Source: Antedon mediterranea (taxonomy: Eukaryota > Animalia > Echinodermata). Taken from it: a stretch of DNA of 64,000 nt. The position numbers and the translations under genes are program-made. Below, piece by piece: positions 1-64,000 of this stretch (the first letter of the stretch is position 1; each line of letters starts with the position of its first letter). The DNA lies in assembly GCF_964355755.1 (NCBI RefSeq), contig NC_092671.1, positions 40,806,304 through 40,870,303 on the forward strand. The letters run 5' to 3'. The notes beneath the pieces were generated by a model that saw only the letters and a program-made list of their open reading frames with translations, searched no databases and was not told where the DNA came from.

Positions 1-508
1 CGGTACTTTGCGATAGGTTGGAGCCACATGAACCAAACCGATTAGCTTGAATCCTCATGAGAAATTCACTCAGCAACATTGACGATTGTACTTTGTACAC
101 CTGTTGGCAAAACAACTCCGTCACACGAAATGGGCACCAAAAAAAAGTAAAATAGTTTACAGTAGTAACAATTCTTATTCAGAATTCAACTTTCTTCACG
201 ATATGTTGTATTGAATTTATGGAGAGATATATGACTAATTATGCCTATTATAATTAACAACACACCTGCTTAAGCTTCCATAGTGCACTCATAACAAAAG
301 TAGTGCCTATTTTACCGAGTATATCTCCCATGTGTGTAATTAAGACAGGCATTAGGACATGTTATGGTAAATCGTTACGTAAAGCTATATATAAACCATG
401 CTTTACCTTCATTAAGTTAATTGATTAAAAAAACAATATCAATTTAGAAGTCAATGTATAGAGGATAGCAGGAGGTAGCAGGAATATAAAAGAGATTCGA
501 ATATATTG

Positions 509-720
509 GTGATAGTCAGAGGATGACAACAAACACCAATGCTGAAGAATGATATCAAATGGGAGGTTACAGAATAACTGATGAATACGGTACATAATGC
601 CAGAATGATATCAAATGGGAGGTTAAAGAATAACTGATCAATACGGTACATAATTCCAGAATGATATCAAATGTGAGGTTAAAGAATAACCGATCAATAC
701 ATAATGCAAAGATGATAGAT
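509..720. repeat. Short degenerate tandem repeat (~55-bp unit, ~3 copies)
   Basis: gaatgatatcaaatgggaggtta..gaataactgat..atacggtacataat recurs at ~547, ~603, ~659. Confidence 0.8.
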
Positions 721-1801
721 ACACCAAAGAAGATGCCATTATTTAAGAGTGCGTTTAGATTAGAAAGATAATAAATCAGGGATGATGGTAGATAAGAGCA
801 CTCAGCCGACACTCAAGAATAAAAGGCTGATTAGCGATAGTGAATGTGGTATTAGGTTTTTGAAGTAATGTCCAAGCTATCATTCGATAACATCGAATGA
901 AAAAAGTGTAATTTGGTATCTATTAATTATATCACTGTTACTTTAGTGAAAGCTTGCTTAATGTTCTTTAAGCAAGGCTTCTCTCTCCTTCTTGTCATAA
1001 AATATGTTTAGCACTTAATAATATTTAATACACGCCAAATCGTTCGTTTCCGCCTCAAATATAGCCGTGATGTACACGATACCGTCATCAGATAACTTTA
1101 TCAAGGACATCTTGCTAATGATATCTTACATGCATTAAAGATGTAGGCCTAGATCAATACTACATTATACAACATTCGATGTGCGTAGGTTTTATTTAGA
1201 GGAGAATTTGCATTTTATTTTATTATCAACATCGGTAATAAAATAACCATTATAAATACCGGTTTATTAATTATAGGCCAAAATGTATTTTATTTATTTA
1301 TGTTTTTCGTAAACCAATGTACATAAAATATACAGTTTATGAAAAACATTGATTAAAAACACATTATTTTATTATTGCACAGGAAACACGCTACACAACT
1401 GTTTTTGATGTTTAAGAATAATGATATTTTGAGCAGCGGTATGTTGAAAATTATAGATACATTCTGATTTCACCATTTCGTTGAAAAGTGAACACATAAT
1501 ATGTAGACCTGTTACATTGTCATTCATCATGTTATTTTAGGCAAAATGTCTCCCTAAATCAGATTATAAAATGATTTTTTATAACAGAAACTTGTTTAAA
1601 AGTTAAGCAAGCCAACTTTCCTGTTAGCGTGACAAAAGAGCATTCAGCTTGTTTAAAAATATGATTGACATGAGAAACTTTAAAGATCCAACATTTCCGG
1701 ATTCATGCATGTGTGCCTTCAGTATCTTGGGTGAATATCCTAGCCACTGAATACAACGTTTTGACGATTATGGTATGGTAAGTATGTCCACTAAGTGGAG
1801 T

Positions 1802-2120
1802 GGAGCTGTGGCTTGGTGGTTATGATGCTTGGCTACCAATCAAAGGGTCCTGGGTTCAAGTCCTGTCATATGTCAGGGTTTTTTTCTCATGACAATTTAC
1901 AACTCCACTCCCAAAGACTTAATAATAAGTCTTTGTCTATGTAGAGCATCTTGTGTATATGTTTGTCTTATATGTTCTAGTGCAGTATATGGAGAGCCAT
2001 CTCGATAGTGCTTTGCACTCATGGCAATCCTCAGGGTGCTGCACCGCTGTATTGTCATGTATTGTTGTGCCTGAAAATTGAATAAAAAATAAAAAAAAAA
2101 AAAAATAATAATAATATAAT
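1802..2120 (+). mobile_element. tRNA-derived SINE
   Basis: Pol III A box TGGCTTGGTGG (1809-1819), B box GGTTCAAGTCC (1853-1863), ~300 bp body ending in AATAAA + poly(A)/(AAT)n at 2081-2120. Confidence 0.75.
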
Positions 2121-2251
2121 AGATGTCTATATAGACTTCCTATACATTACTATGTACCATAGTAGTTTTTACGTATACGTATAATAACTATTATTAATTA
2201 TGTGGTCTCATAACAATGTCAATGTATTATTACACATTAATGAATAGATTC

Positions 2252-2540
2252 TTAGTAGTAGAAAAAAAACAAGCATGTGCTCAGGCCGTGACGGGTTATA
2301 GAATACTTAATGGTCAATACAAAAACATCCCACTTTGAATCTCTTAGATATAGAACATACTGCATAACATTACTTGCAAAATGTATTGCTGCTCAATATG
2401 ATTTTAATTTAAGAATAACAATTACAACGTTTAGGTTGAACATTTCATAAACGTAGGAAAGAGAGTAGAGGGGTTTTATTTATAACTGTAAAATAAAACC
2501 CCTCGGCCTGAGCACATGCTTGTTTTTTTTCTACTACTAA
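2252..2540. mobile_element. Small MITE-like foldback element with ~37-bp terminal inverted repeats
   Basis: ttagtagtagaaaaaaaacaagcatgtgctcaggccg (2252-2288) is the reverse complement of 2504-2540; extra internal hairpin gaggggttttattt/aaataaaacccctc at 2468-2504. Confidence 0.65.
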
Positions 2541-3490
2541 ATACATACATGGGTTTCCGTAGGGTTCATTAATCATAATCTGGTCAAGGTTAGTAATGAT
2601 GTTACTAAATAATTATGTCCTCAATCGATCGATAATTCAACTTTCAATTCAATTCGAAATAAATTGTTATCTCTCAATGTAAACACAGTGACATCTTCTT
2701 CAATGATAAACACAATAAATACAACTCTTGGGAAAAAAAAGTACTCGACTGTAAGTAAAGCTTATCCAACAAAAACACTAACAATAGAATTAATGTTTAT
2801 GTTCAAGGGCATATGCTCATTGAATGAATGTTATTGACACCATAAGCCCCGAATATTAGATTGCAGTGACGAACAATCAAAAAACAGTTACAATACAATA
2901 ATTGTGTTTTATTCAATCAACATGAATGTTATGATTTGATAGTTTACACACGTCTATACCAAACAAAATCTACGACCAATAATATTACAAATGAAATCTG
3001 TACCATCTTGACTGTTGCAACAGACGACAGTAAATTCACCTCCTAATAATAATGTTAGGCTCCATGGCAAATTCAAATGCATCATCAAACTACTGAATTA
3101 TGTAGAACAGGTGAACATATTATCATTGAAGTGGGATAAACGCCAACAAGTTGCTATAACTTATGCTGACCATAGAATAATAATTGACCGATTGTGTAAA
3201 GTACGTTTTATTTGTTACTGGTGAATTAAAACAATGAAGATTATGCTCTCTTAAAATAATTAATGGAACAAACACAGTATTTAGCGTGATTTTAGATACG
3301 TTAAACACTGAAGTCAAATAAAAAATAAATCAGCTTTTTATTTCGTGATTTGATTTCTATACCATGTATAGGCCTAGTAGGGCTACTACCTGTGGAATTT
3401 AAAGTAACAACGCAGATGTGAGCTGACTCACTCTTTAAAAATTGTTATTTAATTTTCTTTTTACACTAGAATTGGGTCAAGTGCAGATAG

Positions 3491-4088
3491 ATTTATATCA
3501 CTTGTATGGGAATGTTGTACCTTAACGGAGTACCTCAGGTTAAAAACATGGTTTATATCACCCGTCCGTAATAATAGGATTTATACTAGGTTTACGGAGT
3601 ACCTCCGGTTAAAAACATGGTTTATACAGGGAGTTGTAACAACTCCCTGGTTTATATCACCCGTACTATAGGTTTTATACTCGGGTTTACGGGAATGTTG
3701 TACCGTACAGAGTACCTTCGGCTAAAAACGTGGTTTATATCACCCTTATAACTATAGGTTTTATACTCGGGTGTGCGAGAATGTTGTACCGTAACGGAGT
3801 ACCTCAGTTTAAAAACATGGTTTATATCACCCGTACTATAGGTTTTATACTCGGGTGTACGAAAATGTTGTACCGTAACGGAGTACCTCAGGTTTAAAAA
3901 CATGGTTTATATCACCCGTAATATAGGCCTATAAGGTTTTATACTCGGGTGTACGAGAATGTTGTACCGTAACGGCCCGTACCTCAGGTTTAAAAAACAT
4001 GGTTTATATCACCCGTAAAAATAGTGGTATTATACTCGGATTTACGAGAATGTTGTACTGTAACGGAGTACCTCAGGTTTAAAAAATG
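3491..4088. repeat. Minisatellite, ~85-bp unit, ~7 partly degenerate copies
   Basis: ggtttatatcacccgta..ggttttatactcgggtgtacgagaatgttgtaccgtaacggagtacctcaggtttaaaaacat repeated; explains repetitive ORF 3652-3903. Confidence 0.9.
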
Positions 4089-6794
4089 GTCAAATCGCTG
4101 TTTGAAGTTGGTTAATATGTAAATAATCGACCTGATTAATTTTAGTCATGGTCCAGCCAAACGAAATACCAGACATACCTTTACCACCGATTTAGAATAA
4201 GTAAAGTGGGAGTAATCTTCTAATAATTCTGTGTTTGATCTTTTATTTTATTTTTGTTATATTTTTTCCGTGATTCTATCTAGGAGCATGTAGCGATACA
4301 TTTCATAAGCTTTAGTTATTTGTATTTGCCAGTTTATTGTTTAATATTGTCCTTCAGCTAACCCTACACTCTAAAATCACTAAAGAATGAACAGTTAATA
4401 TTATATTTTTTACCGTTTCGTTAAGTGCTGTAATTTCGTTTGTCAATTAGGAATGTTTTGTCAGTTAGTACAACCCAAGAAAAAGTAATTTTTCTGTCAA
4501 AATCCAATAAAGATGTTTGTAATAAATATAAATGGGAAACCAAAATATACGGAAGTTCAAAAAAGGAAATGTATGTTTGTCCAGAACTTTTTTAATTTTA
4601 TCTGGTGACAGAATTACTAGACAAAATATGACAATTGTCCGTGAGGCGGAACCAATTCGTGGTACCGAATCTCCAAATGCGTATGGATATGACGAGTAAT
4701 GCCCATATCCAGGAAATATTTTTCCAGGTACCATCCATCCGTATAAATTACATTATTACCTTCCAAGTGACCTTCTATGTCGTATGACTATGAGCATATT
4801 TATTTCCCAATCCCAATTATAAATATCAGTTAATTGGCACATTAATAAAAGCGAAATGCATTAAAACTGAATTTTTTTCAATCTTCAAAATTGATTATTC
4901 GATTTGATTTTTTCCTTTAAGTTTCTCTGTTTTGATAGTGGTTTAAATTTGATTCATTGTCTAACATTCTTCACAAAACTGGCGGCAAGAACTCTTCCAA
5001 AAAACATAAACCCACACAAAAGTACACTGCAAACTACATTACTTATTAATAACAATTCCAATGACCTCATTCTCTAACAATTTTATTTTCACTTTACAAA
5101 AACATTCAGTGTACTGTAAAACCGAGGGTGCGTGATTTCGAACACTCATCAGTTGTTTGTTAAAAAAAGAAATTTGTCTGTGTAGTAGTTTTTATTTCAG
5201 TTGTAAAGCCATGCAGTACCGTTGCCTCCATGTATGGTTCTCTGACTCCGGAATTAATTAGGGGAATTTTATTTGCGAATTCAGGAAAGGGAAAAGATTG
5301 TCCGAGTTCAAATCGAGGCAGGTTGTGGGAAGAATGCACAATTATTGGAAATGACATCACGGCATAATTACACGAATCTAATAGGGAAAGTTTATCTGAG
5401 GTCGATTGTTAACTGTGAGGTCAACAGATAAAGATGAAAGTTGAATTTTTGCAGTTAATATAAAGTAAAGATCAAGGAGTAAGCCGGTATACCATAAATC
5501 CACAATATGTGAAAGATAAAATAAAGACTCATGCTTGCCTACTGGTTGTATTTGAAATGCCTCAGTTATAAGGAATCATTTCCTTCATCCAGGATATGTA
5601 GCACTGAATGTTCTAAACATGATTGGCGTCCGAGAGAATCAGGATATAGGAAACAATCATTAAATAATCAGTCAATATTTGATTTATAAAATTAAGACAG
5701 GAATCATCATCTGATTTAAAATAAAAAAGACGTATTTTACTATTTTGTGGTTTAATGTGTGTGTTTTTGTATATACTGTATAGCATTAAATGATATCCAA
5801 GGTTATGTTGTAGGATATGACCGGGACCTATCCTTGAACACAGTCCCAACTGGAATATAGGTCGGGGTGCCTGCTCATTCATTCGTCGTTCCACTTACTT
5901 GTTTTCTTGCTTTAATCCAATTGGTGGCGTCAGGAATTTTCCGGAGGGCCGCAGCTATAATATCCAGGGGTGGGGAGAGGGGGGGGGGCGACAATTAGAC
6001 ATTTAAGGGTAGTTTTAGGCGAAAATCAGTGATTATAGGGTATTAAGTAGGGTATTGATTGATTGATTTTTATCAGGAAATATATCTTGATCACCGACGA
6101 CAAACATGGTAAATCCTCTCCTCCTCCCGCTGCTGTAATCATCATTCCGAGGCCCCTTTTCTTATAGGAATTTGGGATTGTTTTTTGTATAGACAAGCTT
6201 CTTGCTTTTGGAAAGGAATATTAAAAAGTGAGAATGTTCTTTCTAAAAATCTGTCCCCTTCCCACAATAGACCAGGTTTTTTTTTTACAATTTATTTTTT
6301 CTGCCGTGGGTTAGGGCCCAATCCGAATTTCCTCAGTTTCCAGTTGCTTGAGGACAAATATAAATACTGTACCAGAAATTTTTTTTTCTTACGAATCACT
6401 TCAGTTCAGGTAGCAGGCAGGTAGTGTAATTGTAGCCTGCCTCGAAGAAATGATATCACACCTGTACGCAATTCAACCTACATATAAATAAAATAAGTTA
6501 CCTAGGTTTTGAAAGAATTTGTTTATATTATCCACAGGAAAACCAATTTACATCTCAGGTTTCTATTTTCATACATAGTGATTACTATCAAATATAAATT
6601 GTAAAAGATCATGCTAGTGACGTCAACATCATCAGAAATTCTGCTGTCATTTTTCTTTTAAATTTAAATTTTTTCTTTCTTCTTTCGTATTTATATGGTT
6701 TTTGGATTTTTTTTGTAATATCACAAACTTGTGTAAAAACAACAAATGTTGATTGAACAAGTTGTACTGTCTCGTGAATAAATAAAATATATAT

Positions 6795-6828
6795 AGCATT
6801 GTCATTTTTTTCAGTAATTTGCTTTTGG

Positions 6829-6875
<47 letters not shown>
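6795..6875 (+). mobile_element. Truncated copy of the 3' end of the Penelope-like repeat at 12690-12950 followed by (TA)n
   Basis: agcattgtcattttttt cagtaatttgcttttggatttata matches 12911-12950; runs into (TA)~22. Confidence 0.6.
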
Positions 6876-6879
<4 letters not shown>

Positions 6880-7573
6880 CGCCTTTTAACATGGCTGCAG
6901 TCGCGTGCTCAAGTCAGTGTTTGTACCAACCAACCCACCGACCAACCAACCAACATTCAATTTAATTCAAATCAACATTTATTTCTTCCACATAAAATAA
7001 GAACAAATATCCAAATATAAATTATAAAATGAAGGAAGAGGGCAAAATTCAAAAAGTAACGCCAGATGAAAAACAGAAATTCTATTAAAAGACCTTGTGG
7101 CGAGCTAGCCCTAAATGAATGATATACATAAAAATTACAAATTCATTAACGTACACAAACACAAACACACACAGACAGGACAGGGCAAGTAAAAAACGAA
7201 AAAAAAAGAAAAACGATCATGTGATATAAAAGCTGAGGATGGTATAAACAAGAAATATTTCTTACTCGCTTATTGACGTAACAGTTTTAAAGATAGATTG
7301 TCCCTCTGAAAAAATATTTTTTATTTCAAATTTGTTTTTGAATGTGACATTTTATTGTCACATAATAGTTATTTTACCTGAAAAAAATGTAATTAAAAGC
7401 AAAAAATACTTCAATTGTCTGACAATGTGGTTTTTGAGTTATAATTAAACGTTTCTTTTCTCTTTTTATAATGTGAATTTTGTTACAGAAGTGAATAACT
7501 TTGATATGAAACAGACTCAATTTAGTTTATTTTATTGCTAAGGTCAAGTCTGGGGTCACTTCATCACGCCTTA

Positions 7574-9418
7574 TGTTCAGACCCATGGCGTTAGACCGTT
7601 TTAGCGTACAACGTTACTATCAAGGTCACGTTACAAACCGCAGAGAAAAAAACGAGGTGTTCAGACCCATAGCGTACGATTATCGTTACAACGGAAGTAC
7701 GTCATCCAGGTTGTTTCTAGTTGCATATCTTACCCACGTGTTTTCATCATTATTTCCACTGTATATAGGCCTAGATTTCAGCCCTACAATTATGACAAAA
7801 TTTGCCATAAATAAAACATACCTTAGCATTTATTTAAGAAAAATATAGTAAAGCCAAATTTCTGTTTCTATTGTTTTTATTTTGTAGTAAAAAACATTCT
7901 CCCCAGGCTCTTGTGTAACGAAAATAAAGCAGGCCTCGTAATGATGAAAAAAAATATGATTGTGATTAGTCTATCCAGTTCAGTCAAAGATATATATTCT
8001 TTGGTCCAGTCGGTTAAAAATATCCCTTAACTTGCTAATAAAAGGGACACAGCTCCCCTTGTTTGTTTACTGATTTTTTTAGGAGTTAGGGGGTTTTCAG
8101 CATTAAACTTGTCCAGTCTAGTCTTCCTTGTATGAATGAGTGACTCGATGTTCCACGCTAGTTTTTAGCTTGAATGAAATGCGTGAATGGCTCTAGGCCT
8201 AGCTAGGCCTAAAATCGGATGGGATCGTAGTCCCTATGTTTAAACGCCGTGGCTAAAGATACGGTACCGTATTCTAACTTCTGTTTACTAAAGGTACGGT
8301 AAAATTGCATTACGTCATAACCAGCCAATGGGGTGCTGTACGTGTGTGACGTCATCGTATAAGGACTTTGTGGATTTTTTTCATATCGCGAAAACAGTGA
8401 TCAACCGCATTTTCTTTATGCTTTATTTATCGCTATTATCGCCGTCGTGTGTGACAAAAACTAAATGTAGCCTACGTCTGTTATTATTATTGAAAAGCCA
8501 AAACATGTTGATTTTAATTCTAGAATACAGAAAACCGTTTCAAAAGAGGCCTAGGCTAGGCCTACTATAACCTCATAATATGAGTTTGTTTGTGTAGAGG
8601 GAAAGCGATGCCAGGCTGGGGCCAGCTGCATGTGTGCGCTGATTTCTGTGACTCGTTAGCCCTGGGGCTACTGTCTAAATCATAGTATTTGAGGGCCCCT
8701 TTATTGTCTGCATTTGCTTGTTGTTTATGGTCACCATTGTAAACAAAGTTTAATAAAAAATATAGGCCTAAATAGGCCATTTGGAATAAAAATAAAACCC
8801 TCATCTGCAGCGCACACACATCAACGCAGCCTGGCGCCGCCGCCGATAGCAATTCTCTACACACACAAACACAACAGACGCGATATGAAAAAAAATCCCA
8901 AGTCCTTATACGATGACGTCACACACGTACCAGCACCCCATTGGCTGATTATGACGTAATGCAATTTTACCGTACCTTTAGTAAACAGAAGTTAGAATAC
9001 GGTACCGTATCTTTAGCCACGGCGATGTTTAAATACAAGGTGCAAGTATTTAAGTCATTTGTTAGAAAATATAATGGTAATCAGTTGATAATAGTTTGTA
9101 GCCTTTGTAACAGTTGTATTTGTAGTGTAGTTAGGCCTTATTTATTCTGGCCTTTTTGTTATTGAAATCCATCTCACACATTGACGATACAAGATGTCAG
9201 CCTAGGTCAAACCTTGTTTCGCGTCATAACAGGAAACGTTCTGATTGGATACAACGTTGACTTACAGTAGCGTCGTACGCTAAAACGGTACTATCAACCG
9301 TTTTCCACTACAACGCTACAACCGTTGTACGACGCGTTGTACGCTAATCCCCAACTGTTCAGACACACATTCTTTTAGCGTCGTACGCTAAAACGGTCTA
9401 ACGCCATGGGTCTGAACA
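7574..9418. mobile_element. Non-autonomous TIR element (outer; Harbinger-like end), interrupted by a nested MITE
   Basis: 36-bp TIRs tgttcagacccatggcgttagaccgttttagcgtac (7574-7609) / gtacgctaaaacggtctaacgccatgggtctgaaca (9383-9418); subterminal copies of TGTTCAGAC at ~7659 and ~9356; right end continues ...aacagggcct. Confidence 0.75.
8245..9024. mobile_element. Mutator/MULE-like MITE with ~146-bp TIRs and 9-bp TSD
   Basis: TIRs 8245-8390 and 8879-9024 nearly perfect; flanked on both sides by atgtttaaa (8236-8244, 9025-9033); no coding capacity. Confidence 0.85.
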
Positions 9419-12400
9419 GGGCCTTCAAGTGTGAAGTATCATATTACAAACAAAAACTTTCATGGACTGTTTTGATAATAATTCAATGATTATCTGACAG
9501 CGAAATACAGTATTGTCATGGGACTCATTCATAAATACCAGAAATGCAGCTGGTACCTATAAATTATAGTCGAGTTTCCATTTTAACAAAAATGTCAAAG
9601 TGTAGTATTATAACTGCTGCTTGATTTCATCTAATAAATGAGTCATCTCGTGTGACGTAGCGGGCCAGAGCAGCAGCGTGAAAAATTGTGTAAATCATAT
9701 TTTGAATATAGTGAGCTGTAGAGGTATTTTAAAATTAAAGCCGAATAGAAATAAATCACGATCACAATTCCTTATTCGCGGAGTTCAAACATCTTCCTCG
9801 ACACCTGCCCTGTCACGCATGAATGATTTTAAGTATACAGTATGTACAACTTGCACGTTTCCTACAATGAAAACTAAACATGCCATGCAACCGGCGGGGT
9901 AATTAAGTAAGTTTTACACAGTACAGTACTAATATTTGGGCGTTTTCGCATTAAGTGAATAATGATGAAGCCTCTTCAAGACTTTTGGATTTGGAATCAA
10001 TAGATGATGATTTGGACTAAATTGAATTGAGAACGGCGCCGCCAAAGTGGAAATGGGTTCGTTCGTGCCAACGGGAAATATGTAGGAGTATGACTGATAC
10101 GTTGATTTAGGGTAATCGTTGAAAGACAACCGGAAAAACATAGTTCCATGCAAGCAATTCACCCTTTGGATTTTATAGTCCAATCGGTAATAACAATTAT
10201 ACGGTATACTGAGTAACTAACTTTAAAATGTTAAATTTAGCCAAGAATATAGTTATCGGTGGTAACTTAAGTCATGAAGGAAACATTAAAATGAATAGAA
10301 TAATTTCACAAGACGTATCCAACGCGATGAAAGAAAATCCATTTAAAATCAGTTGAAAGCAGGAAGAATCATATTAGTGTCGAATGATGATTTATATTAA
10401 CTTGGTAGCATTCCTCTAGAACCTCAATGAATTAATTCATACAAGAACACTATCGAGTTTGTGATGCGTGTTAAGAGACCAGAATATTAAACCAACGAAT
10501 ATTTTCTCTTTAATAATTTCATCATGAGAGAAGGTTTTTATATTGCATTTTTATTTATATAGGTATAAGATTTGACCAGGGATTCCCTGATTTGACATAC
10601 CACCAGGAATGATATTTTGCTCTCGTGAATACATATTTCCCTTAGCTAGCTTTCACCTCTAAGCAGGCAATATCTGTATAAAATTAGCTACCGTACGTTT
10701 AAAACATGTATGATCGATGCTGTTATCAATATCACAGGGCATGTCGTGAGAAATCCCATTTTCAACGACAAACCTGTGTCGTGTATTACTTTATTAAAAG
10801 TTCATTGACCCAAAAATAAAGTTATGGTGTAGGATATGTGTTTAGTTAGATAAAAAAATCTATTTATTATAGAAATTCCGGTGTCTGCAGAAAACTTTGT
10901 GACAAACATATTCTTGGCCGAGCGTTTAATATTTCGGTCACAAGAGGGCGTTGGCTTATTCATTCATTAAACTATACTTTAGACCAATTATTACTTATTG
11001 TATTCATTATATATAGACTTTATATATGTATTGCTTTATGTGCTGCGCTCGAGAATGTACTAACAACGACATTTTTTATTGCGTTTTCTTAATGAAGGAT
11101 TACTAGTTTCAAATAAATCCGAATTTAAATGTATTTAGTGTTTAGGTAACTTGGCATACTAACATTATTTAATGTCAAACAGTCAACACACTTTGCCAAT
11201 TTTTAATGATAAATGACGGCTACCAAACTTCTACTATTATAGGCTATAACATTTCTAAAATTCCTTGTTGTACTTTTGTTCCTTGTACTTGTTCCTTGTC
11301 TTGAGAAGAATATAGTATTTAATCTGAAATACCAATTTGTCCACGGTCTGTTGAGATGCACACCCAAAAGATTTCCAAATAAATAAATCGTCACAGGGCT
11401 TAATCGATGGTTATTAAGGCATCATTATCTGTATTATGAATATGTAGCCGCGGGTAATCTTAAGGATGCATCATCGGCGCACAGTTTCCCGAGGCTGGTC
11501 GGAATTCAATTTAACTTCTTACCAAAAGTGAGCGATACGTGCTCTTACACATTTATGCTCATTGTAATTAATTGGTCAAAAAATCGATTTCAGGAAAATT
11601 CGAAACCTAATTTTTGAGATTACGGATCAAACGCCTGCCATCGACCCATTTGAACCCATTTTGAAATCCATGGATCCGCCACTGGTCGCGTAATTATTAA
11701 TTATTCGTTGAATTTATATTTTACGATTGGATAACTGCAATTGCACCGTCCTCCCGACCGTCCTGTATCGCAATGCACTTCAAATCAACATACGCAAAGT
11801 TCATAATAATTATGAATGCACCGGATAGACCGCGGTTTAGGCCTATTTAGGAGAAACGCAATTATGACGGGACATGATTCCATAGAAGTTAATCCTGGAT
11901 TCTAGCAATACATTGTTCAAAAGGGTACTACAGTACACCATTGATGATAAATCGTCCTTTGTTAGGTATGAGGGATGGTTGAAACAATGTGGAGATTCGG
12001 GTCAAAGTTTTGATGAATGCACCATTGATCATTTCATGGAGAATAATGGAGGAATCTGTAATCTCTTTTATTACCAACATATAATATTCCAAATATCTGC
12101 CATTCATAATAATAAAATAAGATGCATAAGCCGAAGGTGTGTTACTTAATATAAGAGACTAAACTGTATTATATCATAAAGAAGTGTTTAAAACTAACAA
12201 TAGGTTTTTAAACTAACCCAGTTTTGCAATTTTCAATACAAATGTGTGAGGCCATGGAGAGTGTTCATGCAATTCCAAAATGGATTTATACCCGGTTTAG
12301 ATTCCTCTTCAAATCAATTTAATTCAGGCATGTTTCACAATAAGTTGTTTCCCATTCTTTTTTTTAAATTGTAAACCACAGACCCACATATTTATATTTA

Positions 12401-12689
12401 CCAATGAGTAAGTTGTTTAAAATAATATTTCCAAATATTCCCTTCCCTGTCCGCTTTTTCTTTTGTAGCCTAGGCATGCCACCAAAATTATTCTTATACA
12501 ATATTTTCTATCCTTTTTCTTTTAATTTATAATAAAGTATCATTTTACTTTAACATTTTTTTTTCTTCTTCTTTCTTTCTGTTAAGCCATCACGTTTATT
12601 TATAGCTTAATTAACATACGTTTATATTTGTTTACACAGTCAACCCTTGATATTGCTTTTATATTTATTACTTATATTATTTTTTTCAG

Positions 12690-12950
12690 ACTCCACCATG
12701 GCTCCCTTTGTTATATTTCTTTTATTCCTGTCCACCCAGGCAGCACTTGCCAGCTTTCTATGACTTATCCAAATTCCTTCACTTGCACTGATGAAGGGCT
12801 AGTGTTGCCCGAAAGTTCTGCTAACTTTTCTGGCTGTTTTACTTCTCGTTTTGATTTAGCTTTTCGCTTTTATTTTGTATCTCCATTGAGATCCAGCCAC
12901 TGATACCCACAGCATTGTCATTTTTTCAGTAATTTGCCTTTGGATTTATA
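12690..12950 (+). mobile_element. Penelope-like terminal-repeat fragment containing a minimal hammerhead motif
   Basis: gca-CTGATGA-a-gggc(tagtgtt)gccc-GAAA-gttc-tgc at 12785-12821; related sequence again at 63964-64000 and 6795-6835; left boundary uncertain. Confidence 0.55.
12785..12821 (+). ncRNA. Minimal type I hammerhead ribozyme-like motif
   Basis: CUGAUGA core, 4-bp stem II, GAAA, vestigial stem III, short stem I gca/tgc. Confidence 0.5.
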
Positions 12951-13872
12951 TTAATTTTCTATCTATAGGCCTAAACAATAATAGTTTACAAAGAAAGAAA
13001 AATACTCTATGGTAAGTAAAGTACCCTTTAACATTGAAGATTCCATCTGTGGTTATTTCCAATAAAGAACCAAATCTCGAAATATCTGTAATTCTTTCAT
13101 CTTCATAAATGTGTTCTATATGAGGGCATAATGCAATCTAAACAGAGGTTTAAAAGTAATTATTGTAGTACGAGTAGTCATTATATTTGTACTACTACAA
13201 TATTAGTATAACATGCGATACAATGAGGAATCACTCACTATCTGTCTGTTTTATACCCTTTGCCTCTTTGTAATTGAAATCTCGATTGTATAAAAGAATT
13301 GGGTGGTTTATTTTGTATACTTGCTGAATTGAACTTTTTGAATTAGCAGGGCCAGTTACCAAGGTTTTGACACTATCTTTGACATTGACCCCCGTTTTTA
13401 GGTCCATGCTTGTGGCTATGAGCATTGTGTAGACACTAAATACACAAATATTGTTTAATATGCAACCAAAAGCCCAATTTGGCGATGATTTATTACTGTC
13501 AGTGACAGTAACACTTTCTTAACAGTAAACAACTGACGTCACTCAGATGGCTTCTTAATTGAGGCAATTGTTGAGAAACACCAAATTCCTGTTTCGCCTT
13601 TGGCCCCCCTTTGGCACATTTCACAGGTCGATATAAACAAGACCAGACTATCAGCGGAGCCGAAGTCTGATTTTATATAAGATTTTATCATTTTTTGTAA
13701 TTGATGGGTAGGCCCGTGTCTAACAATATGCTTTTAAAGTTTTCAAGTTCAGTGTGTTTGAAAAACAAACGTTACGCTTGCAATCGGTAGACAGTCTGTA
13801 AATCAGATTGATCGTCGCACTTTGTAATAGGCCTATACATGTCGGGTGCTGCGTACTTTGCAATGATCGTGT

Positions 13873-14450
13873 GATTTGATTTGATTTGAATTTATTCGAA
13901 TTTATTCGGAAGTACACAAATATACATTACAATTGGTAAACAAGAACAATTAAAACATACGGTAGTCTTCCATGGATAACCCAAAAAAGCCGGTAAATAT
14001 CATTCCAGCTTATTTCCATTGGGGTCCATTATATACATACATACAAACAATAAAATATTAAACCAGTAAAACAATAAAACATAGCATATAAAAGCATACT
14101 GTATAAAATTGATTATTAAAATAATATTTCATGTCATTCTTTAAAATCTTACAGTAAGTTAAAATTTATTTATTCATGAGACGTTGCTAAATATTCCTTG
14201 TTAAAAATGGTTTTTAAAATGTGTGGTAATAGGTTCCATTGTTGTGCTGCTGTGTAGAAGAATGTGTCTTTGATATAATTATGTGTCTGATTTAGACAGG
14301 TAGAATGTATGAGAGCTTCTTCTTGTGATATTTTGGATGGCGGATGTCTTGGAGAAGTGTGTGTACATGTATGGAATGGCTTGGTTGTTGAATATTTTGT
14401 GAACATGGTTTAGTTTTAATTGTTTAACCCGACTTTCATATTAAGTCGCA
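13873..14450 (-). mobile_element. 3' fragment of a CR1/L2-group (Crack-like) LINE
   Basis: Degenerate ORF2 C-terminus TFFYTAAQQWNLLPHILKTI; 3' UTR ending AATAAA + (TCAAA)n on the minus strand at ~13873-13900. Confidence 0.6.
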
Positions 14451-15410
14451 CTACTTAACCCAAAATCGTCTCACCTTGTAACCGGCCGTAGTCTCACTTT
14501 TATAATAAAGACACTGCGATAAAAAGTAGGCCTACAATAAATAAGGCAGTGTTACAAGTTGTTTAATTTATTACAGATCAGTTTGCGACAACTAAATTGT
14601 GACACAGGTATTACAAAGTGCGAAGGGACATCTTTACACAAGGATTATTGGCATTCATTTTACGATTACTTTTAATTTATTCCTAATAGACCTACACGGC
14701 GTTGATTTTAAACTGTTCCTTTACATCTTTTGTTTTTTATACTAGAGGCAACCAATCCAACACGTTGATATCATTTATACATTGTTCGTCAATTCTGGAA
14801 GTTGTTTAAAATAATATCATACAACAGTTGACAGTCATTGAAGCAAAATGTCTGCATTGTTCTACCACCCTACGACTTTAACGCCAAGAGGGCTCAAATC
14901 ATATTAACGTGCTCTGAATGTATCAATGAATTATTCTTATCAGCCGTAGGATACGTCTATACAATTATTTTTATAGCAATTTCACTTGTATTTTTTCCCA
15001 GTATGCATGACTTCTGTTTCGGGCAATGTGACAGAGAGATGTTTCATTTACAAAGAAAACATTTCCTTAGGATAATAGGCAACAACCGATTTTATTGTGG
15101 TGTAAATTGGTAGCCGCCTACTACCATGTAACTAATGCCTATAGTATTACATATTATTAAACGCGGTTGATTCCCATCACTCATTAAAAAGTAAAATTTT
15201 CACTTGGAACTAAAAAGCAGTTAGAACTTAATTGTAGGCCGCAAGTAATGACAAACTACAAGAAAAGCAATAAGAATTTGTTTTATAACGGTGCATCTTT
15301 ATGTGTAAATATATTCTATAAAGAGGTTTGTTGCCTTTTTCTAGTAGTAAAGTAAGCATATACACCTTTAGCACTTTTGAAAATTAAATGTGTCTTGTAC
15401 ATTTTAATTA

Positions 15411-16266
15411 GTTGTTTGATGTACATACACAGCAAAACAACATGTAGTACTGTCAGAAGTTAACAATTAAAAAAACAAAAACACATCAAGATTGAAGTTG
15501 AGCAATACAGTCAGCAGTGGTTCGTACTACCTGTTGTTTGATGTGCATACACAGCAAAACAACATGTAGTACTGTCAGAAGTTAACAATTAAAAAAACAA
15601 AAACACATCAAGATTGAAGTTGAGCAATACAGTCAGCAGTGGTTCGTACTACCTGTTGTTTGATGTGCATACACAGCAAAACAACATGTAGTACTGTCAG
15701 AAGTTAACAATTAAAAAAACAAAAACACATCAAGATTGAAGTTGAGCAATACAGTCAGCAGTGGTTCGTACTACCTGTTGTTTGATGTGCATACACAGCA
15801 AAACAACATGTAGTACTGTCAGAAGTTAACAATTAAAAAAAAACAAAAACACATCAAGATTGAAGTTGAGCAATACAGTCAGCAGTGGTTCGTACTACCT
15901 GTTGTTTGATGTGCATACACAGCAAAACAACATGTAGTACTGTCAGAAGTTAACAATTAAAAAAACAAAAACACATCAAGATTGAAGTTGAGCAATACAG
16001 TCAGCAGTGGTTCGTACTACCTGTTGTTTGATGTGCATACACAGCAAAACAACATGTAGTACTGTCAGAAGTTAACAATTAAAAAAAAACAAAAACACAT
16101 CAAGATTGAAGTTGAGCAATACAGTCAGCAGTGGTTCGTACTACCTGTTGTTTGATGTGCATACACAGCAAAACAACATGTAGTACTGTCAGAAGTTAAC
16201 AATTAAAAAAAAACAAAAACACATCAAGATTGAAGTTGAGCAATACAGTCAGCAGTGGTTCGTACA
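15411..16266. repeat. Tandem array (122-124 bp x7) containing the last ~14 codons and stop codon of the ZNF gene
   Basis: Stop codon (tca on + strand) copies at 15486, 15608, 15730, 15854, 15976, 16100, 16224. Confidence 0.95.
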
Positions 16267-18386
16267 AGTTGCATAGCATCATTATTTATAGTAACTTGTA
16301 CATTTTCAGTTAACATTGGTATTATTGATATAATCTGATCTAAAGTAGTTTGTTCAGTAGTGGCAACATGCATTCTATCAGATGTTCCATGAATTTTACT
16401 GAAATGCTTTCTTAATGTTGTACTTTGAGAAAACTTCTTTGGACACAAAGAACAAGCAAATGGTTTCTCTTTGGTGTGAACAACTTGGTGGCGTTTTAGA
16501 TCAGAAGGTGTTTTAAATCGTTGTGAACACAAATGACATGAGTAAGGTCGTTCACCTGTATGTGTCCGTTCATGGTACTCCAGTGCATTCAACCATGTGA
16601 ATGTTTTCCCACAATGATTGCATACGTAAGGTTTTATGTTCAAGTGTTTATTCATGTGTAATTTTAATGTGTGTTTTTGAGTAAATGTTGCACCACAAGT
16701 TTCACATAGAAAACCTTTTGGATGGTTGGAGACATGTTTAGTGCGATCATGTGAATGTTGCAATGTCATATGCCGTTTCACAATGGATTCATAAAGAAAC
16801 GTTTTATTGCAAATGTTACATTTTGGAAGATTGCTTTGTTCAGTATTATGACGAAGTTTGATATGATCTCGCAAAGATCGTTCCCTTCGAAAAACACTGT
16901 TGCATTCAGTACATTTTAAATCAATTTCCTTAATTTGTTTAGATTTTATCATAGTTTCGTCTTTGGATGCTCTTTTTCGTTTTTGTTTAATTTCTTCTTG
17001 TTGATTTTGTATAGCCTCAGTAACTTCTTCTTTACTTATCATGCCAAACTCAACTTTAGGACTCACAATTGGAAATGTTTTTTTAACTCCTGGTAAGGTT
17101 GACTCGTGTGTAATTAGGTCTGTACAATTTATTCCATCCTTTAGAATTTCAGAATGAACATTCTGTATGTGACTCAAAACATTATTATGCTTTGAAAAAT
17201 ACATCCAACATTCTTTACAGCCAAACATTGTCACATCCTCAGATTTTACCTTCAATTCACATACATTATTCCCATTATATGTTTTATTTGAAACTGTTTC
17301 ATCCTGCAAAACATGACCTCCATTTGTTTCACTGTCCCTGGAAGAGTTCTTCATATTTTGGAAATTACTTGAATATAAAAGTTTGTCTTGCTTAGTGTTT
17401 GGTTCATGACTACCAACTACTTGCAATGTATCAGCAGCAGTAGACGACACAACATTCTCTGCTAAATCAAGCATGCAAACTTGCGTTCCTCTTGATGTTT
17501 GAGTTTCCATTCTATTCAATGCTGTTCTGTATAAAAAAAGTATACATCAGTGATATTTATAACATACCTTACCGGTGACAGCGTTTTATTTAATGCTTTT
17601 GTCTCTCCTCGGCTTCGTGTCTTCTATGTTTTGTAATTGTTATTTCATGTTTATTGCCGAAATGAATAAAAAAAAAAAAAAAAAATACAGTATGGTGACC
17701 TTAGTATACCTTTAAGCCTTTATGCATTTTTTATACAGTAATAATATAATATATTTTGATACAATCAATACAGTATGTCTACTTTATATAAAGAATGATT
17801 TCATAGTCATAGTCATATATACTTTATTGTCCATTTAAAAAACAGAAATGTGATTTGAAAACTGGCAAAATACAAAAATATAAAATACAATTTACAAAAA
17901 CACACACAAAAAGTTAAGAGGCTAAAAATTGTTAAAATTAGATACAAATTATTATTTTTTAATTATATTATATGATTTATTATTATATTGCACTAACGAT
18001 GATTTAAAGTTTATATAAAAGCATTAAAAATACATGCGTGAGCTATATATTTCCTGAAAAATGTCTGTTTTGATACTAAATTTGTTGACATATACATTTT
18101 TTGGTTTATGAATATACCAGATAGGATCTAGATTTTTTTTAAGGAGACAATTTCCAGTTGCTATATTGATTGGAGTTCCTTCACTGTACATTTCATCATC
18201 TATTTACCTTGAATAATAAAAGCCATCTTCCTCCTCTGCCAATAGTTTTCTAATGTACTCTTCATCAGACAACTGACCTGATTTCAATTTCGCTTTTTGA
18301 AAGAGATCAAACGTTTTGGCTGAACCCAAATGTATTGTATATGATGGCATGATGTTGGAATGATGTTCTGTTGTTACATTCCACAT
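16224..18386 (-). CDS. C2H2 zinc-finger protein, ~493 aa, 7 fingers; coding exons 18386-18208 and 17526-16224
   Basis: Seven C-x2-C...H-x3/4-H fingers with TGERPY/TKEKPF linkers; phase-2 GT-AG intron (AG|GTAAAT at 18208/18207, TACAG| at 17527) joins the two ORFs in frame; exon 2 acceptor at 18431; probable non-coding exon 1 donor (GTAAGT) at 18765. Confidence 0.9.
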
Positions 18387-18399
18387 TTCTTTTTGAAAA

Positions 18400-18795
18400 C
18401 AACTAGGTTAGGCCTAGGAAGTAGAGGTCCCTATAATAAAAAAAATTAAAGAAACAACAGAGTTATTCATTGCTTAGGTTACTAAACACTAGCCTAGGCC
18501 TAGGCTGGCTTGTCCTACTATCTAGGCCTACTTGGCCTACCTCTAGGCTCTCTCTCTCTGATTTATCATTGAATTATTCATTATTGCGAGTTTATACAGT
18601 AATAATAAGAAAGGCCTAATGAAATAGGGCCTATAATAATTAGCCTAGGCCTAGTAGAGAAGGCCTTCTTCTATTTAGGCTAGAGGCAAAGAAAGTTTTT
18701 AAAAAAGAACTAATTTAAGCCAAGCTAGGCCTAGGCCTAATCCCTAGGCCATACACTCCACTTACGATTACACAGTATAGCACTCCTAGCTAGAG
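18400..18795. other. TAGGCCTA/CTAG-rich low-complexity tract in ZNF first intron/5' region
   Basis: Dense aggcct, cctagg, gctagc motifs, absent at this density from most of the window. Confidence 0.8.
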
Positions 18796-20242
18796 TCTCT
18801 TTGTTGGTGGCGCACAAGACGATCTGCTGCATGCAGAGGCACTATAATATGGCTCTGATCCAAAGATCTTATATACTAAAGATAGGACACTCTCGGAATT
18901 TTACGTGCGATTTATGTAACACACATGGAGCTCATTTTATAGGGCGCCCTCTCGCTCAAACGAGTAGATTTATGGATCAGATATGTCTACTGTATTGTAA
19001 CTGAATACTCAATTTTTTTCATCACAATAATTGCGGTAATGTGCGATTAAATTATAATAAATTATTTCCTGTACTTTGTATATCTCTATTTGTTTTAATT
19101 ACTGAATATTGTTGTTATTATTGAATGTTTATCATCATCCTCAAAATCATCATCTAGGAGTAATCATCACTCACATCACTACTACTTATTTATGCGAGTC
19201 GGTCCCTCTGGTATTAACAACACTAAGCGCATCGTATTCCGTTTTTGTTCTTGATATGTTCTTCCTTTTCATCCAGCAGCAAAACAGTACAGATTAGGAA
19301 AATATAGTAGTCAAATAGTGTGTTATAAACAATTAAAAAAGAACAAGAAGTCACTTTTTGAAAATCACTACTTCGACTATTATTTTTATTGCAGTAATTT
19401 TTAGGAATATATTTATAAACAATCATAGGCTTAAGCCTACAGTCATGACATGAAACAGATTATGATAGTCAATTCTGAGACAATTCATACTAGGACTACT
19501 GCATTATGTACCCATCATTCGCCATGACATTCATTTGTTATTATAATTTATTTAAAACCTGAGATAGCAATTAGTTATGTTATAGTAGTCTCAGTTTAAA
19601 ATTAACTCAATAACTATTGCAAAATGATGCACGGGCCACCCAGAGGAAATATAAAAAATGTAGAAACATTGAAATAAAATCATCATATTTACAATTATTC
19701 AATCATCATGATACCAGACCGTCGTAATGATCATCATTTCTAGCCGATAATGCACAGACCGAGGCGCGTACAGACCTCCTACAACTTTATGGCATACCTC
19801 ATAAATGTGATACTTTAATTAATTTTTCACTCTTCTTCTTATCACTGATTATGTCTCTGTTAAAGAATTTAACAGCATAGAATATGCGTAGGTTTACGTA
19901 CGTTTCAATTAGCAATGTTTCAATATTGCTGGTGAACAAACATTCAACTTCGTGTTAGGGACTAGTTGCTTTGGGTCTTCCAGTTTTCGATTGGTTTCTC
20001 GCATCGCACTGTTACAGATATCGCAATTGTGCTTTACACTTGCTTTCTTGACGACGTAACCGGCTACATATACTAAAGTATTTAGTCAGTGGTGGCATCG
20101 TTGTCTTCTTGATCGGCAACATGATGCGATGATGATGATGATGATTGGGCCATCATTATTGCATCAATTCCATCTAGCTGTCGATCAGTGTATTCTAGGC
20201 AATTCGAATTCCCTGACGGAATTAACATCCTGTTGCACATAA

Positions 20243-20929
20243 TGTAATATAACGATATACTTTTATATTTAAGAAATCGACCTTTGTATCGGAATTCAAA
20301 TAAGTTCACAAACTTGACCCAGAAAGTCCAGAGGAGAGTTTGTCCAGATGTTTTAATGACCATTTAGTTTATAATAGAATCCCTAAAGAAAACACTTAGC
20401 TTAATTTTGTGACTTTTCCCATCGTTAAACCAGGAGTGATTGACACTATTTAAGTACAGATTTGACAGTGTCATCCATCACAGAAATACCTTATTATACC
20501 GTTAATCACTCCCACTTAAACACCCCTGGACCAACTTAGGACCAATCATTAGCTCCATAAATGATGTAATGACATTATGCAAATGAACTGAGCCAATATA
20601 CCCCCAAGTTTCAGAAGAGCCCAGACACACCTCACAGCCACTTCTTCAGAAGAACATCTACACCTCACAGCCACTTCTTCAGAAGAACATCTACACCTCA
20701 CAGCCACTTCTTCAGAAGAACATCTACACCTTACAGCCACTTCTTCAGAAGCAGACCTACACACTTCACACCTCAACGACAGCATCAATCATTGACCCTC
20801 CGTTCCTTATCTATACTTATAGTTGTATATTGTACTGAAGTATTATACTGAATAAACAATATATGTGTTACGACAGTCAAGCGAGTCAGAGTCTTCATTA
20901 GTACCTCAACAACGCAACATTATATTACA
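20243..20929 (+). mobile_element. Solo LTR (Gypsy-like, 4-bp TSD) inserted into the P transposase
   Basis: TGTAATATAA...TTATATTACA inverted ends, ATAA duplicated both sides, AATAAA near 20850, internal 30-bp tandem repeat 20626-20770; removal restores the frame LKEV|MCNRML. Confidence 0.8.
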
Positions 20930-21411
20930 ATAACTTCCTTCAGGGAGGCTCTAAATTCATCTGCCATCGGGTAATGGCGATTACCCCCTCTCCCTCTGAC
21001 AATAGAAAATAAGTTCTCAAGGCAATCTTGATTTAGTCTGCCTGTGAGTATAAACTTAAAGGCGTGATTGTTGATTAATCAGTATTTGAGATTCTTCGAA
21101 ATAAATATTGCACAAGCGGCAATTAAGATGTAAATAGGAACTTGGTTTCCTTCTCAAATCCGCGCGTCGTGTGTTCTGGGCCCATTTTGCACACCTGTAA
21201 ATTAATAATTGTCTGGTGAGTTTTTGCTTTATCATAATTAACGGTTACGTAATTATAGGACGTCTGCGTGCATGCTAATTGATTTTCAAATTGGTTAGGG
21301 CCTAAAGTCAAATACTTAAGCCTAACCTAAATCCACTAACTAACTAACGGTTGAATTTCATAAATATTAAGTATAAGATTCAATTAAAAATTGTTTGTTA
21401 GGGCTACTCAA

Positions 21412-21950
21412 CGGATAAGTAATATAACCAGGGAACAATAAAAATAGTGTAATTTCACTGTTATTATAACTAATGTCCTAGCCTAATAATGATAATAATA
21501 ATCATTCCATGCGTTAATATACTGTAATGTACGTAACGGCTAGTTAAATTAAACAAAATAAAATAACCATGAGACAGAAAGCAAATATTAACCATGAGAC
21601 GGAAAGCATGAAATAATCAAGATCACAATTTGTTTATATTAAGTATTATTATTATTATTATTTGTATAATGTAAAAAGAGGGACTAGGCCTAGGCCTACA
21701 GCGACATGCCAATTGGGCTTCTTGTAGTCTTTCGACCAACAAATTTTTACTTATATGCCAACAATTGTAATGATATAATATTTGGTCAATAAATGTTTCT
21801 TGAATTGAAAGTTTTAAAAGTTGTTTAAGGTACTAAATTTTAAAGGATAAAGTAATATAACCAGGGAACAGTGAAGAAATTAGTGTAAGTTCACTGTTAT
21901 ATAATTAATGTACTAGTAGTAGCCTAATAATGATAATAATAATCATTTCA
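21412..21950. repeat. Diverged ~95-bp direct duplication in the P-element intron
   Basis: ggataagtaatataaccagggaaca...gcctaataatgataataataatcatt at ~21412-21507 and ~21845-21948. Confidence 0.75.
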
Positions 21951-22341
21951 TACCTACGTTTAAATAATAATTATTAATAATAGGCCTACTAGCCTAGTTT
22001 ATTAATATAGGCCTATGTATAAATTGAATACACAGTAAAGTAAGGTTAGTCCCTACATAGCATAGGCCTATGTTAAGATGTAGGCTACTTATTTAATTAC
22101 ATAAATTTACCTGTTCTTGTCTTTGGGAAAATTGTAAAACTTAAGTTCTGGGTTGGCCTTTGAATTGCTTTTACAATTAATTGCAGCACAGTATATCCCT
22201 CCATTTTTTCTCTTTTCATTCATTGTTTCTTAACCATACAAACTTTTGCGCGACTCCTCAATCCCTTATCATACCAATGTCGAGAAAATCCGACAACCGA
22301 AAACGTCATCCATACTGCGATCGTCACGCAAAAGTTCGTTA

Positions 22342-22751
22342 AGCCCGGCGCACACTAGAGCTTTCGGCTGAGCCAACTGGCACGAGTGTAACACTTGGCT
22401 CAGTAACAAATTTGCCGCAAACTATGTTCGCGTTCTATCGGACGCACACTAAACGCCTTCAGTACGCGATTTTCTGATTGGATAATTACTCACTACGCTA
22501 TACAGCACGCGCTGAAATATCATAATAAATCAGAACATGTCATGCGCAGTGGAATTTTTTAGTGAGCAGGAAGCTCACGTTCGGCGCACACTTGAGGAAA
22601 ATGGCACGCGTGCCAAAAAATATTAAACACGATGAATATTTTCCTCAGCGGCACGCGTGGCCGATTCCTCACGAAATCCCCGGCGCACACTGTGAGGCAA
22701 GTGTTACTCGTGCCAGTTGGCTCAGCCGAAAGCTCTAGTGTGCGCCGGGCT
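22342..22751. mobile_element. PIF/Harbinger-type MITE nested in the P-element 5' subterminal region
   Basis: ~60-bp TIRs agcccggcgcacactagagctttcggctgagccaactggcacgagt.. ; 3-bp TTA TSD (22339-22341, 22752-22754); internal repeats of cgcacact. Confidence 0.85.
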
Positions 22752-23004
22752 TTACTCGTTTAAGCGAGGGGGCGCACTATAATTTGACGCTTCTAAAGTG
22801 TTACGCGTAAACGCGGGAAGTGTCACATCTTTTATTTATAATAAGATCTTTGCTCTGATCGAAGGAGTGAGAGAGGGCAGTATAGGAGGGAGACGAGGTG
22901 ATATGGAACGCCGGTGTAACACTCTCGAACTTGTTCATCTCTCTCTCTATAAAAATGCAATTTTTCGACGGCTGTATTTTAAGTCTAGCCTAGTCTATAT
23001 CACA

Positions 23005-23018
23005 AATTCCTTAGCAAC
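23005..23018 (+). promoter_or_regulatory. Possible RFX X-box near the inferred DNAH1 transcription start
   Basis: aattccttagcaac: good TAGCAAC half-site, imperfect left half; ciliary genes are typically RFX targets. Confidence 0.35.
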
Positions 23019-23059
23019 ACGGTACATACATACGACATTTATAAATAACATTTCACAAC

Positions 23060-23740
23060 TACTAGGCCTAGGCCCTAGGCCTAAACTGTATACTAAAAAA
23101 ACATTTAGAAAAAGAATAAGACAAGAATAGGCAAGTTATGTTTCATATTTTTTAGGACCCTAACCTAGCGCAGCTAGGCCTAGGCTAAAGCTAGGCCCAG
23201 CCTAGCTAGGCTAGCTAGCTAGGTAGGCGGGACTAGGTTCTAGGCCTAGGCCTAGGCCTAGAAGGAGTCAGACATTGTCATTAGATAGTAGGCCTAGCCT
23301 AGTTATTAGTAGGCCTAGAGGCCCAGCCAGGCCTCTACTCTAGGCTAGGCCTAGCTAGACCAGGCTAGTTTAGTTAGCTAGGGCCAGGCCCCTAGTAGGC
23401 CTAGTTTGGCTAGGGTTAGGCTAGTAGAAGTAGTAGTTGCGTATCATCTTTAAGTCTAGGGCTAGGCTAGACAGACCTACCTATAAAAATAGGGCCTACT
23501 AGGCCTAGGCTAGTAATAATAGTATAGGCTAGGCTAGGCCTAGACTTGACAACTATTTTTGGCTAGAAATGGAATCTAGGCCTAATACTAAATAGGCACT
23601 AGGCCTAGGCTAGGCCTAGCCTAAACTATTTCCATCAAACATTAAGTTAAGTCAGGAGTTAAGTTTAAGTTCTCACACAAAAAGGGCCTATTTTATATTA
23701 TAAGTAGGCTTAGCACAGGCGTAGGACTTAGGCCTAGAAG
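23060..23740. other. TAGGCCTA/CTAG-rich tract in the inferred DNAH1 first (5' UTR) intron
   Basis: Dozens of taggcc/cctagg/gctagc motifs over ~700 bp. Confidence 0.85.
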
Positions 23741-23874
23741 TGCGTAAGGTGTATCTGATTGGTTGGTTGCAGCCGCCATGCTTGTTGGTTCCCTCTCCAT
23801 GAAGAATCACTTTTTGAACTTCAATAACATTGGTTATAAAAGTATAAAATCTTTGGGCAGAACACTAGTTGAAT

Positions 23875-24071
23875 TTAGTTACTACGTACGATACTACAGT
23901 ATTGGTAATGTATATTTTAGTTACTACGATACTACAGTATTGGTAATGTATATTTTAGTTACTACGATACTACAGTATTGGTAATGTATATTTTAGTTAC
24001 TACGATACTACAGTATTGGTAATGTATATTTTAGTTACTACAATACTACAGTATTGGTAATGTATATTTTT
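23875..24071. repeat. Tandem repeat 38 bp x5 just upstream of the first coding-exon acceptor
   Basis: tactacagtattggtaatgtatattttagttactacga; attggtaatg at 23901, 23939, 23977, 24015, 24053. Confidence 0.95.
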
Positions 24072-24102
24072 ATTGAAACAAAAATAGGTGATTACAAAAG
24101 CA

Positions 24103-27100
24103 ATGAGTTCTCGGAATTCACTGAGAAGTCGAGATGGTGGAAGACCATTTTCTGCTAATAGAACTCAAATTCCACCTGATAAAAAAGATGATGCAGTCTG
24201 TTATCCAGAAATCAAGCAGAGGGGATATTATTCTGATATCCTTGAACGCAGTGCAGAAGAAAAACTAAAGGTAAACTAATTTCACACTGAACTATAATTG
24301 CATACTGATACTAGAAATAATGGAAATTATCATAATTATACATCATAGTCATACATGAAGTTAAAAAAAAACATGGGAAGTTTGTTTTAGGTCAACAGCG
24401 CCCACTATTTACTGTTATCGGAGTGCAGCTGTGACATCAAAACTGCGATCTTGTGGCTATAATTCCCTTCCTGTTTGTTTTTAAAAATAAATTTTGACCT
24501 CAAATGGTTGTACAATTCTTAAATAACGTAAATTCGCTTTATGTAAGCTGAAGAGGCAATGTGGAAAACCGAGAGCTATTATTAGGCTGGGAGACAAGTT
24601 TAAAAATGGCAGTCTTCTGGCCAAACGGGATTGTTTGCATGTATGATACATTGACACCTAATTCAATTGATTTGTTAATATATTTCCAATTTTGAGTAAT
24701 GGTAATAGATATAAGCCATTAATAATGTTTCCTCTTTATAGGACATCTACTCTGGTCCACATACGGAACAGGATACATTATGGAACTTATCAAAAGAAAA
24801 GCATATTCCTGCAGTCACAACATTTGTAGGTGATTTGAACTTCAATGAAGCTCTCAACAGACAAGTATATGGACCTACAAGTCAAATCACAACAGAATCT
24901 GTAATTATGTTACTTTACTTTTAACGAAGGTTTAAATCATTGGTTTATTTGTCAATAGCTATTTGTCACCATGGAAATAAGGGATAAGTAGATAATAATT
25001 TCTGTTGATATTGTTTTTATTTATTTTATGTTGGAATGTAAATATTTAACATTTTAATCATCTTCAAACTGTTACAGGATTTTCCAGAAAACTCGTACCT
25101 ACCAAAAGTCCAACTTCCATATTTTGTTCCACCTGGACACTGTCCTCGTAAAATTGAAATTGAAAGACGTAAACGCCTCTACCAGAGTCAGGACTTGGAA
25201 GATATCTTAGAAAAACTCAATATTGAAACAGAATTGTTGATGCCTAAACAACTTGGAGAAAATTTCAAAGTTACATTGAATGAAAACTGTGGTGAAGATG
25301 CAGCCCCATTTCCAGCATTTCTTCCATTGGATATATTCACAGACATGGAGTTTGATTGTAGAACACCTGATGAGTGGTTAGATATGGGTGTTGTAAATGG
25401 ACACAGACTACCTATTCCTGCCAAAGCATTACTACCAGCATGGGATTCAACTGAAAAATGTAAGACTATACACTTTATACACTAATATAAGCTTATAGTT
25501 AATGCATATACCTGTAAAGTCTCACTGTATATCTTTAATTAAGGTATGTTTTAAAATGTTTCATTTATTGTAGTGGATCCCAAAGACCCTAGTTTGGAGT
25601 ATGAGTGGTTTGATGTAGGTGTTTTGGACTATGACCAAGATGAAAGCTTATGGTTGGTCCAGAAAACTGACCTTAATGGACGGATTCTTGATCACGACGA
25701 CAGTCAGGTGGTTGTTAATGGTGGAGTTAAGAATGGCATAAGACAACCGATTCAAGCGACTCAGTACTGGATTCCACGAATACAAGTTATGTTTATTGCA
25801 GAAGATCCAGCAGTATTTGCACAGACTGTTTCGCAAGCCTTCCATGATAGAAGACATACTGAAGCGTTGCTGAGGTATCACTTGTATGTGGACTGTATGC
25901 CTATGGATGGTGTAGGAGAACTAGACTCAGAGAGCTTGAAACGAGTTGTTGGTTGGGCTAAGGGTGCACCATCACTTGCTAAAGATAAGAAGTAAGTGAT
26001 CATAAATAAAAAACACTAGAAAAACTTACACCTCAAAAACAGTATGGAACATATACAATAATTGTTTTCTTATATATTGACTTTGACTCAATTTTTGTTT
26101 TGGAAGGTTTAATAAAATGCACAGTGGTCGTAATTGTATTTTACATGTGTCTGTTGCTATGATTACACACTTATTTTACCATGTGTTTGTTTATAGTCTT
26201 GATGATTACGTTCATACATTAGAGAAGGAAGTAAATATTGACTATGCACGAGCAATGAATAGAATCATCTTTGACAAGATAGTACAATCCAGTCCTGGTA
26301 CATTTGCTTATGTCACAATCCCAGTCAAAGATAAAGAGCATATACCAGACACAGGTATTCACACAAGTTTTTGAATAATAAAATACTAAACTAACTAACA
26401 ATTATTTGTAACACTGTTAAGAACCTCTAATTTCCTGCTTTAAATGCTTATAATAATTTATTTTGAAGGCTATTATGGGGATGTACCTGATTACCCATTT
26501 GATGAACAGTATGATAGCTTTGCATTTAACTCGTTGTTAACAAGAGAAGAAGCAATTTTTGCAATGATGAAAGTCAGAACAGAATGTAACAAAGTGTCAG
26601 CAATGTCATTGTTTCATGTTCCAATGGCAAAGCATTTGAGGATAGAGGAGTTTGAACAAACTCAGAGTTCACAAACTTCACAGGTTAGTCAATTTCCTTA
26701 TTTAAAAAAAATAAAAAAACATTCTTCCAATTATATTATTGATCATTATTATTATTTATTAAATTTAGTATTTTATTTCTATATGTTTCAGGTTCAACTA
26801 TTTCTGAAAGATAGTTGGATCTCAACCTTACGTGCTGCCATCCGCACAAGCCTACGTGATGTAGGTAAAGGCTGGTTCAACCTGCACGAAACAAATTGGG
26901 AAGTCTATCAAAAATCAAAACTTAAAAAGTTTATGGAGATGGTCAAGTTCTGTATGCAGGTAATTCCATTCAATGTAGTACACTAGCAATACTTGTTGTA
27001 CATAAACAAACTTGGATGTTTGATTTGTAAAGATTACTGTAACATGTTGTATTTAATTGTTTAGGACTCGATGCGTTATCTGGTTCAGGATTCACTTGTC

Positions 27101-30100
27101 AATTTTACACAAATGATTATTGATGCATGTTATTCAGTGCTTGAATGTCAAGACACAATGGATTGGGGCAATAAATTAATTGTAAGCCCATATAGGTAAG
27201 TTAAACAAAAAATTACTTTGAAATCTTAAAGCATGGTTAGTTTAATTGTTAATTGAAAGATATAAAAATGGAAATTTTGTTTTATGTTATTAGGCCCAAA
27301 CGCAACTGTCTGTTCCTGGTAGATCTGATTTTAGATTCAACTGGTTGCCACTACAGTACACCTCTTCCCAGTTTTGAATCTATGCTTGTGTCACTATTCG
27401 ACCGTGGAATTGGAGCAACACAACATGTCCCTCAGTTAGAGAAGGTTTTTAGCATTTTTATTTTCTATTTTAATTGCAATCATTTTTACAACCATATTAA
27501 AAACCTACACCAACAATTAATTTAATGTTTATATGTAATAATCTAATAATCTGCATGTTGGGCAAGGCATAATCAAAAGTGCAAAAGCTCAAATTGTATT
27601 TGTGCTTTTATTGCAAATGGATTACTATTTTGTTCTTCTCTATTATGGTACTCCATTAATCATTGTTTAATCTTACACTTTATGTAGTATGTACTGGAAG
27701 ACATCTTTTGGGCAGATACTCCACTATTAGAATCTGTAGGTGAACACGAACCGAGAGTTGAAGAGTTAAGAGAAAACATTCGTAATGCAATCCGCAAGGC
27801 TTTGATTCCAATGAAGGCTTATTCCAAGGCTTATGAAAAACATATGCAGCTCATGAATCTGGACATTGATGAATACATCAAGTATGTCTTGTTTCTTTCT
27901 GGAAAATAATCGTTAATTATGCTTTCACATAATAAATAGATAAAGTAATAATATAATAATTGATGTTAATGTTTTTGAATTGACATTAAAATGATTGTAT
28001 TATATACAAAATAGGGAATATGATTCAAAGGAACATACTGCTGCAGAAGTGAAAAAAGAAATTGAGGATCACTTGGTTCAAAAAGAGATTCTAGAAAACA
28101 CGATACCAAGTAACATTATCATTGGGCCATTCTACATCAACACTGAGAGTGTTCGTCAAGGTCTTTCCAAAAAGCGTAGGGCATTAGCTAATGCTTTACT
28201 TGAACTACTTGCACAGAAACTGAGAAAACAAGCTGAAGATGTAAGTTTATTGAAACTAAATAACCATTATTCATATTTGGTTTCTCAAAATAATCAATTG
28301 AAAATGTTCTTTGGAGGTTTACAAAATTGTATTGTATAATAATAATATTAATGTGCCTTTGCTAAGTTGAAATCAATGTTTTTCTTTGTAGGCTTGTGAA
28401 GAATTTAAGTCAATCTCTCGTCGTCTTTATGACAGACCAAACTGCATTGAAGATTTAGCAGAAAGTAAAGAATGGATGGAGTCAATCCCAGAGAGGTTGA
28501 AAGAACATCAAGAAGTCATTGACAAAGCTATGACAGATTATGAACTGATTGAAGAGTTTTGCTATAATTTATCAACAGATGATTTTAATCTTAAGTAAGT
28601 GGTTTATTAAACAAATTGAGAGAATACAGTAATGACTGTTTTTTGTTTTGATTTTGACAAACTTGTATAAGCAAAACGTTAACTTTGCTAAGATAAAATA
28701 AAAGAAACACCCAAACACCAATTGATCAATCAATAATAATAAAAATCTCTAATTACATGACATATTTATTCAAATTATGTATTCCTTTAATTGTGCAGGT
28801 GGAGTGCCATAGGCTGGCCTCGAAAGATTGAAATCCAAATGGAGCAGACACTTCAACAACTGGAAGAAGATCAAGAACGTTTCCAAAAGATCCAAGTGAC
28901 GGACCAGAACAATTTCCAAGACAGACTTGATGCACTTCAGGTTGAATTTCCAAACAAAACTTTGCTTTTCCACAATTTCAGCAAACCAGTCAACATTCTT
29001 TATTATTTTCATTCTTGTTTTGATCTGTTACTATACCTTAACATATTCTTTTATTTTCAATATTACCTTTATCTATCATGATTCACATTTTATTTATTCT
29101 ATTCTTTATTATTTTCATTCTTTTTCTGTTACCTTTATCTACCATTTATTAAAGTTATTTTAGCCTATTCTATTTCATTCTTATTCTGTTACCTTTATAT
29201 ATCATGTTTAATTCTAGCCTATTCTATTTCATTCTTATTCATGTTTCATTTTTTATTTTAGCCTATTCTATTTCATTGTTATTCTGTTACCTTTATATAT
29301 CATGTTTAATTCTAGCCTATTCTATTTCATTCTTATCATTCATGTTTCATTTTTTATTTTAGCCTATTCTATTTCATTCTTATTCTGTTACCTTATTCTT
29401 CATCCATTTTAAAGTTATTTTAGCCTATTCTATTTCATTCTTATTCTGTTACCTTATTCTTCATCCATTTTAAAGTTATTTTAGCCTATTCTATTTCATT
29501 CTTATTCTGTTACCTTATTCTTCATCCATTTTAAAGTTATTTTAGCCTATTCTATTTCATTGTTATTCTGTTACCTTTATATATCATGTTTAATTCTAGC
29601 CTATTCTATTTCATTCTTATCATTCATGTTTCATTTTTTATTTTAGCCTATTCTATTTCATTCTTATTCTGTTACCTTATTCTTCATCCATTTTAAAGTT
29701 ATTTTAGCCTATTCTTTTATCACTATTTTTGAGAAGCGTTTACTGGTTTGTTGATATGGTTGTGGTTCATTTATCATTGCAAAGTATTGCTGGGAAACTC
29801 ATGCATTTTAACCACCCTTGCAATGCTCCATTTTCATACTTTCCAAACTATACTCTTCTTGTTTGTGTTGTTTTTATTTATGGTAGTAATGTTCTGTTCT
29901 AATGTGTGCTTTTTAATGTTTTATGTTGCATGTATACTATTCTCTCTCATTTCATCCAGTTGCTAATTTATCATACATAATCACTTTGCTAAAATACAAC
30001 AAATCATACCATATTAACTTGCATAACATAGATTGATGGCAAGTGTTGGGAACATCCATTTGTAAACACATAAATTTCATTCATATTTATTTTATATTAT

Positions 30101-33100
30101 TATGATCATCAAGTAGAACCGCTTTTATTCAATAAAACAAAAGGCAAACTGTACAGAAAACAATAATAGGCCACATGCTTACCTTAAGCAAGGATTAGCT
30201 AAAGAGGCATGGCAATAATGATAAAACAAATTTGATATCAAAAATATATTCCATCAGAACAAAATTGTAAAGACTTCATCTTAATTGATTCAACTTCAAC
30301 TAAAATATTTAAAGTAAACAGTACAAATAGCAAATAGCATTAAATCAACAAGGATGGTTTTTTGTTTCTAGTCCAATTGGTTTTTGTAAACTTTTCTTTC
30401 TGCTCTTAAACTTGACAAGGGTTGTTAAAATATTGGTGCTTCTATGTGCACATTCACATGTTGTGTACTATTACACATGAATTTGTTTGTGTATGTCCAC
30501 ATAGAATGGAATTTGTTGCTGCTCGCTCTCATGGAAACATAAGTTACACTAATTGCTTTTAAGACTAACATTGTAATACATTTATTGTAATTGGTATGGA
30601 AATCATAGCAAATATTTACAGTAATTTTGTCATTTTGTTTATGATTATCATCATATTAATGCTTTTGTGAATTATTCTGATGAATCATTGGTTTATGAAT
30701 TGTTACACCATTCTTGTATAACATTGTTTGAGATGTAATTTAGATGGTAGTTGCTGGTTTTGCTGCTCATACTGACCTTGAAAGATCACATGAAATAGCG
30801 AATGAAGTACGCAGACTGACAAAGCAGTTAAAAGAATGTCAAGGGTTGTCTACTATGTACAACAACAGAGAGCGACTCTTTGAAATGCCTCAAACTAATG
30901 TAAGTACAAGATTCTATGTACAACAACAGAGAGCGACTCTTTGAAATGCCTCAAACTAATGTAAGTACAAGATACTATGTACAACAACAGAGAGCGACTC
31001 TTTGAAATGCCTCAAACTAATGTAAGTACAAGATACTATGTACAACAACAGAGAGCGACTCTTTGAAATGCCTCAAACTAATGTAAGTACAAGATACTAT
31101 GTACAACAACAGAGAGCAACTCTTTGAAATGCCTCAAACTAATGTAAGTACAAGATACTATGTACAACAACAGAGAGCGACTCTTTGAAATGCCTCAAAC
31201 TAATGTAAGTACAAGATACTATGTACAACAACAGAGAGCGACTCTTTGAAATGCCTCAAACTAATGTAAGTACAAGATACTATGTACAACAACAGAGAGC
31301 GACTCTTTGAAATGCCTCAAACTAATGTAAGTACAAGATACTATGTACAACAACAGAGAGCAACTCTTTGAAATGCCTCAAACTAATGTAAGTACAAGAT
31401 ACTATGTACAACAACAGAGAGCGACTCTTTGAAATGCCTCAAACTAATGTAAGTACAAGATTCTATGTACAACAACAGAGAGCGACTCTTTGAAATGCCT
31501 CAAACTAATGTAAGTACAAGATACTATGTACAACAACAGAGAGCGACTCTTTGAAATGCCTCAAACTAATGTAAGTACAAGATACTATGTACAACAACAG
31601 AGAGCGACTCTTTGAAATGCCTCAAACTAATGTAAGTACAAGATACTATGTACAACAACAGAGAGCAACTCTTTGAAATGCCTCAAACTAATGTAAGTAC
31701 AAGATACTATGTACAACAACAGAGAGCGACTCTTTGAAATGCCTCAAACTAATGTAAGTACAAGATACTATGTACAACAACAGAGAGCAACTCTTTGAAA
31801 TGCCTCAAACTAATGTAAGTACAAGATACTATGTACAACAACAGAGAGCGACTCTTTGAAATGCCTCAAACTAATGTAAGTACAAGATACTATGTACAAC
31901 AACACAGAGCGACTCTTTGAAATGCCTCAAACTAATGTAAGTACAAGATACTATGTACAACAACAGAGAGCGACTCTTTGAAATGCCTCAAACTAATGTA
32001 AGTACAAGATTCTTGTAACCTGTTACTCTGAATGTGCAGGTAGTTACTTACTGTGAGTACTTTTCTCAAATCATTTATTGTCTTTATTTAAGTTTTCAAC
32101 TTGAATATTTAGACAAAATTAGGCTATCAACCAAAATAAGTATTTCTTGAATTTGGGTAGCAACCTATTTAACTCGTCGTGACAGAGTCAAAACATCATC
32201 CTTAAATCTTCAGGTCAAATTATTGTTTTTATTTATAATATTGCATATTTTACATGTTTAAATTCATTTTATTTTAGTATGATAAATTATCGAAGCTTAT
32301 CAAAGATTTTGAGCCCTTCAAAAACCTTTGGATGACAGGCTCTGATTGGTTGAAATGGTATGATAGTTGGATGAATGATCCAATTACAAGTATTGATTCT
32401 GAGCAGTGTGAGAAACAAGTCATGGACTCTTTTAAAACAATGCATAAATGTGTAAAGATCTTCAAAGACATACCTGGTAAGTCAAATGAACAGAAGGAAC
32501 ATATAGTATGTTGTACGTCACCTAGCCATTTGTAAGCATTGGTTGCATTACTTTTCAAAAGAACAAGGCCAACAGCCATAAGTCGCGTGCTAAAACGCAT
32601 AGTGATACCGGACCGACCGACCGACATAGTGAACTATAAACGCTACTAAAAACAGCATTTGGAAATGAAATGTGACCAATAAAAAGATCACAACCAAAGC
32701 AGTCTTTTTTGTACAGTGTTTATTGAGATATAACTGTAAAAGTAGAGGAGAATAATGGCAAATATTTGAAAAGAATATGCTTTTTTTAGGTGTTCAGTTA
32801 ATAGCACAGAAGATTCGGAGTGATATAGATGACTTCAAGCCATTTATTCCACTAATCCAAGGACTTCGTAACCCTGGTATGCGTAGTAGACATTGGGAAC
32901 TACTGTCTGGAGAACTTGGATTTAAGATTATCCCAAAGGCATCATTGACATTCAAGAAATGTTTAGACATGAACCTTCAACAACACATTGAAAAGATTTC
33001 AAAAGTTGCAGAGGTTGCTGGCAAAGAATACTCCATTGAACAGGTTAGTCTTTTACGTTTAGTGTATCATTTGTTATTGCATATTGTTATTGCATATTGT

Positions 33101-36100
33101 TATTGCATATTGTTCAAGTTATAATTCCAGGAAATATTTATAATATATAGAAAATATGTACATATAACCTATTAATTTTTAAACTGTATTAAAGAAGTTG
33201 ATGTTTTTTATGCTGTAATTCAAGGTGGAAATTGACGTATTAAAATCCCCAATTATTATGAATAAATTTATTTGCATTTAATGTACTGTAGGCCTTAGAT
33301 AAGATGGAATCTGAATGGAAACCAGTCTTATTTGAGATAATGGAATACAAAGACACTGGTACATTTATAATGAAAGGTTCTGATGAATGTACACAACTAT
33401 TAGATGATCATATTGTAATGACTCAAAGTATGTCATTCTCACCTTACAAGAAACCCTTTGAAGACAGAATTAACACATGGGAGTCCAAACTCAGGATGAC
33501 ACAGGTATGATGATTTTCAGCCGTTAGCATACAGTATATTCTTTTATGCGTATTGTACACTACAGGCAGAAGTGAATTTGATGAAACACTTATTCCTCTA
33601 ATTGTTCTATTACCAAAGTTTGCATTGCAGATAGTGTATGTTCCTCATGTCAGCCTTTGTCTAAAACACTTTAGTTTATTAAACACAGTATGTTTCTAAA
33701 AACGAAAATATGTACTCATGTTGTTTGTAATCAAGTTGTTTTTTAGTTATCCGCTTAGTAGCGGATAACTCCTTGTAACTGTATGAAATCATCTTTTTTT
33801 TTTTTTTTTTTTTTTTTTCTGTATTATTCTTTCTTTCTGTCAATTTTGTGTCTCGCGTATCTCAAAAACTTGTAAACAAAACATTTTATAACTTTGTCAA
33901 CATGTGGGCATTCACGTGAAATTGTGCACCTCCTATTGTGAATGACGTCATAATTGCGCAAGGTGATTTACGCGCGTTTTAACGAATTTCGCGTAATTAA
34001 CATAGATCGAAAACCATATAGCAATTTAAATTGAAACTTAACAAAAGTTTAATTTATATCTTGCGCTAACTGACTGTGGAAAAAAAATGGCATGTTTCAC
34101 AAGAAGTTACACGCGCACGGGCGTTTAAAATTTCAAAATGCGAAAAATCAATTTCTAATCAACTTTCTACGCGTTTCATGTCATTTTGAGCATGTCAAAA
34201 ATTCCCACGCGCGCGCATATTTTTACTCGCACGGTCCGCACGTAGCGTTGAAAATAATTTTTTTTCGCTTGATTCATGTTTTTCCAGCTTTTTCTGGTAA
34301 TTTTACCAACTTTTTAACAATTTTGACCTAAAATTACGTCATACGGGCACATCCAATTGGATAATTTACGTGCGTTTTTGATGAAAAAGTTTAAAAATTT
34401 GTCAAAATTCGTCAAAATTATGCCTTTTTTTAAACATTCATAGATTCTAAACTACGAGGTGAACTTTTTTTAAATTATATATTCTGGAAGTTGATGAGTT
34501 GTAGATATGGAATCATGCATTAATATGGCTAATCGGACATTATAACGTCATCGTATGGCCACGCGAATATAAAATATAGGATTTTTATATCTTTCGTCAT
34601 AGCGCATCACATTTAATAGAGCGCATCTCCACTTATCCGTTTTTTATTTTCACCCCGATTTTGATATTGTCTAGGTGAATGAACTATCTTTCGCATGAGT
34701 TAAAAATATTTTAATTTTTATGACGTCATCATGTCGAAAATTGTAAATAACGTGGGTCACTTATTTTCATCTTTACAGTAAATTTCAATCTGTTATAGCT
34801 CATCAGAATAAAAAGTGATAATCATGATTAAAACGTTTTCTGGAAGCTATGGGATTGTAGATACGAATTCATGTAAACATTTTGCCAATCGGATGTTGTG
34901 ACGTCATCATATGGCCAGTTGAATAAAAAAAGTTGTATTTTCATATTTTGCGTAATAGTTCATCACATTTAAAAGGGTGCGCATCTATATTTTACGTATT
35001 CAAATTTCTTCTACACGTTAATATGTTGTTCCTAAGATAATTTCCTTCTGAAATTGCTATCTAAGTGTTTCATTTTGATACCGTCGCCATGTTAAAAATT
35101 GGAATAAATGGCGGGTCCCGTAATTTCACCTTTTCTACACTGTATGTAATATGTATGCAGATTATACTGTAGTGTTTGCATGTATACTATATGACACAAA
35201 ATTGACAGAATTCAGCACTAACAGCATATCATATTCTTCAGTTCTTGTCATAATGCCATAATCTTTATCTGTGTGCAATATTCCAACGTATGACGTGCAC
35301 GTGGCGTTTGTCGTGGTGCGGATAACTAACTCGTCAAAGTGACGAGTTTCATGTCTAGTTTTTATTTATTATTATAATTATATATATATATATATATAGG
35401 ATGTATTAGATGAGTGGTTACTGTGTCAAAGGTCATGGTTATATTTAGAGCCAATCTTCAGTTCAGATGATATAAATCGTCAGTTACCAGTGGAAGGTAA
35501 ACGATATCAGACAATGGACAGAATGTGGAGAAGGATTATGAAAAGTGCAAAAGAAAACCCACAGGTGAATTATAGGGAGTATGCTTTTAAATCATACTTT
35601 GTAGTTAGTGACTGCTTAATAGAAAAACTGTGTAAACTGATCAAATTTGTCTCTTCTTCTAGATTACATTTAAACTTTGTTATCCAACCATAGGAAAACT
35701 CTGTTGGCCTATCAAATGTGCACACATAAAATAAATAAGAAATTACATTTAAACGTTGTTATCCAACCATAGGAAAACTCTGTTGGCCTATCAAATGTGC
35801 ACAAATAAAATAAATAAGAAATTACATTTAAACTTTGTTATCCAACCATAGGAAAACTCTGTTGGCCTATCAAATGTGCACACATAAAATAAATAAGAAA
35901 TTACATTTAAACTTTGTTATCCAACCATAGGAAAACTCTGTTGGCCTATCAAATGTGCACACATAAAATAAATAAGAAATTACATTTAAACTTTGTTATC
36001 CAACCATAGGAAAACTCTGTTGGCCTATAAAATGTGCACATAAAATAAATAAGAAATTACATTTAAACTTTGTTATCCAACCATAGGAAAACTCTGTTGG

Positions 36101-39100
36101 CCTATCAAATGTGCACACATAAAATAAATAAGAAATTACATTTAAACTTTGTTATCCAACCATAGGAAAACTCTGTTGGCCTATCAAATGTGCACACATA
36201 AAATAAATAAGAAATTACATTTAAACGTTGTTATCCAACCATAGGAAAACTCTGTTGGCCTATCAAATGTGCACACATAAAATAAATAAGAAATTACATT
36301 TAAACTTTGTAATATTACAACCATAGGAAAACTCTGTTGGCCTATCAAATGTGCGCACATAAAATAAATAAGAAATTACATTTAAACTTTGTTATCCAAC
36401 CATAGGAAAACTCTGTTGGCCTATCAAATGTGCACATAAAATAAATAAGAAATTACATTTAAACTTTGTTATCCAACCATAGGAAAACTCTATTGGCCTA
36501 TCAAATGTGCACACATAAAATAAATAAGAAATTACATTTAAACTTTGTTATCCAACCATAGGAAAACTCTGTTGGCCTATCAAATGTGCACACATAAAAT
36601 AAATAAGAAATTACATTTAAACGTTGTTATCCAACCATAGGAAAACTCTGTTGGCCTATCAAATGTGCACACATAAAATAAATAAGAAATATAACATTTA
36701 CAAAGAATGATAATAAGATGTATGTCACAATTAAATATTACAATATTTGTATACAGTATATACAATTTAATAATGGTCAAAAATTTCATTTAATTTCATT
36801 CCTGTAGGTTATCTCTCTGTGTCCAGATGCTAGACTGTTAGAAAACCTTAAAGAATGCAACAAACTTCTTGATCAAGTTCAAAAGGGATTAAGTGAATAC
36901 TTAGAGACTAAGCGTGCATCATTCCCAAGATTCTACTTCCTGTCTGATGATGAATTGTTAGAGATTCTTTCTCAGACTAAAGATCCAACAGCAGTTCAGC
37001 CGCATTTGAGGAAATGTTTTGAGAACATTGCTAGGGTGAGCATTTCCAAACAATCTGTATTTATATATATATATACACTAAAAAATGTAATAATTCTAGT
37101 AATGAGCGAAAATAAGATATTTGTTTTTTATTCACAAATAAAGTGTTTTATTTAAATATTTGTTACAGCTTCGTTTTGAAGATGATTTAAAGATAACTCA
37201 AATGTTCTCTGGAGAAGGTGAAATGGTACCATTCTGTGAAACACTCTATCCAAATGGAAATGTAGAGGATTGGCTACTAGAAGTTGAACGGGTAATGAAA
37301 GAAAGTTTAAAGAATGTTCTTGGAGAATCCATTGTCAAATACCCAGAGGTGAGCACAATTACAATATAGTATAGTATAATAATAGTATTTTAGTTAGAAG
37401 GGAAAGGAGAACACATAATGGCTTTGAAACAGAAAGGTGGCTCTTTAAAGTTCAATCAGTGAATATTCTGTTTATTATACAGGAAAAAAGAACTGATTGG
37501 GTTCTTGCATGGCCAGGGCAGATTGTGATTGCTGGTTGCCAGGTGTACTGGACACAAATGGTGGAAAATGCTATCAAAACAAGTACACTCAAAGATCTTC
37601 ATGAAGTCCTAAAGGAACAGGTAAGATTAAGTTTTTAATATAATTTTCACTGTAAATATATGAAATCTTTGCAATTTGTATATGCAAGTTGTGTATTATG
37701 TTTTCATAGATCAATGATTTGGTGAGTCTAGTGCGTGGTAAACTGTCCAAACTTGCTCGTATGATGATGTCAGCTTTGATTGTAATAGAAGTGCATGCTA
37801 GAGACGTAGTTGGCAATATGTGTTTAGAAGGTGTCAGCAACCTTAATGACTTTGAATGGATTAGTCAGCTCAGGTAATCAATATTACAATAATCACAATA
37901 ATCATCAATATCATCAAAGTAGCATCTAATAATTTGCAATTTAATCTTTTTTCTGATATAAGTTTCAAATTGTATTGAGCAAGAATATCCTTTGGCCCCT
38001 TTTTCTCAAAACCTCTCTGGACTTGAAGTCAAATTGTAATAATATCATTGTCATGATCTGTGTGTACTGAAAGATGACCATTCTATTTCCTATCTAATAA
38101 AAGGTCAAACTTTGAAACTTTCTTTTAAACAATTATACACTCCCTCTATTCTGTAAAGAAACTGGGGTTATGGAGTGTCTAGACTTGCTTATTATTTCTT
38201 CATAAAAAAAAACAAATTTAAAATGAATAATGACATTTTTGGTGTATAAAATCAAAGACAGCTTAACATTGTTATTGTAGGTATTATTGGATTGACAATA
38301 ATTTGTATGTACGTGCAGTTAATGCTGAATTTGAATATGGCTATGAGTATCTTGGAAACTCTGGTCGGTTGGTAATTACTCCACTAACAGATCGATGCTA
38401 TTTAACACTTACTGGTGCACTTCATCTTAAATTTGGTGGAGCGCCAGCAGGTCCAGCTGGCACAGGAAAAACTGAAACAACTAAGGTACTGTATGATAAC
38501 ACACTTTAAACTAAATTAACAATAAAATTATGTTTTCTCATTTAAATGATATTAGACTACTTAAATTGCCAGGTAAAGCTGTATGGTTTGTCAGATTTTT
38601 CTTGAAGTTCATTTTTATATATTTTTATTACTACAATGTGCCAATGAAAGTCAAATTTTCTATTGTTTTTGACAAATAACATTTTACTGTAGCCATGAAA
38701 CTATAGTTTAACTTTTGATTCATGTGCTTGTTTTAGGATCTTGGAAAAGCCCTGGCCATTCAAACAGTTGTTAACCCTAACCCTAACCCTTTTGATTCAT
38801 GTGCATGTTTTAGGATCTTGGAAAAGCCCTGGCCATTCAAACAGTTGTTAACCCTAACCCTAACCCTTTTGATTCATGTGCTTGTTTTAGGATCTTGGAA
38901 AAGCCCTGGCCATTCAAACAGTTGTTTTTAACTGTTCTGACCAACTAGATTTTATGGCTATGGGAAAATTCTTGAAAGGTCTTGCTAGTTCTGGTGCCTG
39001 GGCTTGCTTTGATGAATTCAATCGGATTGATATTGAAGTTTTGTCTGTAGTAGCTCAGCAAATTACTACCATCCAAAAGGCTCAGCAACAAAAGGTACAT

Positions 39101-42100
39101 TACTTATACCATTTAAATATTAAATAATAATATTATTATTATTATCTTTGTTTTTAAGTCTATAAATGGCATGGCTCCTGAATATATTTCTGACATGCTT
39201 AGGCTGTATGTTCCCGGACGTAATCTGCGTTCTAGTGACTCGCTGGTTCTACATCAGCCTAAGTCTCACCACTCATGGGGTGACAGAGCATTCTCCGTTA
39301 CTGCTCCTCGTCGGTGGAATGCTCTACTGAGCTCTATAAGATTTTGCAAAACTGTTGATACTTTTAAAAAATCATTAAAAACACATTTATTCATTAAGGC
39401 ATATGGAAATCATGAGGTTTCTTAAAGTTGTTTAGACTTAGAATTGTTTTGTATACCTTTTCCTGGCCAGCATTTTCTTTGGGGTGCCTCTGTCTTGGTT
39501 GTTGTCTCTGAGCACCCGGTCGTCTGTGGCAAGGCAAATGTGTATCCTGCTCCTTTGTTTGGTCACCTAGGTAGGGGTCCGGGATCGCGACAGAACGACA
39601 ACGGATGGGGACCCTCCAAAGAAATTGCATTTTATTTGTCAGGAATTTGTATGATTTATTTATTTTTTATTTTTAAATGCGCCTTGAGCACTCTGGAGTG
39701 GTATGTGCGCTATAAAAATCTTATTATTATTATTATTATTATTTGGGTCAACCGGCTCAGCTACAGTGATTTAGTTCACTTAGGTTGACCCTTGTCTCCC
39801 CAATTTCAGTTTTTTTTGTTTTGTATATACTTAATACTTAAATAGACCAAATAAATAATGAAATGAAATGAAACTAATTAGCAACAAAATAATAGGGTTC
39901 ATCAAAATTTATTGACATACTATTTAGATGAAAGGTTTAGAAATAAATTTAAAGGGGTATCTCACATAAATTAATTTGTTTAATAGGTGGATCGTTTCAT
40001 GTTTGAGGGGATGGAGATTGCCCTCAAGAGTTCATGTGCAGTCTTTATTACCATGAACCCTGGCTATGCTGGCCGTACAGAACTTCCAGATAACCTCAAG
40101 GTAGGTACTGTAAGGTCCATGTTTGTTTTTCGGATTGTTATAGTCTATATAATAATAGGGAAGGTATGGAGACAATGGTTATTTTTGAAAACTCCTACTA
40201 TGCAGTTGCCATATATAGTATTACATTTTATTAGGAGTATAACAACAACAACAAAGTCACCATATAATGATTGTCTTTTTGCAGGCATTATTTCGTCCTG
40301 TAGCTATGATGGTGCCAGACTATGCTATGATTGCTGAGATTTCACTGTATTCATATGGTTTTAGTGATGCGAAAGTTCTAGCTAAGAAAATTACTACTAC
40401 ATTCAAACTCTCTTCTGAACAACTTAGCTCACAGGTAAAATGACTACTACATTCAAACTGTCTTCTGAACAACTTAGCTCACAGGTAAAATGACTACTAC
40501 ATTCAAACTCTCTTCTGAACAACTTAGCTCACAGGTAAAATGACTACTACATTCAAACTCTCTTCTGAACAACTTAGCTCACAGGTAAAATGACTACTAC
40601 ATTCAAACTCTCTTCTGAACAACTTAGCTCACAGGTAAAATGACTACTACATTCAAACTGTCTTCTAAACAACTTAGCTCACAGGTAAAATTACTACTAC
40701 ATTCAAACTCTCTTCTGAACAACTTAGCTCACAGGTAAAATGACTACTACATTCAAACTCTCTTCTGAACAACTTAGCTCACAGGTAAAATGACTACTAC
40801 ATTCAAACTCTCTTCTAAACAACTTAGCTCACAGGTAAAATGACTACTACATTCAAACTCTCTTCTAAACAACTTAGCTCACAGGTAAAATCATAATATT
40901 CATTTTGAGTTTCTTATATTTAAATGAAAAAAGGAAATTAATGCTGCTCAATAATTGTTGTGTTTTAAACTATTAGTCTCATTATTTTTTTTTCATAATT
41001 ACTTTTACATTTATTTTTTAGGATCATTATGATTTTGGTATGAGAGCAGTAAAAACAGTTATTTCTGCAGCTGGTAATCTGAAACGAGAAAATTCTGAAA
41101 TGAATGAGGTATTTAATTTATTAAGTAGTACGTTGTATTAATTGATCTTAACGAAGACTAAAGTATTAGATCTAGTCTCATGATTAGGTGGTACATTACA
41201 CGAAGACTAAAGTATTAGATCTAGTCTCATGATTAGGTGGTACATTACACGAAGACTAAAGTATTAGATCTAGTCTCATGATTAGGTGGTACATTACACG
41301 AAGACTAAAGTATTAGATCTAGTCTCATGATTAGGTGGCACATTACACGAAGACTAAAGTATTAGATCTAGTCTCATGATTAGGTGGTACATTACACGAA
41401 GACTAAAGTATTAGATCTAGTCTCATGATTAGGTGGTACATTACACGAAGACTAAAGTATTAGATCTAGTCTCATGATTAGGTGGTACATTACACGAAGA
41501 CTAAAGTATTAGATCTAGTCTCATGATTAGGTGGTACATTACACAAAGACTAAAGTATTAGATCTAGTCTCATGATTAGGTGGTACATTACACGAAGACT
41601 AAAGTATTAGATCTAGTCTCATGATTAGGTGGTACATTACACGAAAACTAAAGTATCAGATCTAGTCTCATGATTAGGTGGTACATTACACGAACACTAA
41701 AGTATTAGATCTAGTCTCATGATTAGGTGGTACATTAAACGAAGACTAAAGTATTAGATCTAGTCTCATGATTTGGTGGTACATTACACGAAGACTAAAG
41801 TATTAGATCTAGTCTCATGATTAGATGGTACATTACACGAAGACTAAAGTATTAGATCTAGTCTCATGATTAGGTGGTACATTACACGAAGACTAAAGTA
41901 TTAGATCTAGTCTCATGATTAGGTGGTACATTACACGAAGACTAAAGTATTAGATCTAGTCTCATGATTAGGTGGTACATTACACGAAGACTAAAGTATT
42001 AGATCTAGTCTCATGATTAGGTGGTACATTACACGAAGACTAAAGTATTAGATCTAGTCTCATGATTAGGTGGTACATTACACGAAGACTAAAGTATTAG

Positions 42101-45100
42101 ATCTAGTCTCATGATTAGGTGGTACATTACACGAAGACTAAAGTATTAGATCTAGTCTCATGATTAGGTGGTACATTACACGTTCAGGTTATTTGTTTGA
42201 ATTTTATCAAAGTAAGACTGGTTGGTAACGGCTATCTCCATTGCAAATGTGTGCCATATTTAATGTGCTTTTCTACATTCACATTTGTACAATTTGTAAT
42301 TTGTGCCTGCCTTGTTGAATAGACTACAGTCCATCTTGCTGACTAATTCTACTTCCATTCACATTTGTACAATTTGTAATTTGTGCCTACCTTGTTGAAT
42401 AGACTACAGTCCATCTTGCCGACTAATTCTACTTCCATTCACATTTGTACAATTTGTAATTTGTGCCTACCTTGTTGAATAGACTACAGTCCATCTTGCC
42501 GACTAATTCTACTTCCATTCACATTTGTACAATTTGTAATTTGTGCCTGCCTTGTTGAATAGACTACAGTCCATCTTGCCGACTAATTCTACTTCCATTC
42601 ACATTTGTACAATTTGTAATTTGTGCCCGCCTTGTTGAATAGACTACAGTCCATCTTGCCGACTAATTCTACTTCCATTCACATTTGTACAATTTGTAAT
42701 TTGTGCCTACCTTGTTGAATAGACTACAGTCCATCTTGCCGACTAATTCTACTTCCATTCACATTTGTACAATTTGTAATTTGTGCCTGCCTTGTTGAAT
42801 AGACTACAGTCCATCTTGCTGACTAATTCTACTTCCATTCACATTTGTACAATTTGTAATTTGTGCCTGCCTTGTTGAATAGACTACGGTCCATCTTGCC
42901 GACTAATTCTACTTCCATTCACATTTGTACAATTTGTAATTTGTGCCCGCCTTGTTGAATAGACTACAGTCCATCTTGCCGACTAATTCTACTTCCATTC
43001 ACATTTGTACAATTTGTAATTTGTGCCTGCCTTGTTGAATAGACTACAGTCTATCTTGCTGACTAATTCTACTTCCATTCACATTTGTACAATTTGTAAT
43101 TTGTGCCTGCCTTGTTGAATAGACTACGGTCCATCTTGCCGACTAATTCTACTTCCATTCACATTTGTACAATTTGTAATTTGTGCCCGCCTTGTTGAAT
43201 AGACTACAGTCCATCTTGCTGACTAATTCATCATTTGTTTCCTGTATTCTTATCTTAATTGTTTAGTGTTTAATTTATTCCTATTTGACCTTTGTAGGAA
43301 TTGATTGTTTTAAGAGCTATTCGTGATGTTAATGTTCCAAAGTTTTTACAAGATGACTTGAAGTTATTCAATGGCATTGTCTCTGATCTTTTTCCGAAAA
43401 TTAAGTAAGAATCTACCTTTTTTTTTTTAAATGATGACATGAAATAAAGTATATGTTCTTTATGAAGATTACAATTTATTAATGTTATTACTATTTCATT
43501 ATATAGAGAAGAACCAATAGATTACGGTGCATTGGATGCTGCATTGAGAAGCAGTTGTTTCAACATGGACCTAAAAGATGTGGATGGGTTTATTACTAAA
43601 TGTATTCAATTGTATGAGACAACTGTTGTGAGACATGGGCTTATGTTAGTTGGTCCAGCTGGGTCTGGTAAAACCAAATGCTATGAGGTTTTAAAACAAT
43701 CTATTACATCATTGAAAGGAGAACAAGCTGTAGGTGGTGGTGTTTATGAGAATGTTCATACTTTCATTTTAAACCCTAAGAGTATAACAATGGGACAGCT
43801 GTATGGTGAATTTGATATGCTCACTCATGAATGGTAAGTTAGTAGCTCATATTTTAGTCTTGATTTTATTGATATGCTCACTCATGAATGGTAAGTTAGT
43901 AGCTCATATTTTAGTCTTGTTTTTATTGATATGCTCACTCATGAATGGTAAGTTAGTAGCTCATATTTTAGTCTTGTTTTTATTGATATGCTCACTCATG
44001 AATGGTAAGTTAGTAGCTCATATTTTAGTCTTGATTTTATTGATATGCTCACTCATGAATGGTAAGTTAGTAGCTCATATTTTAGTCTTGATTTTATTGA
44101 TATGCTCACTCATGAATGGTAAGTTAGTAGCTCATATTTTAGTCTTGTTTTTATTGATATGCTCACTCATGAATGGTAAGTTAGTAGCTCATATTTTAGT
44201 CTTGTTTTTATTGATATGCTCACTCATGAATGGTAAGTTAGTAGCTCATATTTTAGTCTTGATTTTATTGATATGCTCACTCATGAATGGTAAGTTAGTA
44301 GCTCATATTTTAGTCTTGTTTTTATTGATATGCTCACTCATGAATGGTAAGTTAGTAGCTCATATTTTAGTCTTGTTTTTATTTACATAATTGTATTCTA
44401 TATCTTATGTATTGCAGCATCAATATATCAGCTTGTCACAATTTTAAATTACTTTTAAAATAATTTTTGTCTATTTATTTGACAGGACTGATGGTATTCT
44501 GTCGTCTTTAATTCGTATGGGTTCAGCTAAGCAAGATGAAGATTCTCGTTGGTATTTGTTTGATGGTCCAGTTGATGCTGTATGGATTGAAAACATGAAC
44601 ACAGTCCTGGATGATAATAAGAAACTCTGCTTAAGTAGTGGTGAAATCATCAAGCTAACAGAAGTACATTCATTATTACCTTAAATTAATTTGGTTTTTT
44701 TTTAAATTTTGTACGACAAAGAAAGAATAGAATAGTATAAACAATAATCATCATTTAATATAAGATCTATCTATCATTTAAAAATCTTGTTCTTGTGTTA
44801 ATATTAAAATTGATACTCTTTGCATTACAATTATTCACAAAGATAAAACATTATTACCATTTGTTTTAGTTCCAAAGAATGATCTTTGAGGTTGCAGATT
44901 TAGCCGTCGCATCACCTGCCACAGTCAGTAGATGTGGTATGGTTTATATTGAGCCTAGCATCTTAGGCCTTAGTCCTTTTACGGAGTGCTGGCTGAAGAA
45001 GCTACCTGATGCTATCTATCCTTACAAAGACCAGCTTTCTGACTTGTTTACTAAGTTTCTCCAGGTTAGTAACATCATTTATTGTAGAACGCCCTTAGCA

Positions 45101-48100
45101 TCATAATACTGTTCAATAACTCTTTATTCACGCTGTACAAAAACATACACTTGTTTGACCGAGGTCATAACAAAAGTATGTAATAGATTCTCAGTTTAAA
45201 TTTAAACAGGTTGACATATATAATTAAATGCTTTTAAACTTTATATTCATGTTCATCTGTACCATTTTTTCTAGGAATCCATTGATTTTGTTCGTACAAA
45301 TTGTAAAGAGATAGTTGGTAACATTGACAGCAACCTGACATTAAGTTTGACTAGACTTATGGATTGTTTTTTCAAACCATTTGTACCTAAAGAGGTAAGT
45401 AACTGAAGTTACACTGAAGTTGATCAATCCCTCTAATCTGAATTACAATGTAATTGTAGTGGATAACAGTAATTTGTGTGTACCCGTTTACTATGTTACA
45501 ACTTATTGGAGCATTAACAAAATATATCACAGTGCTCGGATTGTTCAATAAAAAAATATCAAACATGAATTTATAACCAATGTTCTTATTATAGATACTG
45601 TGTTCATTTGTATTAAATTGTTCATTTTATTACTTCTTTTAAAATGTTTCTTTTCATTTTAATGGTTGTGTTGCTATAGAAACGAAGGGTAAGATAAAGA
45701 GTCTCCCATTGTTATTCATAAATGTACAGTACCTGTCATAAAGTTCCATGCCCCATAGTCGGTAGCATTAGTATAATTGTTCACAACAGAATTCTATTGT
45801 TGGTAGCATTAGTATAATTGTTCACACTAGAATTCAATCATTCTCAACATTAGAACATCTAGTTGAATACATTCTCTTGCTATAATCATACATTCTTTAA
45901 ACCTGAAACTAGTGCCATTACTTAGTTCTGCATTTTAGTTTTTTTTTTCCATTTCAATTCAGAAACACATACTGTAGATTGAATGTAGACAACATTAATA
46001 CAATTACAGACTTATGCTTTAAATACTTAATTTTAAAATAGAATTTAAATATCAAACCATTTATTGCTTGTGATTAGAAACATATTCATATCATTAAACC
46101 ATTTATTGCTTGTGATTAGAAACATATTCATATCATTACCTTGCTGTATGTTTAATTTCTGATTCAAGACTATTGAAAGCCAATGGTTCAATCATGCTGG
46201 ATAAGTGCCTTTTGCCAATCCTTGTCAATGTCCTACAATCATCAGTTGTAATGCTGGATCAGCGCCTTTTGCCAATCCTTGTCAATGTCCTACAATCATC
46301 AGTTGTATTGCTGGATAAGTGCCTTTTGCCAATCCTTGTCAATGTCCTACAATCATCAGTTGGAATGCTGGATCAGCGCCTTTTGCCAATCCTTGTCAAT
46401 GTCCTACAATCATCAGTTGTAATGCTGGATCAGCGCCTTTGGCCAATCCTTGTCAATGTCCTACAATCATCAGTTGTAATGCTGGATCAGCGCCTTTTGC
46501 CAATCCTTGTCAATTTCCTACAATCATCAGTTGTAATGCTGGATCAGCGCCTTTTGCCAATCCTTGTCAATGTCCTACAATCATCAGTTGTAATGCTGGA
46601 TCAGCGCCTTTTGCCAATCCTTGTCAATTTCCTACAATCATCAGTTGTAATGCTGGATCAGCGCCTTTTGCCAATCCTTGTCAATGTCCTACAATCATCA
46701 GTTGTAATGCTGGATCAGCGCCTTTTGCAAATCCTTGTCAATGTCCTACAATCATCAGTTGTAATGCTGGATCAGCGCCTTTTGCCAATCCTTGTCAATT
46801 TCCTACAATCATCAGTTGTAATGCTGTGTAATATTTCCTTTTGTATTGTATCCTATAAATTTGTTGGAGTTGGGTAGCCGAGTGGTTAGGACACTTGACT
46901 GTAATACAGATAGACACCCGGGTTCAATTCCAGACAACTCCCAGTCCACTCAGCTGTAAATGAGTACCTAGTTGAAAATACTAGGGAGAAAAACCCGGCG
47001 TGGAAAGGAACTGGCCTCTTTACCACATAATGCCGAGGCTTAGTACAATGAGCTCCTAACAGCTCATTCCCCTATGTTCAGAATGAACACGGGACTAATT
47101 ACCTCACCACCTATAAATAACAGCGTATGTCAATTTTCAGGGTGACAGACCACTTCCAGCAGACAGTTTGATGCGTATAGAAGAGTTGATAGAGCCATGG
47201 TTTATCTTCGCATTAGTATGGTCAGTAGGGGGCACTGTTGATGGAGATGGAAGGAAGAAGTTCAGTGATTATTTGCGAGAAAAGATGAAGAAAGAAAATG
47301 TAAGTACAGTCATTTGTACAACCTAGTTCTACATCTGTGATCTTATTCATTCAATAAAATAGTCTTACACATATGTTGTTTTATTCCAAAGATAAAGCTA
47401 CTTTTCCCAGCTGATCGCCTGGTTTATGATTACAAATTGGATGATGGTGGTATTACTAAATTATCAAAAGGAGACACAGAAGAGGAAGAAGAAGGTGATA
47501 GTGGCAACAAAGAGGTAAACATAGCACAACAAATCATTATCCTTGTTTCTTTCTGCTATGGGCTATTTTATCCATTACAATTTTATACAAATGTTATGTT
47601 AATAAACTTTATATTAATTATTTTATGAATTAAATATAGTTGAATGGTGTAGAATGGTTTGATTGCAATGCTTAAATCTATCATTTGATGCAAATAGCCA
47701 TGTTATTGCTACTGTATATAGAATATTGATTGTTTTGATTTCAGGTTCATTCTCAGGCGTATTCATTTCAGAATGTAGTAGTAGAACTGGAAGAGGTTAG
47801 AGTCAGGATAAATTAGCATCATGCATCTCAGTCTAGTTGTAGGCCAGGAATAAGGAAACACAAGAGTAGTTAGTTTTTTAATAGAAAGAATACTACATAA
47901 TAGGACATATTATTGAATATATCAGAATGTTTAATAATGAAAAATAAAAACAGAAATATGCCACATAAATGAAAATTGTTAATAATTATTGAATTGTTGA
48001 ATATGAACATTATTTATTGTTCTTTCCTTTTGAACTTCATTCTTTCTCATAATATTCAACAATGATTTGATAATGATACAAAACGATTGTAAATTTCTTT

Positions 48101-51100
48101 ATAGATTCGTTGGGTTGATTGGATGGAGGGTGTGGCACAATGTAAGATTTTACCAGAAACACAGTATGCTGATATTATAGTACCAACACCAGACACTGTA
48201 AGAGGATCATGGCTTATTGAAACTTTACTAGTCAATAACAAACAAGTAAGTCATTCATATATTTATTATTCACTAACAACATGAGCATGAGTCCCAATCA
48301 TATGCAATAGTATCAGGGTGTACAATAGTACTAATACTTGTAGAAGCATATACCTCATAAATAAATGTTTATGTTTTAACACAGAATGAAACAGGAGATA
48401 TTACTTACTTAATCTTGTTGAGATTCTTAGCATGATCAATTAGCGCCTAATATTTCTTTAAAGTAAACTTACACTGTGTGAATTTTTCTAGGTGTTGTGT
48501 GTTGGAGATACAGGTACAGGTAAATCTTTGACCGTCTCTGACAAGCTTCTGAAGAGTATGCCTAAGGATTTCCTCAGTAATTTTATTTCGTTCTCAGCAA
48601 GAACTAGTGCTAACCAGACCCAGGATCTTATCGACAGCAAACTTGACAAAAGGTACTGTAAAAAACAATAAAGTAAACAAAAATAAATATTGTGTACGGT
48701 AATATAATACTAATATTTTATGAATTATTAAAATGTGTCTTATCTGTATTTGATTCGACTTTCAGGTTGTTATTGAATACATACAATACATCAATGTTTA
48801 CACCATAAATCTTAAACAAACGGTTTACTACATATTATCACATTAAACTGATAGTGAAATAATGCACCATGATGCTATCATTGCTTTTCAGACGCAAGGG
48901 TGTTTTTGGGCCGCCATTAGGCAAGTATTTTGTGCTATTTGTTGATGATTTGAATATGCCTGCCCTTGAAGTGTATGGTGCACAGCCTCCAATAGAGTTG
49001 CTTAGACAGTGGATGGACCATAAAGGATGGTATGACAGAAAACAAATTGGTGAGCATTCCATGCATTCTAATCTCATGTAATTTATGATATGTTTCTCAT
49101 AAATGTACATAATATTAATACACATTATGTTTTTGAATTTTCTCAAAAAATCAAATGACAAATAAGATTTTAAACATGTTAATTTCAGGTGCATTCCGTG
49201 AACTTGTTGACATTACATTTGTATGTGCAATGGGTCCACCAGGTGGAGGTCGTAACCCAGTCACAACTCGTCTTATGCGTCATTTCAACTACTTATCATT
49301 CTGTGAAATGGAACATTCTAGTAAATCACGTATCTTTTCTACCATCTTAAACAGTTGGTTATGTGAGTATTAACTTATATATTTCATAATTGGTTTTGAT
49401 CTAATTATAGTGTAGTAAAAGTATCATTGAATAGTCATACTGTACAAATTCAACTTTAATTTAACTTGATAAGTTACTACTTTATTTTGTAATAGATGGT
49501 AATGAAGGAATACGTGAGCATTGTAACAAGCTTGTAGATTCATCTATTGATGTATACGAGACAATTACAACTCAGCTTCTACCAACACCAGCAAAGAGTC
49601 ATTACACATTCAATCTCAGAGACTTATCTAAAGTATTCCAAGGTAAGTAACATTTAGCAAGTGGTGGATGAGGTGATACATAAAGTACCGATCAGATTGT
49701 GATATAGGAGAAAGTAATCTTGTTGGCCCTATAAATAATAAAGTACCGATCAGATTGTGATATAGGAGAAAGTAATCTTGTTGGCCCTATATATAATACA
49801 GTACCGATCAGATTTTGATTTAGAAGAAAGTAATCTTGTTGACCCTTTAAATAATACAGTACTGATCAGATTGTGATATAGGAGAAAGTAATCTTGTTGG
49901 CCCTATAAATAATACAGTACCGATCAGATTTTGATTTAGAAGAAAATAATCTTGTTGGCCCTTTAAATATTACAGTACCGATCAGATTGTTATATAGGAG
50001 AAAGTAATCTTTTTGGCCCTATAAATAATACAGTATCGCTCACATTGTAATATAGGAGAAAGTAATCTTGTTGGCCCTATAAATAATACAGTACCGATCA
50101 GATTTTGATTTAGGAGAAAGTAATCTTGTTGGCCCTATAAATAATACAGTACCGCTCACATTGTAATATAGGAGAAAGTAATCTTGTTGGCCCTATAAAT
50201 AATACAGTACCACTCACATTGTAATATAGGAGAAAGTAATCTTGTTGGCCCTATAAATAATACAATACCGATCAGATTTTGATTTAGAAGAAAGTAATTT
50301 TGTTGGCCCTATAAATAGTAAAATATATAGTGCTACTGTACAGGTAAAGATCTGTCTGCTTGCCAATCGTTTATAAATTGTCTATACAAAATCATAGATA
50401 CAAGACAAAAATTAATATTTATTGCATTTTGATTTTCAGGGATGTTGATGGTAGATTCAAACAAAATTGAAAACTTGTCTGGACTTCTACGTGTTTGGTT
50501 CCATGAAAACAGTCGTGTTTTTAAGGACAGACTTGTAAATGATGAAGATTGTGAATGGTTTGATAAATTGCTGACCCAGCAAATGGTTGAGTCATTTCAA
50601 GCTGATCCAATCGAGGTGGTGCATAGTGATCCATTGATCTATGGTGACTTTATGATACCTAATGCTGACAATAAAATTTATGCTGAGATCACAGACCACA
50701 CGAAGGTAATCTATTTGTTTTTAACCTTCTACATAATTAATTAAATCTTTATATACACTGATTACAAACAATATAGAGTGAGAATGGTGTAAGTATGTAA
50801 ACTTATAAAATAATGATGTATACTGATGATGTTATTTGTAGATGGTGACAATTCTAGAGGAGTATCTAGAAGACTATAACCAAGTTAATACAGCACGTAT
50901 GCGCCTTGTGTTATTTATGGATGCTGTGAAACATGTATGCCGCATCAGCCGTGTAATAAGACAGCCTCTAGGAAATGCATTATTGCTAGGTGTAGGAGGC
51001 AGTGGACGACAGAGCTTGACAAGGCTTGCTGCTCATATGTAACTACAAAACATTTACATTTGATTATAAAGACATATCTTTTTTTCTATTACACTAATGT

Positions 51101-54100
51101 AATTATATCGTATTTTCATGATACAAAATTACTGAAAAGAAAATAACCCACAGGCTTATATAACTAGATGATTCCTGTTTTTTCTGATTTTAGGGCTGAG
51201 TATGACTGTTTTCAAATTGAGTTATCTAAGAACTATGGGACAAATGAATGGAGGGAAGACTTAAAGAAAGTCATGCTTAAAGCTGGCTTAGAAAACAAGC
51301 CAATGGTGTTCTTATTTAGTGATTCACAGGTAAAAAAACATTTTAGTTCAAACAGTATACAATGTAAAATTACATGAATTAGGAATTAATTTAGTCTTTA
51401 ATTTATAATAGATTAAGAGTGAGTCATTCCTTGAGGATATCAACAACATTTTGAATTCTGGAGATGTACCTAACATTTACAGCTTTGATGAGTTAGATCA
51501 GATTTACAATGCTATGAAACCTATAGTACAAGAAACAGGCCTTCAGGCTACTAAAGCTAACCTGTTTTCAACATACACAAAGCGAGTCAAGAGTAACACA
51601 CACACTGTGCTCTGCATGAGGTAAGTCTTAATTGAATCAATCATCAATTAGCAAATGTCTGCGGTGGCCATTATAACAATTTCACATCAAAATAAATTAG
51701 TATTAAAATATAATATTCTGTATGTAATATAAGGATTTTGATATACTAATACATTTTTTAGTACAATTTAATTATTTTATTTATTCATATTTTTTTCTAG
51801 CCCTATTGGTGAGATTTTCCGTGCAAGATTAAGACAGTTTCCGTCACTTGTAAACTGTTGTACAATTGATTGGTTTAGTGAGTGGCCTGATCAAGCTCTT
51901 AGGTCTGTTGCACAGAATTTCTTAAAAGATATTACTGAATTAGAAGATGATGATGATGTCAATAATGGTCTGGTAAGTTATTTAAAATATGTTATCTATT
52001 ATCTATCCAAGTACTATTATGTAAGTTCAATTCAATTCAATTCAACTTAACATTTATTTCTTCCTCAAGAAAATGAGGTAAACATAATAAATCCATTGTA
52101 GACATTTTTTAAACAAATTTTAAATCTTTTGTAGGTGAATGTGTGCGTTGATATCCATCAATCTGTTGCTACAAAATCTATCAAGTATCTTGCTGAGTTG
52201 TCCAGACATAATTATGTTACACCAACCAGCTATCTTGAATTACTTGGCATCTTCTCAAAGCTGATTGGACTCAAGACCAATGAGCTAAGAACGGCAAGAA
52301 ACAGAACAAAGACTGGTCTTGATAAGCTGTTGCGTACTGCTGATGAGGTTACCAAGATGTTAGAAGAACTTGAAACAATGCGACCAATGTTAGAGGAAGC
52401 TGCTAGAGAGACAGAGGTTACAATGAAACAGATTGCAGAGGATAGTGTGATTGCTAATGAGACTAAGGCTGTGGTACAAAAGGAAGAACAGCAGGCAACA
52501 GTTAAAGCTAAAGAAACACAAGCTATTGCAGACTCTGCACAGAAAGACTTAAATGAAGCACTTCCAGCCCTTGATGCTGCTCTTGCAAGCTTGAAATCAC
52601 TTAACAGAAATGATGTTGTTGAGGTACTTAATTACAATATTTTTTATATTTTGTATAGCCTTACATTATTACACAATACCACTTAAAGCACAACTGATCA
52701 TTGTTGGCTATCATTAAGTACATTATTAAAGCACAACTCATGTTTATCTCCAGGTACGAGCAATGCAGCGCCCTCCTGCAGGTGTGAGGATGGTGATTGA
52801 AGCTGTGTGCATCATGAAAGGTGTTAAAGCAAAGAAGGTTGCTGGTGAGAAACCTGGAACCAAAGTGGATGATTACTGGGAACCTGGCAAGAACTTGCTG
52901 CAAGATCCTGGAAAGTTTTTAGATGGCTTATTTACATATGATAAGGTCAGTCGTAGATGGCTAATATTTACATATTCATTCATTCATCTTTTATTTCGGA
53001 AAAAAAAAAAAATTCTCCATAGTTCAGTAACAAATTAGTGTACATTATTGCAAATATAACAAATATATATATATATATATGTAGATATATAAAAAAAACA
53101 AAAACCTACGCTACATAGTCACATGGTTAGAACAATAGCTTCATCCATCTACTATGTAGATTGGATGAAGGAAAAGCAAATTCATGAATACATTTTATGA
53201 CAATATTGCCTGACCTCCCTAACCTGCACAACATGCCAAATACCACCTTACGTTGTAGTTCGTAGAACGAGCAGATGTGGTTTTCTACAAACATGGTGCT
53301 GGCACTGCATGACCTAGGTTTATTAAGGATCAGGCGTAAGGCATTGTTGAAGCACACCTTTAGTGCTTCCATAGATTTTACATTAAAATTTGCCCACAAA
53401 GAAGCACAGTATAAGTTACTACAATATGTTTTAAACAAAAAACACTTTATGTTTTTAGAGCATTTTGAGAAAGTTCTACATAGTGTATTAGCTCTAATGC
53501 ACAATGACCTGTACTGTCGTTTGATATCCGTATCATCTTTCAAATCGGGTGTTAAAGTGTGACCCAAGTAATTAAAAACTCTAACAAAGTCAAGTTCCGA
53601 CTCAAATAAGTTTAAAGTGGGAAGCTTTGACAATCCTGACTGTAGGACAGAATAACATACATACAGATTTTTTCTTGTTATACAATATATCATGCGTTAA
53701 TGAGTATTTTTCACACATATGAATTAGATGTTGTAATGCGGAGGCAGATGGTGCAATAAGTACCATATCATCCGCGTAACTAAGGTTGTTTAGTTTTATA
53801 CCGTGTAATTCGCATCCATTGCGAGACATACTGAGATTGACAATTAAATCATCCATATAAATATTAAAAAGTAAAGGAGACATAACTCCACCTTGTCTAA
53901 CACCATTGGTAACTGAGAAGTCTCTAGACAATGACTTTCCCCAGCGAACATGAAACCTTTGATTGGTATACCAAGACACAAGAACTCTAACTACACATAA
54001 GGGGGTTCCCCTATAATGATTAATACGATCAAATGCTTTGGAGGCATCTAAAAAACAGGCATAAATCGGGCTACCATTTCTATTATAAAATTCGATTGTC

Positions 54101-57100
54101 TGTTTGAGAATAAAAATACATGTTTCAGTTGAATGACCATTTTTAAACGCATACTGTCGGTCATTTGATTTGAGTGTATCACCACACATATAAATCAAAA
54201 TAGACTCACAAACACTTTAGACATCACGCATTCAAGCGCAATAGGATAGATTTCACAATTGGTATGAGCACAACTTTAGATATCTCTTTTGTCACATGAC
54301 CATGAGATATCATGGCATTAAAGCATATACTGAGGACTACAGAAATTCGCTTACTCGCATACATAATGTGTTCGCCTGTCAAACCATCAAATCCAGGGGA
54401 TTTACCCATGGGGAGTTTATTAATAAAATCATTAACTTGCAAAGAATTAGTACATAAACAGTCATATGCATGTGTATATAACGAATCATTAACAAACTTT
54501 TCATTGGAGACATCAGAGATACAATTAAATAATGATTCATAATGATTAGCCCATTGTTCACAAATTTCATCTTCACCTTTAGCCTGATCAATTGAGTTGG
54601 AAAGTATGTTAGAGTTGGTTTTAGATTTCTTAATCTGTTTCCAAAAAGATTGATAATCATTTTGAGTAAACGATTGGGCCATAGAATCTGCTCTGAGTTG
54701 ATTTTCATTAGCTTTACAAGTTCTAAGAGCTAATTTGAATCTAGAGCGAGATGTTTTCATTGCTTCATATAATGGATCATTTCTAGGTTTACCATTCTCT
54801 TTCCAAAACAAGAAGGCTTCTCTAGCAATACTGTGTAAATCCGAGACATGGTCATTCCATCCAGGAACGATATGTGCATTAATATTATTCTTTCCCCTTT
54901 TTGAGTTACTCAAGGCAATATCAGATGCTTGTTGAAGGCACTTAACAACATCATTGTACAGCTTATCTATTTTATTGATATGCTCCTCATTCGAACATTT
55001 GTCATGAGAGCAAGTAAAACCTTCACTACTTACATTAAGTCTACTCAAAAGTTGGTCAGTAATCATACAATATTTATCGATATCATTTGTTGATACTTTG
55101 TCCCAGTTTACTTTTACATAACAGTCAGAATTAATACTACAGTGTGGATATAGGTCAGTGTTAAATGGCTTATTTACATATGAAAAGGTGATCAGTTTTG
55201 GTAGATGTCGTATCTACAATGTTAAATTTCCTGTGAAAAGAGATGATCAGCTAGTAGTAGAGTGCTCAGGCAAATGGAATACACAAGTTATAATTCTTAT
55301 GTGAAAAAAAGATAAATATTCTACTGGTGGTTGGTTGGTCATAATATGCACATTAAACTGTACTATTATTTTTATTGTATAGGATAACATAACAGATTCA
55401 ATAATTAACAAGATTCAGCCATACATTGACAGCGAAGAGTTCACACCAGCTGCCATTGCTAAGGTGTCCAAAGCATGTACATCAATCTGTCAGTGGACAA
55501 GAGCAATGCACAAATACCACTTTGTTGCTAAAGCAGTTGCACCTAAGAGAGTAAGTCTACTTGGTTACATTACTAGAGTAATGTAAGTATCCATTATAAT
55601 TCAGATTTATTCAGTAAAAACATTGTACATTGCTAAACCCTCAAACTTCACTTTCTTTCATTGTTAAGGAAGATATATTGGAACATCAGGTATTTTGATA
55701 TGTAATATTGTTTAATTGTACTAAATAATGTACTGAAGCAGTTAACTATCAAAGGTCAATAATGTCATCTCTTAATGCTTTATTAACATTTTCTTGGTCC
55801 ATGTATAACATTTTAAAATATTATTTGTGTATCAATTTAACTATTTTAAAATGGTATGTATTTTAACAAGTATAATTGCTAAATGTATGTATAGGTGTTG
55901 TGCTGCAAGTCATGTGATATGATTCATGTTTAATATATGCAGTACATTGTTATGTATTTTGATTGTTATTAGTATTATTATTAATTGATACTTATAAATT
56001 TTCTTTTTGATATGTTTTAAGGAGACACTGATTTTGTCACACTGTGATTTATGCAAAAGTAATTTCAAAGACGTTTAGTTCAGTGTGAAATGTGCTTTTA
56101 AACAAAATATTTTTTACTACAATATTAACATTTTTAATGTTTTTTATATTTAATTCATAAATGTATTATTGTACTGTTTTTCATTTTAGTAATATATCTG
56201 ATATATTATTTCAAAGCCAGTTTATCTACAGTCCAATATTGTTGATTTATTGTTACTACTCCATCTGACTAAGTTGTTTAACCTCACCAGGAACAATTGC
56301 GTATAGCTCAAGCAGATTTGGCAGAGACTCAGCGGGTGTTGGATGCAGCACGAGGCCGTCTACGTGAGGTTGAAGATGGTATAGCTACACTACAAGCCAA
56401 ATATAATGATTGTGTTGCTAAGAAGGAAGAGCTTGAAATGAAATGTGAACAATGTGAAGCTAGATTAGGAAGAGCTGATAAGGTAATACACAGTATAACG
56501 TGAGACTAAATGTATTGCAATGAATTACATACTGTACATCATTATTGCAGTATGAAATGTGAACAATGTAAAGCTAGATTAGGAAGAGCTGATAAGGTAA
56601 TACACAGTATAACATGAGACTAAATGTATTGCAATGAATTACATACTGTACATCATTATTGCAGTATAAAATGTGAACAATGTAAAGCTAGATTAGGAAG
56701 AGCTGATAAGGTAATACACAGTATAACGTGAGACTAAATGTATTGCAATGAATTACATACTGTACATCATTATTGCAGTATGAAATGTGAACAATGTGAA
56801 GCTAGATTAGGAAGAGCTGATAAGGTAATACACAGTATAACGTGAGACTAAATGTATTGCAATGAATTACATACTGTACATCATTATTGCAGTATAAAAT
56901 GTGAACAATGTAAAGCTAGATTAGGAAGAGCTGATAAGGTAATACACAGTATAACATGAGACTAAATGTATTGCAATGAATTACACACTGTACATCATTA
57001 TTGCAGTATGAAATGTGAACAATGTAAAGCTAGATTAGGAAGAGCTGATAAGGTAATACACAGTATAACGTGAGACTAAGTGTATTGCAATGAATTACAT

Positions 57101-60100
57101 ACTGTACATCATTATTGCAGTATAAAATTAACATTCCAATGAGTTGAAAACTTTACATCAGTTACACTATAGTGTACGTTCTCTATATGCCATGAACTTT
57201 TTTAATGTTTTTATTGATATTCTGTTTTATAATCAGCAATCAATTTTGCTTTTATACCTGTTTGTGAAAACACAATAATGATAAAACTTGAACACCTATA
57301 GACTGAATGTATTGAACCTTGCTATATTATCATTATTGTTGCAGATCATTTACATATTCTCCTTAATTGCTTGTACCTAAGTTAAAGACAGCTAAATTAT
57401 TTAACATTTCTTTGTGTTGTAGTTAATAGGTGGCTTAGCTGATGAAAAGGATCGATGGCAGGAATCTGTATCTAAACTGAATGAGATCATAGACAGTATT
57501 GTAGGTGATGTCCTCATATCTGCTGGTTATGTGGCGTACCTTGGTCCATTCACTGTAAGTTATTAAATAATAATATAATATGTTGTGTTATGTACCTGAC
57601 AACCAGCAGTTTACACAAATTGATTTTAAAGGATTTAGGCTTCTGTTTTAATTTTTCATACAACTGACCGATGATAGGAATATGCATCATCATACCCTGT
57701 ATGAGGTTTAATCTTTTAATTTATCAAATTGACTGAGATAGTATATATTTAGGTATATTTATTCATAAAAAGACATCAAAATACAACGGCAGCCAAAAGG
57801 CTGAAAAGTAGTATTTTACAAAATTTGATAAAAATATATACATTCTTTCTTCTATTTTGCAGGGAGAGTACAGACTTTCAATGGCTGAGGAATGGATAGC
57901 TGCATTAGATGCACATCATGTACCTCACACCAGTGACTGTAATTTCCAGAACACTTTTGGTGACCCAGTCAAAATCCGTACTTGGCAGATTGCTGGCCTC
58001 CCTCGAGACAATCTATCAGTAGAAAATGGTGTAATTGTGCAGTTCTCACAACGATGGCCGTTGTTCATTGACCCTCAAGGACAGGCTAATAAATGGATAA
58101 AGACTTTAGTAAGTTCATTTCTCAGTTTTTCATAATGATTTAGGAAAACTTGTAATGGTAGTTGAGTTACTTACTTACTTTAGACTTACTTTAGTGGATT
58201 TGTTTACCAGATTCCCTCAATTTAAGTCTTTGGTTAAACTATAATACAAAGCATACACTTTGATTACAGGAAAAGGACAATGGAGTTGATGTGATAAAAT
58301 TAACAGACAGGGATTTCTTGAGGAGTCTTGAGAATGCTGTAAGGTTTGGTAAACCTTGTTTGTTGGAGAACATTGCAGAAGAACTAGATCCAGCTCTTGA
58401 ACCTATACTACTTCGACAAGTATGTTGGTTTTAATTCAATAAATATACCGTATATACATGGTATTTAACATCCATCCTTGATATACTCATCACATGTCAC
58501 ATTCCTATTCTACTTCGACAAGTATGTTGGCTTCACTCCAATAAATATATATACATAGTATTCAACATCCATCCTTGATACGCACATCACATGTTACCCT
58601 TCTATTCTCATAGACTCTTCAAAGGTTCTCATTAATCAATTAGCAGTAAATTTGATTTATTTGTACATTTTATTCTAGACATTCAAGCAGCAAGGAAGCA
58701 CAGTAATCAAGCTGGGAGATGCTGTTATACCATATCATGATGACTTTAAGTTTTATGTTACTACAAAGTTACCTAACCCACACTATACCCCAGAGGTATC
58801 CACCAAAGTCACACTGGTTAACTTTACTCTGTCACCAAGGTAAATGCCAAATAAGTACACTTTTACAAAATAAACATATAAAATATAAAAACATAAATTG
58901 TGCTGTATAAGAACAGAAATTGTTAATGTTGTTTTTTTCATAAAGGTCTTTTAGATAATAAGGAATAGTGCCCTCTATATTGAAAGTTGGAAACTTTAAT
59001 ATGTTGTTTTCACTTAGTGGTCTTGAGGACCAGCTTTTAGGTTTGGTGGTAGCTGAGGAACGACCAGATCTTGAAGAAGCTAAAAACCAGTTGATTGTAA
59101 GCAATGCGAAGATGAAGCAAGAATTGAAAGAGATTGAAGACAAGATTCTGGAACGACTAAGCAATTCAGAGGGCAATCCTGTAGATGACATTGATCTCAT
59201 TGCTACTTTGGAAGCATCAAAAGTCAAAGCTCATGAAATTCAGGTTAGCAGCTCAAATCCTTTTGAATATTTGTTGTCAGTATGATTAAGATGTTCATTT
59301 TTACTTGTTCTTTTTTACTTGTTCTGTTGCTTTTGTTCTTAATAGGCTAAAGTAGTGGTTGCTGAGCAAACAGAACGTGAAATAGATGAAACTCGTTCCC
59401 AGTACATTCCTGTATCAATCCGTACACAGCTGTTGTTTTTTTGTACAACAGATCTTGCAAACATTGATCCTATGTACCAGTACTCACTTGAATGGTTCAT
59501 CAACATCTTCTTGGCTGGCATTGCAAACTCTGAAAGAGCAGGTTTGTTTTTATCTGCTATATTAGTAGAAACACATTTTACAAAGCCAAAATAATGTAAA
59601 GCTAGTCTAAGTACAGTTGTTAGTTGTTTCTGTCACCTATAATGTATCCACCTATGTTTCCCCAGAAAACGTGGCACAACGTATTGTGAACATCAATGAA
59701 TACTTCACCTTCAGTTTGTACAGCAATGTCTGTCGCAGTTTGTTTGAGAAACACAAGTTGCTCTTTGCATTCTTGCTTTGTACACGAATTATGCAGAATG
59801 ATGGACAAATTAATATGGTGAGTTGTAATGATTTAATATGGTGAGTTGTAATGATTTAATATGGTGAGTTGTAATGATTTAATATGGTGAGTTGTAATGA
59901 TTTAATATGGTGAGTTGTAATGATTTAATATGGTGAGTTGTAATGATTTAATATGGTGAGTTGTAATGATTTAATATGGTGAGTTGTAATGATTTAATAT
60001 GGTGAGTTGTAATGATTTAATATGGTGAGTTGTAATGATTTAATATGGTGAGTTGTAATGATTTAATATGGTGAGTTGTAATGATTTAATATGGTGAGTT

Positions 60101-63058
60101 GTAATGATTTAATATGGTGAGTTGTAATGATTTAATATGGTGAGTTGTAATGATTTAATATGGTGAGTTGTAATGATTTAATATGGTGAGTTGTAATGAT
60201 TTTTAATTGTATTTTAAGATGATTACTTTGTTTTAGTGGTGCTGTTTATACAAACAATACTTCTAAGACTTCAGGCCACAGTTTCAAGATGTTAGGAAAG
60301 AGGGACAGGGGAGAGGTATAACAAATTTCCTAGAATACATTTTTTTCTCTAAATTCACATCAAGACGGTAGAAATACATAATTTTGGTTTATCTTTAGGA
60401 TGAATGGCGTTTCTTATTGTCTGGTGGAACTACAGTTCCAAAAGAGCTTCCAAACCCAGCTAAGGAATGGTTGTCAGAAAGAGCTTGGAAAGAGATCCTG
60501 TCAATGGCATCACTGGTAAAAGACATGACATTTATTTATTTATTCTGTCTCAATACTGAATGACACTTTCAGTGCTAAGGCATTGATTTCTAAAGTGGTT
60601 CAGTAGAAATAGAAAAAAAAGTAATATTTTTAGAAAATTGTCTTTCTTTGCAAGATAGGATATAAAATGCATTTAAAATACTAAAATACGATAAAAAATA
60701 CAAATATGCTAATTTTGTATTGGTTTTAAGAAAACATGTCATTAATACTCTTAGGCAATTACTAGATACATTCCCTTCATCATTGGTTGTCTCATTATTT
60801 ATTGTTTCTTGTATAGAAAACCTTTGAAGTGTTTGCTGAAGACTTTTCAAATCACCTTGATGGATACAAGAGGATCTTTGACAGTGCAGACCCCCACCAA
60901 GAGGACCAGCCTGGAGACTGGAACACCAAGCTTGATAGCTTCCAAAGGATTCTTGTATTAAGGTGTATACGTGCAGATAAAGTTACCAATGCCATGCAGG
61001 TTTGTTTTATTTCAAGACTTAATTTACAAGTTAACAAACCACCAGCCAATGATTTTACACATTTCAATTTGTTTAACAGGACTTTGTATCTACCCACTTG
61101 GGTCAACGCTTCATTGAGCCACAAACTGCTGATCTTTCAATAGCATTTAAAGAGTCTTCTCCAGCATCACCTCTGGTGTTTGTCTTGTCTGCTGGTACTG
61201 ATCCTGCAGCAGATCTCTACAAATTTGCTGAGGAAATGAGATTTTCTAAGAAACTGACTTCTATATCACTTGGACAAGGACAGGTAGAGTAATTTCATTA
61301 TCTAAGTCAATGTCTAATTGTGTGTCTAACCCTAAACAAACACATTATTTCAAACTATTCCATATAATCCTATTAATTATGTTTTCTTTTCTGTAGGGAC
61401 CTCGTGCTGAGGCATTGATGCGAAGTGCTATGGACCGTGGTAAGTGGGTATTCTTTCAGAATTGTCACTTGTCACCAAGCTGGATGCCATCATTGGAGAG
61501 ATTGATTGAAAATATTGACACTGATAAGGTAATAATAATAATAATGTGGATATTATAAGGCAGAAAATCACTCAACTCATTTATGAAACTCTTCATTCCA
61601 AAGATCATTTTTATTGATTAATTAAATCAAATTGAATGGATTGTGGAATAACAATTTCAATAATGGCAAATTTATTGTATTATTTTTTTTGTTGCAGGTT
61701 CACCGAGATTTCCGTTTGTGGTTGACAAGTCTGCCAAGTCCTAAATTTCCAGTTGCAATTTTACAGAACAGTTCAAAGATGACAATTGAACCTCCCAGAG
61801 GAATAAAAGCTAATCTTCTGTCAGCCTATGCAAATCTTAATGACGACTTCCTCAATTCTTGTGGAGAAAAGGTAATCTAGTTTGTAACTCCTTTGTTTAC
61901 CAAATCATATTTCATCAGTTAAATTTATATTTTTTTTATCCAGACAATAATAAAAATTACAATTTATTCAGGTAAATATATATTATGATGATTATACATC
62001 TAACAATCATGAAGTTACAGTAACTATGTGTGAATCAATTACTACTACTTAGGCATTACATGTTTGATTTCATAGTGAAGTAACCACTTCTAAATCATTA
62101 AGGAGTACTTTTTCATATACTTATACCAACATGAAGAATAACAAGGGCCCTGAAATAGAGCGACGTTCTAGTTGCATACCTACATTTTCATTTTCATGTT
62201 ATTTAGACTCCTGCATTCAAAACTCTTCTTCTGTCTCTGTGTCTCTTTCACGGTGTAAACATTGAAAGGCGTAAGTTTGGTGCCCTTGGCTTCAACATCC
62301 CATATGAATTTACAACAGGTGACATGCGTATCTGTATTAGCCAACTCAAGATGTTCTTATTGGAGTATGACACAATTCCATTTAAGGCAAGTTTATTTCT
62401 ATGCTTTTTATTATTACTAATTCCAGTCTACTTTGTAAAAAGTTGTCAACTACAAATTGAAATGTTATTTATTTTCTTGAATGTGATTTGTATTTAGGTG
62501 TTAAAATATACTGCTGGACACATAAATGTTATTTATTTTCTTTAATGTGATTTGTATTTAGGTGTTAAAATATACTGCTGGACACATAAATGTTATTTAT
62601 TTTCTTGAATGTGATTTGTATTTAGGTGTTAAAATGTACTGCTGGACACATAAATGTTATTTATTTTCTTTAATGTGATTTGTATGTAGGTGTTAAAATA
62701 TACTGCTGGACACATAAATGTTATTTATTTTCTTGAATGTGATTTGTATTTAGGTGTTAAAATATACTGCTGGACACATAAATGTTATTTATTTTCTTGA
62801 ATGTGATTTGTATTTAGGTGTTAAAATATACTGCTGGACACATAAATGTTATTTATTTTCTTTAATGTGATTTGTATTTAGGTGTTAAAATATACTGCTG
62901 GACACATAAATTATGGAGGCCGTGTGACTGATGATCAAGATAGACGTTGTATTATGAATATCTTGCAAGATTATTATAATAAAGATGTTTTAAATGAAGA
63001 TCACATCTACTCACCTTCTGGAAAATACAGACAAATACCTACCAACATGGATCACAAT
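24103..63058 (+). CDS. DNAH1: Axonemal dynein heavy chain 1-like (inner arm); 62 coding exons in window, C-terminus beyond window
   Basis: DNAH1-type N-terminus ([36 protein letters not shown]); P-loops [33 protein letters not shown]; stalk, AAA5, AAA6. Phase-consistent exons: 24103-24270, 24742-24900, 25078-25459, 25574-25991, 26197-26354, 26469-26683, 26792-26959, 27065-27195, 27294-27444, 27688-27881, 28015-28240, 28392-28594, 28799-28940, 30744-30899, 32278-32476, 32790-33043, 33292-33504, 35400-35564, 36808-37035, 37169-37348, 37483-37620, 37710-37873, 38281-38485, 38891-39094, 39987-40100, 40285-40434, 41022-41108, 43298-43404, 43507-43833, 44486-44663, 44870-45064, 45275-45394, 47141-47299, 47392-47514, 48105-48245, 48492-48652, 48892-49049, 49189-49362, 49496-49642, 50440-50705, 50842-51038, 51194-51329, 51412-51620, 51801-51972, 52135-52623, 52754-52945, 55383-55550, 56291-56482, 57423-57554, 57863-58108, 58270-58419, 58679-58839, 59018-59243, 59346-59541, 59666-59817, 60399-60515, 60817-60999, 61080-61283, 61397-61528, 61698-61871, 62207-62386, 62882-63058. 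Confidence 0.93.
28995..29716. repeat. Complex T-rich compound minisatellite (~50-60-bp units) in a DNAH1 intron
   Basis: tagcctattctatttcattcttattctgttacctt recurs >10 times with alternating spacers. Confidence 0.9.
30851..32011. repeat. Splice-donor array: 61 bp x19 (exon end + GTAAGT)
   Basis: Donor GT at 30900 repeated every 61 bp to 31998. Confidence 0.97.
33743..35359 (+). mobile_element. Non-autonomous Helentron/Helitron2-like element (HINE/DINE-1 architecture)
   Basis: 5' subTIR ttagttatccgc with adjacent inverted copy gcggataact, poly-T tract, 3' subTIR gcggataactaa (35318-35329), hairpin aactcgtca-aag-tgacgagtt (35328-35348), ends ctagt in T-rich site; CpG-rich body with internal duplication. 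Confidence 0.75.
35663..36700. repeat. Intronic tandem array ~79 bp x13
   Basis: attacatttaaactttgttatccaaccataggaaaactctgttggcctatcaaatgtgcacacataaaataaataagaa. Confidence 0.97.
38281..38485 (+). CDS. DNAH1: DNAH1 exon with AAA1 Walker A (GPAGTGKT)
   Basis: [22 protein letters not shown]...[12 protein letters not shown]. Confidence 0.95.
38708..38925. repeat. Splice-acceptor triplication (77-bp period) with (TAACCC)3 telomeric repeats at both junctions
   Basis: Acceptor AG at 38736, 38813, 38890; taaccctaaccctaaccc at 38772-38789 and 38849-38866. Confidence 0.95.
39146..39742 (+). mobile_element. L2-clade LINE 3' fragment
   Basis: [45 protein letters not shown] is a typical L2 ORF2 end; 3' UTR gcgccttgag..gcgctataaaa + (ATT)n. 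Confidence 0.85.
40387..40891. repeat. Splice-donor array: 50 bp x10
   Basis: CAG|GTAAAA donor at 40435 repeated every 50 bp to 40885. Confidence 0.97.
41151..42182. repeat. Intronic tandem array 49 bp x21
   Basis: acgaagactaaagtattagatctagtctcatgattaggtggtacattac. Confidence 0.97.
42276..43229. repeat. Intronic tandem array 80 bp x12
   Basis: cattcacatttgtacaatttgtaatttgtgcctgccttgttgaatagactacagtccatcttgccgactaattctacttc. Confidence 0.97.
43812..44381. repeat. Splice-donor array: 57 bp x10
   Basis: TG|GTAAGT donor at 43834 repeated every 57 bp to 44347; explains ORF 43803-44390. Confidence 0.97.
45670..45683. promoter_or_regulatory. Consensus-like RFX X-box in a DNAH1 intron
   Basis: GTTGCTATAGAAAC fits GTTNCYATRGNAAC. 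Confidence 0.4.
46193..46826. repeat. Intronic tandem array 57 bp x11
   Basis: atgctggatcagcgccttttgccaatccttgtcaatgtcctacaatcatcagttgta; explains ORFs 46173-46877 and 46319-46831. Confidence 0.97.
46866..47110 (+). mobile_element. tRNA-derived SINE
   Basis: tRNA-like head (ggagttg/caactcc acceptor stem, A box TAGCCGAGTGG, B box GGTTCAATTCC) followed by gtccactcagctgtaaatgagtacc core-like segment; possible TSD cctataaat. Confidence 0.75.
47745..47795 (+). CDS. DNAH1: Candidate alternative cassette exon of DNAH1 ([17 protein letters not shown])
   Basis: TTTCAG| acceptor, GAG|GTTAGA donor, phase 0-0, 51 nt, no stop; internal acceptors give 39 and 24 nt. Confidence 0.5.
49678..50318. repeat. 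Intronic tandem array ~58 bp x11 (diverged)
   Basis: agtaccgatcagattgtgatataggagaaagtaatcttgttggccctataaataatac. Confidence 0.95.
52976..55151 (-). mobile_element. 5'-truncated non-LTR retrotransposon (LINE) with frameshifted reverse transcriptase, antisense in a DNAH1 intron
   Basis: ORFs 55066-54224, 54198-53602, 53693-53127: [45 protein letters not shown]; 3' AATAAA + (GAAT)n tail; flanked by a duplicated aggtcagt..atggct.atttacatat. Confidence 0.9.
56438..57126. repeat. Splice-donor array: 114 bp x6
   Basis: AAG|GTAATA donor at 56483 repeated every 114 bp to 57053. Confidence 0.97.
58402..58597. repeat. Older, diverged splice-donor duplication (~102 bp x2)
   Basis: ctacttcgacaa|gtatgttgg at 58420 and 58522. 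Confidence 0.85.
59809..60201. repeat. Splice-donor array: 23 bp x17
   Basis: ATG|GTGAGT donor at 59818 repeated every 23 bp to 60186. Confidence 0.97.
62387..62881 (+). other. GC-AG intron of DNAH1
   Basis: AAG|GCAAGT donor needed to join ..DTIPFK to [18 protein letters not shown] in frame. Confidence 0.85.
62460..62912. repeat. Splice-acceptor array: 64 bp x7 (acceptor + exon start)
   Basis: TAG|GTGTTAAAA acceptor at 62497 repeated every 64 bp to 62881. Confidence 0.97.
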
Positions 63059-63646
63059 GTAAATATGTTCTTTCTATTTGCCATACAGCCTCTGTTTTAG
63101 TAAATCTAGAATTATACAGAATATAAATATAGATGAAATCCCATGAAATAAAACACTGTGTAGAGTATTTTTTGTTTATTTTGACTAGAAATTAGTGATG
63201 ACGTATTAGCCAAATATAATCACAGATTTAGTTGAGACACTCTCAATAACTCAAGGGGATTATCTATTTCCTTGTTAAATTGTCTAGCCATTATACAGTC
63301 TAAGTAAGTCAAAGCCACATGTCTATTGAACAACAACATATATATATTTAGTGTGACATAGCATTCTTTAAAAACAGAAATTTAAAAAAAATAGGAAAGT
63401 AAATTATGAATGAATTATTATTATTATTAGCTTTATTGGATGGTTTACAATTGAATTCAATCTGTAAACATAGCATATTGCTATAAGAATGTTTTTATCA
63501 ATTGTTCAACAAGCATAAAACTTCTACTGATACTATTATACCATATTTTAATGACCTTTATGACTGTAGGAAATGAGTACAAGTTTGTTAATTATTAAAC
63601 TCTTGCAAAGCATGTGTTGTTTTTACTGAGATTGTGAGAATAAGGA

Positions 63647-63820
63647 CATCTGTTGAATTGCTGTATCTTATACTATAATTCAAATGGATAAGATAATGCT
63701 TTTATGAAGTAAGATATATATATATATTAGATTATAGTCTCCTGATGAGTGAGTTGCACGACTCACGAAACAAGCCTGAAGAGACCAAACTGTAGTTTTT
63801 ACTTCTTTTCCAGACTTAAC

Positions 63821-63866
<46 letters not shown>

Positions 63867-63963
63867 TACTACATAAAAGCATTACTGTATATATATCTTA
63901 CTACATAAAAGCATTATCTTATCCATTTGAATTATAGTATAAGATACAGCAATTCAACAGATG
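63647..63963. repeat. ~75-bp inverted repeat with (TA)n arms enclosing a Penelope-like hammerhead-containing fragment
   Basis: 63647-63726 is the reverse complement of ~63888-63963. Confidence 0.85.
63737..63785 (+). ncRNA. Type I hammerhead ribozyme-like motif, probably mutated
   Basis: gtctc-CTGATGA-gtgagtt(gcac)gactcac-GAAA-caagcctg-aa-gagac; stem I 5 bp, stem II 7 bp; cleavage triplet reads GAA rather than GUH. Confidence 0.6.
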
Positions 63964-64000
63964 CTATGACTTTATCCAAATTCCCTCACTTGCACTGATG

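What the first reader, a model, noticed from the sequence alone, without database searches (positions are those of the whole stretch)
28941..30743. Extensively base-paired DNAH1 intron whose weak 5' splice site is locked in a long-range helix
Seen: the donor is atypical (CAG|GTTGAA). Intron nt 28943-28994 are complementary to 29738-29801 (~40 pairs), looping out the minisatellite. Immediately next, 29805-29823 pairs with 30412-30431 (attttaaccacccttgcaa/ttgacaagggttgttaaaat), continuing as 29855-29882 with 30322-30356 and a hairpin 29889-30055, both rich in G-U pairs on the sense strand. Further hairpins follow at 30440-30506, ~30641-30689 and ~30702-30738 next to the acceptor. Repeats and insertions fall in loops. 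Inference: an RNA-level multi-domain fold controlling splicing (splice-site masking, intron detention, ADAR substrate or intron-encoded structured RNA), not explained by any annotated element.
Basis: partly seen in the sequence, partly recalled or inferred. Interest (0 to 1): 0.72.

Follow-up and report, generated by a model that had tools for sequence, protein, structure and literature searches.

The report
Conserved helix over feather-star dynein donor
In a feather star's ciliary motor gene DNAH1, the first 54 bases of one intron are complementary to a stretch 800 bases downstream, both stretches are almost unchanged in a related species while the DNA around them drifts, and the RNA helix they are predicted to form would cover a weak splice site and likely tune how well this intron is removed; the larger many-hairpin fold proposed for the rest of the intron did not hold up.

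Summary
The window is crinoid (Antedon) DNAH1. Intron 28941-30743 is real: an RNA-type contig joins 28940 to 30744, and the donor is third weakest of 61. Helix H1 (28943-28994 with 29738-29801) is real and far beyond chance (-51 kcal/mol, z -8.5, best of 32 introns), single-copy, and conserved: in a related species the arms carry one listed change in 140 bases, which keeps its pair (G.U to A-U), against about 8% nearby, while the loop shrinks from 667 to about 172 bases. A gene model of Anneissia japonica ends in nine residues that match the translated right arm, so the block is old. The rest of the proposed fold fails: 29828-30743 folds worse than shuffles, two named helices are broken in the relative, the acceptor-side hairpins are at chance level, and H1 is equally stable on the antisense strand with no G.U excess. 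Helix H2 is uncertain. No such helix in 11 orthologous introns of other animals. Best reading: a crinoid long-range pre-mRNA duplex that likely gates a weak donor, like Drosophila CG33298 and human PCCRs. Function untested.

The parts
28799..28940 (+). DNAH1 coding exon upstream of the intron (residues about 859-905 of the Antedon protein P0012)
   Evidence: X5 contig covers it exactly
28938..28948 (+). Weak donor CAG|GTTGAATT; matches the consensus only at -3 to +2
   Evidence: 3rd weakest of 61; used in X5 contig
28943..28994 (+). H1 left arm, intron +3 to +54; donor-proximal half 28943-28965 (-19 kcal/mol), distal half 28972-28994 (-34 kcal/mol with its extension)
   Evidence: one change in organism B, 28981 G>A, pair kept; a 7-base deletion starts at 28995 in X6
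29000..29715 (+). U-rich minisatellite in the H1 loop (units of 61, 98, 122 nt); 29049-29715 is about 172 nt in organism B; holds 7 of the 10 acceptor-like AGs that score at least as well as the true acceptor
29738..29801 (+). H1 right arm; contains a cryptic donor-like site at 29746 and the AG at 29783-29784 that corresponds to the acceptor implied by the Anneissia model
   Evidence: no listed change 29716-29827 in organism B
29802..29827 (+). Conserved block after H1: 5' strand of candidate H2 (29805-29823); can also fold back on 29783-29794 (-12.3 kcal/mol), in competition with the donor-proximal half of H1
30412..30431 (+). 3' strand of candidate H2 (uncertain)
   Evidence: 18 pairs, -20 kcal/mol, 19 of 300 shuffles as good; no indel in X7; substitutions in organism B not visible
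30440..30506 (+). Local hairpin of modest significance, not strand-specific
   Evidence: X7 has a one-base insertion in its bulge
30718..30743 (+). Weak acceptor with a poor pyrimidine tract; branch-point-like TATAAC at 30718-30723 (read from the sequence, untested)
   Evidence: 6th weakest of 61; used in X5 contig
30744..30899 (+). DNAH1 coding exon downstream of the intron

Best explanation
The first 54 bases of this DNAH1 intron and a conserved stretch 800 bases downstream are complementary and are predicted to form one long RNA helix that likely acts as a gate on a weak splice donor. Shown: the complementarity, the weak donor and acceptor, correct splicing in one RNA-type run, conservation of both arms. 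Predicted by folding: the helix closes as soon as the right arm is transcribed; its distal half (-34 kcal/mol) is a firm anchor, its donor-proximal half (-19) covers +3 to about +25 except A+6, and a small exonic hairpin covers -4 to +2. Inferred: the spliceosome must engage the donor before the helix closes, or the weaker half must be opened (a local hairpin 29783-29827, -12 kcal/mol, competes for the same strand); transcripts that miss this keep the intron, meet a stop codon 46 codons in, and are held or destroyed, which would tune DNAH1 output. Probability that H1 is a selected RNA-level structure of any function: about 0.65.
For: H1 z -8.5, best of 32 introns. Pairing probability 0.8-1.0 in nascent prefixes ending at 29830 and 30100, and in the full intron when the minisatellite is held unpaired; donor positions -4 to +5 paired at 0.88-0.99. 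Organism B: 1 listed change in the 140 arm bases against about 8% in the neighbouring 801 bases (Fisher p 4.5e-4; Poisson p 0.0016 at the lowest local rate); the change keeps its pair; changes resume right outside the arms (28995, 29828) and the loop length differs about fourfold. The Anneissia model's 17-residue tail has its best match in all six frames of the window at 29784, score 48 against 33 for the next, nine identical residues in a row against at most five in 150 shuffles; this includes 29796-29801, the bases that pair with +3 to +8. Arms are single-copy at 80% likeness. Precedent: CG33298 (PMC2724269, passages).
Against: No direct sign of repression: the X5 contig is correctly spliced, and intronic contigs in X5 (depth 3.9-7.5, exon 24) are matched by one on a control intron (2.5). 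H1 is as stable on the antisense strand and shows no G.U excess. No two-sided compensatory change was seen. The left arm alone is not significantly conserved (p 0.07-0.15). In the unconstrained full intron H1 has probability 0.0 at 37 and 15 C because the U-rich minisatellite pairs across it. A fourfold change of loop length argues against tight timing. Conservation extends beyond H1 (29802-29827), so part of the block is kept for another or unresolved reason. In human, such regions are depleted over active splice sites (PMC8052449, passages), and single-box mutations in constitutive Drosophila introns had no visible effect (PMC2724269).
Confidence: 0.35

Rival explanations
1. H1, perhaps with H2, is a bridge that helps splicing: it loops out decoy acceptors, hides a cryptic donor at 29746 and shortens a long intron with two weak ends (1803 to 944 bases with H1, to 317 with H1 and H2; median intron of this gene 205).
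For: Acceptor 6th weakest of 61; 10 internal AGs score as well or better, 7 of them in the H1 loop, second highest density among 15 long introns; the donor-like site at 29746 (5.6 against 2.8 for the true donor) lies in the firm half; the only mRNA form seen is correct. Precedents: Neurospora NCU01977 (PMC3597705, abstract and section 18), zebrafish AC/GT introns (PMC4691745, passages).
Against: H1 is predicted to cover the donor itself; H2 is weakly supported; most decoys come from a minisatellite that is much shorter in organism B, so they cannot be the old reason; 13 other GT sites in the intron outscore the true donor, so such matrix hits are common.
Confidence: 0.25
2. The arms come from an old inverted duplication of the intron start; the right block is conserved for another reason (protein-binding or enhancer element), the left arm because it sits next to a splice site, and pairing has little effect.
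For: Strand symmetry, no G.U excess; left arm not significant alone; conservation runs past H1 to 29827; duplexes of -50 or better occur in 15 of 1049 tiles of the window; no two-sided compensatory change seen.
Against: The arms are only about 80% complementary to each other yet about 99% identical between species, the single arm change keeps its pair, and changes begin at the arm edges. 14 of the 15 strong tiles lie upstream of the coding region.
Confidence: 0.2
3. H1 is an ADAR substrate; editing of A+6 (28946, opposite C) or A28954 alters donor use or marks the transcript.
For: Long imperfect duplex; two A.C mismatches with the A on the left arm, one of them donor +6. A.C preference of ADAR is recalled knowledge.
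Against: I at +6 would not restore the consensus (inference). X5 contigs on 30038-30598 list no A>G, but no X5 contig lies on either H1 arm, so H1 editing was not tested.
Confidence: 0.08
4. The whole intron is a multi-domain structured RNA or hosts a separate non-coding RNA.
For: Helices can be drawn end to end; hairpin 30440-30506 is stable in all full-length folds.
Against: 29828-30743 folds worse than shuffles; H3 and H4 broken in organism B; the conserved block has no local fold (z 0.09); no Rfam family near its threshold (best E 0.46).
Confidence: 0.04
5. The arms are terminal inverted repeats of a MITE that landed at the donor.
For: Inverted arms with strand-symmetric pairing; the genome region has many inverted repeats.
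Against: Only the orthologous contig lies on the arms in X1 (left arm), X6 and X7, while true dispersed repeats nearby draw many contigs; no second copy in the window; no target-site duplication at the flanks (sequence); the intron position is shared with other animals; arms are conserved like exons.
Confidence: 0.04

Closest known systems
Drosophila CG33298 conserved box pair (Raker et al. 2009, PMC2724269; passages read)
   Same: Conserved intronic long-range stem whose first box overlaps a donor site.
   Different: There the covered donor is an alternative one and is suppressed; here it is the only donor seen in use for a frame-keeping exon. Distance 185 nt there, 743 nt here; here about 47 pairs; no mutational test here.
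Human pairs of conserved complementary regions, PCCRs (Kalmykova et al. 2021, PMC8052449; passages read)
   Same: Intronic, near a splice site, conserved on both sides, covers cryptic splice-site-like motifs.
   Different: PCCRs are depleted over active splice sites; conservation here rests on two relatives, one seen only through a translated tail.
Neurospora NCU01977 alpha/alpha-prime pairing (Li and Breaker 2013, PMC3597705; abstract and section 18 read)
   Same: Conserved element near a donor pairs with a partner about 530 nt away in a large intron, with a competing local stem.
   Different: That pairing raises donor use and is switched by a TPP aptamer; no aptamer family matched here.
Zebrafish (AC)m-(GT)n bridged introns (Lin et al. 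2016, PMC4691745; passages read)
   Same: Pairing across an intron with a poor pyrimidine tract.
   Different: Simple repeats at both intron ends; here unique sequence, and the partner lies mid-intron.
Yeast RPL22 intron switch (PMC13630204; abstract and section list only)
   Same: Alternative intronic stems that permit or stall splicing.
   Different: Feedback by the encoded RNA-binding protein; no such ligand is evident for a dynein.

Membership tests
Conserved long-range intronic duplex (PCCR / Raker box pair) | Stable complementarity beyond chance within one intron | tested here: met
   z -8.5, 0 of 575 shuffles
Conserved long-range intronic duplex (PCCR / Raker box pair) | Both regions conserved above the intronic background | tested here: met
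   1 listed change in 140 bases against about 8%; right block also in Anneissia; left arm alone not significant
Conserved long-range intronic duplex (PCCR / Raker box pair) | Compensatory substitutions | tested here: inconclusive
   one one-sided change that keeps the pair, no two-sided change; too few sequences
Conserved long-range intronic duplex (PCCR / Raker box pair) | Effect on splicing lost by arm mutation and restored by compensation | not testable with these tools
   needs a minigene
MITE / terminal inverted repeat element | Dispersed copies of the arms | tested here: not met
   single contig on the arms at 80% likeness; none in the window
MITE / terminal inverted repeat element | Target-site duplication | tested here: not met
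   flanks of 28943 and 29801 differ
Known structured RNA families (group II intron, riboswitch, snoRNA, miRNA) | Match to an Rfam model | tested here: not met
   2 weak matches far below threshold, both antisense
ADAR-edited duplex | A>G differences between RNA and DNA in the arms | tested here: inconclusive
   no RNA-type contig on the arms; only contigs available
Detained or retained intron | Intron reads above those of neighbouring introns | tested here: inconclusive
   X5 intronic contigs 3.9-7.5 against 2.5 on a control intron; contig depth cannot rank

The most novel reading that the evidence does not exclude
A crinoid two-state RNA switch on an essential, constitutive donor of an axonemal dynein gene: the conserved block 29783-29827 either zips over the donor (with H2 closed) or folds on itself and frees it, and the closed state sends transcripts to retention or to a cryptic acceptor inside the arm, the one the Anneissia model uses, giving an RNA-structure control of ciliary motor dosage.
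Probability: 0.12. Interest if true: 0.7.

Novelty: new member of a known kind. Interest (0 to 1): 0.42.

Why it matters
Long-range intronic helices that steer splicing are known from flies, vertebrates and fungi; my searches found none described for DNAH1 or for echinoderms. This one is long, overlaps a donor in active use, which is the depleted class in human, and keeps its arms while its loop changes length, so it is a clean test case for whether such a helix gates or helps a constitutive donor. It appears limited to feather stars, which caps its general reach.

Tried and rejected
No genome is held for this window, so no genome-wide copy count. No Rfam match. A 27-base motif of the right block found nothing in metagenome, viral or prokaryote collections. 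No run on record as RNA was listed; X5 is only guessed to be RNA. X5 has no contig on either H1 arm; this blank is no evidence. X9 does not hold the locus in 29716-30850. Orthologous introns: 14 loci, L013 (ends in the exon) and L014 (not DNAH1) dropped, L004 repeats L001, leaving 11 distinct introns; z from -2.5 to +1.8 and no shared sequence beyond one 13-base match. Read-through tails of 157 exon-derived ORFs from other organisms match the left-arm translation at 5 of 18 residues at most. No second truncated model ending at this intron among 3 candidates. Pairing of the left arm with the acceptor end (-21 kcal/mol) is no better than the shuffle mean. Pairing of the H2 5' strand with the next exon is weak (-13). 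A group II-like six-domain wheel was considered and dropped. AATAAA-type signals occur three times in the intron, as expected in AT-rich DNA. Earlier findings of the scan: nothing by sequence or relatives; genome notes concern other loci. Divergence time of Antedon and Anneissia was not found.
Full report
Context. The window encodes axonemal dynein heavy chain 1 of a feather star. One exon is 84% identical to Anneissia japonica DNAH1, and the Antedon mediterranea protein P0012 maps across 24103-63058 with most exons at or near 100% identity, giving 61 introns with a median of 205 bases. No whole genome is held.

The intron is real. A 2891-base contig of run X5 (organism A, guessed to be RNA) ends at 28940 with loose letters that are the start of the exon at 30744, and the reverse is seen from the other side. 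The donor CAG|GTTGAA is third weakest of 61 and the acceptor sixth weakest of 61 by leave-one-out matrices. The intron position is shared by 11 distinct orthologous introns from other animals (14 loci, 2 dropped, 1 duplicate).

H1 is real. 28943-28994 pairs with 29738-29801 at about -51 kcal/mol. None of 575 dinucleotide shuffles of the first 60 bases came near (mean -24.8, best -36.9, z -8.5), and it is the strongest of the 32 introns of 200 bases or more, next -35.9 (this intron is among the longest, which helps it a little). Across the window 15 of 1049 tiles reach -50; 14 lie upstream of the coding region. Folding gives H1 a probability of 0.8-1.0 in nascent prefixes ending at 29830 or 30100 and in the full intron when the minisatellite is held unpaired, but 0.0 in the unconstrained full intron and in the prefix to 30450, where the U-rich minisatellite pairs across it. 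In the nascent fold donor positions -4 to +5 and +7 onward are paired, the first part by a small exonic hairpin. H1 is not strand-specific: -49.3 on the antisense strand, with 38 Watson-Crick pairs, 1 G.U, 2 A.C and 5 other mismatches in its two ungapped segments.

The rest of the proposed fold is overcalled. H2 (29805-29823/30412-30431) has 18 pairs but 19 of 300 shuffles match it and its ensemble probability is at most 0.1. The hairpins near the acceptor score z -0.6 and -0.1 on the sense strand, and 30440-30506 scores better on the antisense strand. The stretch 29828-30743 folds worse than its shuffles (z +3.2, 22 shuffles). No Rfam family fits.

Conservation singles out H1. Runs X6 and X7 hold a related species, organism B. 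In B the left arm has one change, 28981 G>A, which turns a G.U pair into A-U; a 7-base deletion begins at 28995 in X6. No change is listed from 29716 to 29827; the X7 piece 29716-29838 has two other letters and no gap, one of them at 29828. The next 119 bases have 22 changes and the X6 contig has 66 in 29716-30628. One change in 140 arm bases against 65 in 801 gives Fisher p 4.5e-4; at the lowest local rate Poisson p is 0.0016; the left arm alone is not significant. Caveat: 47 rows of the table were hidden; the listed ones run without a break to 30194, so I infer the hidden ones lie further on, and substitutions in the H2 3' strand could not be seen.

A more distant crinoid keeps the right block. 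The Anneissia model P0001 stops at this intron and ends in 17 residues that are not dynein. Their best match in all six frames of the window is at 29784, score 48 against 33 for the next, with nine identical residues in a row covering 29796-29822; 150 shuffles of the intron reached 35 and five. The model thus implies an acceptor at the AG matching 29783-29784. The Anneissia models lack residues 906-1112, so the tail may be an annotation repair at a gap rather than a transcript; it still reports the DNA. Outside crinoids nothing similar appears.

Not a dispersed element. At 80% likeness only the orthologous contig lies on the arms, whereas repeats at 28694-28746 and 30117-30166 draw many contigs; there is no second copy in the window and no target-site duplication.

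Mechanism. The best-supported reading is a selected pre-mRNA duplex (about 0.65). I commit to a gate on the donor (0.35): the firm distal half anchors, the weaker half covers the donor and has a local competitor (-19 against -12 kcal/mol), and the bases that pair with +3 to +8 are among those kept in Anneissia. A retained intron would meet a stop after 46 codons. The bridge reading (0.25) rests on the weak acceptor and the 7 of 10 decoy acceptors in the loop. Against the gate, the only mRNA form seen is correctly spliced, intronic contigs in X5 are not clearly above a control intron, and the loop length varies fourfold. No step from structure to splicing outcome is shown.

Known relatives. Drosophila CG33298 (PMC2724269, passages), human PCCRs (PMC8052449, passages), Neurospora NCU01977 (PMC3597705, abstract and one section), zebrafish bridged introns (PMC4691745, passages) and yeast RPL22 (PMC13630204, abstract) cover the principle. 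Searches for DNAH1 with intron structure and echinoderm with conserved RNA structure listed nothing on this element; I saw only the listings, and supplements were not consulted. Verdict: a new member of a known kind, with an unusual overlap of an active donor; interest 0.42.

Noticed in passing
window 30851-32017, 40387-40891, 43812-44383, 56438-57128, 59810-60202: Several introns begin with tandem copies of the exon end plus its donor (61 nt x 19, 50 x 10, 57 x 10, 114 x 6, 23 x 17); the X5 contig and the protein alignment do not show which copy is used.
   Followed up: no
window 38712-38926 and 62460-62911: Tandem repeats that include an acceptor and exon start (77 nt x 2.8, with a telomere-like tail; 64 nt x 7).
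   Followed up: no
window 62387: GC-AG intron (AAG|GCAAGT), the only one of 61.
   Followed up: no
window 8160-9000 and 22300-23730: Strong GC-rich inverted repeats upstream of the coding region, up to -103 kcal/mol per 60 bases; transposon-like.
   Followed up: no
window 53127-55213 (minus strand): Broken ORFs that read like a LINE reverse transcriptase inside intron 52946-55382 (likeness recalled, not tested); a similar 3' fragment at 39117-39425.
   Followed up: no
window 28694-28746 and 30117-30166: Short dispersed repeats with many copies in organisms A and B; B has an 80-base insertion behind 28745.
   Followed up: partly
P0123 against P0012, residue 2126; intron 47515-48104: Antedon isoform X1 has 17 extra residues here, so this intron likely holds an alternative small exon or splice site.
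   Followed up: no
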